Source: an uncultured Candidatus Saccharibacteria bacterium
Lineage (GTDB): Bacteria; Patescibacteriota; Saccharimonadia; Saccharimonadales; Saccharimonadaceae
Assembly: GCA_938030095.1 (NCBI GenBank)
Contig: CALHGK010000010.1
Location: 71,975-135,974 of the forward strand
Direction of reading: 5' to 3'
DNA: 64,000 nt
Below the pieces are notes generated by a model, which did no database searches, was not told the origin of the DNA, and saw nothing but the letters and a program-made list of their open reading frames with translations. This document shows, piece after piece, positions 1 to 64,000 of this stretch; positions within the stretch are counted from its first letter, which is position 1; the number at the start of each line of letters is the position of its first letter. The translations under genes and the position numbers were made by a program.

Positions 1-873
1 GTTTTTCCACGGAGTGAGTGCAAAGTACTTTTGCCACAGCAGCCGGTTCGGGTGCTTGTTGCCAACTTCCCACGGTTTGCCCTGAATGCCATAGAGCGAG
101 TGAATAATCTTGGGACTGTAATAGTTAGTCATAATCTCGTCGTAACTATAGAAATACGGCTGCTTAAGATTATTAATGCGCAGCAGATCTTGCGGCCGGT
201 AAGCATAAAAAGCACTAGAGAAATTATAGGCGATATCGAGCGTCTTAATCTGCCCTCGGAACATAACATTACAGAGGTCTTGATCGGCAATGACATAGTC
301 GCTTTTCTTCGACAGGTGCTCAACGACTTGACTCGATACATCATCTTTGAGCCATTTTTTGTGATTGATAAGCATGATACCACAATTGTAGTAACCATCG
401 GTGGGCTGGAGGCCAATCGTTGCTTTGTGCTGATTAGTGAGCGTATCGTAAGCCAGTGCCATGATATTTTTCTCAAAATCAAGCTCCAGCAATCCATCAA
501 GCGAGCTGGTAATGATCGTATGCGGATTAAGGTAGAGTAAGCGATCGGTCTTGATATCAAGATCGGCTAGCGCCAGCATCTTGAGCCACGTCACATACAC
601 GCCATGCCACGGCTTGACACCTAGCTTCTGTAATTTCTTGTGATATGTGTTGGGATTGATGAATGTTAAATAGGCGTTGGGGTATTTTTCAACCAACTTC
701 TTGAGACGGTCCTTACTTTGTTTGCTCAGCTTATACCCACAATAAAAAATATGAATCTCGTCGAGTGTCTTGTTGTTCTCAAGCAGTGATGCGATCGAAA
801 TTGCACTCACCACTGCATAGTTATCGTCACTTTGATACAAGACGTTTAAGATTTTCTTTTTGACTCTGGGCAT
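1..873 (-). CDS. glycosyltransferase family 8-like (polysaccharide alpha-glycosyltransferase), 3' end cut by window edge
   Basis: Manual reverse translation from ATG (revcomp cat at 871-873): MPRVKKKILNVLYQSDDNYAVVSAISIASLL...GIMLINHKKW...DQDLCNV..., with the GT8-type DDNYA motif and a DxD-like DQD; frame stays open to position 1. Absent from the ORF track because it is open at the edge. Confidence 0.6.
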   Translation of the reverse strand, partial: MPRVKKKILNVLYQSDDNYAVVSAISIASLLENNKTLDEIHIFYCGYKLSKQSKDRLKKLVEKYPNAYLTFINPNTYHKKLQKLGVKPWHGVYVTWLKMLALADLDIKTDRLLYLNPHTIITSSLDGLLELDFEKNIMALAYDTLTNQHKATIGLQPTDGYYNCGIMLINHKKWLKDDVSSQVVEHLSKKSDYVIADQDLCNVMFRGQIKTLDIAYNFSSAFYAYRPQDLLRINNLKQPYFYSYDEIMTNYYSPKIIHSLYGIQGKPWEVGNKHPNRLLWQKYFALTPWKN

Positions 874-889
874 GGCCTGCCTCTCTCCT

Positions 890-1747
890 TTATTCCACCG
901 CTGCTATGTTTTTTACGTAGTTTTCCAGTAATGGCTGATAGCTCTCACTGATGAATCCTGTGTTGTGCAACTTCGACAAATTCATATCACTATACATTGG
1001 TCGAGGTGCAAACGGAATCTTATCCTTACTATACTCTTGTGTTGACACTTTTACAACCCTATCGCGATCGTGCCCTGCATATTCGAAGACATCCTCAGCA
1101 AGCTCTGCCCATGACTTGATCGGTCCGGAGTTAGACACGTGGTACAAACCATACTCGGCCTTGGTGTCTATCAAATGCTTGGTGGCACGCGCAATCTCCG
1201 ACGCAAAGGTTGGCCGGCCATATTGATCATCCACAACCTTGGGATTAATGCGCATATCGGCCAGGCGCTTCATCGTCCGTGGAAAGTTGTGCCCATCGCC
1301 AATCACCCAGGAGACACGCAGTACATAATGACGCGGCGCAAGGCTGACCAGTAGATCCCCAGCTGCCTTGACGTCGCCATAGACCGACAGCGGGGAGAGC
1401 GACTCATCCTCGCCATGGTTTTTGTTCGTCCCATCAAAGACATAGTCAGATGAATAGTGCACTAATGTAATATCGTGCTCCAGCGCTACTTTGACGAGAT
1501 TGCGCGGGCCAACGGCATTAACCTGCCACGCTTTGGTGCGGCCTTCAATCGTTTCAGATCCATCGGCATTGACGAACGCCGCCGCGTTGATAATGACATC
1601 AACACCCGACCAATCATACCCAAGCACCTGCTCTTCATCCGCAATGTCGAGCTGCTGGTGGCCCAGTGCCGTGGCCTTTGGATATATCTCTTGGAGCGCT
1701 CGCCCCACTTGGCCATTACAACCCAATATTACAATCCCCTTGCTCAT
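890..1747 (-). CDS. rmlD: dTDP-4-dehydrorhamnose reductase
   Basis: 285 aa; N-terminal Rossmann GxxGxxG (ILGCNGQVGRAL), YxxxK-type active site region (SVYGDVKAAGD), full-length similarity pattern to RmlD/RfbD. Confidence 0.85.
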   Translation of the reverse strand: MSKGIVILGCNGQVGRALQEIYPKATALGHQQLDIADEEQVLGYDWSGVDVIINAAAFVNADGSETIEGRTKAWQVNAVGPRNLVKVALEHDITLVHYSSDYVFDGTNKNHGEDESLSPLSVYGDVKAAGDLLVSLAPRHYVLRVSWVIGDGHNFPRTMKRLADMRINPKVVDDQYGRPTFASEIARATKHLIDTKAEYGLYHVSNSGPIKSWAELAEDVFEYAGHDRDRVVKVSTQEYSKDKIPFAPRPMYSDMNLSKLHNTGFISESYQPLLENYVKNIAAVE

Positions 1748-2230
1748 ATACCCTCCTTTGTTTCCGCTATTATAGCACAGTTAGCGTAAGCTTTTTGAGA
1801 TATATGAAATCGTATGGTCGATGTGAGACAAAAAATACACTGAAGAGCTACCCTACCCCTTTTAAAAACTCATATGGCACCGTTAGATCTCTCACCTCCT
1901 CAGGATATATTGTTACAATCAATTTCGCTAAGTAGTGAGTCAGAAAAACTTGAATCTCATAACCTCTCTTTCTTAGCACTAGATAGAACCCCACTTTCTC
2001 ATCGCTCCATCAGATAGAGGTGTACAATCAATTGTAATGATTGATTTTATCTCAGCACAAGAGGTCGGTGTCTTGTAGACTCAACCCTTTTGTTACTTCG
2101 TCGGAGGGAGTGTGGGAAAATCTTTGATACTTAGGTAAGCAGATTAATAATAAAATCTGATATTTCTCACAAAAAACACAAAAAAACCAATAGCTTTGTC
2201 TCAGAGCGATATGGCAATCATCCACCTACA

Positions 2231-3460
2231 CTACAACACAGCCATACAGCGCAGCTGCCGGCGATAAACTGCCGCGAGCAGCACCGCTTGGATGATGCCT
2301 GCCACCATAAAACACAGCACACTACCCAGCATCGCATAGTGCTGCACCACGCTATATGACACGACTGTGAGTACGATATTACTCAGCAAAAGTATATAGA
2401 ACTGCCCTTTAAACTCGCGCAGCACGGTGAGGATATTGATATAAATCGACACCAGCGCATTAGCCACCGCTCCCACCACCATGATGAGCAGCTCAGTGCG
2501 ATAATCAGTAATACGCGCATTAAAAATGAGAGTAAGAAGCGGTGCCCCAACCAGCCACGTCGCAATCAGTGTCAGCGCACTAATCCCCAAGACGATGAGG
2601 ATAATTTTGCTCACCAGCGCGTGGAACTCAAGGCGCTTCTGCTGATGATAGAGCTCCGACAGCTGCACGATATTGGGCTGAATAATGAAGGTAATAAACA
2701 GCGAGAGTAATGTAATGGGCATAGCCATAATACCAAAATACGCGATCTCGTGCGTGTGGAATGTATCGAGAAAATAGCGCGGAATATTAAGCGAAAACAT
2801 CGTCAAAAATGTGGTAAGAAACACTGGTGCGCAGCGCCGCATGATCATACCAACATGACGCAGCTTGGGCACGAGATGATCGATATGGGGCTGGATAGAT
2901 TCGTACCGCTGTACCTGTTGCCAATCATACAACACAAGCATGAGAGCATTAACCACCACAATTGCCACCACCCCCCACAGTACACTATGCATAAGCATAT
3001 CGACGAGCAAAAATGCCACAAAGCCCCCTACCGCCTTAATCGTAAGCGAATAGCCAACGATGTAGAGCCTGTGGTGAATCTGCAGCACGCCATAGAGTGC
3101 GTCGGCCACTGCCTCCAGCGCCTTGAAGAGTACGAGCGCGATGATGATACTCGACTTCACGACATCATAGTGATTTGCCACGCAAAACAGCACCGCACCC
3201 ACCATCATCACGATCGACGTCACGAGTTTGACGGCAAGGTAACTGCTGCTACTAAACTCTTTGCGCACATCCGACACCTGATAAGTACGCCCACCCCATA
3301 AACCAATCGCCCAAAACACCACCGAGAGCGACAGCGCAAAGGAAAAAACCCCCGAGTCGGCAATGCCATTCAGCCGCGTAATAAGCAGCAGGAGCGCCGG
3401 CGAGATGGCACTTTGCAAAAAGGAGCCGATGGAATTCCAGATATAATTTTTAGATTGCAT
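2231..3460 (-). CDS. polysaccharide flippase, Wzx/MOP-superfamily-like polytopic membrane protein
   Basis: 409 aa, ~12 hydrophobic helices; N-terminus MQSKNYIWNSIGSFLQSAISPALLLLITRLNGIADSGVFSFA typical of oligosaccharide-unit flippases. Confidence 0.65.
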   Translation of the reverse strand: MQSKNYIWNSIGSFLQSAISPALLLLITRLNGIADSGVFSFALSLSVVFWAIGLWGGRTYQVSDVRKEFSSSSYLAVKLVTSIVMMVGAVLFCVANHYDVVKSSIIIALVLFKALEAVADALYGVLQIHHRLYIVGYSLTIKAVGGFVAFLLVDMLMHSVLWGVVAIVVVNALMLVLYDWQQVQRYESIQPHIDHLVPKLRHVGMIMRRCAPVFLTTFLTMFSLNIPRYFLDTFHTHEIAYFGIMAMPITLLSLFITFIIQPNIVQLSELYHQQKRLEFHALVSKIILIVLGISALTLIATWLVGAPLLTLIFNARITDYRTELLIMVVGAVANALVSIYINILTVLREFKGQFYILLLSNIVLTVVSYSVVQHYAMLGSVLCFMVAGIIQAVLLAAVYRRQLRCMAVL

Positions 3461-3552
3461 AATCTTATTTAGTATACCACTGGTTGGTTATTTCTCGCGA
3501 TTTAGACCATAATTTGCTCTGTTGTGATTTGTGCTCTATAATCAGGCGTGTT

Positions 3553-4992
3553 ATGAAGAAATATTGGGCATTATTCGAATCATTTATTGCACGGCCAGAG
3601 CGGGTCTTTCTTTCGCTGTGTTTGTTGTTTGGCTTATTGTCGGCGTTTTTTGTGCCGCAGCTGTCGGTGAGTGATGAAAATATGCACTACTTGCGGGCGT
3701 ATGCGCTGGCAGATGGGCGCTTAGAATCCAAGCGCTGCACCTATCCAGCGGACGTTAATGGCCGAGCATCATCGGTGTATCATGGCAATATCAGCGCTGA
3801 TTATTCGCGCCCCATCAACCGCTCAGATCTCAAGACAACAAGCAAATGCAACAGTGCTGTGGGCTATGCCCCTATTATGCATGCACCGCAAACGCTTGGT
3901 ATTTTCATCGCTAATATCTTCAATGGGTCGACAGGCCTAACGATTCTCTTTGGGCGGATTGCAAACTTGCTGTTCTACGCGCTCAGTGTATTTTTCATTA
4001 TCAAGTGGGTGCGCATTGGTAAGTGGGTCTTTGCAGTAGTGGGGCTGCTACCACTAATGGTTCATCTCGCTGCCTCGCTCTCGAGCGATGTCATGACGAA
4101 CGTGGCGATATTCCTCATTACTGCCATGACGCTCAATCTCTACACCCAAGAAACGCTGATCCGCCGCAAGCAAGTTGCTGGCCTCTTAGCTATAGCGGCG
4201 CTGCTGGCACTGACCAAGGCGGTTAATGGTTTGCTGCTCTTCCCGCTTCTGTTTTTGCCAAAGCGACTCTTCATCCCAAACACCGAGCTGCCGAAGCTGC
4301 CATCACTTTTCAAGAAGCTCCCCCTCAACCTGCATAAGTGGGCACTGATCGCGGGCGCTGGCATTGTGTCGCTGGCGGCACTGCTCATCTGGCAAAAGAT
4401 CTATGATGGTGCACTCCTCTCATCTGGCGCAGCCGATAATCCGCTGCATCACAACCCGCTTATGTTTATCCGTATCCTCTTTAACACCTACATCAATCCA
4501 AACATTGGCTACACCGATATCGTAGTACGTGGTAGTGTGGGCGACTTCTCAAGCTTCAAATATCACCTGCCGCTCTTTGTTTTGATTCCACTCTTTCTGC
4601 TGGTCTTTCTTGCACTCATCAAGCGCGATAAGGCCGAGGAGCAAGCACTAGCACCAGCTGCTGGTCGATTAGCCGCGGCCAACCTCACTACTGTTGCCGT
4701 CTTTATTGCGGCGGTTTCATACGCGATGTACACCGCCTGGGCGCTGCTACCAATTCGCTTTGGTGCTGGTGCATACTACGCCGATGGGGTGCAGGGGCGT
4801 TACTTTACGGCGCTACTCGTGCTCCTCATCCCCTGTGGGGTGTGGCTACGCAAGTATATTTGGTTCCATACTGCCTCGGCTAAGGTATTTCACGCCCTTA
4901 TATTCTTTGGCTGCGGGGCAATTTTGTTGTACTACACCTTTGGCACCTATTGGGCCTATCACGCGCCGATACCGGTACCACCGGTGGCATAA
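3553..4992 (+). CDS. large polytopic membrane protein, DUF2142-like putative glycosyltransferase/polymerase of the polysaccharide locus
   Basis: ORF 3484..4992; preferred start ATG 3553 (MKKYWALFESF...). Multiple TM helices with a large extracytoplasmic loop, as in GT-C-type enzymes. Family assignment is tentative. Confidence 0.45.
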   Translation: MKKYWALFESFIARPERVFLSLCLLFGLLSAFFVPQLSVSDENMHYLRAYALADGRLESKRCTYPADVNGRASSVYHGNISADYSRPINRSDLKTTSKCNSAVGYAPIMHAPQTLGIFIANIFNGSTGLTILFGRIANLLFYALSVFFIIKWVRIGKWVFAVVGLLPLMVHLAASLSSDVMTNVAIFLITAMTLNLYTQETLIRRKQVAGLLAIAALLALTKAVNGLLLFPLLFLPKRLFIPNTELPKLPSLFKKLPLNLHKWALIAGAGIVSLAALLIWQKIYDGALLSSGAADNPLHHNPLMFIRILFNTYINPNIGYTDIVVRGSVGDFSSFKYHLPLFVLIPLFLLVFLALIKRDKAEEQALAPAAGRLAAANLTTVAVFIAAVSYAMYTAWALLPIRFGAGAYYADGVQGRYFTALLVLLIPCGVWLRKYIWFHTASAKVFHALIFFGCGAILLYYTFGTYWAYHAPIPVPPVA

Positions 4993-5187
4993 ATCTCGGT
5001 GCTAGCACGAGGGGTTGATGTTTATAGAGAAGCAGTACTCTTTGTGGTGTCTTGAATGAGAGAGTAATACAAACAGAGCGATACGAGAATTGGTAAGGTT
5101 CTGATATACCATTGAGAAGATGGGATTATATAAGGATTCTTTGATATTCCATATTCCACCTTCCCCTTTCATGACGCTTATGCTATA

Positions 5188-5793
5188 GTGACATGGAACA
5201 CTAATAGCACAAGCATTATGAAATTATTACGTACTCTATCCAAAAAACGTCTCACGCTCATCATTGGTATTGGCATTGCGCTCGTCGCCGCTGGTGGTTA
5301 TGGTGCCTATATCGCAACGCGTCCCGTCTCGCTACCACCCCTGTCAGATGAGCCAACGCCAGCCCAAAAACAAACGCAGCACAAGACCGATGCCGCCACG
5401 AAGGAATCATTTCTAGATAGCAACACAAACCACGATACGAATACTACCAAAGACACCTCACAGCAGCGCACCACCCAGGCTCAGCCCGCGCCAATTCCAA
5501 CGTCAGCGAAACATATTGAGCTCTCTGCTGAGCAGTCAGGCGAAACGGTCGTTGTGACTACTAAGCTGAGAGAACAAGGCTTTTCCTCTGGTCAGTGCGT
5601 GCTGACGATCACTAGTAGCGAGCAGCGCTCTGAGCAGCACGCTGCCATCATCTACCAACCAGAATATTCCACCTGTGCTGGCTTCTCTGTGCCCGTCCGA
5701 TCATTGCCCAAAGGTACGTGGCATATCTCTCTCACTGTCACGCCGCTTGGTGGCAAGGCACTCACGAAGACACTTGATAAGGAGATTCGCTAG
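5188..5793 (+). CDS. hypothetical membrane-anchored protein (single N-terminal TM, Thr/Gln-rich linker)
   Basis: 201 aa; GTG 5188 or ATG 5218; TM LTLIIGIGIALVAAGGYGAYIA; stop abuts start of ChW protein (5793/5794), so probably co-transcribed. Confidence 0.45.
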   Translation: MTWNTNSTSIMKLLRTLSKKRLTLIIGIGIALVAAGGYGAYIATRPVSLPPLSDEPTPAQKQTQHKTDAATKESFLDSNTNHDTNTTKDTSQQRTTQAQPAPIPTSAKHIELSAEQSGETVVVTTKLREQGFSSGQCVLTITSSEQRSEQHAAIIYQPEYSTCAGFSVPVRSLPKGTWHISLTVTPLGGKALTKTLDKEIR

Positions 5794-8100
5794 ATGATGG
5801 CTCAATCACACTCCACTACTCGTCTCTTCTCGACATATTGGCGATATATCCTTGCTGGTGTTTTGTGTGTGAGTTTATTTGCTGCGACTGTCCTCTCCCG
5901 CCCAGCCCAAGCAGTAACGGCAGCCGATTGGCGAGCAGGCAATATCGTTGATGATTTGCTCTTTACTAATAGCGACGATATGTCAGTGGCAGATATTCAG
6001 GCGTTTCTCAATAGCCTCAACCCACAATGCGACACCTATGGCCGGCAGCCTGCTGCCGAACACGGCCGGCGCGATATCAGCCGAGCACAGTATGCCGCCG
6101 CTCGAGGTTGGCATGGGCCACCATATGTCTGCCTTAAGGACTATTATGAAGTGCCTAAATACACACCGGGCAATTACATCCCTGCCAATAACTTCGGTGG
6201 AGTGATTCCCGCTGGAGCAGTCAGCGCCGCGCAGATTATCTATGATGCTGCCAAGCAAAACAATCTCAACCCTAAAGTCCTGCTGGTGAAAATCGCCACC
6301 GAGTCGGCTGGCCCGCTCACCTCCGACACGTGGCCCCTCCAAAACCAATACACCTATGCGATGGGCTCGCACTGCCCCGATAGCGGCCCGGGTGGTAGCG
6401 CCAATTGCGATCGCAACTACGCTGGCTTCTCGATGCAAGTTGCCTCAGGAGCGCAGCTCATCCGCTGGTATCTCGATAGTATGCAGCAGCCTTGGTGGTC
6501 GTACAAAAAGCCGTTTGCGACCAATCGTATCCTGTGGAATGTGGTGCAGCGAGGCTGCGGCGCTGGCGATGTGTATATCGAGAGCAAGGCCACGGCGGCA
6601 CTCTACACCTACACACCCTACCAGCCCAATCAAGCAGCCCTGGCTAATATGTATGGCTTAGGCGATCATTGCAGCGCCTATGGCAACCGCAACTTCTGGC
6701 GTGTGTGGAACGACTGGTTTGGCTCGACCCAGCATAGCCGGCCACTGATTAGCTTCCGCTCGCACAGCAGCTACATCGGCTGGACAGGGGTAATTCATAA
6801 CCGTGGCATTACAGGTATCACCGGCCAAAGCAAGGCAATGCAAGCTCTCACGATCGATGGGGAGGTAAATTATACATCATACAGCAACGAGCGCGGTTGG
6901 CAGCCCTCTGTGCAGGGCAGTATGCAATCGGGTACAACAGGGCTTGGCCGGCCAATTACCGCCGTCAAGATCCAGCCAACTGGTACTCTCGCCCAAGCGT
7001 ACGACATCTACTATCGCACCCACGTGAGCTACATTGGCTGGATGGGCTGGGCCAAGAATGGTGAAGTGGCTGGTGTAACTGGCGGAGCTAACAATGTTAT
7101 CGAAGCGGTTGAAATAAAGCTTGTGCGTAAAGGAACGCCTGCACCTGAGCCATCTGGAGTAGCGTATAAAAATATCGCGACGCATGGCGACCCATCACCC
7201 CTCAAGCTCTCACTCAGCTCACATGTCGGTATGGTTGGCTGGCAGCCAGAAGTGCGCGATGAGATGACGAGCGGTACCACTGGCCAAAGCCGCCGCATCG
7301 AAGCCATCAAAGCATCGCTCCACAACACAACGGGCCTGCCAGGCAACATCCAATATTCATCACACGTTAGCTACGTCGGCTGGCAAGATTGGAAACAAGC
7401 AGGCGACGTATCTGGCACCACAGGGCAGTTCCGCTCCATTGAGGCAGTCCGCTTCTTACTTACTGGCAAACTTGCCACTACATACGACATCTGGTACCGA
7501 GGTTACTCGCAATACGTCGGCTGGATGGGTTGGGCCAAGAATGGCCAACCAGCTGGTTCGACTGGCGCCTACCGGCAGCTCGAAGCACTAGAGGTGCGCC
7601 TTGTGCCGAAGCATACACTCAATTTGCCTGGTGGTGCCTTTTATAACCCAACCAATACTGCTGTGCCCGATCTCTATCAACTGAGCTATGCTGCCCACGT
7701 AAGCTACATCGGCTGGATGCCCGATGTGTCGCACCCCATTATGGCTGGCACCACTGGCAAATCACGCTACCTCGAGGCAATCCGCCTTGGCAAAGCCGTA
7801 TCGCTGCGCGATGGCTCACTCATCACCATCCAGTGCGACGCAAAAGCGGCTGGTCAGTGGCTTCCATCGGCCACCCTCTCATCATCGCAGTCTTGTGGCA
7901 CGACTGGCCAGCGCAAAGCGCTCGAAGCCCTCAAGCTTAACCTCAGTCCCGCCGACGCCACTCGCTACGATATTTATTACAACACTCACCTCTCCTGGGT
8001 AGGTTGGCAGGGCTGGAAAAAGAACGGCGAGGTTGCCGGCGACCGACCCGGTTCGCATATCGAAGCAGTGATGATTAAGCTCGTCGAGAAGAGTGAGTGA
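5794..8100 (+). CDS. secreted ChW-repeat protein with uncharacterised ~300-aa N-terminal domain
   Basis: 768 aa; signal peptide/TM (ILAGVLCVSLFAATVLSRPAQA). Seven to eight ~45-aa repeats of the form HVSYIGWMGWAKNGEVAGVTGGxxxxIEAVEIKLV, matching the clostridial hydrophobic-W (ChW) pattern; repeats span ~6760-8095. Confidence 0.7.
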   Translation: MMAQSHSTTRLFSTYWRYILAGVLCVSLFAATVLSRPAQAVTAADWRAGNIVDDLLFTNSDDMSVADIQAFLNSLNPQCDTYGRQPAAEHGRRDISRAQYAAARGWHGPPYVCLKDYYEVPKYTPGNYIPANNFGGVIPAGAVSAAQIIYDAAKQNNLNPKVLLVKIATESAGPLTSDTWPLQNQYTYAMGSHCPDSGPGGSANCDRNYAGFSMQVASGAQLIRWYLDSMQQPWWSYKKPFATNRILWNVVQRGCGAGDVYIESKATAALYTYTPYQPNQAALANMYGLGDHCSAYGNRNFWRVWNDWFGSTQHSRPLISFRSHSSYIGWTGVIHNRGITGITGQSKAMQALTIDGEVNYTSYSNERGWQPSVQGSMQSGTTGLGRPITAVKIQPTGTLAQAYDIYYRTHVSYIGWMGWAKNGEVAGVTGGANNVIEAVEIKLVRKGTPAPEPSGVAYKNIATHGDPSPLKLSLSSHVGMVGWQPEVRDEMTSGTTGQSRRIEAIKASLHNTTGLPGNIQYSSHVSYVGWQDWKQAGDVSGTTGQFRSIEAVRFLLTGKLATTYDIWYRGYSQYVGWMGWAKNGQPAGSTGAYRQLEALEVRLVPKHTLNLPGGAFYNPTNTAVPDLYQLSYAAHVSYIGWMPDVSHPIMAGTTGKSRYLEAIRLGKAVSLRDGSLITIQCDAKAAGQWLPSATLSSSQSCGTTGQRKALEALKLNLSPADATRYDIYYNTHLSWVGWQGWKKNGEVAGDRPGSHIEAVMIKLVEKSE

Positions 8101-8112
8101 TCAACATATAAA

Positions 8113-8142
8113 ACACTCCTCCCATATCTGTGGGAGGAGTGT
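8113..8142. terminator. 12-bp stem hairpin between convergent genes (bidirectional terminator candidate)
   Basis: acactcctccca-tatctg-tgggaggagtgt between ChW gene stop (8100) and glycosyltransferase stop (8168). Confidence 0.5.
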
Positions 8143-8167
8143 CATACATTATAACAAGACAACAACT

Positions 8168-10384
8168 TTATTTGTAAATTGCTGCCACTTTCTCTTCAAT
8201 ATTCTTCCATTGATAATCGTTGGCGGTTTGGCGGCCACCAGCGATGAGTTTGTCACGCAGTGCTTTGTCTGCCACCAGGCGCTCCACCGCCGCGACACCA
8301 GCCGCGATATCACCCTGTTGGTAGAGGAGGCAGTTCTCACCATCCTTGAGATATTCGACATTGCCGCCATTGGGCACCACCACTGCAAGACCACCGGTTG
8401 CCATCATCTCGAGCGGTGGATAGGAGAAGCTCTCGAGGATGCTCGTTTTGATGAGAATGTCACAGCTGGCGTATACTTCGCCAACCTTCTCAGGCGCAAT
8501 GCGGTTATAGAATGTATCGACACGGTACCAGTCCTTCGGCTCTTTGCGGTACGATAGGTACGAAACTTCATACTTCGCAGGGTCGAGTTGGTTGATGATG
8601 TGGAAGGCTTCGTCGGTATTCTTGTACTCACTCTTGCTATCGCCCTCAACGAGGATTTTTATCTTGCGACCACTGTCAAAGTCGCGCTCGCGGTATGGAT
8701 AATACTCGATATCGATGCCGTTCGAGACATACTTCGCATCCTTGCCAAACATATCTTTAAGCCACTTCTGGCACCAGAGCGACATTGTTACGTAGCGCAC
8801 ACCCGACTGGTCACAGTATGATGCGTTCGCCGCGAAGCGTGGCCCACCCGTGCCGGGGATATAAAAATCAGTCTCGAAGTTTTGGACGAAGTAAAGCCGG
8901 TTGCGTACATTGGGGTGCTTTTTGATAATCTCTACCGTTGACCACAGCGTCGCCACTTGTGTGTCAAAGAAGGCCTCTATCTTCGTCTTGTGCGCTGTAA
9001 TAACATTAAAACCTGGCAATTCAGAGCGGTATTGGTAGGTCTTTTTGGCCTGCTTAAGGGCATGCTTGCTCACCGCGTCGATCAGCGTCACATCCCAGCC
9101 CGCTTTGCGCAGGATATCAGCGTGTTTGACGGCAACGATCACCCCACCCGAGATATCTGTCGAAGGCAAAACAAAGCCAATATTGCGCGCCAAGCGCTCC
9201 CGCACAAATGATGCAAGCGTGTAGCCAGTGTAGACCGTCGAATAATCATTGGTGGCAATCTTGTGTGCATTTTCACCCAGCTGGGTGCGCAGTGTTTTGT
9301 CGGTAATAAGGCGATCGAGCGCTGTGTACCAATCGTTATCTGCACCAACCAAGAGACCCGTCTCGCCGTCCTTCACTTGCTCGGCAAAGGCCCCCACCTG
9401 ACTCGCCACCGTCGGCACCTTGACGAGGCCAGCCTCAAGCCATTTGTTTTCAGACTTCGCACGGTTAAAGATTGTATCGACCAGTGGTGCAAGGATGATA
9501 TCGCAATCCACCATCACCTTAGGCAGCTCCCGCCAATCGACAAAACCCGAGGTCATCACCCGCTCTTTATACGGCTCAAGTGCGGCCGGTACATCGAGAA
9601 TCCCGGCTATCTTGAGGTGGAGCTGTGGATATGCATCAAACAGCCGAATCAAATCTGGAATCACCAGCTCGAAGTCCTCATTGTGCGTAATACTCCCACT
9701 AAAGTACCCGATGATAATTCTGTCTACATCCTTGGCAATCTTCCCTTCAGCCAAATCTTCCAGCGCCATATTAGACGTCTTGATCATCTCATCAGAGGCG
9801 GCATTACGGTTGATGAGGACATCACCGGTAGTGTACTTTTGCAGTTCATCACGCAGTTGCGTTGTAGTCGTCACAACGTGGTCGCAGAGCTTAAGCGTTT
9901 CACGCATACGGTTCACCCCATCGTCGTAGAGCTGCTTATCGGCTTGGTTCATCTGCTGGACGTATTTGATACCGTCGGTGTACGTTTGATCGATGACAAG
10001 ATCATCGATATCGAAGAAGCAGGTCTTATTGAAGAACTTCGCTTGCTTGATAAACTCCCGCACCGTCTCTGTCACTGGGCAACGAAAGAATACGAAGCCA
10101 CGATAATACTTGAGGTCATCCAGCGAGAGCCGATCATAAAACACACTCTCCACCGTCAGCCCCTGCGACATCAGCTGTTCCATCTGGTGTGCCACGCGAT
10201 AGCGCTCGGGGTGCGGCAAGGTGCAGCCGTTGATAAAGAGGATATCTTTATAATACTTCTGTTTTCGCTCGGGAAACTTACGATAATAGGCATACTTGGT
10301 GGCACGCTTGCCAAAGCCAACTACTCCATCGTCTTTGATAATCTTCATGCTTTTCTTGGCGGCTTTGTGTACTTTACCGATCAT
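8168..10384 (-). CDS. multidomain glycosyltransferase (GT4/GT1-type C-terminal domain), rhamnan-synthesis-like
   Basis: 738 aa; C-terminal LEMMATGGLAVVVPNGGNVEYLKDGENCLLY is the GT4 E-x7-E-type motif; an internal second Rossmann-like GT region. ATGA overlap with the upstream GT2 gene at 10381-10384. Confidence 0.6.
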   Translation of the reverse strand: MIGKVHKAAKKSMKIIKDDGVVGFGKRATKYAYYRKFPERKQKYYKDILFINGCTLPHPERYRVAHQMEQLMSQGLTVESVFYDRLSLDDLKYYRGFVFFRCPVTETVREFIKQAKFFNKTCFFDIDDLVIDQTYTDGIKYVQQMNQADKQLYDDGVNRMRETLKLCDHVVTTTTQLRDELQKYTTGDVLINRNAASDEMIKTSNMALEDLAEGKIAKDVDRIIIGYFSGSITHNEDFELVIPDLIRLFDAYPQLHLKIAGILDVPAALEPYKERVMTSGFVDWRELPKVMVDCDIILAPLVDTIFNRAKSENKWLEAGLVKVPTVASQVGAFAEQVKDGETGLLVGADNDWYTALDRLITDKTLRTQLGENAHKIATNDYSTVYTGYTLASFVRERLARNIGFVLPSTDISGGVIVAVKHADILRKAGWDVTLIDAVSKHALKQAKKTYQYRSELPGFNVITAHKTKIEAFFDTQVATLWSTVEIIKKHPNVRNRLYFVQNFETDFYIPGTGGPRFAANASYCDQSGVRYVTMSLWCQKWLKDMFGKDAKYVSNGIDIEYYPYRERDFDSGRKIKILVEGDSKSEYKNTDEAFHIINQLDPAKYEVSYLSYRKEPKDWYRVDTFYNRIAPEKVGEVYASCDILIKTSILESFSYPPLEMMATGGLAVVVPNGGNVEYLKDGENCLLYQQGDIAAGVAAVERLVADKALRDKLIAGGRQTANDYQWKNIEEKVAAIYK

Positions 10385-11796
10385 ACGTCCTCCTCTGGCG
10401 TTACGTGCGGGTTATATAGTGTGTTGTATCCTTTACCACAGAGTGCAGCAGTTATCTGGGCACTGGTAAGCGGTGTATCTGGCGCAAGAGCGGCAAGTTT
10501 GGTGCGCGCCACCACCACTGTTGGTGCGTCGATAGTACCAAGATTATAGCGGGCTGTCAAGTAGATATGTTTGGTAAATGAGCGCCGACTGAGCTGCTGA
10601 AGCAGATCCACCACCGATGGTTGTAAAATCGACGACAAATTTGCAATTACCTGCTGCTCATCGGCAATCCGTGGCGCCACCGCACCAATCATCGGGCGAG
10701 CAGCATCGGCAGCGAGGTGCTGCAGCGTGCTAGCAGGCAGCGCATTATGCTGCGTCAGGCATATCATGTCGGCGGTGGTTGTCTCGAGCAGCTGACCAAC
10801 AGTGGTCGACTCATCAAACGACGCAGTGTCAGTGCTATATGCTTGGCCTAAGATATAGCTCATCTGCCACTGAGCGCCATACTGCGGGTCGCGCTCCACC
10901 TGGGTCTGCACCTGGCGAGCGGCGCTGTCTGCCTCGAGGGCGCGACGCTGCGCATCGATGACGTAAGGTTTGGCATCAAGGTCTTTCGCTGTAGAGGCTT
11001 GGTGGACACGCCAATAGTAGAGGATCTGCGGCACATGAGCAATCTGCTCGGGCTGCAAAGCCCGCGTCAGGCGCAAGAACAACTCCCAATCCTGCGTGCC
11101 ATTATACGCTCCATCTTCACCACCAACCTCTGTGAGTAACTGGCGTGACATAACGGCAAAGTGTGTGATGTAATTCACCGCGCGCAAAAAATCTTCGTTC
11201 CAATCGGGCTTGAAAAATGGCTGATATGGCCGACCATGTTCATCCATCTTCGTCTCATCGGTGTAGACAAACTGCGCGCCAGTGCGGTCGATCGTGGCCG
11301 CAACCCACAGAAGCGCGTCGGGGTGGAGGGTGTCATCATGGTCAAGCAGCGCAATATATTCACCGGTGGCCTGCGCGATGCCATAGTTGGTTGCACCGGC
11401 AATGTGACGGTTCTTGTCCAAAAAGAATGGCTTGAGCTGCGGTGTATCCTCGGCTAGGTCACGAATCGCCTGGCGAGTAGTCTCATTGGTTGAGGCGTCG
11501 TCAACGAGGATGAGCTCCCAGTGCGGGTACGACTGCGCCACCACCGACTGTACCATCTCTCGCAGGAATGGAATAGGCGTATTATACGTTGGTACGATGA
11601 TGGAGATACGCGGCTGCTGAGCAAGCGAACTAAGCGCTGGTGGCTGCTCGGTGTGCTGACGCTGCCATGCATCGTAGATGCGGCGCTGGCGAGCATCGAG
11701 ATGAGCCCGATACGGCGCCAGGAGACAACGTACCGCGCGGTGGAGATGGCGATTGGCTTTGATAAGGTGCGTCAAACGATGTAATATATACGACAT
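10381..11796 (-). CDS. glycosyltransferase family 2
   Basis: 471 aa; ISIIVPTYNTPIPFLREMVQSVVAQSYPHWELILVDDASTNETT, then the DHDD (DxD) motif. Confidence 0.75.
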   Translation of the reverse strand: MSYILHRLTHLIKANRHLHRAVRCLLAPYRAHLDARQRRIYDAWQRQHTEQPPALSSLAQQPRISIIVPTYNTPIPFLREMVQSVVAQSYPHWELILVDDASTNETTRQAIRDLAEDTPQLKPFFLDKNRHIAGATNYGIAQATGEYIALLDHDDTLHPDALLWVAATIDRTGAQFVYTDETKMDEHGRPYQPFFKPDWNEDFLRAVNYITHFAVMSRQLLTEVGGEDGAYNGTQDWELFLRLTRALQPEQIAHVPQILYYWRVHQASTAKDLDAKPYVIDAQRRALEADSAARQVQTQVERDPQYGAQWQMSYILGQAYSTDTASFDESTTVGQLLETTTADMICLTQHNALPASTLQHLAADAARPMIGAVAPRIADEQQVIANLSSILQPSVVDLLQQLSRRSFTKHIYLTARYNLGTIDAPTVVVARTKLAALAPDTPLTSAQITAALCGKGYNTLYNPHVTPEEDV

Positions 11797-11802
11797 TTCT
11801 CC

Positions 11803-12963
11803 CTATTTCCAGGTATGCTTGAGCTTGGTAACACCACCCCACCGGCCATGATCATAATCACGTTGCACCGAGAAGTGCGGCCCCTCCTCAGTAAAGGCGA
11901 TCGTCTTCGTGTCGTCCGCCCCCATCAAGCCAGCCTTGATGAAGTAACTCCCCTCGTTGAGGTTGAGCTGCACGGTGTAGGTCGCGCGGTTCTTGCCAGC
12001 AATCTTCACCTTTTCTTGATAGGTGTTGGGGCCATAGACATACTCACCATTCTCGCGGAAGATTGCCACGCCAACATGTTTGACCCCTGTTTGCTGCCAT
12101 TCTAACTCCACCGTCATAGTTTCGTTATACTCATACACCGTCTGCTCGTTGCCATCGCTGCCGCGCAGGGTGATGTCGAAGTCGTCTGAGATTTGCTCGT
12201 CTAACCCTTCTGACTCGTTGTAACTCTTGATGTTGCTCCGGCTATAGGCGGCGGCGATGCGGTATGGCTTGCCGATCATCTTCACCTTCCCATCCTCGAT
12301 AAACACTGCCTTATTGCAAAAGCGCTCTACCGCAGACATATCGTGCGTGACGAGGATAACGGTGCGTTTTTCGCGCTTGAGCTTATCGAAGTAGGCGTAG
12401 CATTTCTTTTGGAAGGCTTCGTCCCCCACTGCCAAAACTTCATCTAGCAGCAAGATATCGGCATGGGCACGGATGGCAATGGAGAAAGCCAGGCGTACCT
12501 GCATCCCACTAGAATAATTCTTGAGCCGCTCCTCCATAAAGTCGCCCAGCTCGGCAAAATCAACAATTTTATCATACATTGCCTCCATCTCGTCGTGGCT
12601 AAAGCCGAGCAGTGCACCATTGAGAAAGACATTCTCGCGGCCAGTGAGCTCTGGGTTAAAGCCAACACCCAGCTCGATAAACGGCACTAGCGAGCCACCC
12701 ACCTCGACGCTCCCGCTATTGGGGGTGTAGATGCCGGCAATTGTCTTGAGTAGCGTGCTCTTACCCGAACCATTGCGCCCAACAATACCAAAGAAATCAC
12801 CCTCGTTGATAGTAAAATCAATATCCTTAAGTGGGGTAAAGATCCGATATCCTTTGCGCCCCTTGAGGAGGTTAATGAGCTTTTGCTTGATGCCCGAGCT
12901 TGCCTCCAGCGGGATCTTGAAGGATTTGGTAAGGTTATTGATAACAACGATTGGTTGCGCCAT
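11803..12963 (-). CDS. polysaccharide/teichoic-acid export ABC transporter ATP-binding protein (Wzt/TagH-like) with C-terminal glycan-binding-type extension
   Basis: 386 aa; Walker A GRNGSGKST, signature YSSGMQVRLAFS, Walker B ILLLDE; ~140-aa C-terminal beta-rich extension as in Wzt. Confidence 0.85.
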   Translation of the reverse strand: MAQPIVVINNLTKSFKIPLEASSGIKQKLINLLKGRKGYRIFTPLKDIDFTINEGDFFGIVGRNGSGKSTLLKTIAGIYTPNSGSVEVGGSLVPFIELGVGFNPELTGRENVFLNGALLGFSHDEMEAMYDKIVDFAELGDFMEERLKNYSSGMQVRLAFSIAIRAHADILLLDEVLAVGDEAFQKKCYAYFDKLKREKRTVILVTHDMSAVERFCNKAVFIEDGKVKMIGKPYRIAAAYSRSNIKSYNESEGLDEQISDDFDITLRGSDGNEQTVYEYNETMTVELEWQQTGVKHVGVAIFRENGEYVYGPNTYQEKVKIAGKNRATYTVQLNLNEGSYFIKAGLMGADDTKTIAFTEEGPHFSVQRDYDHGRWGGVTKLKHTWK

Positions 12964-13788
12964 CTAGATACTCTCCGCAAAATACTGTTGGTTGCGCCGG
13001 AAATAAAACACCGCCAACAGAATGATAATGATAATCGAAATAAATGGAATGAGTACCCACGGGAAGGAAACAAGATCGTAGAGCTGGATGGTCTGGGGTG
13101 TTACCAGCACCTGGCGGACGTCTTGGATGATCTGGGCTGCTGGGTTGAGCATAAGATATGGCGCAGCAGCTGGCATGCGCTCCATTACCATCTGCAAAGG
13201 ATAAATAACCGGCGTGGCATAGAAGGCCGCCTGCATGAAGATCTCCCACAGATAGCCAATATCACGGTATTTCACATTGATCGTCGCAAGGAAAAATGCC
13301 ACCGCCAAGGAAAGCACATAAAGCTCGAGGATCAGCGGCACCACAAGCAGTGCCTCCCACGACCAATGCACACCATTAAACAAACAAAAGCCAAGAATCA
13401 CCACCATATTAATGGCGAGGTTGATAAAGGCCGAGATGGTACCCGAGATAACGATGATATATTTGGGGAAGTTGATCTTGCGGATCAGGTCGCCCCGCGA
13501 GACGATCGACTGCAGCCCCTGCACCGTTGCCTCACTAAAGAAATTCCACAGCACGATCCCCACTAAAAGATACACTGGATAGTGCTCGATGTTGCGACCA
13601 AGGCCGAGGAATTTGTCGAACACGACAAACAAAATAATAAACAAAAATATCGGTTTGAGGATTGACCACAAATAGCCCAGCACCGAGCCTTGGTAGCGTA
13701 GCTTGAAGTCCGTTACAACCAGCTCGCGCAGCAAGATGCGGTTTTTTCGTTGCAAAAGATTTGTTACTTTCATAGTTTCTCTGGCCAT
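12964..13788 (-). CDS. ABC-2 type polysaccharide export permease (Wzm/TagG-like)
   Basis: ORF 12964..13824; 6 TM helices, ABC-2 family pattern. Internal start (MARETMKV... at 13788) chosen to avoid a 5'-5' overlap with the divergent GT2 gene starting at 13797. Confidence 0.75.
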   Translation of the reverse strand: MARETMKVTNLLQRKNRILLRELVVTDFKLRYQGSVLGYLWSILKPIFLFIILFVVFDKFLGLGRNIEHYPVYLLVGIVLWNFFSEATVQGLQSIVSRGDLIRKINFPKYIIVISGTISAFINLAINMVVILGFCLFNGVHWSWEALLVVPLILELYVLSLAVAFFLATINVKYRDIGYLWEIFMQAAFYATPVIYPLQMVMERMPAAAPYLMLNPAAQIIQDVRQVLVTPQTIQLYDLVSFPWVLIPFISIIIIILLAVFYFRRNQQYFAESI

Positions 13789-13796
13789 TATATAAT

Positions 13797-14822
13797 ATGA
13801 CCGTGGTAAAAAACAATCTTGCAATCATAGTTCTTAACTGGAACGGCGCCGATGATGCCTTAGAATGCATCGATTCGTTGGCGCAGCAGACGCTAGTGCC
13901 GACCATTATTGTGGTCGATAACGACTCGCATGATGACTCGGTGGCACGCTTCCGCTCATATCAAGCTAAACACCCTGCGCTCAGTCTCGTCATCATTGAG
14001 AATCAGCGCAACCTCGGCTTCGCCGGTGGTATCAACACAGGCCTGCGCTATGCCAAAGAACAGCAATTTCGCTTTGTTGGCGTGCTTAACCCCGACGCAG
14101 TTGCTAACACACACTGGTGCCAAGCCCTAGTGGACGAGCTGCGGGCTCATCCAGACTGTGGCATTGCCACTGGGCTACTGGCGCGCCGCGATGGAACGAC
14201 CATCGATAGCTCGGGCGACTTCTACACCACTTGGGGGTTGCCTGGCCCGCGCCACCGTGATGAGCCAATTAGCCACGCGCCAACAGAGGCTGGAGCGGTG
14301 TTTGGCGCAACGGGTGGCGGAGCAGTCTATCGCACAGCATTGTTCGACACCGTTGACCTTTTTGACGAAGCATTCTTCATGTACTACGAAGACGTTGATC
14401 TCAGCTTTCGCACGCAGCTAGCAGGCTGGACGGTGCGCTTCACACCGCACGCCGTCGCATACCACAAGGTTGGTGCCAGCAGTAGCAAAGTTCCAGGGCT
14501 CGCGGTATACAATACCTTCAAAAACTTGCCGCTTATTTTTATCAAGAATGTCCCAGGGCGGCTGTTTTGGTCGATTGGCGTGCGCTTCTGCCTCACCTAC
14601 TGGCTGATATTCTTGAGTGCACTGCGCCACGGCAATGGTTGGCCAGCCCTGCGTGGTATGCTCGCCTCTGTTATTCGCCAGCCAGCGGCCTATCGCCAAC
14701 GCTTTACTATCCAGCGGCAGCGCAACGTATCGGTCGATTATATCCGTAGTATTATCCACAACGGGCCATTACCCAACCAGACAGGCCTACTCAAATTCCG
14801 GAAGTTTTTTACCGGCAAATAA
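13797..14822 (+). CDS. glycosyltransferase family 2 (rhamnosyltransferase WbbL-like)
   Basis: 341 aa; AIIVLNWNGADDALECIDSLAQQTLVPTIIVVDNDSHDDS; DxD and conserved GT2 core. Confidence 0.75.
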   Translation: MTVVKNNLAIIVLNWNGADDALECIDSLAQQTLVPTIIVVDNDSHDDSVARFRSYQAKHPALSLVIIENQRNLGFAGGINTGLRYAKEQQFRFVGVLNPDAVANTHWCQALVDELRAHPDCGIATGLLARRDGTTIDSSGDFYTTWGLPGPRHRDEPISHAPTEAGAVFGATGGGAVYRTALFDTVDLFDEAFFMYYEDVDLSFRTQLAGWTVRFTPHAVAYHKVGASSSKVPGLAVYNTFKNLPLIFIKNVPGRLFWSIGVRFCLTYWLIFLSALRHGNGWPALRGMLASVIRQPAAYRQRFTIQRQRNVSVDYIRSIIHNGPLPNQTGLLKFRKFFTGK

Positions 14823-15182
14823 CTCAGCTTAGTTGTTCTGTCACAGGATGAACCATGCAAATCTCAAAATACTCGCTGATTACTCCTCTCTTCTTCAGTA
14901 ATACTCTATTTTCTAGTTAACAAGAGGATAAGACTAGCGCCAAAGAGGTGAATTGTAAAAACTGGCTTTTGCATGGTAATTATACCGAAAATGTTCCGAC
15001 CAGATCCTATATTAGTGTTTCCCTGTCTGCTGAGTGGCCAGCCTCCAGATATTTTCTTGCATAATTATACTACGAAGGTAGCGTTTCGCACTCTATCAAT
15101 ATGCAATTAGCCTGCGTCATCTCACCCCTGTTACGTACGCAATCATTTTGCATATTCGCCATCTATGCGTACAATAATACCT

Positions 15183-16232
15183 ATGCGTCTTCTTGAATAT
15201 CAAGCCAAGCAGTGCTTGGCTGAGGCTGGTGTGGCAGTACCGCAGAGTAATGTTGTAGAATCTGCAACGGTGGTGCCCACTGCCCCTATTGTCCTCAAAT
15301 CACAAGTGCCGATCGGTGGCCGCGGCAAGGCAGGTGGTGTGGTGATTGTCCGCGAGCAATCCGCTGTTACGCCAACCATTCAGCGTCTCTTTGCTCTCGA
15401 TATTGGTGGCTACACCCCCACGAAGCTCCTCGCTGAGGAAGTCCTCTCTATCGCCCGCGAGTGCTACATTTCGCTTACCATCAATCGCGAGCAATCATCC
15501 ATCGAGCTGCTCGCCCACACCAGCGGTGGCATCGATGTGGAGGAGCATGAGAGCGCAGCGTTCTTTCGCCAGGCCATTACGCCGCAAACGGTTCCTATTG
15601 TGGCCGAAGCACTGGCCGAGTATCTGTCGCTGCCAGAGCAAGCCTTTGCGCTTGAGGATATGGTGGCGCATTGTTTGCGTTGCTTTATTGACAACGATTG
15701 TACACTACTCGAGATTAACCCACTCGTTGTGACGACAGATGGCCAGCTCATCGCTGGTGATGCAAAGATGACGATTGACGATGCAGCGCTGTTTCGCCAC
15801 CCGCAGTGGCACGAAGCAGCCTTGGAGGATCATAATTTCGTCACGCTCGACTATAATGGGACGGTTGCGACGATTGCCAATGGTGCAGGCCTGGCAATGG
15901 CGACTGTCGATGCAGTGACTGCCCGCGGCGTGCAGCCAGCTAATTTTCTGGACATTGGTGGCGCGGCCACTCCAGAGAAGATCATGGCTAGCTTTGAGCA
16001 GATTGCCCGCTTCCCTGCGGTGGCGCTTATTATTATCAATATCTTTGGTGGTATTGTGCGCTGCGATGACGTAGCGGCAGCCATCATTAGCGCCAAGCAA
16101 CAGTTGCCAGACCTCCCACCACTGGCTGTCCGCCTAACAGGCAACCGCGAAGCTGAGGCCAAGGCACTGCTTGCCCGCGAGAATATTCCACTCTATGATA
16201 ATCTCTCTCAGATTCTGGAGGAGGCCGTATGA
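15183..16232 (+). CDS. sucC: succinate--CoA ligase (ADP/GDP-forming) beta subunit, ATP-grasp
   Basis: MRLLEYQAKQCLAEAGVAVPQ... conserved SucC N-terminus; ORF begins 15165, preferred ATG 15183; stop overlaps sucD start (ATGA). Confidence 0.75.
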   Translation: MRLLEYQAKQCLAEAGVAVPQSNVVESATVVPTAPIVLKSQVPIGGRGKAGGVVIVREQSAVTPTIQRLFALDIGGYTPTKLLAEEVLSIARECYISLTINREQSSIELLAHTSGGIDVEEHESAAFFRQAITPQTVPIVAEALAEYLSLPEQAFALEDMVAHCLRCFIDNDCTLLEINPLVVTTDGQLIAGDAKMTIDDAALFRHPQWHEAALEDHNFVTLDYNGTVATIANGAGLAMATVDAVTARGVQPANFLDIGGAATPEKIMASFEQIARFPAVALIIINIFGGIVRCDDVAAAIISAKQQLPDLPPLAVRLTGNREAEAKALLARENIPLYDNLSQILEEAV

Positions 16233-17101
16233 TGACCCCTGATATCTTTCGCGGCAAGCATGTCATTGTCCAGGGTATAACGGGCAAAAACGGCTCATTT
16301 CATACCGAACGTATGCTAGCGAGTGGCACACATATCATTGGTGGCACATCGCCCAATCGGTCGGTTACAGAGGTACACGGCGTGCCGGTCTTCCGGGCGA
16401 TTCGCGAAATTCAGGCGCAGCAGCCTGTTGATATTTCCGTCATTTTTGTACCAGCAGCTCATGCCAAGGCAGCGATTATGGAGGCAATCGACGCGGAGGT
16501 GCCACTCATTATTTGTATCACCGAGGGTGTGCCTGTCCACGATATGTTGCATATAAAACAACGCCTGGCAACCAGTTCTTCGCTTTTGATCGGCCCCAAC
16601 TGCCCCGGCGTTCTCATCCCCGGCGTACATAACCTTGGCATCATCCCTGCCACGCTCGCCACACCAGGTCACACTGCTATCGTCAGCCGCAGTGGCACCC
16701 TCACCTACGAAGCAATGAGCCTTCTCACCCAAGCAGGTATTGGCCAGCGCTATGTGATTGGGATTGGCGGCGATATGATTGGCGGCAGCAGCTTTATTGA
16801 TTGCTTGCAGTTGTTTGAACAGGATGTGGCGGTAGAGCAGATTGTGCTGATCGGTGAAATTGGTGGCACGAGCGAGATTGCCGCGGCGGATTATATTAAG
16901 CGTCATATAAGCAAACCAGTCTATGCTTACATTGCGGGCCACAGTGCACCATCTGGAGTACAGATGGGCCATGCTGGGGCGATCCTTGGCACAAATGAGC
17001 TGGAGTCAGCCCAGGCCAAGACGGCCCGGCTCGAGGCCAGTGGCGCAGTGGTGGCATCGTCCATCCAGTCGCTCATCGCGCTCATACCAACCAATAAGTG
17101 A
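16229..17101 (+). CDS. sucD: succinate--CoA ligase alpha subunit (CoA-binding)
   Basis: 290 aa; GKHVIVQGITGKNGSFHTERMLASGTHIIGGTSP...; phosphohistidine loop GHAGAI. Confidence 0.85.
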   Translation: MMTPDIFRGKHVIVQGITGKNGSFHTERMLASGTHIIGGTSPNRSVTEVHGVPVFRAIREIQAQQPVDISVIFVPAAHAKAAIMEAIDAEVPLIICITEGVPVHDMLHIKQRLATSSSLLIGPNCPGVLIPGVHNLGIIPATLATPGHTAIVSRSGTLTYEAMSLLTQAGIGQRYVIGIGGDMIGGSSFIDCLQLFEQDVAVEQIVLIGEIGGTSEIAAADYIKRHISKPVYAYIAGHSAPSGVQMGHAGAILGTNELESAQAKTARLEASGAVVASSIQSLIALIPTNK

Positions 17102-17116
17102 TACAATAAGGCTACG

Positions 17117-18064
17117 ATGAAAACAATCACCATTCTTATTCCTGCCTACAACGAAGCAGCTGTTTTGCCACAGCTGTTTGCCCGGCTCGAGACGCTGCAG
17201 CGCAGTGTCGATCGCCGGCGCTACCAGTTCGAATTCTTATTTATTAATGATGGTAGCCAGGATCACACGCTCGAGCTCATCCAGATCGAGCAGCAACACA
17301 ACCCCGCTATTGCCTACCTCAATCTCTCGCGCAACTTTGGCAAAGAAGCTGCTATGCTGGCTGGCTTCGACCACGCCGCGGGTGATGCTGTGGTGGTAAT
17401 TGATGCCGACCTGCAAGACCCACCAGAGCTGATCCCGCAGATGATCGAGCTGTGGGAACAGGGGTACGATGACGTATATGCGCGGCGCCGAAGCCGCTCA
17501 GGCGAGACCTGGCTCAAGAAAAAAACTGCCGCGTGGTATTACCGCCTCCTCCAGAGTACGACGCATATTCCTGTTCAGATCGACACGGGCGACTTCCGCT
17601 TACTGAGCAAACGCTGCGTCACTGCCATCACCCAGCTGCGCGAATCTCAGCGCAATACTAAAGCGATCTTTAGCTGGGTGGGGTATAAAAAGAAGGAGAT
17701 CCTCTACGACCGCGACCCACGGGCTGCCGGTACTATCAAGCAAAATCCGCGCACGCTCATCAATCTCGCTATTGATGGCATCACGAGCTTTACCACCGCG
17801 CCACTGCGTATCTCGGCGGTGCTGGGCTTCCTTATCGCCTTCTTGGCCTCTATCTATATTCTCTATCTGCTCATCCGACCACTGTTCGGTGTGCCAACCG
17901 GTGCAGGCTATTCGTCGCTCATGGCGGTGATTCTCTTCCTTGGTGGAGTGCAACTGCTGAGTTTGGGGGTTATTGGCGAATACATCGCCCGGATTTTTAG
18001 CGAAACGAAGCAGCGCCCGCCCTATCTCGTTGAGGAGCATCGTGAGGCTCACCATCGCAAATAA
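17117..18064 (+). CDS. GT2 polyprenyl-phosphate glycosyltransferase (GtrB/DPM1-like) with C-terminal TM helices
   Basis: 315 aa; ILIPAYNEAAVLPQLFARL, DADLQDPPE motif, two C-terminal TM helices. Confidence 0.75.
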   Translation: MKTITILIPAYNEAAVLPQLFARLETLQRSVDRRRYQFEFLFINDGSQDHTLELIQIEQQHNPAIAYLNLSRNFGKEAAMLAGFDHAAGDAVVVIDADLQDPPELIPQMIELWEQGYDDVYARRRSRSGETWLKKKTAAWYYRLLQSTTHIPVQIDTGDFRLLSKRCVTAITQLRESQRNTKAIFSWVGYKKKEILYDRDPRAAGTIKQNPRTLINLAIDGITSFTTAPLRISAVLGFLIAFLASIYILYLLIRPLFGVPTGAGYSSLMAVILFLGGVQLLSLGVIGEYIARIFSETKQRPPYLVEEHREAHHRK

Positions 18065-18449
18065 CAGCGGTAAGTTGTTGCGGTTTGCGCTCGTTGGCGG
18101 AATTAATACAGCGATTGATATTGGCTTGCTATTTGGGCTCACCGCGCTTGGCGTGCCAAAGCTTGCGGCTAATACGGTATCAACGGGCCTTGCCTTTATT
18201 TTTAGTTTTTTCGCCAATAAGTCATATACCTTCCGCGCCCAAGGCAATATGCGTCGGCAGCTGATCTTGTTTGTTATCATCACTCTGGCAGGCTTGTGGG
18301 GGCTGCAAAATGCGGTTATTTTCTGCATTTCGCCTATCCTTGCCTCTGTTATTCATGCTGAGTCACTTGTGCTGCTGCTCGCAAAAATTATTGCTACTGG
18401 TGCATCGCTGGTGTGGAATTATTGTTTGTATGATCATGTTGTTTTTTGA
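18042..18449 (+). CDS. GtrA-family small membrane protein (flippase partner of GtrB)
   Basis: ORF 17973..18449 in frame; likely GTG start 18042 overlapping end of GtrB; LLRFALVGGINTAIDIGLLF...FFANKSYTFRA matches GtrA signature; 4 TM. Confidence 0.6.
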   Translation: MRLTIANNSGKLLRFALVGGINTAIDIGLLFGLTALGVPKLAANTVSTGLAFIFSFFANKSYTFRAQGNMRRQLILFVIITLAGLWGLQNAVIFCISPILASVIHAESLVLLLAKIIATGASLVWNYCLYDHVVF

Positions 18450-18527
18450 ACAACAGAGAGATAATGTTTCGCTAAATATACGGTTTTTAAACAGTACATT
18501 TACAAACTCACTATACACTCATACCTA

Positions 18528-19049
18528 TTATTGACGCTGATAATCATCCGCCACTCGCACAATATCATCCTCTGTTGATGGGTACGCTGGGTTGGTGTGC
18601 TGCCAGAGCTCAGCAATAATCGTTGGGTGCTGAGCATCACCGCAAGCACGGTGGCGCTCCCCTGCCGCCAACCTTACGATATCGCCTGCCTGAGCTGGTG
18701 TTGGCTGGGCTGGTAGCTCGTCGCTCATGTTGCGATAGTACGCACCAGCGGTCAGAAAACGCCACAACTCCGCCCGCCGATGATGATATTGCCAGCTCAG
18801 ACGCGCCCCCGGCCGGACAAAAAGAATCTTAGGACTGAGCGGCACATGAGCACTGTCCTTAGTTATTACTTCCGATACTGCAAAGAAATCCGCCGCAAAC
18901 TGCTCTACCTGCGCCGGGTCAATACAGATAAACCCACCCCAGGGCCGCTGGCTATCTGTCCCAGTGATGTGGTAGCCCGCCTGGTGAATAATATATTCTA
19001 TCTGCGCCAGATTCGTCTGGGCTGTTATGTGTTGCGGTAGTTCCGTCAT
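18528..19049 (-). CDS. cupin-fold protein, mannose-6-phosphate isomerase type II C-terminal-domain-like
   Basis: 173 aa; SWQYHHRRAELWRFLTAGAYY cupin motif 1 as in PMI type II. Confidence 0.5.
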   Translation of the reverse strand: MTELPQHITAQTNLAQIEYIIHQAGYHITGTDSQRPWGGFICIDPAQVEQFAADFFAVSEVITKDSAHVPLSPKILFVRPGARLSWQYHHRRAELWRFLTAGAYYRNMSDELPAQPTPAQAGDIVRLAAGERHRACGDAQHPTIIAELWQHTNPAYPSTEDDIVRVADDYQRQ

Positions 19050-19130
19050 ATTATCTGTAATATGGGTATTATAGCACTTTTATATACAGTTTGTGTTTTT
19101 ATTATTTATTGGAATTTGGTAATTCCTAAT

Positions 19131-19260
19131 CCCCGCTCACTACCCCTCCGATGGAGTGTGAAAACAGATTGCAATAATCTGTTTTCAGCCCAGCGCAAGA
19201 GGTCGACACCTGGGAAATATCGACCCTTATAGTGTTCCTGAGGAGGGGTAGTGAGCGGGG
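19131..19260. repeat. 130-bp element bounded by a perfect 19-bp inverted repeat with a nested internal hairpin
   Basis: CCCCGCTCACTACCCCTCC (19131-19149) and its exact reverse complement (19242-19260); internal hairpin gaaaacagatt-gcaata-aatctgttttc. Confidence 0.6.
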
Positions 19261-19359
19261 GTAATATTACAGAGATGTTACTTTAAATTTAATGCCACCC
19301 GTCTTGACACACGCGTGCCCATCTGGCGCTTTCGGTGCGAGGACTGTATACTAGGAAGT

Positions 19360-20463
19360 ATGAGTTTTCATATTGCAATCGACGCCCGCGTTATCAATTC
19401 TGGCACAGGCACATACGTCGTGAAGCTGCTCGAGCAGCTGGAGCGGCTTGATACAACCAACCGTTATAGCATCCTCGTCCCCACCAAGGATCGCGACTAT
19501 TGGCAGCCACACAACCCCAACTTCACCATCCGCACGGTCGACTTTGCTAATTATTCGCTGGCAGAGCAGCTAGGCTTCCGCCGCTATCTGGATGAGCTAA
19601 AGCCCGACTTAGTACACTTTTGTATGCCGCAGCAGCCGGTTTTTTACAGAGGTAAACACGTCACAACGGTGCATGATATGACCCTCCTCAAGACGTATAA
19701 TTCCGATAAAAATTGGCTCGTGTTTCATCTTAAGCAATTGGTGGGACGCTGGGTGTTTCGGCGGATTGCCCGCACCAGCGAACATATCATCACTATTTCT
19801 CAGACGACTAAGCAAGAATATCAGGACTTTACTAAGATCCCCGATAGCAAAATCTCGGTCATCTACGAAGCGGGCGAGGTACACCCTGGTCAGCTCACGC
19901 CATATATAGACCTCCCCTTCAAGCGGTTCATCATCTACGTTGGGCAGCAGCCAGACTACAAGAATTTGCGTCGCCTCGCAGCCGCACACCAGCAGCTACT
20001 GAGCCGCTGGCCCGACCTTGGCCTGGTGTTTGTGGGGCGGATGAACGAAGACACCAAGCGCAACCAAGCCTACTACCAACAGCAGGGCTATCGCAATATC
20101 CACTTCACTGGGTTCATCCCCGATGGGCAGCGCGATTGGCTACTTAACAAAGCCGAGGCATACGTCTTTCCATCACTGATGGAGGGGTTTGGCCTGCCAC
20201 CGCTCGAAACGATGGCGTATGGCACGACCCCTGTTATATCGAGCAATACCTCGTGCATGCCCGAGATTTTGGGCGATGCTGCTGAGTACTTCGACCCACT
20301 CGACGTCGATGCCATCGCGAGCGCAATCGACCGTGTCCTCAGCCAGCCAGCTCGCCGCCGCGAACTCATCGTCAAAGGCAAAGCTCAAGCTGCCCGCTAC
20401 TCGTGGGAACGTTGTGGCAAGGAAACGTTGGCGGTGTATGAGCGAGCGCTTGGTAAGCAGTAA
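19360..20463 (+). CDS. glycosyltransferase family 4
   Basis: ORF 19315..20463, preferred ATG 19360 (MSFHIAIDARVINSGTG...); EGFGLPPLETMAYGTPVISS E-x7-E motif. Confidence 0.75.
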   Translation: MSFHIAIDARVINSGTGTYVVKLLEQLERLDTTNRYSILVPTKDRDYWQPHNPNFTIRTVDFANYSLAEQLGFRRYLDELKPDLVHFCMPQQPVFYRGKHVTTVHDMTLLKTYNSDKNWLVFHLKQLVGRWVFRRIARTSEHIITISQTTKQEYQDFTKIPDSKISVIYEAGEVHPGQLTPYIDLPFKRFIIYVGQQPDYKNLRRLAAAHQQLLSRWPDLGLVFVGRMNEDTKRNQAYYQQQGYRNIHFTGFIPDGQRDWLLNKAEAYVFPSLMEGFGLPPLETMAYGTTPVISSNTSCMPEILGDAAEYFDPLDVDAIASAIDRVLSQPARRRELIVKGKAQAARYSWERCGKETLAVYERALGKQ

Positions 20464-20549
20464 GTGTGATATATAAAATAACAGAGTAACCTATATATAG
20501 TAGCAGCTCCTATGGTTCAATACAGGACCTAAAGGAACTACTACTACGG

Positions 20550-21266
20550 CTACGCACGAGACATACTCGTCGCTCGTTCTACCAAGGCTTGCACAGCAGC
20601 ACCTCGAGCTTGTGCTATCTGTGATTCCTTCCACGAAGGATCGAGTAATATACCAAGGGCTGCTATATCATCCAATGATGGGTTATTCTTTTTTCTCACA
20701 TCTCCTACTGTTTGGTGTATATCTAGCTGACCACCCTCCACTGTTGAGAGTTTCATATGACCGATTGTCGGCTCCTCTGTCGTCAACCCTAATTCATACA
20801 GGTTATCAGAGGGTATATTCGTGTTCATGTCACACCCAGTTGTTTTTTTATTCATTGCAATATCTATACTTACTTCGCGGTAGAGTAATGACTCATGTTC
20901 ATTACTCTCTTTGTCGCATTCTTTTGCCACCCCTATTGTAATGTGTATACCTTCACCTGTTCCTTCATTCTGCGTTATATGGGCAGCTTTTTGCCTTACA
21001 TCTTGCAGAAAAGCCATAATAGTCTCGGACGCATTTTGCTCGGCAATGTTTGTAAGATCTTCCAAGGTGTAGGTTGTTATGTAGTTCTCTTGCCTACTAA
21101 TGTCATTGTATGGGTCACCATGGCGTATAAATGGCTTCTTATTAAGCCGTTTATCGACGAGGTTATTGAAGTCTTCTGTTGCTAGTTCCTTTGTTTTTTC
21201 CTGTTTATAATATAGGTCTTCATAACTTGGCATAGGGGGTTCCTTGTGGCTCTTAGTCTGTAACAA
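20550..21266 (-). CDS. hypothetical acidic protein, no recognisable domain; locally AT-rich
   Basis: 238 aa ORF (alternative start 21233 MPSYEDLYY); composition visibly AT-richer than neighbours. Confidence 0.4.
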   Translation of the reverse strand: MLQTKSHKEPPMPSYEDLYYKQEKTKELATEDFNNLVDKRLNKKPFIRHGDPYNDISRQENYITTYTLEDLTNIAEQNASETIMAFLQDVRQKAAHITQNEGTGEGIHITIGVAKECDKESNEHESLLYREVSIDIAMNKKTTGCDMNTNIPSDNLYELGLTTEEPTIGHMKLSTVEGGQLDIHQTVGDVRKKNNPSLDDIAALGILLDPSWKESQIAQARGAAVQALVERATSMSRA

Positions 21267-21404
21267 TTGTTATGATACTTTTTTCTCTCTGCAGTGCCAA
21301 ACGGTTAATCTACTAAGAATGCCGTCTTTTCTTAAAAGATATGTAGAGTAAGGGATGAATGTTCTTTAGTGTTCTACTCCCCTGTTGTGTGTAGACTTTT
21401 ACTT

Positions 21405-21869
21405 TTACTCAGCTTCTTCCAGCTGGATGATCACATGGCGCTCGCGGCCTTCGCCTTCGGAGACGGTCGTGATACCCGCTGCGTCGGCAGCGACTTGGTG
21501 AACGATACGTCGGTCGGCTGGGTTGAGATGGGCAGTGTAGGATTCGCCAGTTGCACGCACGCGCTCGATCCAGCCGCGGGCTTTATCGGCAACCTTCTCC
21601 TCGTGCTGCTTTTTGTAGTCGGCAATATCAACACTCACGCGCACTATAGCTGCATGCTGCGCCCGCAGTGCCGACGAGACGATATATTGCAGCGCCCGCA
21701 GCGTCTCTGCTCCGCGGCCAATTAAGATGCTATTTATATCCGACGACTCCACCCGAAGTGTCATTACCTCGCCATCATCATCACCCGATACCGCAATATT
21801 TTCGCCAAAAAACGAGATGATGTTCTGGAGATATTCTCGGGCAAATGTTACTGATTGGTATCGATCCAT
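21405..21869 (-). CDS. jag: Jag/KhpB (EloR) RNA-binding protein, KH + R3H domains
   Basis: 154 aa; SILIGRGAETLRALQYIV (KH GxxG) and HLNPADRRIVHQVAA (R3H); directly downstream of yidC, the conserved arrangement. Confidence 0.75.
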   Translation of the reverse strand: MDRYQSVTFAREYLQNIISFFGENIAVSGDDDGEVMTLRVESSDINSILIGRGAETLRALQYIVSSALRAQHAAIVRVSVDIADYKKQHEEKVADKARGWIERVRATGESYTAHLNPADRRIVHQVAADAAGITTVSEGEGRERHVIIQLEEAE

Positions 21870-21886
21870 CGGGTTCTCCTCCTCTG

Positions 21887-22807
21887 TTATTCTTTGGCTT
21901 TGATGCGTGTGACGTTGGCTTCTGTAGCCGCTTTGGCGCGCTTCTTTGTCGACTTTTTCTTGGCGGGTGTTGTAATATCTACTTCATCGGCAATTGCTTC
22001 AAGCTCTTGCTTATCTTTGCGGAGGAGATACGACTGCTGCGCCACCGCTACTAAGTTAGACGCTGTGTAGTAGAGCGCCAACGCCCCTGGCAGACCCATC
22101 ATGATCATAAACATCATCACTGGCATAAACTTCGCCATATTACGCATCATTGCGGCGTTCATCTCGGCGGGGTCGGCCTCTTTGCCAGCGGCCGTCTCCT
22201 TCATGATATCGCGGAAACGTTTAGTGCTCTTGCCAGTTGGCATAGTTTGCTTGGTCATTACATACTGGGTGAGGGCTGAGATGATCGCAAGAGCGAGGAG
22301 TGGCCAGACAATACCATCCTTACCAAGCGCTACCTTGGTGAGGTCGATAAAGCCCAGCATGGTGTGGTTGAATTGCTCAGGGTGGTTGATGATCGTCTTA
22401 ATGGCATCGATATTCTTAAGCGGCTCGTAGATGTAGCGCGCCACTTGGTCGCGGTGAAGCGAAATGATCATAATCACCTGGTAGAGGCCGATAAAGATCG
22501 GAATCTGAATAAAGAGCAGGAGAATTGAGCGAAATGGCTTGATGCCGTACTTCTTATACAGCTCCATCTGCTGCATTGCTTCGACTTGGCGGTTGCCATT
22601 AGCCGCCTTCTTGATCTTGGCGAGCTCGGGCTGCATTTTGCGCATCTGTTTGCTCTGGTGGAGCTGCCGCTTGAGCAGTGGATAGAGCAAGAAGCGAATG
22701 ATAACCGTAAAGATAATCACTGCCACGCCAAAGTCACCACCAGGGATGATACTATAGATGAGCAAAAGTGCGTTAAAAATGGGCTGTAAAATTATTGTCT
22801 CAAACAT
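21887..22807 (-). CDS. yidC: membrane protein insertase YidC (short Gram-positive/Oxa1-type)
   Basis: ORF to 22849; preferred start MFETIILQPIFNALLLIYS at 22807; conserved PLLKRQLHQSKQMRKMQPELAKIKKA, YKKYGIKPF. Confidence 0.8.
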   Translation of the reverse strand: MFETIILQPIFNALLLIYSIIPGGDFGVAVIIFTVIIRFLLYPLLKRQLHQSKQMRKMQPELAKIKKAANGNRQVEAMQQMELYKKYGIKPFRSILLLFIQIPIFIGLYQVIMIISLHRDQVARYIYEPLKNIDAIKTIINHPEQFNHTMLGFIDLTKVALGKDGIVWPLLALAIISALTQYVMTKQTMPTGKSTKRFRDIMKETAAGKEADPAEMNAAMMRNMAKFMPVMMFMIMMGLPGALALYYTASNLVAVAQQSYLLRKDKQELEAIADEVDITTPAKKKSTKKRAKAATEANVTRIKAKE

Positions 22808-23118
22808 ATTGACTCCGATTACTGCATTTATTGTATCATAGGTGGCCACGGAAGATGAATTGTGGCGAAGTATTTTTGGAAATCAATCGTTGATATATGC
22901 GATACACTACTGCCAATACTACATATAAGAGTATTTATAACCTTAGAAAAGAACACTCACCCAGCTTGCCTTTCATTGATATAAAATGACAAGAAAATAA
23001 TTTTTTATAAATGTTTTGAGTTCTATTTACCACTGTTTATAAAGAACTATATGGTATTAATTTGACTCAAGGTACTATGAAATAGATCGCGCAAAGAAGG
23101 CCGAGAGGCTATAAAGTA

Positions 23119-23505
23119 CTAGTCTATCTTTTCTCTCTCATCGCTAGGCGCTGCGTCGCCAGGGCAAATACCAGCTCGCACAAGCAGATTTTTCACCACC
23201 AGCACAAGCTCATCGTGCGGCGTGGTAAGCACCTCGCTTGAGGTGATGATTAGTGCAACATCGTACACCCCTGTAAAGTGCGGTACGTGCTGGCGCAGAA
23301 TCTCGTAGACGCGGCGGCGAATGCGGTTGCGCCCCACCGCAGATTTGTGCACCTTTTTGCTCACCACCACGGCAATGCGTGGCATGCGCCGACGGCGATT
23401 AGCCACGTACTTGACGGTTAGCAAACGCGACCGCTCGGCACTGGCATGGCGATACAAATAGCGCAGCCCGCCATAGCCATGAAACCGATATCGTTGCTGT
23501 AACAT
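23119..23505 (-). CDS. rnpA: ribonuclease P protein component
   Basis: ORF to 23577; preferred start MLQQRYRFHG (23505); conserved RLLTVKY...RMPRIAVVVSKKVHKSAVGRNRIRRRVYE. Confidence 0.8.
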   Translation of the reverse strand: MLQQRYRFHGYGGLRYLYRHASAERSRLLTVKYVANRRRRMPRIAVVVSKKVHKSAVGRNRIRRRVYEILRQHVPHFTGVYDVALIITSSEVLTTPHDELVLVVKNLLVRAGICPGDAAPSDEREKID

Positions 23506-23592
23506 AGCTGTATTATAGCAAATCTGCCCGCAAACAGAGATAAAATAACCCACCAAGCAGTGGGTTATTTTCGTCATTTTGCTATCGTCACA

Positions 23593-23733
23593 CTACGAGA
23601 GTGCGAGGCGAGCACGGCCCTTGGCGCGGCGGCGCTTGAGCACATTGCGGCCTGCCTTGGTAGCAATCCGTGCCCGAAACCCGTGCGTCCGAGCACGATG
23701 ACGAGTGTGTGGTTGGTGAGTTCGTTTTGGCAT
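23593..23733 (-). CDS. rpmH: 50S ribosomal protein L34
   Basis: Hand-translated 46 aa: [46 protein letters not shown]. Too short for the ORF track; the overlapping 96-aa track ORF is the wrong frame. Confidence 0.85.
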
Positions 23734-23834
23734 ATCATTGCTATTATACGCGATTGCCTCAGATCTTTCAACTTTTCACTCGCTTGGTGGATTTTGTGCT
23801 CCGAGCAACCTCCGTCATAAGCATAGCCAAATTG

Positions 23835-23959
23835 TTTATCCACATTTGTTCGCGAGTTATCCACACTTTAACAGAGGTAATACATTTTTGTGGAAAAACT
23901 CCACCCCTGTTGCTCTTTTTTCGCACATTTCGCTGTTGTATTTCTCACGGTTGTGGAAA
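23835..23959. promoter_or_regulatory. DnaA-box cluster upstream of dnaA (oriC / dnaA autoregulation region)
   Basis: TTATCCACA at 23835-23843 and 23856-23864; TGTGGAAAA (reverse TTTTCCACA) at 23888-23896 and 23951-23959. Confidence 0.75.
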
Positions 23960-24021
23960 AGTCGGTTTTTTCTTATACTAAAAAGAGTCATTGTATAACA
24001 AACAAGGAGCAGCAAAAACCA

Positions 24022-25404
24022 GTGTACCACAGCCTGTGGAAGAGTGTTTTGGGTGAAATTGAAGTGTCGATACCAAGCGGTGTTTTTTCGACGTGGTTTG
24101 CCAATACCGAGATGCTCAGCAACAAAGACGGGGTGATCACCATTGGTGTGGCGAATATCTTTGCGATTCGCCAGTTTGAGGTGCGCTATGATAGCATTGT
24201 CAAAGAAGCGCTCCAGCACAGTGGTGTGGAGGTGTCGCGCATCGCCTATGTGGTAAACAAACAAGGCAAAAAACGCACTGTGATTAGCCGCGAAACCACT
24301 GGCCAGCTAGCCGATCGCGTCGAGGAGCGAGCGGCAGCGCTCATCAGTAAGCCAACTACCTCATCACACTCTAGCTCTACCACACCAGCAACCAGCCTCA
24401 ATGCGCGCTATACCTTCCAGAATTTCATTGTCGGCTCGAGCAACGACCTCGCCTACACCGCCTGCCAAGCAGTCGCACATAGCCCTGGCACCAAATATAA
24501 TCCCCTCTTTATTTATGGTGGCGTTGGCCTTGGTAAGACGCACCTCATCCAAGCGGTAGGCAACGAGATCCTCGCGCGCGACCCAAGCAAAAAGGTCGCT
24601 TACCTGAGCTCGGAGACGTTTGTCAAAGAATTTATCGAGTCAATCCGCTTCAAAAAGGCTGGCTTTTCTGATCGGTATCGCAATGTCGATGTACTGATCG
24701 TCGACGATATGCAGTTTATTGCTGGGCGTGAGAAAACTCAAGAGGAGTTCTTTCACACCTTCAATACCCTCCACCAAGCTAATAAGCAAATTATCATCGG
24801 TAGCGACAAGCCACCGCACAGCATCCCTACCCTGACGGAGCGCTTGCGCAGCCGTTTTGAATGGGGAATGGCGATCGATATTCAGATGCCAGACTTTGAG
24901 ACGCGCTGCGCGATCGTCGAGACCAAGGCGAGCTTCGCTGGCGTAACGCTCGAGCGCGACACTGTGGAATACCTGGCCAAGAACGTCAAGACAAACATCC
25001 GCGAGCTTGAGGGTGCGCTCAATCAGCTCCTTGCCTATGCCGAAATGCGCGGCGTCACCCCTGATGTGATGACGGCAGAGGGTTTGCTTGGCAACGTCCG
25101 GCGCAGTCGCCCTCAGCATCTCACCGCCAAGCAGATTATCGACAAGACTGCTCGCCATTTCCAGATCGATAGCAAAGAAATCTGTGGTGCCAAGCGGGCT
25201 AAGCACATCGTTGTGCCACGGCAAATTGCCATGTACTTGCTGCGCAGCGAGCTCCACATGAGCTTTCCACAAATTGCTAATGAGCTAGGCCGCAAAGACC
25301 ACACGACCGCCATCCACTCAGTCGAAAAGATCGAAAAATCCATCAAGCTCGACTACCTCATCCGTGAGCAAGTCGCTGACATCCGGGACAAGCTCTATGC
25401 CTAG
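24022..25404 (+). CDS. dnaA: chromosomal replication initiator protein DnaA
   Basis: ORF from 23890; preferred GTG 24022 (VYHSLWKSVLGEI) 13 nt after AAGGAG; Walker A GGVGLGKTHL, AAA+ and C-terminal HTH (QIAMYLLRSEL...HTTAIHS). Confidence 0.9.
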   Translation: MYHSLWKSVLGEIEVSIPSGVFSTWFANTEMLSNKDGVITIGVANIFAIRQFEVRYDSIVKEALQHSGVEVSRIAYVVNKQGKKRTVISRETTGQLADRVEERAAALISKPTTSSHSSSTTPATSLNARYTFQNFIVGSSNDLAYTACQAVAHSPGTKYNPLFIYGGVGLGKTHLIQAVGNEILARDPSKKVAYLSSETFVKEFIESIRFKKAGFSDRYRNVDVLIVDDMQFIAGREKTQEEFFHTFNTLHQANKQIIIGSDKPPHSIPTLTERLRSRFEWGMAIDIQMPDFETRCAIVETKASFAGVTLERDTVEYLAKNVKTNIRELEGALNQLLAYAEMRGVTPDVMTAEGLLGNVRRSRPQHLTAKQIIDKTARHFQIDSKEICGAKRAKHIVVPRQIAMYLLRSELHMSFPQIANELGRKDHTTAIHSVEKIEKSIKLDYLIREQVADIRDKLYA

Positions 25405-25428
25405 GCCGTGTGTTTTTTTCGCTACACC

Positions 25429-25641
25429 TGTGGAAAAGTCGTGTATAGTGAGCCGTATAACCAGCGGACAGCTCGTGGGCAGCCATCCACAGCACCAAGA
25501 GCGCACCACCCTCCAGTCTCATTGGCTGGTGGATAACCACCGCTTCTCCCCGATTTATCCACGCCAGCGATCGCAGCGTTTTGCACAGATAGTTAGCAAG
25601 GATTACCTCTGTTATCTATCATGGTTTCCACAGTATCCACA
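25429..25641. promoter_or_regulatory. DnaA-box cluster in dnaA-dnaN intergenic region (second half of split oriC)
   Basis: TGTGGAAAA 25429-25437; GGTGGATAACC 25528-25538; TTATCCACG 25555-25563; GTTTCCACA 25624-25632; GTATCCACA 25633-25641. Confidence 0.7.
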
Positions 25642-25686
25642 GCACCTATTACTATATCAACCAGATAAAAAGAAAGGATTGTTGAT

Positions 25687-26787
25687 ATGAAACTGTCTGT
25701 CACACAAGAAAACCTTGCCAGAGCGCTCGGGGTTGTTGGGCGCGTGGCGAGTAACCGAGCCGGTCTGCCGATCTTGAATAATATATTATTCCGGACTGAG
25801 GGGAATCGCCTTCTCTTGGCTGCGACGAACCTAGAGATCGCCGCGACCTACTATGTGGGCGCAAAGGTGGAAACGCCGGGGGTGATTACCCTGCCGGCCA
25901 AGCTGGTGAGCGAATTTGTGGCGAACCTGCCGAAGGGGCCGATCGAGCTGGAGACCGATGGCACGCGTATGACACTGACGTCTGGTGGGTACACTTCGAC
26001 GATTAATGGTGTAGTAGCAGATGACTTTCCGGAGCTACCGACGATCGATGAAGAACAATCGGTACGCTATAGCATTGCTGCTGCAGATTTTAAGCAGGCG
26101 GCAGCGCAAACCTTAGTGACGTGTAGTAATGATACGACTCGGCCTGTCCTGACTGGTGTGTATTGGCATACAGTGGATGGTGCGCTGTATATGGCGGCGA
26201 CGGATGGCTATCGCCTGGCTGAGCGGCGTTTGATGGCAAGCCAGAGCCAGATTGCAGCTATTGTGCCAGCGAGCAGTTTGCAAGAAGCGCTACGCTCGCT
26301 CAGTGACGGCACGGAAGAAGTGGAGGTGCTCTTTGATGAGACGCAGGTGCGTTTTCGGTTGGAGGAAGTGGAGATTACGAGCCGCTTAATCGATGGCACC
26401 TACCCAAATTATCGGCAGCTCATCCCTGCTCAGTCCGAGACAAATGTAACGCTGGCAGCAGGCGATTTCTCGCGCGTAGTAAAGGTGGCAGGGCTCTTTG
26501 CGCGTGAGTCTGGTGGCAGTGTCACGCTTACCGCCGACCATGAGGTGCAGAAATTGCGGATTCACTCCGTTGCGTCCGAGCTGGGCGAAAATACTTCCGA
26601 GGCGGAAGCTGAGGTGTCGAGTGATGGGCAGATTACGCTCAATTCGCGGTACATTAGTGATGCACTAGGTGTTCTCGATGGCGAGACGATCACCTTCCGC
26701 TTTAGTGGTAAGCTCTCGCCCTGCGTCTTAACGGCCGCTCAGCCCGAGCCAAACTACATTCATATTATTATGCCACTGAAGAGCTAG
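25687..26787 (+). CDS. dnaN: DNA polymerase III beta sliding clamp
   Basis: 366 aa; MKLSVTQENLARALGVVGRVASNRAGLPILNNILF..., three-domain clamp pattern. Confidence 0.9.
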   Translation: MKLSVTQENLARALGVVGRVASNRAGLPILNNILFRTEGNRLLLAATNLEIAATYYVGAKVETPGVITLPAKLVSEFVANLPKGPIELETDGTRMTLTSGGYTSTINGVVADDFPELPTIDEEQSVRYSIAAADFKQAAAQTLVTCSNDTTRPVLTGVYWHTVDGALYMAATDGYRLAERRLMASQSQIAAIVPASSLQEALRSLSDGTEEVEVLFDETQVRFRLEEVEITSRLIDGTYPNYRQLIPAQSETNVTLAAGDFSRVVKVAGLFARESGGSVTLTADHEVQKLRIHSVASELGENTSEAEAEVSSDGQITLNSRYISDALGVLDGETITFRFSGKLSPCVLTAAQPEPNYIHIIMPLKS

Positions 26788-26789
26788 CG

Positions 26790-27788
26790 ATGAAGATAAC
26801 GCGGCTAGCAGTGCAGCATGTGCGAATCCATACGCTCAAGACGCTTGACCTTGAGCCAGGCACAACGCTGATTTCTGGCCCAAATGGCTCTGGCAAGACA
26901 TCACTTATCGAGGCGATCCATATCGCGCTGCGTGGGACGTCCTTTCGTGGTAGTGACGAGGCGGTCTGCCAGCATGAACAAAAAAGTTATACGATTGACC
27001 TTGCGACGGATGAGCAACATTACCGCGTCCAGTACGATCGCCGACATGAGACGAAGCGCAAGCGTTTTATCGTTGATGGCACAACCTATGGTCGCCTCCC
27101 CTATGGCAAAAAATATCCGATCGTCCTCTTCGAGCCAGATACGCTGCGGATCATTACTGGCTCGCCGCAGCGTCGGCGTGATTTTCTCGATACGCTCATC
27201 CAGCAATATGATGCGCAGTATAGCCACGAGCTGAGCCGCTACCACCGAGCACTGCAGCAGCGAAATAAATTGCTCAAAGACCCTGCTCTTAGTGATGCGG
27301 CACTTTTCTCGTGGAATCTTATCTTGAGTCAGTATGGTGCGTCGATCATTACCAAGCGCCAGCGGGTGCTGCGTTATCTTAGTGTAAAAAGCAGTGCTAT
27401 GTACCAAAGTATTGCGGGCGTGGCGGATAGTGTTGCGCTACACTACTCGGAGGAGCGTAGCATGACCGCGCAGCAGCTCCTCGCCGAATATGAGCAAAAA
27501 ACAGCGTATGATACAGTGGTTGGCGCAACGAGTATTGGTCCGCACCGACACGATATCACAGTATTATTCCGTGGTAATCTAGCAGCCAAGACTGCATCGC
27601 GGGGCGAAATCCGCACCATTGTGCTTGCTCTCAAATTTCTCGAAGCAGCCTACATCCAGCAGCAAACAGGCCAAGCGCCACTCATTCTGCTCGATGATGT
27701 CTTTGGCGAGCTCGACCAACAACGCCAGCAGCGTCTCCTCAGCGAATTCGTCGATAACCAGATTGTGATGACGAGTGCGGTGGGATAG
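26790..27788 (+). CDS. recF: DNA replication and repair protein RecF
   Basis: 332 aa; Walker A GPNGSGKTSLIEAI; C-terminal LLDDVFGELD signature. Confidence 0.85.
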   Translation: MKITRLAVQHVRIHTLKTLDLEPGTTLISGPNGSGKTSLIEAIHIALRGTSFRGSDEAVCQHEQKSYTIDLATDEQHYRVQYDRRHETKRKRFIVDGTTYGRLPYGKKYPIVLFEPDTLRIITGSPQRRRDFLDTLIQQYDAQYSHELSRYHRALQQRNKLLKDPALSDAALFSWNLILSQYGASIITKRQRVLRYLSVKSSAMYQSIAGVADSVALHYSEERSMTAQQLLAEYEQKTAYDTVVGATSIGPHRHDITVLFRGNLAAKTASRGEIRTIVLALKFLEAAYIQQQTGQAPLILLDDVFGELDQQRQQRLLSEFVDNQIVMTSAVG

Positions 27789-27796
27789 ACTTCGCC

Positions 27797-28525
27797 CTAT
27801 ATATCAGTGTACATATAGCACCATGGTGGATTATTGCCGCCACACGGAACAACACGCTTCTTTTCTAGTTCTTCGGTAGTGGGATATATTTTGCCATTGA
27901 TCTTTATGTCGTATTTATCAATATCTTTGTCGTGTTTCTTAATATAGTTGAGGGCTTGGTCGACTTGCGATTGGCTCGTTTTGTCTGTTGTGACGATGCA
28001 CACACCAAGCCGATTTGACCGGTCGGTCGTGCGGTATGGGTTGCAGGTAACAATATAGAACCAGCGCGAGTAGTGAGGAAGTTTATTAATAAGAGGGCTC
28101 TCTTGAGATATCTTTGCTCCTCCTTGTGTTGCTTCGTGGCCGCCGATTGCTTCGCGGATATCGTTGTATTTTTCCTTCTTCGCTTCTCTCTTCGCTTCCT
28201 CAGTTAGTGGCTTCATGGCAAAGAACAGCTTCTTTTCTTCGCCTGGCTTGAGGTCTAGCTTGACCTGGTGGTCGGCAAAGCCTTTAGCCCGAAATGTGTA
28301 TATATGCGACCCGCTCTTTACAGCGTGCTTTGCCCGCGTTGTTACCTTTTGGTCTTTGATTGTATCATACGAGACAGTAAGGCTATCGGGGATAGCATAG
28401 ACGAGGATAGTGCTATCGTATTTGAGATTATCAACAAAGCGATATATCGTAAAGGTAATCATGCCAATGGCAAGCAGGGCAAATAGTGCGATAATTTGGT
28501 TACGTTTTTGATTGAGTATTTCCAT
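27797..28525 (-). CDS. bitopic membrane protein, VirB8/PrgL-like position and topology (terminal gene of T4SS operon)
   Basis: 242 aa; short N-terminus, one TM (IIALFALLAIGMITFTIY), ~210-aa extracytoplasmic domain; last gene after the hydrolase genes as prgL/traH are in Gram-positive T4SS. Confidence 0.4.
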   Translation of the reverse strand: MEILNQKRNQIIALFALLAIGMITFTIYRFVDNLKYDSTILVYAIPDSLTVSYDTIKDQKVTTRAKHAVKSGSHIYTFRAKGFADHQVKLDLKPGEEKKLFFAMKPLTEEAKREAKKEKYNDIREAIGGHEATQGGAKISQESPLINKLPHYSRWFYIVTCNPYRTTDRSNRLGVCIVTTDKTSQSQVDQALNYIKKHDKDIDKYDIKINGKIYPTTEELEKKRVVPCGGNNPPWCYMYTDI

Positions 28526-29879
28526 TGACTGTCCTCGCTAATACAACACCCGAGTTTCCAAGCATCCACTCGAGTGTTCCTTGTTTGATATAAGATGGGA
28601 CGTGATCGTATTGAGAAGCCTGCGCACCAACAAATCCATTACCAAGATCGCCTAGATAAAACAATGTATGGCCATTAAAGACTAAGATGTCGCCAGGCTG
28701 GAGATCACCCATACTTGGAGATTCTTTGGTATAGTATTTCTCGGGATGGCTGAGGACATAAGGCCGCTGATTAACCGTTCCAGCCGGTGGGTAATTTGGG
28801 TCTGCTCCACTCATACGCATCACTGTTGAAACATATTTACCACAATCGGTGTAGTCGGGACCTGCCTCCGGATTATACTGCTGGCGAGCATTTCGGTATT
28901 CTTCTTTTTCACCGCCATTACCAACTCGTCGTCCATCCTCCCAGGCAAGACTCTTAGCTGTTTCGACGATTGTTCCGCCAGCGGCACTTTTGCTGCCGTT
29001 TGCGGTACAGCCTGTGGCTGATGCATTTTGGGCGTTGGCACCATTGTTATTACCACCTTCGACTTGGATTTGGGATGAAGGCGGAGACAAGTTCTCTTCC
29101 TTGACAATTTGCTCAATCTTATCAATATATTCGGTAACAGTCGAGACATATTGGCTGTCGGTCGCATAGCCAGCATTTTTAATCTCCTGGAGGTATTTGC
29201 GCGGGTCGCCAGGATATTTAAGGGCTTCGCTGTAACGTGAATTGCTGGTGATAAAATCGCCATAGCCGAGCCAGCCAGCCTCGACGGTAGGATATTTGCG
29301 AAAGCCATCGACGATTGTTGTTCGGCCAGAGGCGTATTCCTCCTCGGTCTCCATATCGATCACCTCACCCGACCAGTTCCCGCCAGCCTTGATACCATGG
29401 AAATTATTTGCCTTGACGGTAAGCCCAGACTTGCCATAACCAGATTCAATAACCCCCTGGGCAAGGACTGTTTCGTATGGTGTGCCATACTTTTTGTTCG
29501 TTTCGACAGCCATCTTGACGTATTTGCGGACAAAGTCTTTGAGATCTTCTGCTGCAGTCCCGCTACTGCCATCACTGCTGCTGGTGGAGCTGGTAGAGCA
29601 GGTGGCTGCGTCGGGGTCGAAATGCTCGATATAGTTACCAGAAAAGAACCTTGCGTCTAAAGCTGAAGCGGGAGTTGACACGAGAGAGAATACTATCGCA
29701 AAAACAAGAGAGCTTATTCGATAGATAGTTGTGCAGTGAGAAAAGAGTTGTGTTGATGGAGAAAAAAGAGACGAAAAGCGAAGCAGTTGTTGGTGGGTGT
29801 GTATTTGGCAGCGAGTGACAAACACACAAAAAGAGTAGAAGCACTGAGTAAAAATAGCATGAGCCCACCGTATGATCAT
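28500..29879 (-). CDS. secreted peptidoglycan hydrolase: N-acetylglucosaminidase (FlgJ/Lyz2-type) domain + C-terminal CHAP/NlpC-P60-like domain
   Basis: ORF to 29951; start ATG 29879 chosen (ATGA overlap with upstream stop 29876). ETVLAQGVIESGYGKSGL...NNFHGIKA glucosaminidase motif; C-terminal TDCGKYVSTV...GDILVFNGHTLFYLG Cys/His papain-like pattern. Confidence 0.65.
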   Translation of the reverse strand: MIIRWAHAIFTQCFYSFCVFVTRCQIHTHQQLLRFSSLFSPSTQLFSHCTTIYRISSLVFAIVFSLVSTPASALDARFFSGNYIEHFDPDAATCSTSSTSSSDGSSGTAAEDLKDFVRKYVKMAVETNKKYGTPYETVLAQGVIESGYGKSGLTVKANNFHGIKAGGNWSGEVIDMETEEEYASGRTTIVDGFRKYPTVEAGWLGYGDFITSNSRYSEALKYPGDPRKYLQEIKNAGYATDSQYVSTVTEYIDKIEQIVKEENLSPPSSQIQVEGGNNNGANAQNASATGCTANGSKSAAGGTIVETAKSLAWEDGRRVGNGGEKEEYRNARQQYNPEAGPDYTDCGKYVSTVMRMSGADPNYPPAGTVNQRPYVLSHPEKYYTKESPSMGDLQPGDILVFNGHTLFYLGDLGNGFVGAQASQYDHVPSYIKQGTLEWMLGNSGVVLARTVNGNTQSKT

Positions 29880-32842
29880 GATGACCCTCCAACACGTCGA
29901 GCATACTCCCAGTGCCAAGCCTCTGGTTTGCTGCCGTTTGGTTCGGCCCATTCGGGATGGACATAGCCATATTTATGCGCATTGGCTTTGAGCCAATTGT
30001 ATGTAGAAGAACCAAAGTCTCCCACGCTGATATCTGCTGCAAGCCCCCAGCCATGGTTGGAGCTGCACGGTGGCGCTGGCTTGGCGAGGCCACCTTGGTA
30101 TAGTGGGTCACCTGGTGTTGCGTATGCAATTTGCCGTTGGCAGTCTCGGTATGCCTCGTTAATGCCGAAATCTGCACCAGTTTCTGCTTTGTATGCTTTG
30201 TTCATTTCTTCCATAGCGGCTGCAGCTTGCTTGTGCATCCTCTCGCCGGACGAAAATGACAGAGCTACTAAATCTCCTTCTGCTAGCTCGCCATTTTTGA
30301 GGCCGTTCCATGTTGATATAGAATCGCCACCTTCTGTAGCAGGCTGAGCTTGGTTAAATTCTGGCTCCCCGACTGCCGGGCCGCTGGGGGTACTACTGCT
30401 AGATTGGCTTGCGCCACCTCCACCAGAGATCGGTTCATTGTCCATAGTGTCGACGACGCGTTGGTCGATTGTGAAGAGTGCAGCATTGACTTTTTCCTCA
30501 GAGTCAAACTTGCAATAAGCGGTGTCGACGCCATTCTCGCCATCAGTACCTTTGCCACACTTCTCTTGCCATTCTTTGAGCGTGCCGCCAGTTGCTTCGC
30601 CTGTTTCTTCGTTGTATTGCCCAGCGAGAGATTGGGCAACCTCGTCGGGATCTTTATCAAGATTGAGTGCGCCATACGATATATTACAAAATGGCCCAGC
30701 AGCGACATCCTTGGGGATATTTGGGTCATCGCATGCTTGCCAAATCTTTTTCATGCGATCTGTCTCAGTATTGGCGCTGACTTTGTTACCAAAGAGAGCC
30801 GGTACAATATTCTTAGGGAGCGACACAAGATTATGAACAAAGCTACTTAAGTTAGAGAAGCTACCCATATATGGAATAAACGAACTGTAGAGGCTCCCCA
30901 CAAAGGTATACGGCGATGTTGCGTCAAATGGGCTCCGCTCAACGCGTTGCTCAGCAGCATAGGCAAGGTTGAGACGAGCTGTTTCTCGTTCGTAGGCGAT
31001 TGTTTGGTCGACATTGAGCATACCGTTGCCACCCGCTGCTGCTGCTTCGGAGAACATATTTACTGCACCACTCGTGAGGGCATCTCCAGCATCTTCACCA
31101 ACAGTAGCGCTGCTCACGAGAGTGCCCGCCATAGAATTTATGAGCTTACTGAGAATTGGTGCAAACACAGCAGAAATAACAGGAGCAGCTAAGTTTGAAA
31201 CCAACTCACCAACGACGCTTGTCCATCCACCAGCAACACTCATGAGAAGCTGACCGCCAGTACTGTTGATGAGTTTGCAGGATGTCTTTAGTGCACTAAT
31301 ATTAGATCCTAAGGCATTGGCAACGCCACCCATCTTCCGAGCCCAGCCACCACCAGGGACGTACTCCGTCCAGTTGGAGGTACCAGTTGGAGCTATTTCT
31401 TTCATTAGGCCATATTTGAGCCCCATTCCATCAGTAGCTGCTTTTTTGGTTACGTTGCCAGATTTGTTGACGAGTACAGTAGTGAGAATCGTCCCAAGCA
31501 CAGCAACGGCCATATAGTCTGTTGAGCCGGCCTTAATGTTGTCTGCCATCGTAAAGAACATCATGGCATAGCTAATAACCTGCGTCATTTGGATGAGACG
31601 AATCGTCTTGCTAATAGACTGAGCACCATCTTGTACCATACAGAGGCCGCCAGCAATCATGGCGACAATATTGCCAGTCTTGCCCACGCCATTTTTGATA
31701 ATATTGGCTGCTGCCTCTTTGCTGATAGATTTTGTTGCTCCTTCGGCGCCTTCACTTACTGCTTCTTTCGCGGCTTTGCCAACATCGGTGTCTTCAGTAA
31801 CCTTTTCTTTGCCTTCATCGTCATTTTCCTTGGCTTCGTATTTGCCATTCATTTCTTTGCCTTTGGTATTTTTGTCGATGTTTTCGCGGACTTCTTTCTC
31901 GCTTTTGGCACCAGCCAGTTTGTTCTTCTTGGTAAGAGAGAACTTTTTTATGACGCCATTGTTAAACACTTTATCGAAGAAAGCGACCCAGCGCGGTGCA
32001 TATGCGCGGTGCATAATTGCTCTGAACTCTGGATTCTCGTAGTATAATTTTTTGAATTCTGGGGGACCAACCGTTTGTTTTATACCATTGTCGTAAGTCA
32101 CCCGATAGTTTGCAACCTTTTCACCAAGAGTAGATTTCTTTAAGTCAAATTCTTCGGAGGGTTTAATAACATTCCCTTCTTTATCGAGAGCTTCAACTTG
32201 ATTTTTTTCAAACTGCTTTAGTAACCGGTTCGAGACACGATTATATTTACATCGTACGTTCACTACTGAGCAAATACCACTAGTTGCGGTGTTTTGGATA
32301 CGCTTGAACATTACCTTATTAGCACGCCGCTCGAAGCTGGTATTTTGTGAATTCCAGTGGTTGGTGAGATTTTCTTTGATATGAAGCAAAAGTAGGCTTG
32401 GCCCACCAAAAAATGAGAGCATTGAGCCACCACCAAGCAAAATAGCGCCAAGGATACCCATTGGTCCGCCCTTCTTAGAGAATATCGCACTCCGCGCTTT
32501 GGCAAAGCGAGATTTGGGCTCAGAGAGTTTACTATCGGGTGGAACTACCTTGTTGAACCAGTTATTATCGCTCCAGTTGCTCCCTGGCGCGCCCTCCTGG
32601 CCTCGAACAGAGTTGGCATAGTCGCTGCCAGTTGCGCCAGTGCCGCTGGCGTTGCTGCGTGACGATGAACCACTCCCACTATTCTCGCGTGACTGAAGGT
32701 CTTGGGCGGTGCTGGACTGGCTATGATCACCACTGCCAGCGTGGTTATTCCGACCAGCGAAGGTGTCGTTGCTCCAATGCGTATTCCCCGGATTATGCCG
32801 GTCGAGGTCGGGTTTTTGCTGGGAGGGGATGGGGGTAGGCAT
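29876..32842 (-). CDS. large membrane protein (PrgK-like position) with C-terminal peptidase M15 (VanY/L-Ala-D-Glu endopeptidase-type) cell-wall hydrolase domain
   Basis: 988 aa; Ser/Gly/Asn-rich N-terminus, several TM segments in the central region; C-terminal GERMHKQ...AYRDCQRQ...SSNHGWGLAADI...HPEW zinc-binding M15 motifs (SxHxxGxAxD). Confidence 0.6.
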   Translation of the reverse strand: MPTPIPSQQKPDLDRHNPGNTHWSNDTFAGRNNHAGSGDHSQSSTAQDLQSRENSGSGSSSRSNASGTGATGSDYANSVRGQEGAPGSNWSDNNWFNKVVPPDSKLSEPKSRFAKARSAIFSKKGGPMGILGAILLGGGSMLSFFGGPSLLLLHIKENLTNHWNSQNTSFERRANKVMFKRIQNTATSGICSVVNVRCKYNRVSNRLLKQFEKNQVEALDKEGNVIKPSEEFDLKKSTLGEKVANYRVTYDNGIKQTVGPPEFKKLYYENPEFRAIMHRAYAPRWVAFFDKVFNNGVIKKFSLTKKNKLAGAKSEKEVRENIDKNTKGKEMNGKYEAKENDDEGKEKVTEDTDVGKAAKEAVSEGAEGATKSISKEAAANIIKNGVGKTGNIVAMIAGGLCMVQDGAQSISKTIRLIQMTQVISYAMMFFTMADNIKAGSTDYMAVAVLGTILTTVLVNKSGNVTKKAATDGMGLKYGLMKEIAPTGTSNWTEYVPGGGWARKMGGVANALGSNISALKTSCKLINSTGGQLLMSVAGGWTSVVGELVSNLAAPVISAVFAPILSKLINSMAGTLVSSATVGEDAGDALTSGAVNMFSEAAAAGGNGMLNVDQTIAYERETARLNLAYAAEQRVERSPFDATSPYTFVGSLYSSFIPYMGSFSNLSSFVHNLVSLPKNIVPALFGNKVSANTETDRMKKIWQACDDPNIPKDVAAGPFCNISYGALNLDKDPDEVAQSLAGQYNEETGEATGGTLKEWQEKCGKGTDGENGVDTAYCKFDSEEKVNAALFTIDQRVVDTMDNEPISGGGGASQSSSSTPSGPAVGEPEFNQAQPATEGGDSISTWNGLKNGELAEGDLVALSFSSGERMHKQAAAAMEEMNKAYKAETGADFGINEAYRDCQRQIAYATPGDPLYQGGLAKPAPPCSSNHGWGLAADISVGDFGSSTYNWLKANAHKYGYVHPEWAEPNGSKPEAWHWEYARRVGGSS

Positions 32843-32848
32843 GACGGG

Positions 32849-34684
32849 CTACGACCTCACTGGCTGCTGGTATAAGCTGTTATTGGCCACTGGGTTGGTG
32901 GTGATGAATTGCGTCTCGGTCTCGCTGGCGAATATGCGGATATGAACGTGGTTTTGCCCAGCAAAGAAGAGGCCATCGCCCACCGGGAAGTTAGACAGGC
33001 GCTTACGCTCCTCCTCGGTGAGCTTAAAGACCTCAGCTAGCACATCCACTGCACTGGTCGATTGCTTAAGCAAGAGCTGGAGCGAGCTGTTTGCTACAAT
33101 AGCTCGGCCTTTCTCGCTCCCCATAAAGTCCTCTACGTCCTGCGTGATGGTCGTTAGGCCCAGAGAGTACTTACGAGCTCGCTTAGCTAGGCTGTGGAGA
33201 AACTCCGCCGAGTCTTCGTACTTCATCAGCTGCCAGGCCTCATCAACGATGAGCATCCGCCGGCGCTGTACGGTGCGGGCAATATTCCAGATGTGGCTCA
33301 GCACAATATACATTGCCACTGGCCGCAGGTCGTCTTCGAGGTCGCGGATATTAAACACCACCATGCTGTTATTAATATCAACGTTACTCTGCTGGCTAAA
33401 AATACCAGCGAAGGTGCCTGTGGTGTACTTCCGTAGGCGCTGAGCTAGCGATGGCCCTGCCCCACCCATGTGAAGGAGGGTGTCGTAGAGGTCAATGATC
33501 GTCGGTGGCTGAGAATTATGTGTTAGTGGATCGCTGGTAATACCAGCCCGGGCGTAGGTATCGATGAGCGCTTGGTCAAGATCGGCCTCCTCGGCTGGGC
33601 TGAGCAAGGCAATCTGTTGCCCGCCCACCAACGTGCCGCCCAGCATAAGCTTGAAGAGTCGCTGCAGGGTGATGAGATTAGCACGCAGCGCGTCGGTTGC
33701 TTCGTCGCTGTCGATTACTCGGGGGAGGTCGAAGGGGTTAATCCGCGTATCGCTGCTGAGGCTGAGGCGAATGTAGCTGCCGCCGACGGCATCGGCCAGC
33801 TTCTGGTACTCGTTCTCCGGGTCGATGACGAGGATGTCGGTGCCAAGCATCATACTGCGCAGTGCCTCGAGCTTAACGGTAAAGGATTTACCAGCACCAG
33901 ACTTTGCAAAGACGACCATATTCGCATTCTCAAGGCTAAAGCGGTCGAAGATGACCAGCCCTTGGTTGTGCTGGTTGACGCCGTAGAGAATCCCTTCGCC
34001 GTCACTTAGGTCGGCACTGGTAAAGGGAAAGCTTGTGCTCACCGCGCCAGTGTTCATGTTGCGGCGGACTTGCAGCTGGTCGGTCATTTGGGGGATGGTG
34101 CTGTTGAGGCCTTGCTCTTGCTGGTTGCTGGCGGTTTTACTGTAGACCATATTTTGGCCAAAGATTGTCTCGATGACGTGCTGGACAAAGCTCAGCTCCT
34201 CGAGGCTATCGGCATAGAGTGTGACGTAGAGCCCAAAGCGAAAGAAACGTTCGGCTCCAAGCTGTAGCTGGTCGCGCAATTCCTCGGCATCGGCCAGGGC
34301 AGCTTCGCGAGCTGGGTCACGCACTTTACCCTTCTCGGAGTTCAGCGCCATATCAGCCTCAAGCTGCGTCACCTTCTTGCGGAGGTTGTTGAGGACGATC
34401 TCCGTCTCGACAGGGTAAATAAACATGCTAATATCAAGCACTTGATCGATGTTGATCAATCCTGACAGCCAGCCTGTGTAGAGTTCACGTGGGTAGCCGT
34501 AGATGTAAAGTGTGCGGCCATACTTGGTGCCAATGCGGAAGTACGTGCTGTGGATCTCCAGACTGCTGGGAGCGATTAGGTCGCGCAGCGTCGTCATCCC
34601 CTTGATAAAGGCTTCCTCTACCTCTGCTTGCTCGCGCTCGCGCTGCTGGGCAGCAATGTCGATTGGATCGGGTCGTCGTGCCAT
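32849..34684 (-). CDS. virB4: type IV secretion ATPase VirB4/PrgJ/TraE family
   Basis: 611 aa (Gram-positive short form); Walker A FAKSGAGKSF, Walker B RRRMLIVDEAWQL (DEAW hallmark); N-terminal YGRTLYIYGYPRELYTGWL motif. Confidence 0.85.
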   Translation of the reverse strand: MARRPDPIDIAAQQREREQAEVEEAFIKGMTTLRDLIAPSSLEIHSTYFRIGTKYGRTLYIYGYPRELYTGWLSGLINIDQVLDISMFIYPVETEIVLNNLRKKVTQLEADMALNSEKGKVRDPAREAALADAEELRDQLQLGAERFFRFGLYVTLYADSLEELSFVQHVIETIFGQNMVYSKTASNQQEQGLNSTIPQMTDQLQVRRNMNTGAVSTSFPFTSADLSDGEGILYGVNQHNQGLVIFDRFSLENANMVVFAKSGAGKSFTVKLEALRSMMLGTDILVIDPENEYQKLADAVGGSYIRLSLSSDTRINPFDLPRVIDSDEATDALRANLITLQRLFKLMLGGTLVGGQQIALLSPAEEADLDQALIDTYARAGITSDPLTHNSQPPTIIDLYDTLLHMGGAGPSLAQRLRKYTTGTFAGIFSQQSNVDINNSMVVFNIRDLEDDLRPVAMYIVLSHIWNIARTVQRRRMLIVDEAWQLMKYEDSAEFLHSLAKRARKYSLGLTTITQDVEDFMGSEKGRAIVANSSLQLLLKQSTSAVDVLAEVFKLTEEERKRLSNFPVGDGLFFAGQNHVHIRIFASETETQFITTNPVANNSLYQQPVRS

Positions 34685-35643
34685 TAAAAATCTCCTTTGT
34701 GATATGCTGTCGAGGTTGGGACAGCTCCCTCGCCTTTGCGGACGAAGGTGGAAGTCACGTTATTAAAGTCGCCCAGCGGCTCGCGCACTGCTGTGTCGGG
34801 GTTGTACATGTTGTAATAGAGGGTGCCGAGCTCTTTGGTCTTGAGCTGCACTGCCCGTACACCAATCTGCATCAAGCCGTTGAGGATGGTGTCAGCCCGG
34901 TTGCGGATCTCCTCACGGGCTCGCTCGTAGGTTTCTTTGCTGATTTTCGTCACGGTGTTGGTGTTCTTGGGAGCGAAGAGCTTCGTGAAGAACCCTTTAC
35001 CTTGGTCGAGAATCGTCCCCTCCCCTGCTGGGTAATACGGAATGACGACGTAGAAGCTCTTGTCCATGATGTTGGCGTTTTGCGAGAGGTCGTCGATGAA
35101 GTTGATATAGTCTTCCATTAGCACACTCAACAACATATTATCTTGGGTGCGCTGGATAGCAACGAGCTTATCCAAATACGGGCCAATATCCACCCGCTGC
35201 GAGCGAATACAGATCTGCACCGGGAAGTACAGTGCATTGAGAAAGTTCTGGTAGCTATACTCTACCCCCTCGCGCTCACGAGCGCTCATGAGGTCAAAGT
35301 TGATCGACTCACAGGCGATGACGGCGCGGAAGCTACCATCACCCATGATGATCATATCATCGCGCAGCTCCGAGAGGAGGAGGCTATTCTGCGTGGTAGC
35401 GGGCTTGGGTGGAGCCTTTTTCTTGGTGTCTTGGGTGGGCTGATTATTCGTATTACCTTGCACAGCTGGTGGCTGAGCCGGTGCTTGCACTGCGGGGTAA
35501 TTGCCCTGTGGCGGAGCGGGATACTGCGGGTAATTGGCTGGTGCCTGGCCCGCTGGCGCAGCGCTCTGGCCTTGGCTATACCCAAACTGGCTGGGTGGCC
35601 CAGCTGGTGGTTGTTGATTGTTGGGTGAATTTGGCGACACCAC
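34684..35643 (-). CDS. T4SS operon protein of unknown function with 75-aa Pro/Gln/Ala-rich N-terminus
   Basis: 319 aa; stop overlaps virB4 start (TAATG at 34682-34686); first 75 aa low-complexity (PPAGPPSQFGYSQGQSAAPAGQAPANYPQYPAPPQ...), then a globular domain with no motif I can name. Confidence 0.4.
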   Translation of the reverse strand: MVSPNSPNNQQPPAGPPSQFGYSQGQSAAPAGQAPANYPQYPAPPQGNYPAVQAPAQPPAVQGNTNNQPTQDTKKKAPPKPATTQNSLLLSELRDDMIIMGDGSFRAVIACESINFDLMSAREREGVEYSYQNFLNALYFPVQICIRSQRVDIGPYLDKLVAIQRTQDNMLLSVLMEDYINFIDDLSQNANIMDKSFYVVIPYYPAGEGTILDQGKGFFTKLFAPKNTNTVTKISKETYERAREEIRNRADTILNGLMQIGVRAVQLKTKELGTLYYNMYNPDTAVREPLGDFNNVTSTFVRKGEGAVPTSTAYHKGDF

Positions 35644-35658
35644 TCTCCTTCTTATTTC

Positions 35659-37521
35659 TTAGCGCAAAGGGATGACAATCTCATCATCGTCATCATCCTG
35701 ACTAGCCTGCTCTTGATGTTGAATCCGATTGGCTTCATTGGCAATGGCAGCAACGGACAAATCAGAGTTGCTGGCTAGTCTAATTATATCAGGCGAGACG
35801 GTGTTTGTGCTAGTGTTTGGCGGCAGATTGTTGCGTTGCTGGGCGAGCTGCTCCTCGCGCAGGCGTTCCTCGCGCGTGGGGGTTGTCTTGGCGTAATAAC
35901 TGGGGTCGAGCGGCTGAATGACTGACTGATGAATGCTGGGGTATGGGTTATAGCGCACCGCCATATCGATGACATTTTTATCATCAGCCAGTGCTGAGCG
36001 ATCTCGGTAGGACACGGCGGCTGGGGTGGGTGCAAGAGCTGGTGCGGCTTGAACTGGTGCAACGGGTGGCTGCTGAGGTGGTGCTGGCTGCTGGGAAGGG
36101 TGTGGCGTAGGAGTGTGTGGATAATTGGGAGTTGGCGCTGTTGGGGTCGGTTGCTCTGCAGGTGTTGAAGTGAACGATGGCTGAGTATCGGTAGGAGGTG
36201 CTGCTTCAGCTGGTGGGTCGCTGGGCGTAGTTGTCGTGTGCGCGGCTGACTTTTGGGGTGGTACAAGTGGCACAGCATCAGTGGTAGGAGTGGCGTGCTG
36301 GCGCAGGTTGGCGTAGATCGCCTCGAAGGATGGTGTTTCTTCTGGCTTAGACTCTGGCGCAGCTTCTGCTGTGGGCTTGGGCGGTGTGTAGGGCTTGCTG
36401 AGGGCGTCTGGCAAGACCGAATCATGCGGAATAACGGCGGGCAGTGCCATTGGCAAAGACTGGAGTGAGTCATGCTCTCGCGGCATGGGCTGTGGCTCGG
36501 CAACAGGTGTTTCGTCATGCGCCGCATCATCCACTGGCGAAATCTCGTATACCTCGGTAGATTGCTGAGGTGGGTATGGGTTTGGTTGATTTTGGTAAGC
36601 ACTAGCATCGAGTGAAGGAACTTGCTGATGCGACGACGCCGTGCGATTCTCCGGGAAGCTCGTGGATGAATACGACACTGCTGGGCGCTGAGGTTCTGGT
36701 GTTGGGTATGGCGGCTCAGGCATACGAGGCTGAGATGGTGATACTGGTGCAAAGCCAGCGGCATCAACGGGTGGCTGGTACGGAGGTGTAGCCTGTGGTG
36801 GGATAGTTGGAGCTGGCTGCGGTGCTGCCTGGTATGGTTGCGGCTGAGCCTGTGGCCAGGCTGGCTGATATGGCACAGGAGCTTGCTGGAGTGGCTGCCC
36901 GTCGGCTACGGCAGGCAGTGCGGTTGGTGGAGCTTGCATGCGCTCAATGGCGGCTCGGCGCCGAGCTTGGTTGGATTGCTCGATGCGCCGCGTCATTGCT
37001 CGCGCTTCGCTGCTGTTGTCATCAAACATATCCGAAGTCTGCTGCGCCTCGAAATAGACATCACTAATCATCGACCCCTGTGCATCGGGCACGCGGGTGT
37101 GACGAATGGACCAGCCATGAGTATCAGCCAGCTGAGACAGATACGCTAGGCGGCGCTCGGCCTCGTCTTGGCTGAGGTTCTTCGTTCGCTCAATCTCCAC
37201 CTTCTCGGGCACTGTAATCTCGATGAGTGAGCTGATGCCATCAGGCTGCCACATGCGCCGGCGTGGCTTGGTGTAGAATGATATCACCGCCGCGAGGTAA
37301 ACTTCCATTGGCTGATCCTTACGCAGCGGCAAAGCTAATGCACCAAACAGCAGAATAATCGGCACCGGAATAACCGCCAGCGGCAAAAATACCTGCGATA
37401 ATCCCCATGCCAACGCAATTCCCGCCGCCGCAACCAGCAGATAAATAAACTGGCGAAAGCTAAACGGCCCAAGAATCTTATCCTCTGCCTCTACATCCTG
37501 CGCAACCTTATATCTCGACAT
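35659..37521 (-). CDS. PrgI/VirB3-like T4SS membrane protein with ~500-aa Pro/Gln/Ala-rich C-terminal extension
   Basis: 620 aa; N-terminal DVEAEDKILGPFSFRQFIYLLVAAAGIALAWG plus second helix VIPVPIILLFGALALPL matches PrgI-family two-helix pattern; remainder is low-complexity PQ-rich (QPQPYQAAPQPAPTIPPQATPPYQPP...). Confidence 0.5.
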   Translation of the reverse strand: MSRYKVAQDVEAEDKILGPFSFRQFIYLLVAAAGIALAWGLSQVFLPLAVIPVPIILLFGALALPLRKDQPMEVYLAAVISFYTKPRRRMWQPDGISSLIEITVPEKVEIERTKNLSQDEAERRLAYLSQLADTHGWSIRHTRVPDAQGSMISDVYFEAQQTSDMFDDNSSEARAMTRRIEQSNQARRRAAIERMQAPPTALPAVADGQPLQQAPVPYQPAWPQAQPQPYQAAPQPAPTIPPQATPPYQPPVDAAGFAPVSPSQPRMPEPPYPTPEPQRPAVSYSSTSFPENRTASSHQQVPSLDASAYQNQPNPYPPQQSTEVYEISPVDDAAHDETPVAEPQPMPREHDSLQSLPMALPAVIPHDSVLPDALSKPYTPPKPTAEAAPESKPEETPSFEAIYANLRQHATPTTDAVPLVPPQKSAAHTTTTPSDPPAEAAPPTDTQPSFTSTPAEQPTPTAPTPNYPHTPTPHPSQQPAPPQQPPVAPVQAAPALAPTPAAVSYRDRSALADDKNVIDMAVRYNPYPSIHQSVIQPLDPSYYAKTTPTREERLREEQLAQQRNNLPPNTSTNTVSPDIIRLASNSDLSVAAIANEANRIQHQEQASQDDDDDEIVIPLR

Positions 37522-37566
37522 AGTTTATGTATTTATTATAGCATGAGGGGGATAGATAAGACTTCA

Positions 37567-40500
37567 CTAGTCTTGTTTTGCATTATCGCTCATAACGCGA
37601 AAGCGCTTAGTCGGGTCTTGACTCCACTCTCTAGCTTTGGATGCACGTCTATAGATCGCCTCATTACTCTGCATTTTTGCGTTGTAGAGTTGAGACCGCA
37701 GTGCTGCGTCAACTGCCAAGCCAGTAGCTTGTCTTGCTCGCATAAGCTGATCTTCGCTGATGCCACTAATACTGTCACTATTAAGAACTTCCATCATATC
37801 CTTGAAGGCTGGCTCGTCCATATCGGCCATCTTGGGTGCGTTGTATTTACCGCCTAGAGCACCTTCCACAACAGCTTGTTCATAATTAAATTCACCTGCG
37901 CGTAACTGGTCTGCAGCTTTCCCAGTCCACCATGGGTTCTTTGATGCGGCGGGTGATCGCAATAAAGCATCAGCCAAAGCAGCTCGATCACCTGATCCAA
38001 GATCATCATTGGCATGCTGTGTCAGAGCTCGCAACTGGCCGGAATTAGCACTTTTAGCTGCCTCTTTAATAATATATCGTCTATCAAAATCAGAAAAGGC
38101 TTTGGGGTCAAGAACATCGCCTTTTACTAGTTTGCCGTCCTTATCTCTTTTATAGCCCTGGATACCCTCTTCCCCCATTGCTAGCTGAAATATATCACTT
38201 TTTGAAAGAGCTTGTTCTTTCCCATCTTTATCTAGATACCGATAGTTTTCAAAGAATGACTCGGAAAGTTTCAGCTCATCCTCGGCCTGTTGGTCAATAA
38301 GACGTGAAGCGGTACTTTGGCCACGACGTACGGATCGGCCGATTGTGCCAGGAATGTTGCGCGCTTTATCGTTAATCCTCTTCATACCCCAACTTTGTGC
38401 TCGTCTAAAGGGGTTCTTACCTGTATAGGTACCAGCTTGTGCCTGAGCTCGTGCTAACTCTTTAGCTCGCTCTCTTTCTTGCATATATTGTCCGTAAGGT
38501 GATCGCTCAAGAGCTCCTTGTGCTTTGTTGCCAACAAAGTTTCCTGCTACTTTACCCATCTTCTCAGTTATATTTGCAAGACCCATCATAGAGGTCATCA
38601 TACTCGTTATACGTGACACTAGTAGAAGTGGTGTAAAGGTAAGAACAGACCCGATAATCTGTAAAACAAAACTTGTCTCACCCTTCATATTATTGATGAC
38701 TGTTGCACCAAGAATACAAGCACCATAGAGACAGCCAATAACAGGATATACTATAAGGAGAGTTTTAAATGTAGCCCACCATTTTTTGAACATACCTTCC
38801 GTGTTTGGTAATAAAAGAGCAACAAATGCAAGTGGTGCTAAGATTACCATAAAAATAATTATGGCTTGTCGAGCACCAAGTAGAAATACAGTTACAGAAA
38901 CAGTTACGACAATGAATATAAGACCAGTAATAACAGCCGATAGAGCAAAGAATCCTACAGTAAGACCAATAGCGGTGGCTGCAAGACCAACTAGCCCATC
39001 ACCTACTGCACTACCTTTTGTTGACCATCCGCCTTCTGGTCCAGCACCACTACCACCGAGTGAGCCAATAAAGTTAAATGAAGAAGACCCAATAATATTA
39101 GAGATATCAATTAAAATCGCACATACATAAAAAGACAAGTTAACCAAAACAATAGTCATAAGAAGTTTGGGTAGTAATTTTTTTATACCATAATTACTAA
39201 TGCCTAAACCGGTTACCTGAGAATAAATAACAACAAGGAATGCAATAATGAATACAATATTTGCAATATCGCGCATTTTTGACCAATAGTAGAAGGTAGA
39301 ACCTTCGTCTCGATTAGTGAGTATTCCAGAATTTATTTCAAGCATATGGGCAAGGATACTCGCAGAGTCTGAAGATATCTTTGCAAGGAAATTAACAACT
39401 GGACAAACAAGCCAACCAATACCATCAACAGCGCACTGGGTACCAGTTTCTTCTCCGTCTGCTGCTTGCTCAGCTCCTTCACCAGCTGCTGCATCGGCAC
39501 CATCTTTCTTCGCCTGGTCCTCTGCATTTTTTGCAGTTTCCTTTGAATTAACTTTGTTGATCGCATCTTTTATCTCTTTTTCTGATAGACTAGGCCACTT
39601 TTTATGCATACAAGAGGCGAGAGTCTCTTTTACAACAGCATCTTTGTCTTTGTTCTTCTCCTTTTGTCCTGTTACAGTGTTGAGTGTGATTTGCTTATAC
39701 CCTGCCTCATAGCATTTTTTGATAGATTTTTCCCATCCATCATCCTGACATTTTGATTGATCTGCTTTGCACGCTTTATCCTTTAGATGGGCTAAAGATG
39801 ATACATACGAATTATAGACAGCATCCTTTGCTGCAGAGTCTTGAGCCGCTTTTATTGCCTTATCTGCTTGACTTGTAACTCTTTTTGATTTGCTTATACA
39901 CCCTTCATTATCCGGTTCATCCACTGTGGTGCCTGAGTTACCATGATCTTTATAGACTGGTAGTTTGTGAGCAGAATATTTTGCGATTACTTTCTCAACA
40001 ACGTCTTTGTTATTACTATTTTTGCTGATTTTATTATATGATATGTAACCATTCTTGGCTGCATCCGCGAGTTTCACCTCACCTTCACTAAATTTTGATC
40101 GAGGAGCTTCAGACGAAAGCGAACAGTATGTCTTAAAGTCTTTATAATAGTATGTATATAGCTCCCCCGGCGATAAATATTTATCCTCTTTGTCGGTTGT
40201 AACACCAATTTTTGCTCGAATAGCCTTATTGACTGGTCCTTGGCGACCATTTGGGCCTGCTACCCAGGTGCCCTCACTGTTGTTGCTATAACCTGCTGCT
40301 TTCAAAAACTCTTCAGCACTACTGAAGCCCCATTTTGGTATTGCCTCAGTGTAGAGCTGACTACAGGTCTTTACAGCACCAAATAGAGTTTTCTTTTTAG
40401 TATTGAATCCTTTTCCTTTGAGCTGGCTGCCCGTGACATCATTACCGCTTATCTCATCAATACCCTCAAAACAGCCCTCATGAATATTATTGGTGTCTTG

Positions 40501-40677
40501 AGTATCAGGGCCAGGAATACTGTCCTGCGCTTTGTAATACGCCCACTTGTCTATTTTGTCATCATGGTCATCGGCATATGCCTTTTGATCTATAAACACG
40601 CTAGAACTAAGTACAAGAATAATAGCTAATGGGAAGAGTGAAAAGCGCTTCAGCTTAGATACAAGAGAGTTTGTCAT
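37567..40677 (-). CDS. VirB6/PrgH/TrbL-like polytopic T4SS membrane protein with ~420-aa extracellular N-domain and ~330-aa C-terminal domain
   Basis: 1036 aa; signal peptide (FSLFPLAIILVLSSSVFIDQKAYA), Cys-containing Lys-rich N-domain, 6-8 TM helices at aa ~430-720, then a charged cytoplasmic tail. Confidence 0.5.
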   Translation of the reverse strand: MTNSLVSKLKRFSLFPLAIILVLSSSVFIDQKAYADDHDDKIDKWAYYKAQDSIPGPDTQDTNNIHEGCFEGIDEISGNDVTGSQLKGKGFNTKKKTLFGAVKTCSQLYTEAIPKWGFSSAEEFLKAAGYSNNSEGTWVAGPNGRQGPVNKAIRAKIGVTTDKEDKYLSPGELYTYYYKDFKTYCSLSSEAPRSKFSEGEVKLADAAKNGYISYNKISKNSNNKDVVEKVIAKYSAHKLPVYKDHGNSGTTVDEPDNEGCISKSKRVTSQADKAIKAAQDSAAKDAVYNSYVSSLAHLKDKACKADQSKCQDDGWEKSIKKCYEAGYKQITLNTVTGQKEKNKDKDAVVKETLASCMHKKWPSLSEKEIKDAINKVNSKETAKNAEDQAKKDGADAAAGEGAEQAADGEETGTQCAVDGIGWLVCPVVNFLAKISSDSASILAHMLEINSGILTNRDEGSTFYYWSKMRDIANIVFIIAFLVVIYSQVTGLGISNYGIKKLLPKLLMTIVLVNLSFYVCAILIDISNIIGSSSFNFIGSLGGSGAGPEGGWSTKGSAVGDGLVGLAATAIGLTVGFFALSAVITGLIFIVVTVSVTVFLLGARQAIIIFMVILAPLAFVALLLPNTEGMFKKWWATFKTLLIVYPVIGCLYGACILGATVINNMKGETSFVLQIIGSVLTFTPLLLVSRITSMMTSMMGLANITEKMGKVAGNFVGNKAQGALERSPYGQYMQERERAKELARAQAQAGTYTGKNPFRRAQSWGMKRINDKARNIPGTIGRSVRRGQSTASRLIDQQAEDELKLSESFFENYRYLDKDGKEQALSKSDIFQLAMGEEGIQGYKRDKDGKLVKGDVLDPKAFSDFDRRYIIKEAAKSANSGQLRALTQHANDDLGSGDRAALADALLRSPAASKNPWWTGKAADQLRAGEFNYEQAVVEGALGGKYNAPKMADMDEPAFKDMMEVLNSDSISGISEDQLMRARQATGLAVDAALRSQLYNAKMQSNEAIYRRASKAREWSQDPTKRFRVMSDNAKQD

Positions 40678-40771
40678 ACACTACATATAATACACAAAAA
40701 TAAGTAAGAAAACCAGCCAAATACCATAAGTAATGTATGGTATTTGGCTGGCTTGGATGAAAGCTAGATTT

Positions 40772-41917
40772 TTAGCCTTCTTTGATATCGTTGAGAGGCG
40801 CGGTAACCCTTGGTTTGATTGCGCGAGCTTTATAGTCGTTTTCGTTTGTTGGATAAAAATAAGATACACGGGGGAACGAATGTACTGTGTAGTGGTTTGT
40901 GTTTCGATCTTTTTCGGTTATCTGCCTTTGGGTCTCAAGAGCGACGCGGTATGATTCTCCATTTTCGTATTCTCCATTTTCGTCTCCTATCTCTTGCACC
41001 TCACAGTATGCTGCCGAATATACCTGGGGTTGATTGGTTTCTTTGCCGTCGTTGATCGGGAATGGGTCTTCGTATTCTGCCATGATCGCACATTTCGTAA
41101 CGCGGAGAGCAATGCGGTCTTCTTTTTCTGGTTTTTTGCCTTTCGTATGAGCTTCATAAGCAGCTTCGACAAGGCGGCCATAATAACCGTGGGGTTTTGA
41201 TTGATTTTTATCGCCGCCATCTTTACTCTCATCATTGGAATCTCTGACGATATTAGAATGTGGGACGTCTATATAGTCTGCCAAACATCGCAGCACTGGC
41301 CATACTTCAACTTCTCTACCCTCTGCATTTGTGAATAAAGCTTTTGATTGGGCGTCATCACAGAGATCACGGAGAAGTCGATCGACATTATCAAACCATG
41401 TAATTGCTAGCTCTTTTGCTTGATTAGCACCTGATTCGGTAAGAATTTTCATAATATTGGGATCATCAAAGTTATTGCCAAAGAAGGTTTTACACGCAAG
41501 TCCTTTGTCATAATCACCCATTGTTTTCCACTTTTCAGAGTCAAACTCACTGAGATTCGCAAAGTTATACGACCGGCGAGGTTCGGGCCGCTCACTGCTT
41601 GGTGCGCCAGGCTCTACTGGTTCTTGGGTAGGTGACGGAGTTTCTGTCGCTGTGGCAGACGGGGTTGTTTCTGAGCTCGAGCTTGGAGATTCTGATGGTG
41701 ATGGTGTCTCTGAAGAGGCTGAGCTAGATCGGCCACGACCTAAAAGAGCTGCTGATAGACTTGCTCCAAAAGCCAAGGCTGCACCACCGAGACCTAAACC
41801 GATAAGGAAGCCTCGTCGACCGGTTTCTTTTCGTTCACGTGTGGCTGCATTATCTGGTTTTTCAGATCCGCTAACGCTTGCCGGATAACTATTGCGTATT
41901 TCTGTCATAAGCTTCAA
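40772..41917 (-). CDS. secreted protein with twin-arginine (Tat)-type signal, Ser/Thr/Pro-rich linker and uncharacterised C-terminal domain; first gene of T4SS operon
   Basis: 381 aa; TGRRGFLIGLGLGGAALAFGASLSAA (S/T-RR-x-FL motif + h-region + AxA); STP-rich linker; C-terminal ~260 aa unknown. Confidence 0.4.
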   Translation of the reverse strand: MKLMTEIRNSYPASVSGSEKPDNAATRERKETGRRGFLIGLGLGGAALAFGASLSAALLGRGRSSSASSETPSPSESPSSSSETTPSATATETPSPTQEPVEPGAPSSERPEPRRSYNFANLSEFDSEKWKTMGDYDKGLACKTFFGNNFDDPNIMKILTESGANQAKELAITWFDNVDRLLRDLCDDAQSKALFTNAEGREVEVWPVLRCLADYIDVPHSNIVRDSNDESKDGGDKNQSKPHGYYGRLVEAAYEAHTKGKKPEKEDRIALRVTKCAIMAEYEDPFPINDGKETNQPQVYSAAYCEVQEIGDENGEYENGESYRVALETQRQITEKDRNTNHYTVHSFPRVSYFYPTNENDYKARAIKPRVTAPLNDIKEG

Positions 41918-42344
41918 TCCTCCCCAATACAGGATTAGTGGTTATGTGTGCTTATTATATGCGCACTTGCGTTTCATGCTACCATTGTTTGCGCGGCAGG
42001 TCAAATATTTTTTGGCCTCTGTTGAGAAAAATGAAAGGCGCATGCACACAGAGGTTAGTATAGAAATATATTCGAACGATATTTTTTGGCAAAAATGGGA
42101 GATATTTTATACATACCGCATGATAAAGAAAATATGGTGGTTTGCAACCACCTAATCGTACAAGAATAATTATTGATCCTTCCCTATACATTTAATATTT
42201 AAAATAATTAACGATACAGACTGACAAATATAACACCAATACACACTCTCATAGGTAAAATACTTGCATGAGCAAGTTGCAATATATCCGAGCAACTCAT
42301 ACATATTGCCACCCCACCCCACATCCGCTATAATACAGAGGTAC

Positions 42345-42434
42345 GGAGAGGTGCAAGAGTGGTTGAATTGGCACGCCTGGAACGCGTGTGTGGCGGCAAC
42401 GTCACCCAGGGTTCGAATCCCTGTCTCTCCGCCA
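42345..42434 (+). tRNA. tRNA-Ser (anticodon GGA), type II with long variable arm
   Basis: GGAGAGG acceptor, D-arm CAA-GAGTGGTTGAA-TTG, anticodon stem-loop CACGC-CTGGAAC-GCGTG, T-arm CAGGG-TTCGAAT-CCCTG, encoded CCA; TATAAT at 42329-42334. Confidence 0.85.
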
Positions 42435-42573
42435 TATCAGCGCCAGGCGGCACGCTGCCATAGAAGTGCGCTGCTGATTCGTCTTTTGGCATGATGCGTG
42501 GCCATAGATATGCACTTTTGGGCAGATTGGGCTTGCAGAAATGTTTTTTGACAGTTTATACTAAGGGATAATT

Positions 42574-43830
42574 ATGGTACGATCTTCTACACCAGTTATA
42601 GAACTCCGAGGCCTCACCAAGCAGTATGGTCTGGGCGATGCTGCCCAAAACGCCTTGGACAACGTCGACCTGCGAGTCGAAAAAGGCGAATTTATTGTCA
42701 TTATGGGCCCTAGTGGCTGTGGCAAGACGACATTGCTCAATATCATGGGCTTGCTCGACCGCGCCGACAGCGGCGAGTATTTTCTTGATGGGACATCGGT
42801 GGCCACGCTGAGTAAGCGCCAGCACGCTCGGATTCGCTCGCGGCAGATTGGCATCGTCTTCCAGAGTTTTAACCTGATTAATCGCCTAACGGTGCTCGAG
42901 AACGTTGCCCTTCCCCTGAGTTATCGTGGGGGGATGCGCCGCGTCAAGCGCCTGGAGCAAGCCAGTGCGGTGCTGAAGAATTTCCACCTCCAAGAGCGCG
43001 AATATTACATGCCGTGGCAGCTCAGTGGTGGGCAGGTGCAGCGCGTGGCGATTGCTCGCGCATTGGTGAATCACCCATCGATTATCCTGGCGGATGAGCC
43101 AACTGGTAACCTCGATAGCCGCTCGAGCCATATCATTATGGAAGAACTGGCTCAGCTGCACCGCCGGGGCAATACTATCATTATGGTGACGCACAACCCG
43201 AACCTCACGAGCTACGCCAGTCGTGTGATTAAGATGCTTGATGGGCAGATTGCCAGTGATGAGCAGATGCGCACTACTGCCGCCACACCAACGCCAGTGG
43301 CCCGTAAGCCACGGGTGCGCCGGGCGGCGCCTGCTAGCAAGACTGCACCGACGATTGCGCAGAGCACGGCATCGGCTGCCCAACCAGCTGCGCCAGTCAA
43401 GGCAATTGCCCGCGGTCGTCCCGCCAAGACCTCTGCACCAGCAACGACAGCACCAACAGTAGTCGACTACGAAGATCCACATACCCAAGACGGCCCGACC
43501 ATTGAGCCTATGCCAGTTGCTCCACCAGAGGTACCGCCAGCCTTGCCGGCCGCGCCGCAGGCTCCGTCGGCAGCTCAGCCTACTCTGGCACACTCTGCTG
43601 CGCCGGCTCATACAAACTCAGTTACCCCGGCTCAGTCTACACCAGCTTTGCCAGCGCAACCTACTCCAACTCAATCCCAACCAGCTGCACCAGTAACTCA
43701 TACTACAGTCCAGCCATCATCCACACCGTCTGCTGCATCGGCCGCTCAGCCAGCTGTGGCTGCACCAGCTCAGCAGCCCACTCCACCATCGTCTGCTCAC
43801 CAATCTAGCACAAAGGAGCCCCAGGCATGA
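42574..43830 (+). CDS. ABC transporter ATP-binding protein (MacB/LolD/FtsE family) with ~200-aa Pro/Ala/Thr/Gln-rich C-terminal tail
   Basis: 418 aa; Walker A GPSGCGKTT, signature LSGGQVQRVAIARAL, Walker B ILADEPTGNLD; residues ~225-418 low complexity. Confidence 0.85.
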   Translation: MVRSSTPVIELRGLTKQYGLGDAAQNALDNVDLRVEKGEFIVIMGPSGCGKTTLLNIMGLLDRADSGEYFLDGTSVATLSKRQHARIRSRQIGIVFQSFNLINRLTVLENVALPLSYRGGMRRVKRLEQASAVLKNFHLQEREYYMPWQLSGGQVQRVAIARALVNHPSIILADEPTGNLDSRSSHIIMEELAQLHRRGNTIIMVTHNPNLTSYASRVIKMLDGQIASDEQMRTTAATPTPVARKPRVRRAAPASKTAPTIAQSTASAAQPAAPVKAIARGRPAKTSAPATTAPTVVDYEDPHTQDGPTIEPMPVAPPEVPPALPAAPQAPSAAQPTLAHSAAPAHTNSVTPAQSTPALPAQPTPTQSQPAAPVTHTTVQPSSTPSAASAAQPAVAAPAQQPTPPSSAHQSSTKEPQA

Positions 43831-45050
43831 TAATCATCGACCATTTCGAAAATGCAAGCAGTAGCTTCCGGCGCAATCGCGGCCGTAATTTGCTAGCGAC
43901 GCTGGGTGTGGCAATTGGTGTGGGTAGTATCGTAGCGATCTTGGCACTGAGCGGTGGCCTGCATAATATCATCTCCCAACAGGTGTCCGACCTCAACAAT
44001 AACCTCATTGTGGTGCGCCCTGGCGTGCAAGACAAGAGCTTCTCGTCGCTAGCGAGCTCGGTGGCACAGTATAATTATAATACCAGCACCATCACCGAGT
44101 CCGACGTCGAAGCGGTGCGCAAGATGCCACATATCCGCGCTGTAGCACCAATGATGACCTCTGAGAACAAGCTCAAGAGCAACGACCGAGAAGCCACCAC
44201 TACTGTTGTGGCAACTTCGCCAGACCTTGCTATCACGAGTCAGCTCGAGCTGCGTGAGGGCGACTTTCTCGAGGGTGGCACACACGACGCTAAGCCAGCG
44301 GTGCTCGGCCCAAAGCTATCGGTGCAGCTGTTTGGCACCGAGCAGTCGATTGGCCAGACCTTTAAGATCCGCGGCAAGGAATTTATCGTGGTGGGGGTGA
44401 TGCGTGCTACAGAAAATCCGCTGAATTATAACAACGTTGATTTCGACAACGCAGCTATCATCACCACCGAGGCAGGTAAGAAAATCCACAGTGGTCATAC
44501 GCAGATCCAGCAGATCAACATCCAGGCCGATGCATCGCAGCAGGTCGGGCAGATTGCTCAGCAAGTTAAGGACAAGATTAAGCAAAATCACCAAGGGGAA
44601 GAAGACTTTACCGTGGCTACAGGCGATGCAATTAGCCAGCCGACCAACCGGCTTTTCACCGCGCTGACCCAGGTGTTGACGCTGATTGCAGCAATCTCGC
44701 TGGTAGTTGGCGGCATCGGCATCATGAACATCATGCTGGTGAGTGTGGTAGAGCGCACGCGCGAGGTGGGCATCCGCAAAGCAGTTGGTGCGACCGATGG
44801 CAACATCATCACGCAGTTTGTTATCGAGGCGCTGGCGATTAGCTTGCTCGGTGGTATCCTGGGCTACATCCTGGGCTACATAGTGGCGCTGAGCTTTAGC
44901 CTGTGGCTGTCCTTTGCACCATCGCTAGAGTGGCAGACGGCGGTGATGGCAATTGGCCTGGCACTAGCGGTTGGCCTCACCTTCGGCCTCTACCCAGCGA
45001 TTCGCGCCGCGCGCAAGAATACGATTGAGTCGCTACGGCAGTACCACTAA
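43827..45050 (+). CDS. ABC transporter permease, MacB/FtsX-type (large extracytoplasmic loop between TM1 and TM2)
   Basis: 407 aa; ATGA overlap with ATPase; 4 TM with ~220-aa loop; conserved FtsX-domain region VERTREVGIRKAVGAT. Confidence 0.8.
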   Translation: MIIIDHFENASSSFRRNRGRNLLATLGVAIGVGSIVAILALSGGLHNIISQQVSDLNNNLIVVRPGVQDKSFSSLASSVAQYNYNTSTITESDVEAVRKMPHIRAVAPMMTSENKLKSNDREATTTVVATSPDLAITSQLELREGDFLEGGTHDAKPAVLGPKLSVQLFGTEQSIGQTFKIRGKEFIVVGVMRATENPLNYNNVDFDNAAIITTEAGKKIHSGHTQIQQINIQADASQQVGQIAQQVKDKIKQNHQGEEDFTVATGDAISQPTNRLFTALTQVLTLIAAISLVVGGIGIMNIMLVSVVERTREVGIRKAVGATDGNIITQFVIEALAISLLGGILGYILGYIVALSFSLWLSFAPSLEWQTAVMAIGLALAVGLTFGLYPAIRAARKNTIESLRQYH

Positions 45051-45071
45051 ACAAGGTTATTTTGGCACAGA

Positions 45072-45098
45072 ACCCGCCCGCATGTGGCGGGTTTTTTG
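45072..45098 (+). terminator. rho-independent terminator after ABC permease
   Basis: cccgcc-cgcatgt-ggcggg followed by tttttt. Confidence 0.7.
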
Positions 45099-45364
45099 TG
45101 GGTTTACGGTATTTCTGGCTCGCCCTACCCTGTCCATTTACAGAGTGCAATGATAGAATTTTTGCGCGTATTACTCTAGATTAATCGTCATATGTAATGT
45201 TTGAGATGATGAGTGATTTCGTAGGTGAATTTATTGTAGCAGATCGTTGTTTATGTAACATTTTGCGACAGCGAGCCATCGTACAAGATCATGACAAGGG
45301 CTTAAGAATTAGAATAGAAAAACACTACGATTCTCAGAAACCAAAACACAGTAGGTTAGAGTTT

Positions 45365-46378
45365 CTAAGATTTGCCGCCCCTCTCCTGCCTCACGCCATT
45401 CAACACGCCAAGGTAGCTGCTGGCGAATTCCGCTAGCAGCATACCGTGCAGTGCTTGCTCTACCTGTGTCTCGCCGGCAAGCAAAACCGACTTCGCATGA
45501 GGGCGGCGGCCACTGAGACGGCGGTCAAGTGCTGCTAAGCGCTGCTGGGTAGCGGTGTCATTCTCTCCCACCAGGTCGAAAAGTGCGAACGGCTTATCTA
45601 CCGGGTGGCTTAGCCAGCCATGAGCACCGGCCTGCTCAGCCTCGGCAAGGGTGGTGGCGAATGCCACGTTGTGCGCCCGCTCCTGCCAACACCACTGCCA
45701 CCACTGGGCGACTGGCGCGAGCACCCCACTGCTGCAAAACACCGCCGTCTTGCCCGCTGCCTGGCGTGCAAGCCGTTTGGCGAGATTGTGAGCGGTTGGC
45801 ACGGCAGCGCCCCACTGCTGCGCTGCATTCGCTGCGCCATCTGCTATCGCTTCCACAAGATCATCATCCAGCAACTGATAGGCCGTCAGTAGCGCACTCA
45901 GTGTGCTGAGTATGCGTAGTGGTTCCACCTGCCCTTCTCTCTTCGCAACCGGCACGACGGTAGCTGCAGGATATACTGTGGCGTACTCAGCCGCGGCAGC
46001 ATCATGAGTGAGTAGAATAGCTAAAGCGGCATGCTGCTGTGTATAGCGCAGTATATTCTTCACCTGGTCAGGCAAGATGCCAGCCTCGATAATAATCACC
46101 AAGCTGTGCGCGTCCACAAATGCGGGCACTGCCGCTGCCTCGCGGCACAACAGAGGCACAGCCAAGTGAGGCTGGACGAGCTGCTGAGCAACGCGAGCCA
46201 GCACTGCACTACCATCCGTTGCTATAATAACAACATTATGAATATCATGCTGGGGTGATGTGTGTGAGAGCTGATTTGCTACCTCTGTTGGCAGCGTCGT
46301 TTGTTTCCATAATGTTGCAATGTGGCGCAGCGCGGCTTCGGCACCGCGTTGGCGCAATGTGGTCTGATCATCAAGCAT
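45365..46378 (-). CDS. hypothetical protein, possibly SIS-type sugar-phosphate isomerase (phosphoglucose/phosphomannose isomerase-like)
   Basis: ORF to 46423; preferred start MLDDQTT at 46378; Ala/Leu-rich two-domain alpha/beta pattern; assignment weak. Confidence 0.3.
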   Translation of the reverse strand: MLDDQTTLRQRGAEAALRHIATLWKQTTLPTEVANQLSHTSPQHDIHNVVIIATDGSAVLARVAQQLVQPHLAVPLLCREAAAVPAFVDAHSLVIIIEAGILPDQVKNILRYTQQHAALAILLTHDAAAAEYATVYPAATVVPVAKREGQVEPLRILSTLSALLTAYQLLDDDLVEAIADGAANAAQQWGAAVPTAHNLAKRLARQAAGKTAVFCSSGVLAPVAQWWQWCWQERAHNVAFATTLAEAEQAGAHGWLSHPVDKPFALFDLVGENDTATQQRLAALDRRLSGRRPHAKSVLLAGETQVEQALHGMLLAEFASSYLGVLNGVRQERGGKS

Positions 46379-46468
46379 AATCGTCTCCTTCTGCTTGCAA
46401 GAGTATACCCTCCCATGATACATTAATTAGCAGAGAATCATAAGCATATTTGGAGACAGGTGGGAACC

Positions 46469-46933
46469 ATGAATATCAGCACTACATCACAATCAATTAC
46501 CGACGATCAAGAGCTTGCCAAGGTGCTAGCTGGGATCGGCCCACAGGTGGGCACAGCAGCGTCGCAGCGGTCGCAGGCGATGATGTCGGGGCAAGGTGCT
46601 GGCCGTTCATCGCTCTCGGGTATGTCGGGTAATATGGGCTCGTCTGTGCCAGTCATGTCCTCGCAGCAGCAGTCGTCTCAGCCTGCGCCCAGTGGTGAGG
46701 CGCTCAATGGCGTGAAGCAATCGGCCATCAAAGAGCTGCGCCCACTGGTGGATAAGCTCAACGTTAGCCCAGATGAGAAATTCGATACCTATCTGCTTTT
46801 GATCCGCTCGACGGACGACAAGAGTTTGATCGACCCAGCGTACCAAATTGCCAAATCCATCCGCGACGAAACCCGCCGCGCTCAAGCGCTACTCGACATC
46901 ATCAAGGAGATTGATTATTTGTCGCAGCGGTAA
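46469..46933 (+). CDS. hypothetical protein (Ser/Gln/Met-rich N-half, helical C-half)
   Basis: ORF from GTG 46460; ATG 46469 MNISTTSQSITDD...; no recognisable domain. Confidence 0.4.
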   Translation: MNISTTSQSITDDQELAKVLAGIGPQVGTAASQRSQAMMSGQGAGRSSLSGMSGNMGSSVPVMSSQQQSSQPAPSGEALNGVKQSAIKELRPLVDKLNVSPDEKFDTYLLLIRSTDDKSLIDPAYQIAKSIRDETRRAQALLDIIKEIDYLSQR

Positions 46934-46985
46934 CGACTTATAGAGTAAGAATAGGCATTATCACCACTGATGTGGTGATTTTGTT

Positions 46986-47921
46986 ATGGTACTAAAAATG
47001 ATATATAATACAAACACAACCATGGTAAAAACACGTCACTATAAGCCACATCGCCGTACACCCAAACATCATAGCATTGATGCAATGCCATCACTTATAT
47101 CGCCGAGCCAGTGGTCGACGTCTTCTTCGAACATCAAAAAGCAGCTTGTTACTGTTGATGCAGCGCTGAAGAGTCAAAAGCCACATCTCACCTACCTCGT
47201 CGAGCAAGCAGGTCGTAACTGGAGTGAGAAAAAACGCCGCCAGCGACGCTCGGTTGCCCTGGGAGAGAGTGCTGTGACGCTTGTGCAGCACTATGCGAGC
47301 AAAGAACAGTGGTCGCATGTGGATATGGCGCGGCTGCTTGCAGCGTATCCTGGCTGGGTGGAGGCGACCGAACAAGATGATACGGCGCTGACTCGGCAAG
47401 AAAATAAGCAGCGAATCAAGAAACTCACGCACTTTAACCATGCCCTGCGCGATGTGATAGACAACGCCACACACTCTTGTGAGACATGGAAATCGATACC
47501 GTCTGTGTCGGATATAGTTAACGGCTTAGAAGTAGTGTACCCAGGCAATAAGCATGCTCAAAACAAGCAAGATCGAAAAGATATGCTGTATGCGACAGTA
47601 GCGGGCGTTCGCAATGAAGTGCTTTTTATGCGGGTGCTGGATGAAGCGGGCATTGCCTATGAGCCAGGCACGGCCAACCAGGATATGCGCGGGATAGACA
47701 TAATGGTGAATGGTAAGCTGATTGACCTCAAGTCGTCTGAATACTACGTGCATGAGGCCCAGGAAGATGCTGCTGAGCATGGTGATGACAGACGGATCTT
47801 TTTCTTCCCTGGTGTGGAGAGGTATGAATATCGCAATAAACTAATGCTGCCGAAGGAAAAAATTATCCGAGTTATGCCACGGGTGGTAGCCCGCATGTAT
47901 AGCCATGGCATTCTAGATTAA
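46986..47921 (+). CDS. hypothetical protein
   Basis: 311 aa ORF; basic N-terminus (KTRHYKPHRRTPKHH); no motif recognised. Confidence 0.4.
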   Translation: MVLKMIYNTNTTMVKTRHYKPHRRTPKHHSIDAMPSLISPSQWSTSSSNIKKQLVTVDAALKSQKPHLTYLVEQAGRNWSEKKRRQRRSVALGESAVTLVQHYASKEQWSHVDMARLLAAYPGWVEATEQDDTALTRQENKQRIKKLTHFNHALRDVIDNATHSCETWKSIPSVSDIVNGLEVVYPGNKHAQNKQDRKDMLYATVAGVRNEVLFMRVLDEAGIAYEPGTANQDMRGIDIMVNGKLIDLKSSEYYVHEAQEDAAEHGDDRRIFFFPGVERYEYRNKLMLPKEKIIRVMPRVVARMYSHGILD

Positions 47922-47980
47922 GCCAACACAACAGTGGTAGATCTCACAACAGACACGCGACCATAATAGAGGTAAAGGAG

Positions 47981-48298
47981 GTGCATTGCCATATGCCACA
48001 CGAAATACCACGGCAGCCGTCAAATGAGGAGCATGAGAGACACTCAGTGCTCAGGGAGGCGATTTCTCAATCGATTTTTGACGGAGAGCCATGGCTATAT
48101 AGTGGTCCTGAGGGCGAGCCGTGGCTACTCTTTATCCGGTGGATGTCGCTGCAGCGCACAGAGGATGGCTGGGTAGCAACTGGTCTGACCGCAGATGGCT
48201 ATGTAAGAGTGGGTAGCGGCGATAATGCAGACGATGTGACGTTCGAAGTAGAAACCAAGCAATCTGACGGAGAGACAGACACCCCGCAGAGCAGTTAG
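47981..48298 (+). CDS. hypothetical small acidic protein with internal GEPWL duplication
   Basis: 105 aa; DGEPWLYSGPEGEPWLLF tandem motif; Asp/Glu-rich C-terminus. Confidence 0.35.
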   Translation: MHCHMPHEIPRQPSNEEHERHSVLREAISQSIFDGEPWLYSGPEGEPWLLFIRWMSLQRTEDGWVATGLTADGYVRVGSGDNADDVTFEVETKQSDGETDTPQSS

Positions 48299-48315
48299 CC
48301 GCGGGGTAATAAAGA

Positions 48316-49740
48316 CTAGCTTGCTGATGCATGCTTACTGTGGCGCGAAACTGGCTTTTTCTTGCGCTTGGCTTTGTCTTTGGCTTTGGGCAGAGGTTTG
48401 CTGGCGTCTTTTGTGCGCTTGCTCTTGCCTTTCGCTGGCTTTTTCTTCGATGCTTGCTGCTCGTGGATAGCGTTTCGTACCTCTGTTATTTCGTCCCAGG
48501 GGTGGGTTCCGTCGGCGCGTTCGATGGTTTTTTCGTGGCCTTTGCCGAGGAAGACGACGGTGTCGCGGGCGGTGTGGGCACGGCGAATAGCAAAGCGGAT
48601 GGCCTCAGCGCGGTCGTGGATGAGAAAGAGATCAGTGTCTTGGGTTTTGCCAGCAGCTTCTGCGCCCTTGGCGATTTGGGCGAGGATGTGTTGCCCATCA
48701 ACGTCACGATCGTCTTCTTCAGTGATAATAAGCTCGTCAGCAATTCGCCCTGCGATCTTGCCTTGGATGGCTCGCTTGGACTCATCGCGCCGGCCAGCCG
48801 AGCCAAACAGGACGATCAGCTTGCCCTTGGTGCTGGCTCGCACACTGCCCAGTAGCCGCTCGAAGGCGTCGGGCGTGTGGGCAAAATCAACAATAGCGGA
48901 GAATGGCTGCCCAGCATCCACCACTGTCATACGGCCCTCCACCCCGGTGAGTGCAGCCAGGCCCTGCTCGATCTGCACCCGGCTCAGGCCTACCTCGTGC
49001 CCTACTGCTACCGCGGCCAGGCTGTTGGCGATGTTGAACTCACCCGGCATATTGATGGTGATGTGATGCATCTCCCCCATTAGCCACACATCGTAGCGGC
49101 TGCCTGAGGCGGTTTGGGTGATGTTAGTCGCCCGGATGTTACCGTCAGCGATGCCGTAGCATAGGCTACGGGGCACGGCTTGCTCGAAGACTGCTGCTGA
49201 TGGGTCATCCGCATTGATAATGCCAACCCGCCGCGCCAGCTTGAAGAGGCGCATTTTGGCAGCGCGGTAGCGCTCAAATGTCTTGTGATAATCTAAATGC
49301 TCGTGCGTAACGTTGGTCATGACGGCGATGTCTATTGGAATACCAAAGATGCGATGCTGCGCCAACGCATGGCTCGTCACCTCTAGTACCACCCACTGCA
49401 CATGACGCCGTCGAAACTCCGCCAAACGCTGCTGCAACAGCGGTGCAGACACAGTGGTCATGTGCTCGGTTTGCGATGTGATGTCGTCGTTCACTCCATA
49501 TGCCACCGTCGTCATCAGACCGACATTGTAGCCTGCTTCGACCAGCATGCGGTGAATCATAAAGCACGTCGTGGTCTTGCCATTTGTCCCCGTTACGCCA
49601 ATGACGTGCATGCCCTGAGCTGGGAAACCTTGGTTGGCCGCTGCTACAGTGGCTTCAAGCAGCCGATAACCTGGCTCCAGCGCCGCCAGCACGCGGGGTG
49701 GGAGAGTATTCTTGAGTGTTTGTTTTAGAGAAAATGCCAT
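48316..49740 (-). CDS. murE: UDP-N-acetylmuramoyl-tripeptide synthetase (Mur ligase, MurE-like) with Lys-rich C-terminal tail
   Basis: ORF to 49806; preferred start MAFSLKQTL at 49740; Mur-ligase P-loop VIGVTGTNGKTTT, middle and C-terminal domains; last ~45 aa KKKPAKGKSKRTKDASKPLPKAKDKAKRKKKPV. Confidence 0.75.
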   Translation of the reverse strand: MAFSLKQTLKNTLPPRVLAALEPGYRLLEATVAAANQGFPAQGMHVIGVTGTNGKTTTCFMIHRMLVEAGYNVGLMTTVAYGVNDDITSQTEHMTTVSAPLLQQRLAEFRRRHVQWVVLEVTSHALAQHRIFGIPIDIAVMTNVTHEHLDYHKTFERYRAAKMRLFKLARRVGIINADDPSAAVFEQAVPRSLCYGIADGNIRATNITQTASGSRYDVWLMGEMHHITINMPGEFNIANSLAAVAVGHEVGLSRVQIEQGLAALTGVEGRMTVVDAGQPFSAIVDFAHTPDAFERLLGSVRASTKGKLIVLFGSAGRRDESKRAIQGKIAGRIADELIITEEDDRDVDGQHILAQIAKGAEAAGKTQDTDLFLIHDRAEAIRFAIRRAHTARDTVVFLGKGHEKTIERADGTHPWDEITEVRNAIHEQQASKKKPAKGKSKRTKDASKPLPKAKDKAKRKKKPVSRHSKHASAS

Positions 49741-50053
49741 GGCACATATTATACCACTTTTGGTAATATTTAAAACCATGAGAGATATGATTTTTGGGTA
49801 GAGCACACGTGCGAGAAAAAAGTGAAGAATTTCTCTTAATTTCAGCCGTATTGTTTCGTCATTTTAGCTGATAAAGTGGCGAAATTTGTCGTTATGTTAA
49901 TTAATATTCTCGTAGAATGTTGACCTGAGTATCGCATGGGACGGAAAAGGAGAAGTTGAGAGTAAGCCTACTATTTAAGGCTCAAACTCATGCAATTTGA
50001 TTTTTTATTATCACACTACTCTCTCATCTTCCCTGCTCTGCTATAATAACCCT

Positions 50054-51154
50054 ATGAAGATTCTTGGGATTGAGAGCAGCTGCGATGAGACGGCGGCTGC
50101 GGTGGTGGCCGATGGGCGGCGCTTGCTGAGTAGCGTAGTGCACTCGCAGATAGATATTCATGCCCAATATGGTGGCGTAGTGCCAGAGGTAGCAGCGCGG
50201 AGCCATATTGAGATGATTACCCCGGTGATTGATCGCGCCTTGGCCGAGGCAGCGTGCAGCTGGGATGAGATTGATGGCATTGCCGTGACGTATGCGCCTG
50301 GGCTGGTGGGGTCGCTGCTGGTTGGGACGCTGGCAGCGCGGACGCTGGCACTTGTGCACAAGAAGCCGCTCTACGCGATTCATCATGTGGAGGCGCATGT
50401 CTATGCCAACTTCGTGGTGGAGGATGGCCGGCCAAAGCCCGAGCCTGCTCTCTCGCTCCCTGCTGCGCAGCCGAGCTTCCCTATGCTGGCACTCATCGTC
50501 TCTGGTGGGCATAGTCAGTTGGTGCTGTTTCGGGCGCATGGCGATTATACCTTGCTTGGCCAGACGCAGGATGATGCTGTGGGCGAAGCCTTCGACAAGG
50601 TAGCGAAGATCATTGGCCTACCCTACCCTGGTGGCCCAGCTATTGCTGCTGCCGCCACGCAGGGCGACCCGCAGCGCTATGCTCTGCCCAAGGCGCGGAT
50701 GCAGGGCCAGTACGATTTCTCCTTCTCGGGCCTCAAGACGGCCGTGCTGCGCCGAATGCAAGCCGAGGTGGGCAAAGATACCTCTTTTCCTTCGCACGAG
50801 CTCCCAGCGCTTGTCACGCCGCAGCAGCGCCATGATATGGCGGCGAGCTTCCAGCGTGTGGCGGTGGAGACGTTGGTCGATAAGACGGTGCTGGCCTACG
50901 AGCACTATGCGCCGCGCTCCGTCGTGATTGCTGGCGGTGTGGCGGCCAACCAAGAACTTCGCCGTCAGCTGCGCACCGCCCTGCCCTGCTCCATTAACTA
51001 CGCACCCATGGCCTTTTGTACAGACAATGCAGTGATGATCGCCACCCTCGGCTATTACTATGCCCAGGCTGGCCACACAGTCGACCCATATCTGCTCGAA
51101 GTCCAGCCGAGCTTGTCGATGCGCGAGGCGGTGTGGAGTGGCCACGAAACTTAG
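50054..51154 (+). CDS. tsaD: tRNA N6-adenosine threonylcarbamoyltransferase
   Basis: ORF from 49997; ATG 50054 immediately after TATAAT (50041-50046); MKILGIESSCDETAAAVV...HxH metal site (HHVEAHV). Confidence 0.9.
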   Translation: MKILGIESSCDETAAAVVADGRRLLSSVVHSQIDIHAQYGGVVPEVAARSHIEMITPVIDRALAEAACSWDEIDGIAVTYAPGLVGSLLVGTLAARTLALVHKKPLYAIHHVEAHVYANFVVEDGRPKPEPALSLPAAQPSFPMLALIVSGGHSQLVLFRAHGDYTLLGQTQDDAVGEAFDKVAKIIGLPYPGGPAIAAAATQGDPQRYALPKARMQGQYDFSFSGLKTAVLRRMQAEVGKDTSFPSHELPALVTPQQRHDMAASFQRVAVETLVDKTVLAYEHYAPRSVVIAGGVAANQELRRQLRTALPCSINYAPMAFCTDNAVMIATLGYYYAQAGHTVDPYLLEVQPSLSMREAVWSGHET

Positions 51155-51268
51155 TGGATATATTTTGATGATATTGAAACGCTAATACTAGCGTGTAGCT
51201 GCTTGTAGCAGATTACCGTCTGCGCGTTGGCATAGATTAGTTGTCGCTGTTTGGAAATAAGTCAATCT

Positions 51269-52525
51269 CTACCGGCCGATCACACCGCGCACCGCACGCA
51301 CACAGCAAATCACCTGATGTATGAATGGCCGAGCGATATATTCATAGCAGCCAGCGCGTTCCTCTAGCTGGCCGCCAAAGCCTTTCTTGAAGTGATACAC
51401 CCCCTCTTGCTCGGGGAAGCCGTTGAAGTTCCCGCTTGTGCCATAGAAGTTGTAGCGCTGAGCGCCAAGGTTGATGGCACGGCGCATTGCTGCGTATTGC
51501 AGGGCGTATGAGCCAGAGAACTTGGCATGCTTATCATCCGACCCGCTGAGGAAATATACCACCTCGTTATCGTTTGTGTGCATGAATATGGCGGCGGCCA
51601 GCGGCAGGACATCGCCGCTAGCTGCCTGGCGGAGCGTTTTATAATCTGCCAGGCGCTTTGATACCGCAGCGAGCTGGTTATCAAGCTCCTTCACCTGCCC
51701 TTGCTTGTCTGGTTCAGTCGCCAGCATATCGCGCTCGGCTTGCAGTGTATCCTGCTGAGCGCTGAGGCGGGCTTGGTAGCCAGCAAGGTCGAGCTCGGCA
51801 ATGAGAAACCACGCCTGCGTGCGGTGAAAGGCGCGGAACAATTGTTGATAAAACGCTTCATTGCGTCCTGAGAAGCCACGCCGCGTGCCAGTATCAATCA
51901 ATAACTTCGCAAACGGGGCGAGATCGTCCACTGTAGTAATCTCGCGTACCGCCACACCATACTTGGTGGCTGCCTTGATGCAGCTGCGTGTCTTAGCATC
52001 GAAGCTCTTGAGCAGTGCTGCGTCGTCGTGATAGGGCGAGAGATCTTTGGCAAAGAACCAGCGCACATAGCGTGCGTTGTGGTCGGTCTGCTGCGGAGGG
52101 ATAGCGCGAAAGCCTGCCTTTTCTAATTGTTGCAGCGCCTTGGCTGTGCCTGTTACTTCGAGAAGCTGAGTAGGGTCACTTCCCTGCCGTAGGATGAGTG
52201 GCGGCTGCAGGCGGAGCAAAATACCTTTGTGTGCTTTGACATATTTCTTAAGTTCTGTCAATAATGTACTGAGCACTGCTGGGTTGTGATAGTCCACGAG
52301 CGGTCCTTGCAAACATTCAAACTCGCTATAGCCCAAGGTGCGCCACTCGTACAATACGGCGGAAGCTACCACGCGCTCGCCCTCAGCAAACAGCCCCAGA
52401 TAATGTGGCTGCCAGCCTAGCTGTGCCACTCGCTTGGCATTGGCGGCCGACTGAACGAAGCTCCCTAGTGGGTGCTGGGCAACAAATTGTTCGAGAGTGG
52501 ATGGATCGATTGGCTTTAGTTGCAT
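51269..52525 (-). CDS. FemAB-family peptidoglycan interpeptide-bridge aminoacyltransferase, with internal coiled-coil insert
   Basis: ORF to 52594; preferred start MQLKPIDP at 52525; FemABX fold pattern, coiled-coil region LSAQQDTLQAERDMLATEPDKQGQVKELDNQLAAVSKRLADYK, C-terminal YHFKKGFGG. Confidence 0.65.
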   Translation of the reverse strand: MQLKPIDPSTLEQFVAQHPLGSFVQSAANAKRVAQLGWQPHYLGLFAEGERVVASAVLYEWRTLGYSEFECLQGPLVDYHNPAVLSTLLTELKKYVKAHKGILLRLQPPLILRQGSDPTQLLEVTGTAKALQQLEKAGFRAIPPQQTDHNARYVRWFFAKDLSPYHDDAALLKSFDAKTRSCIKAATKYGVAVREITTVDDLAPFAKLLIDTGTRRGFSGRNEAFYQQLFRAFHRTQAWFLIAELDLAGYQARLSAQQDTLQAERDMLATEPDKQGQVKELDNQLAAVSKRLADYKTLRQAASGDVLPLAAAIFMHTNDNEVVYFLSGSDDKHAKFSGSYALQYAAMRRAINLGAQRYNFYGTSGNFNGFPEQEGVYHFKKGFGGQLEERAGCYEYIARPFIHQVICCVRAVRGVIGR

Positions 52526-52722
52526 AATAATAGCGCTAGTATAGCATTTTTGAGTGGTGAGAGGAAGAGAGCGATGGTAATGAGCGACACACAATTGGTT
52601 ATAACGAAGGAGTCTAGAGAGATAGTACCTTGCATCAGACTCATCATTTCGTCGTGGTGTTCATGAATGTTTTTGTAATAATCATCAGTGAAAATCCGCC
52701 GCAAAGTTGCTATACTAATGTT

Positions 52723-53676
52723 ATGAAACATTTTTTACAGACTGAGGCATGGGAGGCCTTTCAACAAGCGCAGCAGCGCCACACGGTGCGGCGGGCAGAC
52801 AAAGGGTGGCAGTATTATGGCATTATCGAGCATGGTCGGCTCAACCATCGGTTGTATGTGCCCTATGGGCCCGAAGCAGATAATGATGCCGCTCAGGAAG
52901 CAGCGCTCAAGGATATCATTGCCACTGGGCGGCAATATGGTGCAGACTTTGTGCGGGTCGACCCCCGGACGACGCGGCTTGAACAGTTGCAGAATCTCGG
53001 CTTTCGCAAAGCGAAGAGCCTCCAGCCAGATCGAACGATTATCAATGATGTGACGATGGATCACGATGCCATCCTGGCTAATGCCAAACAAGCAGTGCGT
53101 TACACCTGGCGCAAGAATCAGAAGGCAGGGGTGCGCTTCCATACCAGTTATGAGCCAGCAGATATCGAGATTTTTCTTGATATGATCCACGATGTCGCTA
53201 AGCGCACCGGCATGCAGCCGCATAGCGATGCGTACTTTCGCCAAATGGCAGAGGTGCTCTTCCCGCGCAAGGCAGCTGGCCTGATGTATGCCACGCTGGA
53301 GGACAAGCCGGTTGCAAGCCTCATCTTCTTTAGTGATGGTACGACGATGGCCTATGCTCACGCGGCGTCCTATACCGCTCAGCGCAACCTCAGCCCAGCC
53401 ACGGCGCTGGTGGTGTCTGCCCTCTTCTATGCGCACGATACGGGGCATAAATTCTTCGACTTTTATGGCATTGCGCCAGACGATGTGCCGAAGGACCACT
53501 CTTGGGCGGGCTTTACGCACTTCAAGAAGTCGTTTGGTGGTACGCCAGTGGACTACATCGGCACCTGGGAAAAACCTCTCCATCCACTACGCTACCGGTT
53601 GTATCACCTCTATCAAGCACTGTATCAGCAGGTGCGTAGCCTGCGCCAGGCATCGTATCGTCGCTCGCATAAATAG
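52723..53676 (+). CDS. FemAB-family peptidoglycan interpeptide-bridge aminoacyltransferase (FemX-like, no coiled-coil)
   Basis: ORF from 52630; preferred ATG 52723 (MKHFLQTEAWEAFQ); C-terminal FTHFKKSFGG matches FemABX motif. Confidence 0.65.
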   Translation: MKHFLQTEAWEAFQQAQQRHTVRRADKGWQYYGIIEHGRLNHRLYVPYGPEADNDAAQEAALKDIIATGRQYGADFVRVDPRTTRLEQLQNLGFRKAKSLQPDRTIINDVTMDHDAILANAKQAVRYTWRKNQKAGVRFHTSYEPADIEIFLDMIHDVAKRTGMQPHSDAYFRQMAEVLFPRKAAGLMYATLEDKPVASLIFFSDGTTMAYAHAASYTAQRNLSPATALVVSALFYAHDTGHKFFDFYGIAPDDVPKDHSWAGFTHFKKSFGGTPVDYIGTWEKPLHPLRYRLYHLYQALYQQVRSLRQASYRRSHK

Positions 53677-53696
53677 CAGCGTGGTATTGCTCAGAG

Positions 53697-53723
53697 AAAG
53701 ACGCTCGACGGGGCGTCTTTTTA
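53697..53723 (+). terminator. rho-independent terminator after femAB-family gene
   Basis: aagacgc-tcgacggg-gcgtctt followed by ttttt. Confidence 0.7.
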
Positions 53724-53828
53724 TACCGCCCTCCCCTGCTCCACATGTGTGATTATTAACGAAAGATGATGGCACGAGGGCTATGTCCCGGTGCAAGACT
53801 ACCAGGTTTGGCGTAATTGAGTGCATTA

Positions 53829-54370
53829 TTCACGTGAAATGAGGATGAATGTGTCAGATATATGGCTGAGACTCCCCTATCGCATCTCAATTTTGACTAT
53901 GAATATAAGTTCGCGTATCTCTGACTTGCAGATATTTCACCTTACTTTTTGTTATTAATGAGCTGAACTGACGAAGATAGTATAATGACAAACGTGTCAC
54001 GATATGTGGGACGAAAACCGCCTCTTTCTCTTTGCTTACTTCCCTTTCCTGTACTCTGTGTAGATAGGATCATGAGACGTTAAGGCTATAGCATAAGCTT
54101 GGCACGCAGCACCTTCCACGTGAAAACCGCAAAAATACCGAATCATCATAACAAACTACTCAGCAATAGCAGCTAATTTGTAAAATAAGACGCCTCTATT
54201 ACCATCATAATTCGCAATACTTTACCCTACTACCAACCACTGTCACCCCTGCCATTGACTCGCCAAACGTGCTATACTAAGTAGCTGAAGCTGCACCAAA
54301 AAATCGACCAGGCAGATGCTCTGCACACATTTTCACGTGAAGCATCACACGCGTCGTTTTCGTGTGAAAA
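53829..54370. promoter_or_regulatory. four copies of a TTCACGTGAA-type palindrome in the 724-bp leader upstream of valS
   Basis: ttcacgtgaa 53829-53838 and 54332-54341 (perfect 10-bp palindromes); ttccacgtgaaaa 54114-54126; degenerate ttttcgtgtgaaaa 54357-54370. Confidence 0.5.
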
Positions 54371-54400
54371 GTATCAATAATCTGTAAGGAAGTCACCGCC

Positions 54401-56950
54401 ATGAAACTTGCCAAGACCTACAACCCTAACGAATACGAGCCAAATATCTACGCTATGTGGGAGAGTGCTGGCGTGTTTCGGCCAAAAGGGGAGGGCACAC
54501 CCTATAGCATTGTGATGCCGCCGCCCAATGCCAATGGCAACCTGCACGTTGGGCATGCGCTGGGCTCGGCCTTGCAAGATATCTTGGTGCGCTACCACCG
54601 GATGAAGGGCGACGATGCGGTGTTTATCCCTGGGGCAGACCATGCTGGCTTTGAGACGTGGGTGGTGTATGAGCGCGAGCTCGAGAAGCAGGGCAAGACA
54701 CGCTTCGACTACTCGCGCGACGAGCTCTACGCACAGGTGTGGGACTTTGTCGATAAAAAGCGGGGCGATATGGAGCTTCAGTTGCGCGCTCTTGGCGTTG
54801 GGGCCGACTGGGAAGATATGGTCTTTACGCTTGACCCCAAGGTGGTGGAGACGGTCTATGGCACCTTCAATAAGCTGTGGCAGGATGGGCTGATCTACCG
54901 GGGTGAGCGAATCGTCAACTACTGTACCAAGCACCAGACCAGCTTTGCCGACATCGAGGTGGTGCACAAGATGGAGAAGTCTAAGCTGTGGCGCATTGCC
55001 TATCCGCTACTTGATCATATTGGTGAAATTATCGTTGCTACGACGCGGCCCGAGACGCTACTGGGTGATACCGCCATCGCTGTCAACCCGGCAGATGAAC
55101 GCTACAAGAAATTGATCGGCACCAAGGCGTTGCTGCCGCTGGTGGGGCGCGAGATCCCGATTATTGCTGATGAATATGTTGATGCATCGTATGGCACCGG
55201 TGCGGTGAAGATCACACCGGCTCACGACCCAAATGACTTCGAGATGGGGCAGCGGCATGGGCTGCCGGTGGAGCAGGTAATTGGCTTTGATGGGCGAATG
55301 ACCAATGTACCCGCACCATTTGACGGCCTCACCACAGCGGAAGCACGCCAGCGGGTGCTAGAGGCGCTGGAGCGCGAAGAGCTGCGCCGTGGCGAGGAGG
55401 AGCTGGAGCACTCGGTGGGGCATTGCTACAAGTGCGATACCGTCATTGAGCCGATGGTTAAGGAGCAGTGGTTTATCTCAATGCGGCCCTTGGCGGATGC
55501 AGCGATTGCTGCCATCGAGCGTGGCGATGTGACCTTCACCCCCGCCAACAAAGGCGAAGTCGTCATCAAATACCTGCGCGAGATCAAAGACTGGAATGTC
55601 AGCCGGCAGATCCCGTGGGGGATACCCATCCCAGCCTTCCAGAGCACGACCGACCCAAGTGACTGGATCTTCAACACAAATGTCAACGAAAAAGAAATAG
55701 TTGTAAATGGCACAACATATCGTCGGGAAGAAGATACGCTTGATACTTGGTTTAGCAGTGGGCAGTGGCCATTCATCACCACCGACTATTTGCAGGATGG
55801 GCCGCTAGCGAAATTCTACCCCAACGCGGTGATGGAGACAGCGGGGGATATCCTCTTCTTCTGGGTGGCGCGGATGATGATGCTTGGCCTGTACTGCACG
55901 GGGCAGGTGCCGTTCCGTCATGTCTACCTGCATGGGCTGGTGCTGGATGAGCACGGGCAGAAGATGAGTAAAAGTAAGGGCAATGTGATCAACCCAATGG
56001 AGGCGATCAGCCAGTATGGCTCAGACGCACTGCGCATGGGGATTATCGCTAGCCGCTCAGCCGCTCAGCCGCAAGCCTTTAATACTGGCAAGGTGGTGGC
56101 AGCGCGCAATTTCTGCAATAAATTATGGAACATCGCTCGCTTCATTGAGGCGCAAGTGGGGGATACGCAGCCCGTGCACGTACCGACGCCGCAATCGATG
56201 GCTGATCATTGGATCATCCGCCAGCTAAGCCGGGCAGGCGAGACGATGGAGCAGCAGCTAGCACAGTATCGTTTTGCTGAGGCGGCAGAGACGCTCTATC
56301 ATACGGTGTGGGATGATGTGGCCGATTGGTATATCGAGGCCGCCAAGGTGGAGCAGCACGCTGATATGCTGGTGTGGGTGCTCGATACGTGCCTGCGCTT
56401 GGCCCACCCATTTGCGCCATTTGTGACGGAGACGATTTGGCAAAGCCTGAGCTGGCACAATGACCTCCTAGCGGCAGCACGATATCCGCAGGCTGAGGAA
56501 TATAACGAGCTGCAAGCGGCTGAGTTTGGCCGGCTCAAGCGGCTTGTGACCGAAGCACGCTATGTGACGAGTGAGTTGCCAGGTAATGAGCGCTACACAC
56601 TGCTCTATATGGATGATGCATTGGTGGCGGATAATGCCGAGCTGGTGCGGCGCTTGGCTGGTCTGGCGGCAGTGGAACACACTGATGTAGCGCGGGGGCT
56701 GCGCCTGGCTGCCAGTGGCCGGGATGCTTGGCTTGATGTGAGTGACGAGACGCTCTACGAGCACCAGACGAACCTCGAGAAGCGTTTGGTTGCAGCGCGT
56801 AATGATGCCGCTAAGCTAGAAGCACGCCTGGCAAATGAGCGCTACACCAGCCAAGCACCCGCCCACCTGGTGGAAGAATCGCGCCAGCAGCTGGCAAGCA
56901 AGCAAGCGCTGATCGAGCGGCTGGTGAACGAGCTGCAGGTGATCGAATAG
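54401..56950 (+). CDS. valS: valine--tRNA ligase
   Basis: 849 aa; HIGH motif PPPNANGNLHVGHA, KMSKS motif KMSKSKGNV, C-terminal coiled-coil. Confidence 0.9.
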   Translation: MKLAKTYNPNEYEPNIYAMWESAGVFRPKGEGTPYSIVMPPPNANGNLHVGHALGSALQDILVRYHRMKGDDAVFIPGADHAGFETWVVYERELEKQGKTRFDYSRDELYAQVWDFVDKKRGDMELQLRALGVGADWEDMVFTLDPKVVETVYGTFNKLWQDGLIYRGERIVNYCTKHQTSFADIEVVHKMEKSKLWRIAYPLLDHIGEIIVATTRPETLLGDTAIAVNPADERYKKLIGTKALLPLVGREIPIIADEYVDASYGTGAVKITPAHDPNDFEMGQRHGLPVEQVIGFDGRMTNVPAPFDGLTTAEARQRVLEALEREELRRGEEELEHSVGHCYKCDTVIEPMVKEQWFISMRPLADAAIAAIERGDVTFTPANKGEVVIKYLREIKDWNVSRQIPWGIPIPAFQSTTDPSDWIFNTNVNEKEIVVNGTTYRREEDTLDTWFSSGQWPFITTDYLQDGPLAKFYPNAVMETAGDILFFWVARMMMLGLYCTGQVPFRHVYLHGLVLDEHGQKMSKSKGNVINPMEAISQYGSDALRMGIIASRSAAQPQAFNTGKVVAARNFCNKLWNIARFIEAQVGDTQPVHVPTPQSMADHWIIRQLSRAGETMEQQLAQYRFAEAAETLYHTVWDDVADWYIEAAKVEQHADMLVWVLDTCLRLAHPFAPFVTETIWQSLSWHNDLLAAARYPQAEEYNELQAAEFGRLKRLVTEARYVTSELPGNERYTLLYMDDALVADNAELVRRLAGLAAVEHTDVARGLRLAASGRDAWLDVSDETLYEHQTNLEKRLVAARNDAAKLEARLANERYTSQAPAHLVEESRQQLASKQALIERLVNELQVIE

Positions 56951-56985
56951 CAGCGCTGCAACATAGACCGTTATACAAAGCAGAG

Positions 56986-57020
56986 AAGGCTACCGTCGAT
57001 GTACGATGGTAGCCTTTTTG
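56986..57020 (+). terminator. rho-independent terminator after valS
   Basis: aaggctacc-gtcgatgtacgat-ggtagcctt followed by ttttt. Confidence 0.65.
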
Positions 57021-57361
57021 ACGAGTAGAGATAATGAAGAATACTAGCCTAATCGCTTGCGCTTTAAATGACAAGTAGAGTACTTGGCAATGAAGGGGAG
57101 GCGCAAGCACAGACAAAGGGACTACTGTAATAACAAGCTATAATGGCCTAAAGCTGAAAAATCTCACTATCACACGTCTATTCGTACCGCTCTTTCTTGT
57201 CGAGATCTTGTGGTGAGTGACAGCTACTAGAGTGTTTGTCGCATGGATTTATATAACATAAATATGCTGTGATAAACGGCTTCACAGCTTATCAAGCGAG
57301 AAAATAGGGAAGAGGGCTCATGCAAAAAGAGAGAATATCTCGACATTGACACAAAACATAC

Positions 57362-57802
57362 TTGACAGAAAATAAACATCCTGCTACCATGAATATGAAC
57401 AAAAATAGAACTAATGAAAATCACACAATGAAACACAAACATCATACTACCTCACCTAAAACTATTCTCGCGCAGGCGGCAGTGGCGGTCTTTAGCTTGG
57501 CTACCGCGCTGGGAGTGTTCTTGCACGATGGGCAATTTGACAAGATCACCACTGTACTCCTTACGCTTGAGCCTGCTGCACTGCATGGCCGTGGGGCACA
57601 GGGCTCGGCGGAGCTCGATAAGCTAACGGCCGACCCACACGTCCATCCGCACCATGCGTTGCTGGGGCACAAGGTAGGGCATCATGGGCAGCACCACACG
57701 CCGAGCGTGCCACCGCGCGATGATGAATATAACTATCTGGCGCACAAGCAGCGAGGGACGCGCCACGCCTTTGATAACCAATTTTTGCCAATCGTTGGCT
57801 AG
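57362..57802 (+). CDS. hypothetical His-rich small membrane-anchored protein
   Basis: 146 aa; TM ILAQAAVAVFSLATALGVFL; His-rich stretches HKHHTTSP, HVHPHHALLGHKVGHHGQHH. Confidence 0.35.
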   Translation: MTENKHPATMNMNKNRTNENHTMKHKHHTTSPKTILAQAAVAVFSLATALGVFLHDGQFDKITTVLLTLEPAALHGRGAQGSAELDKLTADPHVHPHHALLGHKVGHHGQHHTPSVPPRDDEYNYLAHKQRGTRHAFDNQFLPIVG

Positions 57803-58258
57803 TTATTGATGATGGTACGGATGCCCAGCGGCAATCTGCTGCGCCCGGTAGAGCTGCTCGACCAAGATGAGCCGCACCAACTGATGAGGGAATACTAGGC
57901 GAGACAGCGACCACACCAGGTTGGCGCGCTCCATCACCGCCTCCGTCACACCATATGCTCCACCAATGATAAGCATGAGTGGCTTACCCTGGGCCATTGG
58001 CTGGTGTAGGCTGCGCGAGAGGGCAGGGGAGTCGAGCATTGTGCCGCGCTCATCTAACAGGACGACGTATGCTTGGGGCGAAAGCGCCCGTAGAATCTGC
58101 TGCGACTCCTCACGGCGTGCCGCATCGCCACTGTGCGAGCTAGTGGGGAGGAGCTTCCACTGCAGCTGCCAAGCGCGGGTCATGCGCCGCTCGTAGCGTG
58201 CAATGCCATCAGCCAGCCAGGGCTCGTGCCGCTTGCCAATGGCGATGATGGTGATCAC
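57803..58258 (-). CDS. rlmH: 23S rRNA (pseudouridine1915-N3)-methyltransferase RlmH (SPOUT)
   Basis: 151 aa; MITIIAIGKRHEPWLADGIARYERRM...LLDERG...LIIGGAYG. Confidence 0.8.
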   Translation of the reverse strand: MITIIAIGKRHEPWLADGIARYERRMTRAWQLQWKLLPTSSHSGDAARREESQQILRALSPQAYVVLLDERGTMLDSPALSRSLHQPMAQGKPLMLIIGGAYGVTEAVMERANLVWSLSRLVFPHQLVRLILVEQLYRAQQIAAGHPYHHQ

Positions 58259-58680
58259 GCGCTGGCGTCTCCGCCACTGCTGGGTACTGCTGCAGCAAGG
58301 CGCTGAGCAGTGGTAGATAGGTGAGCATTGCTAGTATCAGTTGGGTAGCCATGATGGAGCTGCAACACCTCGCGGTCATACAGTGGTACAAGATGAATAT
58401 GAGCGTGCGGCACATCGAAGCCTTCCACCACCACGCCGACTCGCTCAGGCTTGAGCTCCGCCTCCATCGCGTGAGCAATCCGCTGCGCTACCGCCCAGAG
58501 GTGCTGATACACCTCAGTGGGGAGCGCCCACAGCGAGTTAATCTGCTGCTTGGGTACCACCAGCACGTGGCCATTACTCAGCGGGTTGATATCGAGAAAG
58601 GCAATCGCCTGCTCATCCTCATACACTGTGTGGCTTGGTATTTCACCTTTGATAATCTTAGTAAATATAGAATCCTGCAT
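58255..58680 (-). CDS. HIT-family hydrolase (histidine triad)
   Basis: ORF to 58833, but start MQDSIFTKIIKGEIP at 58680 avoids overlapping tRNA-Ser; HIT motif VPHAHIHLVP. Confidence 0.75.
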   Translation of the reverse strand: MQDSIFTKIIKGEIPSHTVYEDEQAIAFLDINPLSNGHVLVVPKQQINSLWALPTEVYQHLWAVAQRIAHAMEAELKPERVGVVVEGFDVPHAHIHLVPLYDREVLQLHHGYPTDTSNAHLSTTAQRLAAAVPSSGGDASA

Positions 58681-58779
58681 GGCTCTAGTATACGCGAAGG
58701 TGGGGCAGGAGCTCAAGGATATCCGCTGCGCGATATTTTCGTTCGGCAGCGCATCTGTTATAATGAAGGCAGACCACAC

Positions 58780-58867
58780 GGAGAGGTGCAGGAGTGGTTG
58801 AACTGGCCGCTCTCGAAAAGCGGTAAGCCGCAAGGCTTCGAGGGTTCGAATCCCTCTCTCTCCGCCA
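58780..58867 (+). tRNA. tRNA-Ser (anticodon CGA), type II
   Basis: GGAGAGG acceptor; anticodon stem-loop CCGCT-CTCGAAA-AGCGG; variable arm TAAGCCGCAAGGCTTCG; T-arm GAGGG-TTCGAAT-CCCTC; encoded CCA; TATAAT at 58759-58764. Confidence 0.85.
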
Positions 58868-59059
58868 TGTTTTTGATACTGTTAATCTGCAGGCTGGTGA
58901 TGCTTGCAGATTTTTTATTACGAAAAACATGTGATTACTTTCGTACGCTGTGCTTGCTTTATTTCTGTTTTTTTTGCAAACTCGCTCAAGAGCAATAAAA
59001 AGCGCACACCGCGAAGTGTGCGCATATGTTTGTGTGAGAAGAGAGCCAAGCGGCACAGG

Positions 59060-59488
59060 CTAGGTGGTCGAAGCGCCGGTGTTGCTGCTGTTGGTCGTGG
59101 TGTTGATGTTGCCACCGGGGATGATGGTGTTGATAACAAAGTTCACCGCGGCGTAGGCGAGTAGCGCCACCACAACACCAACGAGGGCGTACATAATCGT
59201 ATTCTTCGCACCCTGCACCTGCGATGAATTACCACCAGAGACGACATAGCGGATACCACCAAAGATGATCATAATGACCGCGATAGCACCAACGAGGAAG
59301 AGCATGATGTTGCTTACCCGTGTGAAGATACCGGCGTCACCAAAGAGGTCGGCTGGCTGGTCTTTGCCCCGTGAGCGGCTCGCACCGTCTGACACGCCAC
59401 CGATTGCAGCGCTGGGCGGTGCAGCAGCAATTATCCCACCCCCGATGAGGGCGAGTGCACTGATAGATAGTAGACATTTTTTTAGCAT
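59060..59488 (-). CDS. small secreted two-helix membrane protein, VirB2/TrbC-pilin-like topology
   Basis: ORF to 59599; preferred start MLKKCLLSISALALIGGGIIAAAPPSAAIGG (signal peptide); two hydrophobic helices NIMLFLVGAIAVIMIIFGGI and IMYALVGVVVALLAYAAVNFVI; Asn/Thr/Ser-rich tail. Confidence 0.4.
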   Translation of the reverse strand: MLKKCLLSISALALIGGGIIAAAPPSAAIGGVSDGASRSRGKDQPADLFGDAGIFTRVSNIMLFLVGAIAVIMIIFGGIRYVVSGGNSSQVQGAKNTIMYALVGVVVALLAYAAVNFVINTIIPGGNINTTTNSSNTGASTT

Positions 59489-59837
59489 AATAAACTTAGC
59501 TCCTTTTATCTTGTAATTATACGATATGGCGATTTTTTTGTCGAGAGGAAAGCGGCGAAATTTCTCAGTTTGCAGTGCTGCGGTGGCTCGCTCCTTCATC
59601 TCTTTTGCTAGTATGATGCTGTTTTGAGCTTCAGCGTGAGGAATTGGTATGTTAGCGAGATGACGCCCACCCCTTCCTTATTTACATTACTTGATAAAAG
59701 GAAGGGGGACGCAGGAAATATATGGCCCACGACATTACGGCGAAGTAGAGATAAAATTGCACCTCACGAATGTCTAGCGCAATCGCCTGACCTATGCTAC
59801 AATAGCCAGTGCACGTTGGTGCACAATCCGACACGCT

Positions 59838-59930
59838 GGAGGAGTACCCAAGTGGCTGAAGGGGACGGTTTGCTAAATCGTTAGTACGGGGAGACCTGTA
59901 GCGGGAGTTCGAATCTCCCCTCCTCCGCCA
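59838..59930 (+). tRNA. tRNA-Ser (anticodon GCT), type II
   Basis: GGAGGAG acceptor; anticodon stem-loop ACGGT-TTGCTAA-ATCGT; long variable arm; T-arm GGGAG-TTCGAAT-CTCCC; CTCCTCC-G-CCA. Confidence 0.8.
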
Positions 59931-60387
59931 GGATTGTTTGGGCTATGGCTATTGGCTCGGTGCTTTATGACGAAAACAGCCGCACAGTAGCATCCACAGC
60001 TCAAGAATGACAAGCCAAAACAGACGAATGCTGAGGTTGCTTAGCAATCTATAGTTTTAACATAAAACGCAGCACAACGAGAGATAAACGAATCATTGTA
60101 GATATTACAATGATATTTTTATTTGTGCCAAAAATAGCCAAATAGGTAATGATAGCAATATATGCGAAGTATCAGAAATGTCAAGAGCACTATCTGGGGT
60201 ATGATCTATGTATGTACGATATACGGGCAAGACTGGCGAGAGGGGCGAAGTATGGGTGTCGGGTGGAGCTTTGGCCCGATAATTGCGCAGGTATGCGGGT
60301 TATGGTTAATTGACCAGTGCGGCCATTATGATAGAATAGTCTTTGTAACGTAAATCTAACGCCAACCGACAAGGGGAGGAAAGAGCA

Positions 60388-63255
60388 GTGAAGATTAGAC
60401 GTCAAAAACGTGGGATCGTCATGCGCATCGCATCGGTTGTGGCTGTGAGTGGGCTCGCTATAGGCGGGCTTTTTTATGGTCTCAACTCGGTGAACGCAGC
60501 CGGTCTGAATAAAAACTATAGTTATATTAAGGCAAACTATGCTGTGCCAAATAGCAACGTAGCCTGGGTGTCGCCCAACGGGGATGACAACAAGGGTAAC
60601 GGAAGCGAGTCGGCACCGTACAAGAGCTTTGGCCGCGCCGTCACGAAGATTAGCGACGGTGGAACAGTGGTGGCAAAGAGTGGTATCTACCGCGAGCCAC
60701 ACTTTTTTGTGACGAAGAGGAACGTCACCATGCAGGCAGCACCCAACGCCGAGGTATGGCTCAAGGGTAGCGACGTGGTGACCAACTGGTCGCGCGAGGG
60801 CAATATGTGGAAGGCCACTGGCAACTTCCAAAACTTCTGCCACGTCTGTACGACCAATATCAAGCCAGAAGTCGAAGGTATGGCTGCCTACCCAGAGCAG
60901 GTCTTTATTAATGACAAGCCACTGACGCAGGTGGGGAGCAAGGCTGAAGTTGGCCCAGGCAAGTTCTACGTAGAGGATGCCACGCAGACGACGCGTAGTG
61001 GTGGGCACTTCAACCCAGGCCGGCAAGACACCGTCAGTTACTACCTAGGCTCAGATCCTACGGCTGGCACAACGGAGATCTCGCAGCGCACCCGCGCCTT
61101 TACCACAACAGGCGAGAACTTCAAGCTGCAGGGTATTAACATTTCGCAGTATGCACCCAACCAAACCTGGGGCTTTAAAGACCCACAGCTAGACGACAAG
61201 GCTGGGCCGATCGCCATCTCCATCAACGGGAAAAACTCGCTGGTGCAAGATGTGATCGTGGCGCAGAACTCAAACTCGGGGCTATTCCTCGACAAAGCGT
61301 CGGGCAGTGTGGTGAAGAACAGCCAATTCCTCGATAACGGGGGTAATGGTGCTGGCGCAAACCGCATTGAGAATGCCGTGTTTGAAAACAACACCTTTAG
61401 CAACAATAACGCCGCTGGCTTTGAAACCAATGGTAGCTACTGTACCTCATGGTGTGGCATGGCCGATGTGAAGGTGACTCACGCCGAGAACTTCACCTTC
61501 CGCAACAATGTGGTGGACTACTCGAAGTCTGGCTCAACCAACTCCGACATCGCAGTGGCCAAGCGCCACCAGCTGCCAGGCTTCTGGTGTGACGAAGGGT
61601 GTATCAACACCAACATCGTCAACAACTACTTTACCAATGTGCAGATGGCGATCTTCTATGAGGTGTCGCACACTGGTATCATCGCCTCGAATATCATCGA
61701 AGGTTCGGGTTCTGGTATCTTAGTGTCGGGCAGTAGCAAGACGAAGATCTACAACAACTCTATCTCACGCACCGCCTACCCAATCCGCATCCGCGAGGAC
61801 ACCCGCAGCAGGGGTTGCAATGCCTACCAAGGCAGCACCTGTACTGCACCAGAGAGCTGGTCGCAAGCTAAGGGCCTGAGCTGGGACACAACGGGCACCG
61901 AGATGTACAACAATATCATCTCGTCGCGTGCCGCAACGGCCAAGGATGGCGACAGCCCATACTGGGCATACGGTGTCCGCACCAAGGGTGGTGCCAACAT
62001 TGGCGGGCCAAAGGTTGGTACGAATGAGATGTTTGCTGGCCTCGACTACAACGTCTACTACCGCAACGATACTAATGTCGACAAGACGGTCTTTACCTGG
62101 GACTTAGCCCAGACCGACGCACCAATCGACGTTCTCTTTAGCAAGACATCAGACATTGCTAAGGATGGTCGAGTCAGCAAAGCGATCGACGGCCTCGAGC
62201 GCAACTCGCTCGACCAAACTGGCTCACGCAGCGCCAATCCATTCTTCACCAGCGAAGCTGCGAACAACAACGACTACAACAAGAGTAACTACACCATCAA
62301 GGCTGGTAGCCCAGCTGCCAACAGCGGTAAGGAGCTACCTGCCGACGTGGCGAAGGCAATCGACCCAAGTGGCGCAACTGTGAAGGCTGGCACCAAGGTG
62401 AACCGTGGTGCACTGGTCAACGCCAACATGACCGGTGGCGAACCAAACATTAGCAGCAAGAGCAGTAGCACCCCACAACAAAATAACGCCAATGGCGCAA
62501 CGACCAACGGGCAAGCAAACCCAAAAGCGCCGGGCATGGGCAGCGCCAGTAAGGCTGACACTGCTCATGCAGCCCAAACCGCTGAGGCCGACACCAAGAG
62601 CGACAACAGCACTGTGTCGATCCCAGACGCTCACCTCAAGGCCGCAATTAACAAAAGCCTGTCTGAGACCCTTGGTGCACGCCGGGGCGCCTCACAGGAC
62701 GTGACAGCGGGTGAGATGCAAAAGCTGACTGGCTTGTCGCTCATCCTGCCTGGTGATGCAGCAGATGACCGCAAAGCCACTGACCTCACCGGCCTCGAGG
62801 CAGCAACGAACCTCGACTGGCTAGCAATCGACGGTAACAAGGTGAAGAGCCTTGCACCGCTCGCTAAGCTAACCAAGCTGACTTCGTTGACCGCTCATTC
62901 TAACCAGATTGAGTCGCTTGATCCAATCGCTGGCCTGGCAAACCTCAAGCTTGTGATGGTCTCGGGCAACCCAATTGCCTCGACCAAGCCGCTTGCTAAG
63001 CTTGCACAGCTCAAGCGAGTTGCTCTCTCGGGCAAAGATGGCTTCGTGCTGGACATTGCCGACGTCGCAGCCAGCAAGGGTAGCCTGGAGTCGCTCTCGC
63101 TCTACGACTACAGCCGCAAGACCACACTGGCCAACGGTAGCCAACTGGCAACATTTGGCAGCCTCAAGAAGCTTCGCCTCACAGGCGTTAAGCCAAGTGC
63201 TGCGGACAGCGCCGCAATTGGCTCACTCAAACTCGAAAAGCGCCGCATAGACTAG
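60388..63255 (+). CDS. secreted surface protein: right-handed parallel beta-helix (pectate-lyase/NosD-like) domain + C-terminal leucine-rich repeats (internalin-like)
   Basis: 955 aa; GTG start 10 nt after AAGGGGAGGA; signal peptide IASVVAVSGLAIGGLFYGLNSVNAAG; repetitive NNxF/NN-G beta-helix rungs (FLDNGGNGAGANRIENAVFENNTFSNNNAAGF...); LRR block LxxLxxLxxLxxSGNPI from ~62700 to 63230. Confidence 0.6.
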   Translation: MKIRRQKRGIVMRIASVVAVSGLAIGGLFYGLNSVNAAGLNKNYSYIKANYAVPNSNVAWVSPNGDDNKGNGSESAPYKSFGRAVTKISDGGTVVAKSGIYREPHFFVTKRNVTMQAAPNAEVWLKGSDVVTNWSREGNMWKATGNFQNFCHVCTTNIKPEVEGMAAYPEQVFINDKPLTQVGSKAEVGPGKFYVEDATQTTRSGGHFNPGRQDTVSYYLGSDPTAGTTEISQRTRAFTTTGENFKLQGINISQYAPNQTWGFKDPQLDDKAGPIAISINGKNSLVQDVIVAQNSNSGLFLDKASGSVVKNSQFLDNGGNGAGANRIENAVFENNTFSNNNAAGFETNGSYCTSWCGMADVKVTHAENFTFRNNVVDYSKSGSTNSDIAVAKRHQLPGFWCDEGCINTNIVNNYFTNVQMAIFYEVSHTGIIASNIIEGSGSGILVSGSSKTKIYNNSISRTAYPIRIREDTRSRGCNAYQGSTCTAPESWSQAKGLSWDTTGTEMYNNIISSRAATAKDGDSPYWAYGVRTKGGANIGGPKVGTNEMFAGLDYNVYYRNDTNVDKTVFTWDLAQTDAPIDVLFSKTSDIAKDGRVSKAIDGLERNSLDQTGSRSANPFFTSEAANNNDYNKSNYTIKAGSPAANSGKELPADVAKAIDPSGATVKAGTKVNRGALVNANMTGGEPNISSKSSSTPQQNNANGATTNGQANPKAPGMGSASKADTAHAAQTAEADTKSDNSTVSIPDAHLKAAINKSLSETLGARRGASQDVTAGEMQKLTGLSLILPGDAADDRKATDLTGLEAATNLDWLAIDGNKVKSLAPLAKLTKLTSLTAHSNQIESLDPIAGLANLKLVMVSGNPIASTKPLAKLAQLKRVALSGKDGFVLDIADVAASKGSLESLSLYDYSRKTTLANGSQLATFGSLKKLRLTGVKPSAADSAAIGSLKLEKRRID

Positions 63256-63293
63256 GCTTCCTCCCCATCAGCCAAGTCTGGTAGCGTATACAA

Positions 63294-63322
63294 AAGGCCG
63301 AGCAGAAATGCTCGGCTTTTTG
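63294..63322 (+). terminator. rho-independent terminator after beta-helix/LRR gene
   Basis: ggccgagca-gaaa-tgctcggc followed by ttttt. Confidence 0.7.
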
Positions 63323-63622
63323 GTGTGAAAATACTCCTTGGCGCACGGTGGGACGCTTCGTGGTAGGCAATATGTGACTATGTGCTATAAATCATGCCTA
63401 TGAGGAGGTGTCTCTAGTTATTCTACAGAAGCAAATGCGAGAGAAGCGATATGAGAATGGCTGAGATTTTGAGCCATAGGTATGGTGGATCCGTAATACT
63501 GCAAGGGCAAGAATTAAAACGAGACGTGGGTCTAGTATCTCTAGGTATTTGCCAAATATGTATTCTATTCTTGTGTAATAAAAAACTCAGCATGCAACAA
63601 CATACTGAGTTAGTATTCTCTA

Positions 63623-63699
63623 TGGTACACTCGGCGCGATTCGAACGCACGACCTTTGGCTCCGCAAGCCAACGCTCTATCCAGCTGAGCTACGAGTGC
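63623..63699 (-). tRNA. tRNA-Arg (anticodon read as GCG)
   Basis: Reverse complement gives GCACTCG-TA-GCTC-AGCTGGATA-GAGC-G-TTGGC-TTGCGGA-GCCAA-AGGTC-GTGCG-TTCGAAT-CGCGC-CGAGTGT-A-CCA; cloverleaf fits; anticodon loop TTGCGGA. Confidence 0.7.
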
Positions 63700-63852
63700 A
63701 TACCTGGGAAACAAATGTTGCCCAGACCAAACTATAAGGTGCACTGGATGATACCAGATCGCTTATTATTGTAGCACAGAGGTGCGCTGAGGGCAAGACG
63801 CCAAGTTAACCTAAATGAATACCTGGCCGCTTTCTTACGCTTAAGGTCTGCT

Positions 63853-64000
63853 CTAACTCCGATTACCCACTCGATCATCAATTTGCTCTAAAACACCCTT
63901 CCACCAAGCCATATTGTCTTGGGAAGCATGTACCGAATCCATAATTTCAAAACCTCGTACTGACATACCAGCTAAACCTAACTGTTGAACCAGCTGTTTA
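63853..64000 (-). CDS. 3' end of a minus-strand gene continuing beyond the window (unknown product)
   Basis: Frame open from window end to TAG (revcomp cta 63853-63855): ...GLAGMSVRGFEIMDSVHASQDNMAWWKGVLEQIDDRVGNRS*. Confidence 0.3.
   Translation of the reverse strand, partial: KQLVQQLGLAGMSVRGFEIMDSVHASQDNMAWWKGVLEQIDDRVGNRS

Follow-up and report, generated by a model that had tools for sequence, protein, structure and literature searches.

A 130-bp palindrome with perfect 19-bp arms in an oral Saccharibacteria chromosome is the core of a lineage-specific insertion and belongs to a family of folded non-coding elements with a member in an Actinomyces mobile element

The window, by which we mean the whole 64-kb stretch of DNA analysed here, contains a 130-bp palindrome in the spacer between a cupin gene and a GT4 glycosyltransferase gene. 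The cupin gene, of the mannose-6-phosphate isomerase C-terminal type (PF01050; 18528–19049, minus strand), starts at 19049 and reads away from the element. The GT4 gene (19360–20463, plus strand) starts at 19360 and likewise reads away from it. The two genes are divergent, not 'convergently ended' on the cupin side as an earlier note on this DNA had it, and the element lies upstream of both, 80 bp from the cupin gene and 100 bp from the GT4 gene. Because its neighbours are divergent, a terminator role is excluded for the element, and with it the alternative that the palindrome simply ends the cupin gene.

The arm CCCCGCTCACTACCCCTCC (19131–19149) is 100% complementary to 19242–19260. These two 19-nt arms, separated by 92 nt, form the closing stem P1; the left arm is invariant in all ten carrier sequences described below, and in two of these, L009 and L026, a G>A change at 19261 extends P1 to 21 bp. 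Inside the palindrome lies the hairpin P3 (19159–19187), a perfect 12-bp stem formed by TGAAAACAGATT and AATCTGTTTTCA (19159–19170 / 19176–19187) with the 5-nt loop GCAAT. Both the perfect repeat and this nested hairpin are thus present as originally described. A further hairpin, P2 (19201–19225), had been overlooked: its 10-bp stem (19201–19210 / 19216–19225) encloses the loop TGGGA and covaries in the family to which the element belongs. The stems are joined by the junctions GATGGAGTG (19150–19158), GCCCAGCGCAAGA (19188–19200) and CTTATAGTGTTCCTGA (19226–19241). The first is kept in sequence in the relatives L032 and L033, introduced below, and its GGA (19153–19155) pairs with TCC at 19236–19238, a pairing that is invariant; the other two are near-invariant in the alignment of the family.

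Could such a structure have arisen by chance? Across the 64 kb it is the sole perfect inverted repeat of at least 15 nt with arms within 400 bp, and the 19-mer arm, with a chance expectation of 0.01, is observed twice, once for each arm. Fold energy against shuffled controls, a yardstick already named in the earlier note, gives the same picture: as RNA, either strand folds at about -76 kcal/mol, compared to -39 +/- 4 in shuffles (z -9.2 and -9.35), and as DNA the palindrome folds at about -41 kcal/mol (z -9 to -10). The palindrome is real and non-random.

The element matches no RNA family in Rfam, in line with the earlier note, which saw no obvious match to known classes. A scan of the window against Rfam 15 at gathering score returns two tRNAs and nothing else, and a permissive scan (E up to 10) yields only meaningless matches to generic-hairpin miRNAs. 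No intrinsic terminator is found at the element, and no T-run follows the stem on either strand, in agreement with the U-tract reported missing before. A consensus scan of 18950–19450 finds no full sigma-70 promoter; a putative extended -10-like motif, CTCTGTAATATT (19263–19274, minus strand), lies within the insertion and directly precedes the core when the minus strand is read. Two further candidates were rejected. A small protein of 56 amino acids (ORF 19062–19232) has no Pfam match, and in L009 and L026 a 1-nt insertion disrupts its frame. A hammerhead or other ribozyme core is suggested by CUGAGGA, but the GAAA that such a core needs is not conserved in the right place, and none of the Rfam ribozyme models gave a match.

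Is the palindrome an original part of this locus? Empty-site relatives were found through homologs of the cupin and the contigs that encode them. Relatives with a cupin 84–92% identical show the same gene order (YidC-Jag-GT4 <-> cupin-GtrA-GT2-SucD), and their spacer between GT4 and cupin measures only 115–119 bp, versus 310 bp here; in the outgroup L014/L015 (54% identical) it measures 51 bp. BLAST breakpoints against 12 empty-site loci show that the flanks of the window abut in the subject (2947|2946). The closest empty sites, L028–L030, are near-identical to the window on both sides and place the right edge of the insertion at about 19295. Given the same gene order and the short spacer in close relatives, the stretch 19106–19298 is a lineage-specific insertion, in which AT-rich DNA, 25 bp on the left and 35–38 bp on the right, flanks the 130-bp core. 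The palindrome is the core of this insertion of ~190 bp, which is restricted to a single sub-lineage within a complex of oral Saccharibacteria that recombine.

The inverted repeat does not coincide with the ends of the insertion, as 25 bp and 35–38 bp lie outside the arms. Candidate target-site duplications are not significant when compared with shuffles (p 0.02–0.37), and a long duplication suggested by eye was rejected on the same grounds. Only 4-nt microhomologies are seen at the insertion: TAAT, beside the arms, and TTAT. Between cupin and GtrA, L022 and L023 carry an extra insertion of ~127 bp, which is unrelated and has no inverted repeat.

In a scan of 185,579 species representative genomes, the exact 19-mer occurs in five Saccharibacteria MAG species, at one locus per genome in all five (one of the contigs is 596 kb long). 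A contig break falls inside the element in one of these MAGs. Single-arm matches in Streptomyces, Puia and Gemmatimonadales are at chance level. A two-arm pattern scan of metagenomes provides four more carrier contigs. All ten carrier sequences are orthologous at a single locus, with flanks 90–95% identical. Recombination has made this locus a mosaic: over 16950–18300 the sequence of the empty-site contig L016 equals that of the window (100% identity), and at four-fold sites of the GT4 gene carriers diverge from each other as much as from non-carriers. Among the ten carriers the 130-bp core exists in four haplotypes, with a pi of 0.014 compared to 0.05–0.08 in the flanking genes. We do not accept this low value as proof of purifying selection, because mosaic flanks can import the diversity of empty sites, while the insertion can only gain new mutations.

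The P2 stems of L009 (GGTCGACACC / GGTGTCGACC) and L007 (GGTCGATATC / GATATCGACC) are each perfect and differ from one another at two pairs (C-G versus T-A). At those two pairs the common haplotype has C.A on the plus strand, equivalent to G.U on the minus strand; the window adds a third such position, bringing its own P2 to three C.A mismatches on the plus strand that are G.U on the minus strand. These changes look as if pairing had been restored by way of G.U intermediates. A single template-switch event in a quasi-palindrome could explain each of the paired double changes in L007 and L009 equally well.

The core of the insertion is one member of a family of folded, non-coding elements of 110–250 nt that is uncatalogued. 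For the family search, an open frame that runs through the element on the minus strand was translated and compared with 1.8 billion representative proteins. This search returned 14 spurious ORFs (E 7e-14 to 5e-4) over LPPxEHYKGR..DLLRWAENR..VFTL, and a follow-up profile search returned 27, some of them among the first 14. The matched 'proteins' are short or compositionally odd ORFs that lie over conserved nucleotide sequence, and are not real proteins; the junction GCCCAGCGCAAGA reads as 'LRWAEN' in them, and CTTATAGTGTTCCTGA as 'EHYKG'. Evidence for the family consists of four independent DNA lineages and ~35 translations of spurious ORFs.

Two of the spurious ORFs led to DNA relatives. One of these, L032, is from a Saccharibacterium of a human oral metagenome, whose deformylase cluster is named Ca. 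Nanosynbacter / Saccharimonas. Its copy is located between convergent DUF5663 and fmt genes, a locus different from that of the window. The contigs L033–L037 are of high GC content and derive from Actinomyces; the copy is identical in all of them. Identity to the core of the window copy is 83% for L033 and 79% for L032. At 63%, the most diverged member is a second, decayed copy in the window itself (1990–2124, minus strand), situated between an ORF of 409 amino acids (2231–3460) and rmlD (890–1747). A covariance model built from the family alignment matches 1990–2124 over the full model length with 40.3 bits (E 3e-7 to 1e-7), the single extra full-length match in 222 kb of DNA searched, and the score of its 117-nt local alignment with L032 was reached by none of 300 shuffles. 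It folds no better than shuffles, much of the fold being lost. This genome contains one old, decayed copy and one young, perfect copy.

The copies share no conserved position upstream of one consistent gene class: their contexts are divergent cupin/GT4, the 409-aa ORF/rmlD, convergent DUF5663/fmt, and the inside of a mobile element. The parts of the spurious ORFs upstream of the match fall into at least ten flank groups, at least eight of them among the AT-richer, presumably Saccharibacteria, copies. Actinomyces copies show one common flank across many sequence variants. The family is dispersed in Saccharibacteria and fixed in position in an Actinomyces element. Rfam scans of L032 and L033 gave no relevant match, and BLAST of the window and Actinomyces copies against plasmid and phage records found no similarity. 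Viral contigs scanned with patterns for the arm and three stretches of the conserved core yielded nothing but one chance match (L038). A literature search found no description of such an element in Saccharibacteria.

All copies have the architecture of a three-way junction, in which a long closing stem and two hairpins are joined by near-invariant junctions. In the minus-strand orientation of the window, these read UCAGGAACRCUAUAAGGGUCGA, UCGACCKCUUGCGYUGGGCUG and CACACUCC. In an alignment of six sequences 94.4% of cells are paired, and 16 of the 48 pairs have changed on both sides. None of 500 shuffles reached the observed level of covariation, and slid controls gave 0–5. The P3 stem provides an example: its sequence is swapped in L032 and L033 with the pairing retained, five pairs having changed on both sides. 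Independent folds of single sequences reproduce the same three-way junction. Since stems covary and junctions are invariant, a fold of the single strand is favoured over a duplex operator. The earlier suggestion of a protein-binding palindrome therefore survives in part: a duplex operator is argued against by the same two features, whereas a folded site bound by a relaxosome is possible.

Which strand, and which nucleic acid, would carry this fold? In three of the four lineages (L032, L033 and the second copy in the window), the plus orientation folds better by 6–12 kcal/mol as RNA, because C.A mismatches become G.U, and by 3–9 kcal/mol as DNA. The window haplotypes' own G.U pairs favour the minus strand, the reverse of what is seen in these three. 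The stem mismatches are not consistently biased to G.U in the manner of an RNA, and their pattern fits DNA at least as well as RNA.

The closest relative found is a fixed non-coding module of an integrative conjugative or mobilizable element of Actinomyces oris, A. naeslundii and A. johnsonii. In L033, a gene for a coupling protein (T4CP)-like product (2704–5004) is followed by a non-coding gap of 580 bp that contains the element, then by a Replic_Relax gene (5603–6538) and a large serine recombinase gene. Throughout L033–L037 the T4CP-like product is TrwB-like and 766 amino acids long, an MT-A70 methylase gene is located upstream and the large serine recombinase gene downstream. The relaxase of these contigs shares 93% identity with a protein of Actinomyces oris, A. 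naeslundii being represented as well, and A. johnsonii is among the members of the T4CP cluster. Searching plasmids with the relaxase by tblastn returns one weak Streptomyces match. Within the L033 gap, an outer inverted repeat of 28 nt (5038–5065 / 5262–5289) encloses the family member and spans 252 bp, and a second large inverted repeat is found at 5411–5428 / 5549–5566. No array of short direct repeats is present in L033:4900–5650 or in the window at 18900–19500. Replic_Relax (PF13814) corresponds to the MOB_C class of relaxases (PMC5357655; PMC12857230), which is of the PD-(D/E)XK type (PMC12857230). In the prototype of this class, TraX of pAD1, the relaxase binds direct repeats 70–120 bp from nic (PMC12857230).

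What, then, is the palindrome of the window? With the insertion, the family, its covarying fold and its contexts in hand, we infer an oriT function and a route of arrival. The palindrome may be a solo copy of the oriT-type cis-acting site of a conjugative or mobilizable element, a reading that we favour tentatively and rate at somewhat less than an even chance. It is ranked first because the Actinomyces member has the position and the size of oriT2 of pAD1. Francia and Clewell are said to have described pAD1 oriT2 in 2002 as a large inverted repeat of ~140 bp between a TraG-like and a relaxase gene. On this account the family would be a cis-acting DNA-processing site, a large inverted repeat of the oriT type, that the relaxosome recognises and that acts as a cruciform or a folded single strand. 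DNA of the mobile element would have reached Saccharibacteria by uptake or transfer together with some flanking DNA, and illegitimate or homology-facilitated recombination would then have placed a solo copy in the chromosome. Among the Actinomyces are known hosts of oral Saccharibacteria. Natural competence and an essential type IV secretion system are on record for Saccharibacteria (PMC12857230), and chromosomes are known to harbour orphan oriTs (Ares-Arroyo et al., bioRxiv 10.64898/2026.01.13.699239). The window copy probably has no role for cupin and GT4, and would be either an orphan transfer site or an inert scar, bound to decay like 1990–2124.

Several observations speak against an oriT-type site. 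Neither the window nor L032 contains a gene for a relaxase, a coupling protein or any other transfer function, which leaves the solo copy with no evident partner. No copy is flanked by a direct-repeat array like the relaxase-binding site of pAD1, the second inverted repeat of L033 (5411–5566) could be the real oriT, and plasmid and phage records hold nothing similar in sequence. At least eight flank groups in Saccharibacteria, with stems that have adapted in composition yet remain paired, suggest an independent life there, and a model of passive scars leaves this dispersal with kept structure unexplained. Functional RNAs, too, typically have unpaired junctions that are strongly conserved, one strand folds better in three of four lineages, and the independent DNA lineages number only four.

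Does the fold instead define a novel family of structured non-coding RNA? Such an RNA would most likely be transcribed in the plus-strand orientation of the window, its three-way junction being functional, for example in binding a protein, in regulating transfer genes or as a ribozyme. The Actinomyces mobile element would be its carrier, with horizontal spread into Saccharibacteria. We consider this a possibility, but a doubtful one. Covarying stems with near-invariant unpaired junctions are as expected, and the advantage of 6–12 kcal/mol for the plus orientation in L032, L033 and copy 2 points in the same direction. A mismatched P1 sequence is kept in many spurious-ORF variants (LPTLPP ... 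TLHRMK), among carriers all changes in the hairpin 19201–19225 retain minus-strand pairing, and the insertion brings its own extended -10-like motif. However, no Rfam match is obtained even at E 5–10, neither strand has an intrinsic terminator after the element, and no full promoter was found. The strand signals clash, with G.U pairs of the window pointing to the minus and the other copies to the plus orientation. Neighbouring genes are inconsistent (divergent, convergent and co-directional), and one copy in the same genome has decayed. A perfect closing stem of 19 bp is unusual in a functional RNA, and the paired double changes of L007 and L009 could be single template-switch mutations.

Alternatively, the family could be selfish, non-autonomous mobile DNA: MITE-like, a palindromic repeat of the ERIC/Correia kind, or a PATE of the IS200/IS605 type. 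It would be moved in trans by a transposase, and the Actinomyces copy would be one more insertion. A MITE-like remnant was among the candidates of the earlier note, and of these it has come closest: the element is an insertion, has relatives at other loci and in other genomes, and is accompanied by a decayed second copy. In agreement with it, the element is present in some relatives and absent from others at a locus that is otherwise conserved, has terminal inverted repeats, occurs twice within 64 kb (as a young perfect and an old decayed copy) and shows at least eight flank groups among the AT-richer, presumably Saccharibacteria, copies. Also in agreement are the assembly break of one MAG inside the element and the lack of a target-site duplication, the latter as in single-strand transposons. 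For a MITE proper, the same lack of a significant duplication is a difficulty, as are the position of the repeat away from the ends of the insertion, where 25 and 35–38 bp of extra DNA came along, and the absence of a burst of near-identical copies among those found. An exact 19-mer arm is found at one locus per genome among the 185,579 species representatives, the copies within one genome are only 63% identical, and the copies found are few. In Actinomyces the position is fixed across many variants of the mobile element, and no transposase was noticed near any copy. Selection on internal hairpins and invariant junctions is, moreover, unexpected for a MITE recognised as a duplex. Overall, we rate selfish DNA of this kind as we do the RNA, as a possible but doubtful reading. 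Cis-regulation of a neighbouring gene, be it a GT4/cupin riboswitch or leader, an operator of the divergent promoters or a terminator, is very improbable: a strong structure at distances of 100 bp from the GT4 start and 80 bp from the cupin start, upstream of both, would suit it, but close relatives have both genes and promoter-like sequences without the element (which also speaks against the riboswitch-like GT4 leader proposed before), other family members adjoin unrelated genes and even lie between convergent ones, divergent genes need no terminator and no U-tract is seen, and no Rfam riboswitch matches.

Saccharibacteria are obligate epibionts with tiny genomes, and their exchange of DNA with Actinomyces hosts is poorly understood. 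Here, a module is common to Saccharibacteria chromosomes, where it is solo and polymorphic, and to an Actinomyces relaxase element, with cores ~80% identical across phyla. Its presence in both phyla makes it a concrete molecular marker for the exchange of genes between hosts and epibionts. MOB_C relaxases have been little studied, and the family offers a candidate origin of transfer for them. More generally, an uncatalogued family of structured elements with a fold supported by covariation can now be searched genome-wide and tested as oriT or RNA. A bolder proposition, which we regard as improbable, takes the element for a functional site related to transfer, or else for a structured RNA or ribozyme of a new kind, travelling between the mobile elements of Actinomyces and the chromosomes of its Saccharibacteria epibionts. 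If it held, the solo copies would bear witness to DNA traffic of the conjugation type that crosses phyla, between host and parasite, or even make it possible, for instance as ends of T-strands, as relaxase-mediated insertions, or as orphan oriTs that serve the essential type IV secretion system of Saccharibacteria. If the palindrome is only a decaying scar, it would be a modest addition to the known small repeats of bacteria.

How does the family compare with known systems? It resembles oriT2 of the Enterococcus plasmid pAD1 and oriT of pAM373, which serve the MOB_C relaxase TraX: a large inverted repeat of at least 140 bp is reported to lie there between TraG/T4CP-like and PF13814 relaxase genes, and the L033 member occupies the same position. 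The size, too, is of the pAD1 type, with 130 bp in the window and 252 bp spanned by the outer repeat of L033. Unlike pAD1 oriT2, to which no sequence similarity is detectable (plasmid BLAST was empty), the copies show no direct-repeat array for relaxase binding, and the window copy, copy 2 and the L032 copy have no adjoining relaxase gene. The oriT mimics and iOriT islands (bioRxiv 10.64898/2026.01.13.699239) are likewise oriT-like sequences in chromosomes without relaxase or mating-pore genes. In contrast to these islands, the insertion described here is only ~190 bp long and has neither cargo genes nor an integrase, and the putative helper element belongs to another phylum (Actinomyces) and not to the same cell.

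PATEs of the IS200/IS605 group and attC sites of integrons share the absence of a target-site duplication and the need for a conserved single-strand fold, so that their stems covary. The two internal hairpins of our family are unrelated to each other in sequence, unlike left-end and right-end hairpins of IS200/IS605 elements, the R'/R'' core sites of attC are absent, and no gene for TnpA or IntI is seen. ERIC, Correia (CREE/NEMIS) and RUP sequences, finally, are non-coding intergenic palindromes of ~100–150 bp, imperfect or perfect, and the likeness extends to insertion polymorphism among close relatives and to compensatory changes that preserve the hairpin. Those repeats exist in multiple copies per genome, Correia and RUP with target-site duplications, whereas the copies found of the present family are few and diverged, fold into a three-way junction with invariant junctions, and have their closest relative fixed in a mobile element of another phylum.

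Does the window hold further members of the element family? A second, decayed copy lies at 1990-2124 on the minus strand, where it was detected by the covariance model only; its neighbours are rmlD (890-1747) on one side and a 409-aa ORF without a Pfam hit (2231-3460) on the other. Two further 19-nt hairpins, at 40710-40754 and 8106-8149 (95% and 84% complementary, with loops of 6-7 nt), reach about 14 bits with the same model. They are unrelated to the family and are probably terminators. One lineage with the empty site (contigs L022, at 3523-3713, and L023) carries a different extra segment of ~127 bp, placed between the cupin and GtrA genes; it was rejected as a relative of the element and contains no inverted repeat.

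In the MAG CALISR01, contigs 3 and 10 (L002 and L005) both terminate within the palindrome and overlap by 40 nt; the assembly of this MAG is broken by the hairpin.

There is strong evidence that homologous recombination is frequent in this Saccharibacteria complex, because element-free contigs carry blocks of 0.3-1.3 kb with 100% identity to the window that abut regions only 82-90% identical. One such contig, L016, is 100% identical over 16950-18300, and the blocks in L019 and L021 run from about 17700 and 18000, respectively. The region that separates GT4 from the Jag/KhpB-like gene (20450-21402) is variable. It encodes an ORF of 238 aa without a Pfam hit (20550-21266) and is missing in L002, L007 and L008; in other relatives, unrelated ORFs with lengths of 182 or 227 aa stand in its place. 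L022 matches the window across this segment with 100% identity, yet lacks the palindrome. A short stretch at 14830-15092 does not align colinearly to relatives: pieces of 58-112 nt find matches of 75-80% in L004, L005 and L007, and most of these matches are inverted. This intergenic stretch may be invertible or hypervariable.

Promoter-like motifs of the TGnTATAAT type are found on the GT4 side (19347-19352) and, as extended -10 boxes on the minus strand, for cupin (about 19068-19076) and rmlD (1770-1780). The TATACT of GT4 lies 7 nt upstream of its ATG, and the GT4 mRNA may therefore be leaderless.

Two spurious ORFs, each known from translation alone, bear on the range of the family. The tail of P0122 resembles a translated tRNA gene, suggesting that one copy adjoins a tRNA. 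P0173 combines an upstream flank of the Actinomyces type with a 3' arm of the Saccharibacteria type (..TLHRMK), a hint that closely related variants are present in both phyla. On the Actinomyces mobile-element contig L033, a second large inverted repeat (5411-5428 / 5549-5566; 18-nt arms, 120 nt apart) lies directly upstream of the Replic_Relax gene and is a candidate for an alternative oriT.

Follow-up and report, generated by a model that had tools for sequence, protein, structure and literature searches.

Eight co-directional open reading frames on the minus strand (positions 27797-41917) raise the question whether a type IV secretion system (T4SS) encoded beside a replication origin belongs to a conjugative element or serves some other purpose. 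Throughout, the window is the whole stretch of 64,000 nucleotides (64 kb) that was analysed, and an ORF check of it found all eight frames present. From the sequence alone, the earlier note had read them as a single operon with the order prgH-prgI-prgJ-prgK-prgL, favoring a protein-secretion or cell-contact apparatus and allowing that the organism might be an episymbiont. The source organism is indeed an oral Candidatus Saccharibacteria (TM7) bacterium, a member of an episymbiont lineage. The cluster is the core of a Gram-positive-type (MPF-FATA-like) T4SS, chromosomal and adjoining oriC, and it is no part of a mobile element. With a probability of roughly 85%, it represents the origin-proximal chromosomal T4SS of oral Saccharibacteria, orthologous to SEML1_0004-0013 of Southlakia epibionticum. 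The locus is real and the main interpretation of the note correct, yet the system is already published. Its importance follows from that related species, where epibiotic growth requires the orthologous cluster and Tn-seq finds most of its genes essential (Wang 2023, PMC10633639).

Table 1 Features of the T4SS locus and its surroundings, with coordinates in the window
Feature	Position	Strand	Basis
Gene 1, bitopic protein	40772-41917	-	ORF from TTG 41917; SEML1_0012 equivalent
Terminator-like hairpin between gene 1 and VirB6-like gene	40710-40754	-	Consensus scan and direct reading
Extended VirB6-like polytopic membrane protein, 1036 aa	37567-40677	-	Orthologues, hydropathy
PrgI/VirB3-like protein, 620 aa	35659-37521	-	Pfam PF12666
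TrsD/TraC-like protein, 319 aa	34684-35643	-	Weak NCBIfam matches, orthologues
VirB4 ATPase, 611 aa, CD1110 family	32849-34684	-	NCBIfam NF045971
Large membrane-associated protein, 988 aa	29876-32842	-	Pfam VanY; SEML1_0007 equivalent
Two-domain peptidoglycan hydrolase	28500-29951	-	Pfam Glucosaminidase, orthologues
PEGA-type bitopic protein, 242 aa	27797-28525	-	Homologues, AF2 model; SEML1_0005 equivalent
dnaA and DnaA-box clusters, likely oriC	23836-25641		Pfam, DnaA boxes, GC skew
VirB2-like T4SS pilin gene, 179 aa	59060-59599	-	Pfam PF18895

The predicted VirB4 carries both motifs claimed for it, with the Walker A sequence GAGKS at aa 263-267 (window 33898-33884) and the Walker B/DEAW box at aa 480-484 (33247-33233). 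It scores 380.9 bits against the CD1110 model, above the cut-off of 325, and matches P-loop_TraG, AAA_10 and DUF87 in Pfam, while covering only positions 173-732 of the 752 in that model. The 319-aa protein, previously regarded as extra to the system, is encoded directly upstream of virB4 in 80/80 loci at 52-99% identity. Its three weak NCBIfam matches all fall on N-terminal profile positions: TrsD (E 5.8e-5, 23 bits, far under the curated cut-off of 200), VirB4_CagE (profile 19-185, E 0.003) and VirB4_plasma (profile 100-233, E 0.004). A PDB profile search with it returned nothing, and the TraC-like family PF26593 is precomputed on its orthologues. Judged by these profile matches, the protein resembles a detached N-terminal part of VirB4 of the TrsD/TraC-like kind rather than an extra component.

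The two membrane proteins upstream proved to be what the note had proposed. In the PrgI/VirB3-like protein, the Pfam domain (48 bits, cut-off 27) spans aa 5-90, contains the TM hairpin and is followed by a low-complexity tail of ~ 500 aa rich in Pro, Gln and Ala. This long tail is lineage-specific, since orthologues in other Saccharibacteria measure ~ 300-380 aa. For the 1036-aa protein, this allele itself gave no direct Pfam match and no PDB profile match, and the VirB6-like assignment holds via its orthologues. A TrbL/VirB6 match is found in 6 of 26 orthologues aligned in register with it (best E 1.6e-5), the L001 allele matches TrbL at E 4.1e-5, and TrbL_3 is precomputed on other alleles in relatives. 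By hydropathy, a signal/anchor segment at aa ~ 11-31 precedes a Cys-containing extracellular domain that ends near aa 460; TM helices cluster at aa ~ 466-690, and the C-terminal remainder forms a large cytoplasmic domain.

Gene 1 had been described as encoding a Tat-signal secreted protein. The RR motif is present (RRGFLIGLG, aa 34-42), but it is accompanied by a hydrophobic anchor, and the product is an anchored protein in which a Ser/Pro/Thr-rich linker extends to about aa 107 and is followed, at aa ~ 110-370, by a helical region and an NTF2-like (VirB8-type) fold. Translation most likely starts at ATG 41908, giving 378 aa, because GGAGG precedes this codon and a record exists for exactly this 378-aa protein. 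The VirB6-like gene is separated from gene 1 by a hairpin with a 19-bp stem, a 7-nt loop and a T-rich tail, whose sequence would fit a terminator. Little or no variation occurs in its stem, its tail or the 33 nt separating it from the next ATG when the relatives L002, L003, L005 and L007 are compared. Because of this conserved hairpin, the cluster probably comprises 1 + 7 genes and not one eight-gene operon. The tight junctions within it read directly as described before: TAATG at 34686-34682, where the stop of the 319-aa gene overlaps the virB4 start, ATGA at 29879-29876, and a 26-nt overlap at 28500-28525.

Downstream of virB4, the large protein has a disordered N-terminus, two weak hydrophobic segments by hydropathy and, as claimed, a C-terminal M15 (VanY-type) D,D-peptidase at aa 867-981 (window ~ 30244-29900; Pfam VanY E 1.7e-12); its S. 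epibionticum equivalent is annotated with a Hedgehog/DD-peptidase fold. The next gene most likely starts at ATG 29879 within ATGA, yielding a 459-aa hydrolase, in agreement with called lengths of 458-462 aa in relatives. Behind a signal-anchor it carries a glucosaminidase (GH73) domain, and its C-terminus is a Cys/His papain-like domain of the NlpC/P60-CHAP clan. The glucosaminidase is recognized directly (Pfam E 6e-28, with FlgJ/GsmA-type NCBIfam matches), and the second domain through orthologues (NLPC_P60 in 3/13, CHAP in 2/13), its Cys and His being nearly invariant, so that both named activities are upheld. The glycosidase module varies among orthologues (Phage_lysozyme2, SLT).

The last gene product, of 242 aa, had been taken for a VirB8-like protein. 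Its homologues carry PF08308 PEGA, and in it an N-terminal TM helix leads to a PEGA-type beta-sandwich, after which the chain ends in a small alpha/beta domain. The AF2 model, of low confidence (pLDDT 57), likewise places a beta-sandwich after a TM helix; Foldseek with this model retrieved only transthyretin-like and carboxypeptidase-regulatory sandwiches, and VirB8 was absent among the matches. Since the positional equivalent SEML1_0005 is annotated PEGA as well, we reject the VirB8-like assignment. The prgL end of the proposed gene order falls with it, while the H-I-J-K part is reproduced.

How far the likeness to Prg systems extends can be seen from pCF10 Prg/Pcf of Enterococcus faecalis, the prototype of MPF-FATA, a class of monoderm conjugation systems (Quinonero-Coronel 2025, PMC12102498). 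The VirB4 of both loci belongs to family CD1110, a gene for a PrgI-family VirB3 immediately precedes that of the ATPase, with a polytopic protein encoded before VirB3, one or more cell-wall hydrolases follow directly downstream, and the monoderm architecture lacks VirB7/9/10. In contrast to the single 796-aa PrgJ, the N-terminal-like part is here a separate gene, and the hydrolytic domains united in the three-domain PrgK are spread over two genes. The PrgL position is occupied by the PEGA protein, the NTF2-like protein lying at the opposite end of the cluster, and hhalign against the single PrgH, PrgJ and PrgL sequences found nothing. The PcfC coupling protein, the PcfG relaxase, the PrgA/B/C adhesins and the plasmid backbone of pCF10 have no counterpart at this locus. 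A small separate protein remotely like the VirB4 N-terminus also stands beside the ATPase in pGO1/pSK41 Trs (TrsD; PMC12102498), but the pGO1 subclass lacks the VirB6 homologue present here.

The genomic setting bears directly on mobility. The dnaA gene (23890-25404, + strand) is flanked by DnaA-box clusters at 23836-23960 and 25429-25641, the window holds 26 DnaA boxes versus 12.5 expected, and the cumulative GC-skew minimum lies at 24-26 kb. Because these clusters flank dnaA, the 3' end of the T4SS cluster lies ~ 2.2 kb from the likely origin, in line with the 2 kb estimated before; next after dnaA come dnaN and recF, leaving 8 bp before the cluster. Housekeeping genes form the flanks, with a MacB-type ABC transporter and tRNA-Ser upstream. 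A comparison across 80 species-level Saccharibacteria genomes reveals the same position and the same order of VirB6-like, PrgI, 319-aa, VirB4 and large protein genes, followed by recF-dnaN-dnaA. Nearly all ORFs of the window were scanned against Pfam, and none matched a VirD4-type coupling protein, relaxase or VirB11, extending the earlier observation to 64 kb, and no integrase occurs in this span.

Comparison of 20 related genomes further separates two parts of the machine. Purifying selection on the cytoplasmic core is extreme: the VirB4 protein is 100% identical among them, its gene having accumulated 62-145 synonymous changes but 0 that alter an amino acid, and the exact protein occurs on at least 1000 contigs. 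The envelope-exposed parts are exchangeable allele cassettes with sharp boundaries, falling into 8 allele classes for the VirB6-like gene and 3 for the hydrolase genes. GC3 is 0.32 in the VirB6-like gene versus 0.69 in virB4. Such cassette-like variation was noted earlier only in outline (Shaiber 2020). As a side observation, these populations recombine frequently, as the mosaic shows.

An integrated conjugative element or its remnant, with relaxase and coupling protein outside the window, might be suspected from the H-I-J-K order and from a VirB4 family typical of Firmicutes conjugative elements. The conserved synteny, running from recF-dnaN-dnaA to housekeeping genes, essentially refutes this highly improbable reading. 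The absence of integrase, relaxase and coupling protein and the selection on virB4 as a core gene also speak against it, as does the scarcity of relaxases, which occur in no more than 103 genomes of Patescibacteria and seldom close to virB4 (PMC12102498). The cluster fits the Patescibacteria T4SS class that is MPF-FATA-related, without relaxase and near dnaA (Quinonero-Coronel 2025, PMC12102498).

The closest comparison is the T4SS of S. epibionticum ML1 (SEML1_0004-0019; PMC10633639), which occupies the same site, convergent with recF downstream of dnaA-dnaN. From the recF end it has the same order: PEGA, lysozyme/glucosaminidase with cysteine peptidase, large C-terminal-M15 protein, VirB4, a TrsD-like protein of ~ 300 aa, PrgI, a large VirB6-like protein and an RR-motif NTF2-like protein. 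Neither locus has a relaxase or coupling protein nearby. S. epibionticum differs in having two VirB6-like genes (0011, 0013) instead of one, no long PrgI tail, a pilin array adjoining the cluster, where the ABC transporter and tRNA-Ser lie here, and the prealbumin-like gene 0004, which is missing from this allele but present in the alternative L001 allele. Its T4SS is read as non-conjugative (PMC10633639, PMC12102498), which agrees with the apparatus favored by the note.

By homology and by the findings in that species, the T4SS described here most likely serves epibiotic host-bacterium interaction and not conjugation, whether by transfer of protein or another substrate or by contact via a pilus. 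VirB4, docked to the membrane through PrgI/VirB3 and complemented by the separate TrsD/TraC-like subunit, would power a channel made of the extended VirB6-like protein. The M15 peptidase and the glucosaminidase/NlpC/P60-CHAP enzyme may open the cell wall locally, the PEGA and NTF2-like bitopic proteins may provide scaffolding or accessory functions at the wall or membrane, and a VirB2-like pilin encoded elsewhere would probably form an external filament. Chromosomal, non-conjugative T4SSs with no adjacent VirD4 or relaxase are likewise found in Bordetella pertussis (Ptl) and Brucella (VirB), and a comparison with coupling-protein-less effector systems was drawn by McLean 2020. Unlike this locus, however, they are of the diderm MPF-T type, possess VirB7/9/10 and have known substrates, and the sequence relationship is limited to VirB4, VirB3 and VirB6.

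Alternatively, the machine could import or export DNA through a distal VirD4-like ATPase, supplying nucleotides to an auxotrophic cell or exchanging genes. S. epibionticum has a distal coupling-protein homologue, SEML1_0293, of which a similar gene may exist here, many Patescibacteria carry VirD4-like genes, located far from virB4, and the recombination evident from the cassettes would suit such a role. We consider it quite unlikely: the distal coupling-protein gene is reported non-essential while the T4SS genes are essential (PMC12102498), a relaxase is lacking, and competence relies on comEC and type IV pili. As comEC deletion is viable (PMC12857230), the essentiality of the T4SS is not owed to DNA uptake.

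Returning to host interaction, the part played by pili can be considered separately. VirB4, VirB3 and VirB6 might mainly polymerize VirB2-like pilins for adhesion, without substrate translocation. Pilins of this family (PF18895) go together with T4SSs of this class, which is not the rule in monoderm systems, and the S. epibionticum pilins are essential; high polymorphism in the exposed parts is also what contact surfaces would lead one to expect. Yet a pilus alone would require neither so elaborate a set of hydrolases nor, in the VirB6-like protein, the large cytoplasmic domain, and the one pilin gene in the window is single, outside the cluster and 17 kb away, leaving a purely adhesive machine rather unlikely. 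This pilin matches T4SS_pilin with 34.1 bits (cut-off 26.6) and has two C-terminal TM helices by hydropathy. It is probably a component of this T4SS; in many other Saccharibacteria, its homologue sits just upstream of the VirB6-like gene.

The 611-aa protein of the cluster scores 380.9 bits against the NCBIfam CD1110 VirB4 family, clearing the curated cut-off of 325, and carries the GAGKS and DEAW motifs, in agreement with the VirB4 (Walker A and DEAW box) proposed in an earlier note on this sequence. The alignment covers only positions 173-732 of the 752-position model, indicating that the N-terminal region is missing. The 319-aa protein had been regarded as an "extra" component. Behind its Pro/Gln-rich head, the conserved part displays weak NCBIfam matches to TrsD (E 5.8e-5), VirB4_CagE (E 0.003) and a mycoplasma VirB4 model (E 0.004), all three on N-terminal profile positions; the TrsD match lies under its curated cut-off and denotes remote homology only. 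Orthologues of the protein carry a precomputed Pfam TraC-like annotation (PF26593). Taken together with the truncated VirB4, these remote matches support a separately encoded, VirB4 N-terminal-like subunit. Among T4SS components encoded near virB4 in Patescibacteria, TrsD-like proteins are the most abundant (Quinonero-Coronel 2025, PMC12102498). The PrgI/VirB3-like protein is confirmed by a PF12666 match at aa 5-90 (48 bits, cut-off 27), beyond which follows a lineage-specific, low-complexity tail of ~500 aa. At 620 aa (35659-37521), this PrgI exceeds the length of about 300-380 aa found in most other Saccharibacteria, and the excess resides in the Pro/Gln/Ala-rich tail.

For the 1036-aa protein, Pfam, NCBIfam and PDB profile searches give no direct family match with the allele of the window. 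Six of its 26 aligned orthologues do match TrbL/VirB6, an alternative allele in the related genome L001 matches TrbL directly (E 4.1e-5), and further alleles carry TrbL_3. The protein consists of a signal/anchor segment, an external domain of ~430 aa, a transmembrane block at aa 466-690 (five to six helices by hydropathy) and a cytoplasmic tail of ~340 aa. The polytopic VirB6-like protein of the earlier note is thus recovered as a putative "extended VirB6", recognized through orthologues and other alleles. Both wall hydrolases had also been named correctly. An M15/VanY peptidase domain (Pfam) forms the C-terminus of the 988-aa protein, and the hydrolase combines a GH73 glucosaminidase domain (Pfam, NCBIfam) with a C-terminal Cys/His domain of the NlpC/P60-CHAP clan, the latter seen through orthologues. 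In pCF10, three kinds of wall-cutting activity are united in PrgK, whereas here they are split between the 988-aa and hydrolase genes.

The assignments at both ends of the cluster require revision. The 242-aa product of the last gene had been proposed as VirB8-like, but its few detectable homologues (one, then seven relatives in the searches) carry a PEGA domain, and the S. epibionticum gene at the same position is annotated PEGA (Wang 2023, PMC10633639). Because relatives are so few, the AF2 model is poor (pLDDT 57). It displays a transmembrane helix followed by a beta-sandwich, and a fold search with it returns transthyretin-like sandwiches only, a result that at this confidence is indicative only. 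The PEGA homologues and the transthyretin-like matches lead us to reject a VirB8 identity, which leaves the PrgL position without an NTF2-fold protein. For the 319-aa, 1036-aa and 242-aa proteins, PDB searches with profiles from orthologue alignments yielded nothing meaningful. Alignment of the same three against single pCF10 PrgJ, PrgH and PrgL sequences with hhalign gave no match either, although a template of one sequence has too little power for this to count as negative evidence.

Gene 1, at the head of the cluster, had been described as a Tat-secreted protein. Its RR motif reaches 11.3 bits, below the Tat cut-off of 16.7, and we do not accept it as a true Tat substrate; among the searchable entries of the annotation tables for S. 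epibionticum there is neither TatA nor TatC, which is weak evidence. A disordered Ser/Pro linker leads to a well-modelled C-terminal domain (pLDDT mostly 83-97 over residues 110-220). The S. epibionticum counterpart, SEML1_0012, is annotated "TAT signal + NTF2-like (e4ec6D1)" and was scored non-essential by Tn-seq (Wang 2023, PMC10633639). This annotation suggests, at the level of fold, that any VirB8-like protein of the locus would be the product of the first gene rather than the last. The structure 4EC6 is pIP501 TraM. In pCF10 and pIP501 the NTF2-fold VirB8-like protein is encoded downstream of the hydrolase, while here that place is occupied by the PEGA-type protein and the NTF2-like one is gene 1.

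All eight minus-strand reading frames of the earlier note are present. So are the TAATG in which the 319-aa gene stops and the 611-aa gene starts, the ATGA where an ATG and the stop codon of the 988-aa gene overlap, and the 26-nt overlap of the last two frames. The hydrolase most likely starts at the ATG of this ATGA (29879), giving 459 aa, and gene callers assign 458-462 aa in relatives. The most likely start of gene 1 is the ATG at 41908, giving 378 aa: GGAGG precedes it, the Met is invariant among homologues, and the exact 378-aa protein is on record. From 37567-40677 down to 27797-28525, seven genes follow closely on one another (gaps of 45, 15, -1, 6, -4 and -26 nt). The gap between gene 1 and these seven is 94 nt and harbors a terminator-like hairpin that, together with the 33 nt down to the following ATG, is almost invariant in four relatives. 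The eight genes of the proposed operon therefore stand, while their reading as a single operon probably does not: the conserved hairpin suggests that gene 1 is transcribed apart from an operon of the other seven, or that read-through is attenuated.

Features in and around the secretion cluster (window positions)
Feature	Position	Strand	Basis or location
dnaA	23890-25404	plus	Pfam
dnaN, recF		plus	Pfam; next to dnaA, recF end 8 bp from cluster
rnpA, yidC, KH/R3H (Jag-like) gene			Farther out, dnaA side of cluster
DnaA-box clusters	23836-23960 and 25429-25641
Terminator-like hairpin (19-bp stem, T-rich tail)	40754-40710	minus	Within the 94-nt gap, gene 1 / VirB6-like gene
tRNA-Ser	42345-42434	plus	Opposite side of cluster from dnaA
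MacB-type ABC transporter			Pfam; opposite side of cluster from dnaA
tRNA-Ser	58780-58867		Flanks pilin gene
VirB2-like T4SS pilin gene (PF18895), single	59060-59599	minus	Pfam; 17 kb from cluster
tRNA-Ser	59838-59930		Flanks pilin gene

The proposed distance of about 2 kb from oriC is borne out by the DnaA-box clusters (26 boxes in the window, 12.5 expected) and by a cumulative GC-skew minimum at 24-26 kb. A scan with the 611-aa protein, using one genome per species, retrieved Candidatus Saccharibacteria/Saccharimonadia only (80 genomes, VirB4 77-100% identical). In all 80 the order VirB6-like, PrgI, 319-aa protein, VirB4, large protein and recF-dnaN-dnaA is kept, and the conserved flanks are housekeeping genes. 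This conservation marks the cluster as part of the core chromosome of the class and not as a mobile element, and on the class-wide synteny we reject an integrated conjugative element. The earlier note had seen no adjacent coupling ATPase, relaxase or VirB11, and Pfam scans of nearly every reading frame extend this to the whole 64-kb window: they detect no VirD4-type coupling protein, relaxase, VirB11 or integrase, nor any match to the T4SS-DNA_transf, TrwB or TraG-D_C families. Conjugative MPF-FATA systems (pCF10 prg/pcf, pIP501 tra) differ in possessing a coupling protein and a relaxase and in being carried on plasmids or integrative elements; the flanks here are housekeeping genes, with no integrase.

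In outline the earlier interpretation holds, apart from the VirB8, "extra" and Tat-secreted assignments, and every element of it is already published. McLean 2020 described VirB4, VirB6 and PrgI in a T4SS region of Saccharibacteria, and Shaiber 2020 a conserved operon in oral TM7, with VirB4 highly conserved and VirB6 clade- or subclade-specific. In S. epibionticum, the one species for which this is shown, Tn-seq finds the SEML1_0006-0019 cluster essential for epibiotic growth; it is closest to Gram-positive conjugative systems, is without recognizable coupling or relaxase proteins, and may export proteins (Wang 2023, PMC10633639). Quinonero-Coronel 2025 (PMC12102498) placed the VirB4 clade beside MPF-FATA and catalogued TrsD, PrgI, VirB6, VirB1-like and VirB2-like components, with relaxases absent and dnaA close. 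A 2025 FEMS review treats the Patescibacteria systems as a recognized new branch of the T4SS superfamily. These studies established the significance of the system, one of few machines that Saccharibacteria have been shown to need for their epibiotic lifestyle.

The cluster shares with the Patescibacteria/Saccharimonadia systems the clade VirB4 (by CD1110 score and sequence identity), the TrsD-like protein, PrgI, a VirB6/TrbL-like protein (through orthologues), hydrolases directly downstream of virB4, proximity to dnaA/dnaN, and no relaxase or coupling protein in 64 kb. VirB2-like pilins are often arrayed in or near the cluster in such systems, and PF18895 genes adjoin the VirB6-like gene in many other Saccharibacteria. 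The window contains a lone distant gene between two tRNA-Ser genes and neither a pilin array nor a pilin gene adjoining the cluster. By homology, VirB4, its N-terminal-like partner and PrgI would form a membrane-docked motor, and the VirB6-like protein, with its large external domain, a channel. The M15 peptidase would open the wall together with the glucosaminidase/CHAP-clan enzyme; envelope scaffold or accessory roles may fall to the PEGA and NTF2-like proteins, and the VirB2-like pilin would provide the filament. By analogy with the published systems, the most likely function would be interaction with an Actinomycetota host through contact or transfer of protein or other substrates, and not conjugation. 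The T4SS may still transfer DNA, as S. epibionticum encodes a distal coupling-protein homologue, though the window contains neither a coupling protein nor a relaxase. That a comEC deletion is viable (PMC12857230) makes DNA uptake an improbable reason for the essentiality.

Comparison of close relatives reveals a sharp division within the locus. The window DNA matches nine species-level relatives at about 90-93% over the flanks and the core of PrgI, 319-aa and VirB4 genes (32774-37553), and matching DNA drops out sharply in two blocks, 37554-41898 (VirB6-like and NTF2-like genes) and 27787-32773 (M15 protein, hydrolase and PEGA protein). The comparison covered 20 genomes, namely that of the window, nine retrieved in the species scan (L001-L008, L010) and ten found by exact VirB4 look-up (L082-L091). 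Among them VirB4 displays zero amino-acid changes in 611 codons, while virB4 differs by 62-145 nucleotides per genome pair, except for the identical L082 and L090. Purifying selection on VirB4 is unusually strong, even for a core gene. L001, whose VirB4 is identical to that of the window, is a MAG from Shaiber 2020. The exact VirB4 protein occurs in at least 1000 contigs (1798 index blocks), and the VirB6-like allele of the window in 6.

In these 20 genomes, the VirB6-like slot holds eight allele classes (23-77% identity), the 988-aa slot three (27-54%) and the 242-aa slot three, with three deeply divergent downstream gene sets. Linkage between the alleles on either side of the core defines three super-haplotypes, with L006 as the single recombinant genome, and alternative alleles retain the same domain logic (TrbL, VanY, lysozyme + glucosaminidase, RR-anchor protein). 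The virB4 nucleotide distance is independent of cassette type, averaging 115.4 differences within types and 115.8 between. At the DNA level, the VirB6-like alleles of the window and L003 share 98.2% identity, against 89.5-93.7% for the flanking genes; at least this one allele looks like a recent transfer. GC3 amounts to 0.32-0.49 in the variable genes and 0.66-0.69 in the core. Together, the sharp blocks, the allele classes, their uncoupling from virB4, the near-identical allele and the low GC3 point to envelope-exposed modules that are exchanged horizontally while the motor between them stays frozen.

We hypothesize, with a probability of roughly one in three, that the two blocks flanking the invariant PrgI/TrsD-like/VirB4 core are exchangeable specificity cassettes. 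If so, the exposed T4SS parts would determine the range of host strains or be what host defence is aimed at; balanced polymorphism would maintain the cassettes, and homologous recombination would exchange them, the bacteria being naturally competent. In the earlier literature we found only a brief remark on T4SS hypervariability (Shaiber 2020); the cassette picture extends this single sentence and may be the only part of the locus to repay further work. For one oral lineage, the window adds a corrected part list, with a putative detached VirB4 N-terminal-like subunit, an NTF2-like head and a PEGA tail, as well as a possible transcriptional break after gene 1. It further adds a quantified invariant motor with cassette-like polymorphic envelope parts, which could guide host-specificity experiments. 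Just past the upstream edge of the variable block lies the tRNA-Ser(GGA) gene with a near-consensus promoter (42306-42334), and the stretch 42116-42304 is replaced in some relatives.

Several other genes of the window concern the cell surface. Two probable large surface proteins are encoded at 5794-8100 and 60388-63255, one of 768 aa with seven ChW repeats and the other of 955 aa with a right-handed beta-helix and leucine-rich repeats; each is a candidate for adhesion or glycan binding by the epibiont. A glycosyltransferase cluster with a Wzm/Wzt-type ABC exporter (8168-14822 and 17117-20463; ABC2_membrane, ABC_tran + Wzt_C) probably serves synthesis and export of a surface polysaccharide. At 51269-53676, two FemAB-family genes of divergent orientation adjoin a Mur ligase and tsaD, pointing to peptide cross-bridges in the peptidoglycan. 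Two genes at 15165-17101 resemble succinyl-CoA ligase beta and alpha (ATP-grasp_2/Ligase_CoA; CoA_binding/Ligase_CoA), an unexpected pair in a lineage said to be without most central metabolism.

Follow-up and report, generated by a model that had tools for sequence, protein, structure and literature searches.

A close counterpart of the gene pair described here is present in Candidatus Southlakia epibionticum ML1, where SEML1_0007 and SEML1_0006 were already annotated and where both, like all of SEML1_0005 to SEML1_0008, are essential by Tn-seq (Wang et al., 2023, Cell, PMC10633639, Tables S1 and S2). SEML1_0007 was assigned a Hedgehog/DD-peptidase fold and SEML1_0006 was given glucosaminidase, phage tail lysozyme and cysteine proteinase domains, while no recognisable coupling or relaxase protein was reported for the T4SS of this organism (PMC10633639). 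The Patescibacteria T4SS survey already notes the S. epibionticum genes; when it searched the proteome of this organism by structure, no homologue of VirB8 came up. Saccharibacteria, which are tiny parasites, require the T4SS for growth on their host bacteria. What this essential system does was called 'completely unknown' in a 2024 perspective, and wall hydrolases are among the few parts of this machine with a chemistry that can be predicted and assayed.

Further proteins provide points of comparison. TcpG, from the pCW3-type Tcp conjugation locus of Clostridium perfringens, is a plasmid-borne conjugation protein of a monoderm T4SS, encoded directly after the VirB4-like ATPase there, and consists of a GH73 domain followed by an NlpC/P60 domain (Pfam Glucosaminidase, E = 1.6e-39; NLPC_P60, E = 1.2e-27). 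CwlT and TraG are likewise monoderm VirB1 analogues with a glycosidase-plus-cysteine-peptidase layout. VanY, VanXY and LdcB (MEROPS M15B) and phage L-Ala-D-Glu peptidases such as Ply500 (M15C) are free-standing enzymes or endolysins, the former with roles in wall maturation or resistance. PrgK of the Enterococcus faecalis plasmid pCF10 is a membrane-anchored T4SS wall hydrolase that carries LytM, SLT and CHAP domains on one polypeptide; of these, LytM is degenerate and metal-free, and the activity seen in vitro comes from SLT, a muramidase, alone (2024 paper).

A hydrolase gene pair within a T4SS operon

The locus lies in a window of 64,000 nucleotides (the whole stretch of DNA that was analysed) from an uncultured Candidatus Saccharibacteria bacterium, and all features given below are on the minus strand. 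An earlier note on this DNA had proposed that a PrgK-like function is split here over two coupled genes. Both open reading frames were found exactly where that note placed them: gene A (988 aa; 29876..32842) and gene B (28500..29879 and 459 aa with the start adopted here). The ATG of gene B (29877-29879) shares two bases with the stop codon of gene A (TGA, 29876-29878), giving ATGA, and is preceded, across a 6-nt spacer, by GGAGG at 29886-29890, so that the two genes are translationally coupled (signal at 29876..29890). This overlap and the GGAGG make the ATG at 29879 the most likely start of gene B, giving a predicted product of 459 rather than 483 aa, and the gene calls for the homologues P0001 and P0002 begin at the same methionine. 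A start nearer the signal peptide was rejected, since the only other in-frame start before the hydrophobic segment is a GTG 18 codons downstream, whereas the ATG has both the GGAGG and the overlap.

Gene C (242 aa; 27797..28525), which encodes a single-TM protein, overlaps gene B by 26 nt and only 6 nt separate the end of the VirB4 gene from gene A, so the genes form a tight operon. The VirB4 ATPase (32849..35643) is split into an N-terminal part of 319 aa (34684-35643) and an ATPase part of 611 aa (32849-34684), and it is CD1110-type, with matches to NCBIfam conju_CD1110 (E = 1.2e-113) and to the Pfam TraG P-loop model. Beyond it lie the genes for a PrgI/VirB3-like fusion protein (35659..37521; Pfam PrgI, E = 1.8e-12) and for a polytopic VirB6-like protein of 1036 aa (37567..40677), which has six to seven TM segments in a hydropathy scan. 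A scan for sigma-70 promoters gave 19 candidates compared to 18.6 expected in shuffled sequence, no better than chance.

The S. epibionticum genes occupy the same position: dnaA-dnaN-recF are followed, on the opposite strand, by C, B, A, a split VirB4 and PrgI. In both organisms the large protein has a C-terminal peptidase and the next gene carries a glucosaminidase and a cysteine peptidase, although S. epibionticum has two small genes (0004 and 0005) where there is one here. The domains reported in the earlier note are thus real, but the gene pair itself is no discovery, since this syntenic counterpart was already annotated and known to be essential. TcpG offers a parallel in position as well, the gene pair here also following VirB4.

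Gene A is a T4SS-linked membrane protein with a variable hydrolase tail

Gene A is predicted to be a bitopic membrane protein with one clear TM helix. Its N-terminus (aa 1-126) is disordered and rich in Ser, Gly and Asn; the TM helix spans aa 127-152 (32387..32464; hydropathy scan), with helices at 126-163 in the predicted model (pLDDT 73, core above 90). It is followed by a conserved, mostly alpha-helical and family-specific core (aa ~153-800; 30443..32386), which a Gly/Ser linker joins to the C-terminal VanY/M15 domain. Eight cysteines of the core are invariant or nearly so, and their conservation would fit an extracytoplasmic location of the ectodomain. The core matched no Pfam family and no structural relative in the PDB; as it has no known fold, it is gene position only that ties gene A to the T4SS. 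The idea that gene A might itself be a VirB6-like channel subunit was discarded on account of its one clear TM helix, compared to the six to seven of the 37567-40677 gene product.

An exhaustive search of cluster representatives showed the gene A family to be large, with 1022 representatives at E <= 1e-3, a number that is still 281 at E <= 1e-30. The shared layout is a conserved core of about 680 aa behind one TM helix, then a variable C-terminal module, which among 149 representatives was VanY in 29, M23 in 26, CHAP in seven, NLPC_P60 and Amidase_3 in three each, and Exo_endo_phos in two. M15 is among the commonest modules of the family, about as frequent as M23, a fellow member of the LAS zinc-peptidase group with which it is interchangeable, and the suggestion that its presence is a substitution relative to described T4SS hydrolases is overstated. 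Judged by sequence, this is a family of Patescibacterial T4SS-linked membrane proteins with a variable C-terminal hydrolase, and it has no family name. When the gene A alignment served as profile in a search of a word-indexed protein database, no protein came up beyond the 11 already known.

The 988-aa protein does end in a zinc M15 domain as claimed (aa 867-981; 29900..30244), for which Pfam VanY (PF02557) scored 47.7 bits against a cut-off of 25 (E = 1.7e-12) and in which the motif SSNHGWGLAADI was found as previously quoted. The domain has the Hedgehog/DD-peptidase fold, and R899, H930, D937, E974 and H977 align to the catalytic residues of VanY structures, thus providing the His-Asp-His zinc ligands (SxHxxGxAxD ... 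ExxH), the catalytic Glu and the substrate Arg. R899 is kept in 65 of 67 VanY-type relatives; the other catalytic positions were at least partly used to select that set, so their conservation in it is not independent. The assignment as 'VanY/L-Ala-D-Glu endopeptidase-type' stood in its first half, but the nearest structures were DD/LD-carboxypeptidases (VanXY, VanY and LdcB), ahead of the endopeptidase Ply500. Because of this the domain may trim stem peptides rather than cut cross-links, although sequence cannot separate a carboxypeptidase from an endopeptidase. Unlike the free-standing M15 enzymes, it is attached to the end of a T4SS-linked membrane protein of 988 aa. SEML1_0007 (1114 aa) differs in that its C-terminal domain has no Pfam match on record, whereas that of gene A is a clear VanY; all that is listed for SEML1_0007 is an ECOD fold, with the Sonic hedgehog entry 6n7g as template, and a set of Foldseek neighbours that bear the names M15B or M23.

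Gene B combines a GH73 glycosidase with a cysteine peptidase

The motifs quoted for gene B (GVIESGYGKSG, NNFHGIKA, TDCGKYV and GDILVFNGH) are all present, and its product is predicted to be an exported hydrolase of two domains. A hydropathy scan placed a signal/anchor segment at aa 49-76 (29652..29735), ending ...STPASA|LD, and homologues have ordinary N-terminal signal-like segments. The N-acetylglucosaminidase that had been proposed is a GH73 domain at aa 122-256 (29112..29516), matched by Pfam Glucosaminidase (PF01832) with 98.4 bits against a cut-off of 30.2 (E = 6e-28) and by FlgJ structures at E = 2.5e-15. Both catalytic Glu residues, E145 (in VIESGYG), the general acid on the central helix, and E180, on the beta-hairpin, align with FlgJ E184 and E223, and E180 is kept in 49/49 homologues.

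The C-terminal domain (aa ~299-455; 28515..28985) was less easily placed. The isolated C-terminal 195 aa matched no Pfam model, NLPC_P60 and CHAP included, even at E = 10, and for this reason the fold was set by structure prediction, which gave a papain-like alpha+beta fold of the NlpC/P60-CHAP type. Across 51 sequences in an unselected alignment, C346 (in DCGKYV) and H404 (in NGHT) each show at least 90% conservation. The residue at the third polar position, Q420 here, varies between Q, S, H and E among homologues, a variation that is tolerated in the NlpC/P60-CHAP family, and more distant homologues have a true CHAP domain at the same place. The CHAP/NlpC-like label thus gained support from the predicted fold and the Cys/His pair, but not from Pfam. 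With the zinc ligands, the catalytic Glu and the Cys/His dyad all in place, the claim that three different peptidoglycan-cleaving domains with intact catalytic residues lie on a T4SS-linked gene pair was borne out.

Gene B shows the features of a monoderm T4SS wall hydrolase, namely a location in a T4SS cluster and a signal/anchor followed by a glycan hydrolase and then a Cys/His peptidase. Its GH73 plus NlpC/P60 arrangement is exactly that of TcpG, so that the glucosaminidase is not a substitution relative to described T4SS hydrolases, as had been supposed. The two differ in that the C-terminal domain of TcpG is a canonical Pfam NLPC_P60, whereas that of gene B is too divergent for any Pfam model, and in that no M15-tailed partner precedes TcpG. 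In SEML1_0006 (644 aa) there is additionally a Phage_lysozyme2 domain, which is absent from gene B. The likeness to PrgK is one of content: in both cases a LAS-group metallopeptidase module, a glycan-strand hydrolase and a Cys/His peptidase are placed outside the membrane. However, these are spread here over two polypeptides rather than one, the glycosidase is GH73 rather than SLT, the roughly 650-aa core of gene A has no counterpart in PrgK, and all three catalytic sets are intact, in contrast to the degenerate LytM domain.

The hydrolases lie in an exchangeable block

Related Saccharibacteria loci were found with a seven-sequence alignment. A gene-B-sized reading frame adjoins gene A in 71 of 75 such loci (in the other four there was none within the DNA examined), at a spacing of -76 to +32 nt in 68 of the 71 and of 202-450 nt in three, and for 68 of these 71 frames there was a match to one or more hydrolase exemplars. 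The pair is therefore conserved across Saccharibacteria, and its position in the T4SS operon is kept in the loci examined.

The modules themselves are variable. In related loci and homologues the place of the gene B glycosidase is taken by GH73, by Phage_lysozyme2 (in some cases with a weak GH73 match as well) or by SLT, that of the cysteine peptidase by an NlpC-like domain, CHAP or C39_2, and that of the terminal module of gene A by VanY, a Hedgehog-like LAS domain, M23, CHAP or Amidase_3. A blastn comparison with two loci of congeners (L015 and L018) delimited a 2.6-kb block (27787..30428), comprising the linker and peptidase domain of gene A, gene B and gene C, which has no nucleotide similarity to either although both flanks are about 92% identical. 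Between congeners the block is thus swapped as a unit for non-homologous equivalents; we found no published description of this, and it looks unreported. By blastn, mosaicism extends to the gene A core and the VirB6-like gene. Gene C is swapped along with the hydrolase modules and lies where S. epibionticum has the PEGA-domain gene SEML1_0005, but has no Pfam match and belongs to no recognisable family. An alternative gene C of 188 aa was seen only alongside the Phage_lysozyme2 plus Peptidase_C39_2 version of gene B.

Possible functions of the gene pair

We consider it probable that genes A and B provide the peptidoglycan-hydrolase module of the chromosomal T4SS of a Nanosynbacter-like Saccharibacterium. 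Gene A would be anchored in the membrane by one helix, with its large helical ectodomain exposed on the outside and the Gly/Ser linker bearing a terminal zinc peptidase of the VanY/LdcB type. Gene B, translated in step with gene A through the ATGA overlap and presumably exported by its N-terminal signal, would join a FlgJ/TcpG-type GH73 glycan-strand hydrolase to an NlpC/P60-fold cysteine peptidase. The two proteins would jointly cleave glycan strands as well as stem peptides at the points where the channel or pilus of the T4SS passes a wall, certainly the cell's own and possibly that of the host. The enzymatic activity, bond specificity and T4SS dependence assumed here are predictions from sequence, and intact motifs are no guarantee that all three enzymes work, since in PrgK, with its degenerate LytM, one domain of three is active. 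Against this reading also stand the nearest M15 structures, which are carboxypeptidases and as such shorten stem peptides instead of opening the wall, and the failure of any Pfam model to recognise the cysteine-peptidase domain. The activity of such proteins on epibiont and host sacculi would be a direct route to whether the machine reaches into the host, for which modular exchange supplies natural variants; the exchange also offers a candidate genetic marker of host specificity in a mostly uncultivated group.

A less likely, though still credible, explanation is the one put forward in the earlier note, that the enzymes mainly attack the host wall; they would breach or digest the wall of the actinobacterial host from outside, as phage virion-associated lysins do, at the contact site, giving access for the T4SS or pilus or serving feeding, with the exchangeable block matching the peptidoglycan type of the host. 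The swapping of the whole enzyme block between congeners, together with the mosaic core and VirB6-like gene, is the pattern expected of host-interaction genes, and the wide range of modules points the same way; yet module shuffling is common to all peptidoglycan hydrolases, and the swap could reflect differences in the wall chemistry of the Saccharibacteria themselves. A FemAB gene is present. The intactness of all three catalytic sites, unlike those of PrgK, and the resemblance of the modules to phage virion-borne lysins (a tape-measure family at 1.7e-17, and a diffocin hub-hydrolase as top Foldseek match) also speak for attack on the host, but the gene A enzyme is tethered to the cell's own membrane. 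Epibiotic growth of S. epibionticum requires the orthologues, but a need to cross the cell's own wall explains this just as well.

It is more doubtful still whether the block is a horizontally exchanged wall-breaching cassette that acts on host peptidoglycan from outside in the manner of phage tail-borne lysins, each variant being matched to host wall chemistry and so a determinant of host range; gene C could then be a cognate regulator or protector. Were this true, the block would help to decide which bacteria a given Saccharibacterium can parasitise.

We think it improbable that gene B, and perhaps a cleaved C-terminus of gene A, are antibacterial toxins delivered by the T4SS, comparable to the T4SS peptidoglycan hydrolases of Xanthomonas and Stenotrophomonas, with gene C as the immunity protein. 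Such a role could account for the exchange of gene C with the hydrolases and for the pairing of the 188-aa form with one version of gene B, but this covariation involves two main gene C types only and is confounded by shared ancestry, and gene C is of no recognisable family. The structural neighbours of the cysteine peptidase do include the T6SS effectors Tse1 and Tae3; gene B, however, carries a Sec-type signal at its N-terminus and not the C-terminal signal of a T4SS substrate, and the S. epibionticum system, as reported, has no recognisable coupling or relaxase protein (PMC10633639). Improbable, too, is that these are housekeeping autolysins of growth and division (daughter-cell separation, or stem-peptide trimming of the VanY/LdcB type) that merely sit beside the T4SS genes and have no role in secretion: the nearest M15 structures are indeed wall-maturation carboxypeptidases (LdcB, DacB and VanY), GH73 and NlpC/P60 enzymes are common autolysins and essentiality in Tn-seq would suit a division role, but rapid module exchange is unusual for division enzymes, the tight operon with overlapping frames from VirB4 to gene C is conserved in most of the 75 loci and in S. 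epibionticum, and TcpG provides a precedent at the same operon position.

Gene arrangement in the T4SS operon

The window is Saccharibacterial chromosome. Downstream of dnaA (23890-25404, plus strand) lie dnaN and recF, also on the plus strand, and a minus-strand T4SS operon converges on recF in the order VirB6-like, PrgI/VirB3 fusion, split VirB4, gene A, gene B and gene C. The VirB6-like polytopic protein (37567-40677, minus strand; 1036 aa) carries its six to seven TM segments between aa 466 and aa 690. A 19-pair terminator-like hairpin (40710-40754, minus strand) is present between its gene and that for a 381-aa protein (40772-41917), and therefore the T4SS operon proper may begin after the hairpin. 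The PrgI/VirB3 fusion protein (35659-37521, minus strand; Pfam PrgI, 1.8e-12) carries a PrgI/VirB3-like domain at aa 5-90 and a fused extension of ~530 aa without a family match; its counterpart in Ca. Southlakia epibionticum is only ~300 aa long. VirB4 (34684-35643 and 32849-34684, minus strand; NCBIfam CD1110-family VirB4, 1.2e-113) is divided into a 319-aa N-terminal ORF, with weak matches to the VirB4 N-terminal part and TrsD, and a 611-aa ATPase ORF that overlaps it by 1 nt, a split also found in S. epibionticum (SEML1_0009/0008). Gene A starts 6 nt past the end of VirB4, and gene C (27797-28525, minus strand; 242 aa, a single TM segment) overlaps the end of gene B by 26 nt.

An ORF listing resolved the interval flagged in the earlier note into exactly two minus-strand ORFs, gene A (29876-32842; 988 aa) and gene B, the longest ORF of which (28500-29951) would encode 483 aa. 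The most likely start of gene B is the ATG at 29879, giving a predicted protein of 459 aa. This ATG overlaps the gene A TGA as ATGA and has GGAGG 6 nt ahead of it, and the gene calls for two database proteins 97% and 92% identical to gene B (P0001 and P0002) use this Met as well; ahead of the hydrophobic segment the frame offers just one other start, a GTG that lies 18 codons downstream. The overlap, the GGAGG and the shared Met therefore indicate that the two genes are translationally coupled, as had been proposed, and every peptide motif quoted in that proposal was found in their products.

Three catalytic domains encoded by genes A and B

The gene A protein begins with a disordered, Ser/Gly/Asn-rich segment. 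A single clear TM helix (aa 127-152) comes next, then a core of ~650 aa, helical for the most part, in which eight cysteines are invariant or nearly so, and after it a Gly/Ser linker. The M15 assignment of the protein's C-terminus was borne out, with a VanY/M15 match of 47.7 bits (Pfam cut-off 25), alignment of SxHxxGxAxD and ExWH with VanY-type structures, and a predicted catalytic set of R899, H930, D937, E974 and H977. Because the nearest structures are carboxypeptidases and not cross-link-cutting endopeptidases, a role for this domain as a stem peptidase that opens the wall is plausible rather than established.

In gene B, aa 122-256 form a GH73 glucosaminidase domain (98.4 bits; Pfam cut-off 30.2), in agreement with the N-acetylglucosaminidase originally proposed; FlgJ structures match it at 2.5e-15, and E145 and E180 coincide in the alignment with E184 and E223, the two catalytic glutamates of FlgJ. 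The CHAP/NlpC-like domain fared differently at its two levels of evidence. No Pfam model matched the last ~170 aa even at E = 10, so that the HMM check laid down in the earlier note, read strictly, fails here. The evidence from structure is clear all the same: the predicted fold was modelled confidently (pLDDT 89.6, built on 51 homologues), and in the unselected alignment of these 51 sequences the conservation of Cys346 (DCGKYV) and His404 (NGHT) reaches at least 90%. We take the motifs DCG..V, PGD, GHT and xAS to resemble those of NlpC/P60 enzymes. Versions of gene B with SLT and CHAP domains exist among its database homologues. In gene B homologues the glycosidase domain is bracketed by a pair of nearly invariant cysteines (at ~29590 and ~28990 in the window), one in a YDPxxxxC consensus after the signal and the other in CxxxxxG just ahead of the cysteine-peptidase domain; the two might form a disulfide.

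The Pfam and structure matches, the aligned catalytic residues and the confident cysteine-peptidase model confirm the observation: three catalytic domains with intact active sites are spread over the two genes. This differs from PrgK, in which the LytM domain is degenerate and SLT is the only domain active in vitro, whereas all three catalytic sets are intact in the pair described here. It was wrong to call a glucosaminidase a substitution without precedent in T4SS hydrolases: TcpG, encoded directly after a VirB4-like ATPase in the Tcp conjugation locus of C. perfringens, combines Glucosaminidase (1.6e-39) with NLPC_P60 (1.2e-27).

The syntenic locus of S. epibionticum ML1 has already been annotated (Wang et al., 2023, supplement; PMC10633639). 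There the 1114-aa SEML1_0007 has a C-terminal Hedgehog/DD-peptidase fold whose nearest Foldseek neighbours bear the names M15B or M23, SEML1_0006 combines a glucosaminidase domain with phage tail lysozyme and cysteine-proteinase domains, and SEML1_0005 to 0008 were essential by Tn-seq (PMC10633639).

Exchange of the enzyme modules between related loci

One genome per species was scanned, which gave 270 relatives of gene A. Eighty were kept as loci, nearly all from Saccharibacteria genome bins, including Nanosynbacter (four had only generic 'bacterium' titles), and the closest were 98% identical in protein. Across 149 best representatives, the C-terminal modules of the gene A family were VanY (29), Peptidase_M23 (26), CHAP (7), NLPC_P60 (3), Amidase_3 (3) and Exo_endo_phos (2), the remainder having a short tail or a domain not recognised by Pfam. 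The commonest Pfam-negative tail has invariant H..G.A.D and D..H.H motifs and a weak match (E 0.06) to the zinc site of Sonic hedgehog, from which we infer another LAS-type peptidase, the zinc-peptidase group that includes M15 and M23. The ECOD template listed for SEML1_0007, e6n7gC1 (PMC10633639), is likewise a Sonic hedgehog entry. At the C-terminus of some family members (among P0133-P0280) the wall peptidase gives way to an endonuclease/exonuclease/phosphatase domain, in some cases alongside M23, and others have Amidase_3 or a YDG domain.

Domain exemplars were compared by BLAST with 75 Saccharibacteria loci, and Pfam served for spot-checks. Gene A ended in VanY in 42 and in a Hedgehog-like LAS domain in 28; the other five, distant members, had no recognisable peptidase. 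In 36 loci gene B paired Phage_lysozyme2 with an NlpC-like domain, and its ~620-aa forms had a weak GH73 match in addition; in 21 it paired GH73 with an NlpC-like domain, and in 10 Phage_lysozyme2 with Peptidase_C39_2; two loci gave an NlpC-like match only, two matched no exemplar, and in four gene B was absent from the DNA examined at the locus.

Nucleotide comparison of the window with related loci revealed sharp mosaic boundaries. Against L015 and L018, two such loci, identity is ~92% between 37557 and 30429 of the window; over 30428-27787 this comparison detected no similarity, and at 27786, where recF ends, identity resumes at 92.6%. Gene C, the whole of gene B and, from gene A, the linker with the peptidase domain make up the exchanged 2.6 kb; L015 and L018 instead carry a Hedgehog-like LAS domain, Phage_lysozyme2 + C39_2 and a membrane protein of 188 aa that is unrelated to gene C. 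The locus L040 is the reverse mosaic, with genes B and C 91% identical to the window and a replacement gene A core at 35% protein identity. The VirB6-like gene is hypervariable between flanks 85-94% identical to related genomes, and with the closest genome, L002, only a piece of ~900 nt aligns, at ~70%. No prior description of the block exchange was found in a limited literature search, and it looks new.

Roles considered for the gene pair

The best-supported explanation, and one we consider probable, is that genes A and B constitute a T4SS wall-hydrolase module. Gene A would hold a zinc peptidase at the membrane on a large ectodomain peculiar to its family, and gene B, produced in concert with it, would be a Sec-exported enzyme with GH73 and cysteine-peptidase domains. 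The pair would cleave both glycan strands and stem peptides at the points where the apparatus passes through a wall.

The interpretation in the earlier note is, taken as a whole, partly supported. It included the suggestion that the enzymes could digest the host wall. The intact triple chemistry and the rapid exchange of modules fit this idea, as does kinship with virion lysins: the modules resemble phage virion-borne lysins, the gene A tail matching a tape-measure family (1.7e-17) and gene B a large endolysin family (7e-46). However, ordinary explanations exist for every one of these points, and we regard action on the host wall as rather unlikely. The exchangeable enzyme block is the main interest of the locus: it opens to experiment the question of whether the T4SS acts on the host wall. 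Both S. epibionticum and N. lyticus can be transformed naturally.

A toxin-immunity system is improbable. Gene C, for which no Pfam or PHROG family was found, does travel with the enzymes, being exchanged along with the hydrolase modules, and its 188-aa replacement (L015, ~14225-14837) occurs only in the 10 loci in which gene B is Phage_lysozyme2 + Peptidase_C39_2, but gene B has a Sec-type signal. Gene C could be a cognate regulator or an immunity-like partner. Housekeeping autolysis is similarly hard to credit, given the tight and conserved operon position.

Nearby genes for a Mur ligase (48316-49806, minus strand) and a FemAB-family protein (51269-52594, minus strand; 1.4e-88) suggest an interpeptide bridge in the organism's own peptidoglycan, a point relevant to what the peptidases of the wall-hydrolase module could cut there. 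Further along the window, a 955-aa protein (60388-63255, plus strand) matches right-handed beta-helix/NosD and leucine-rich repeats; it may be an adhesin at the cell surface or may bind polysaccharide.
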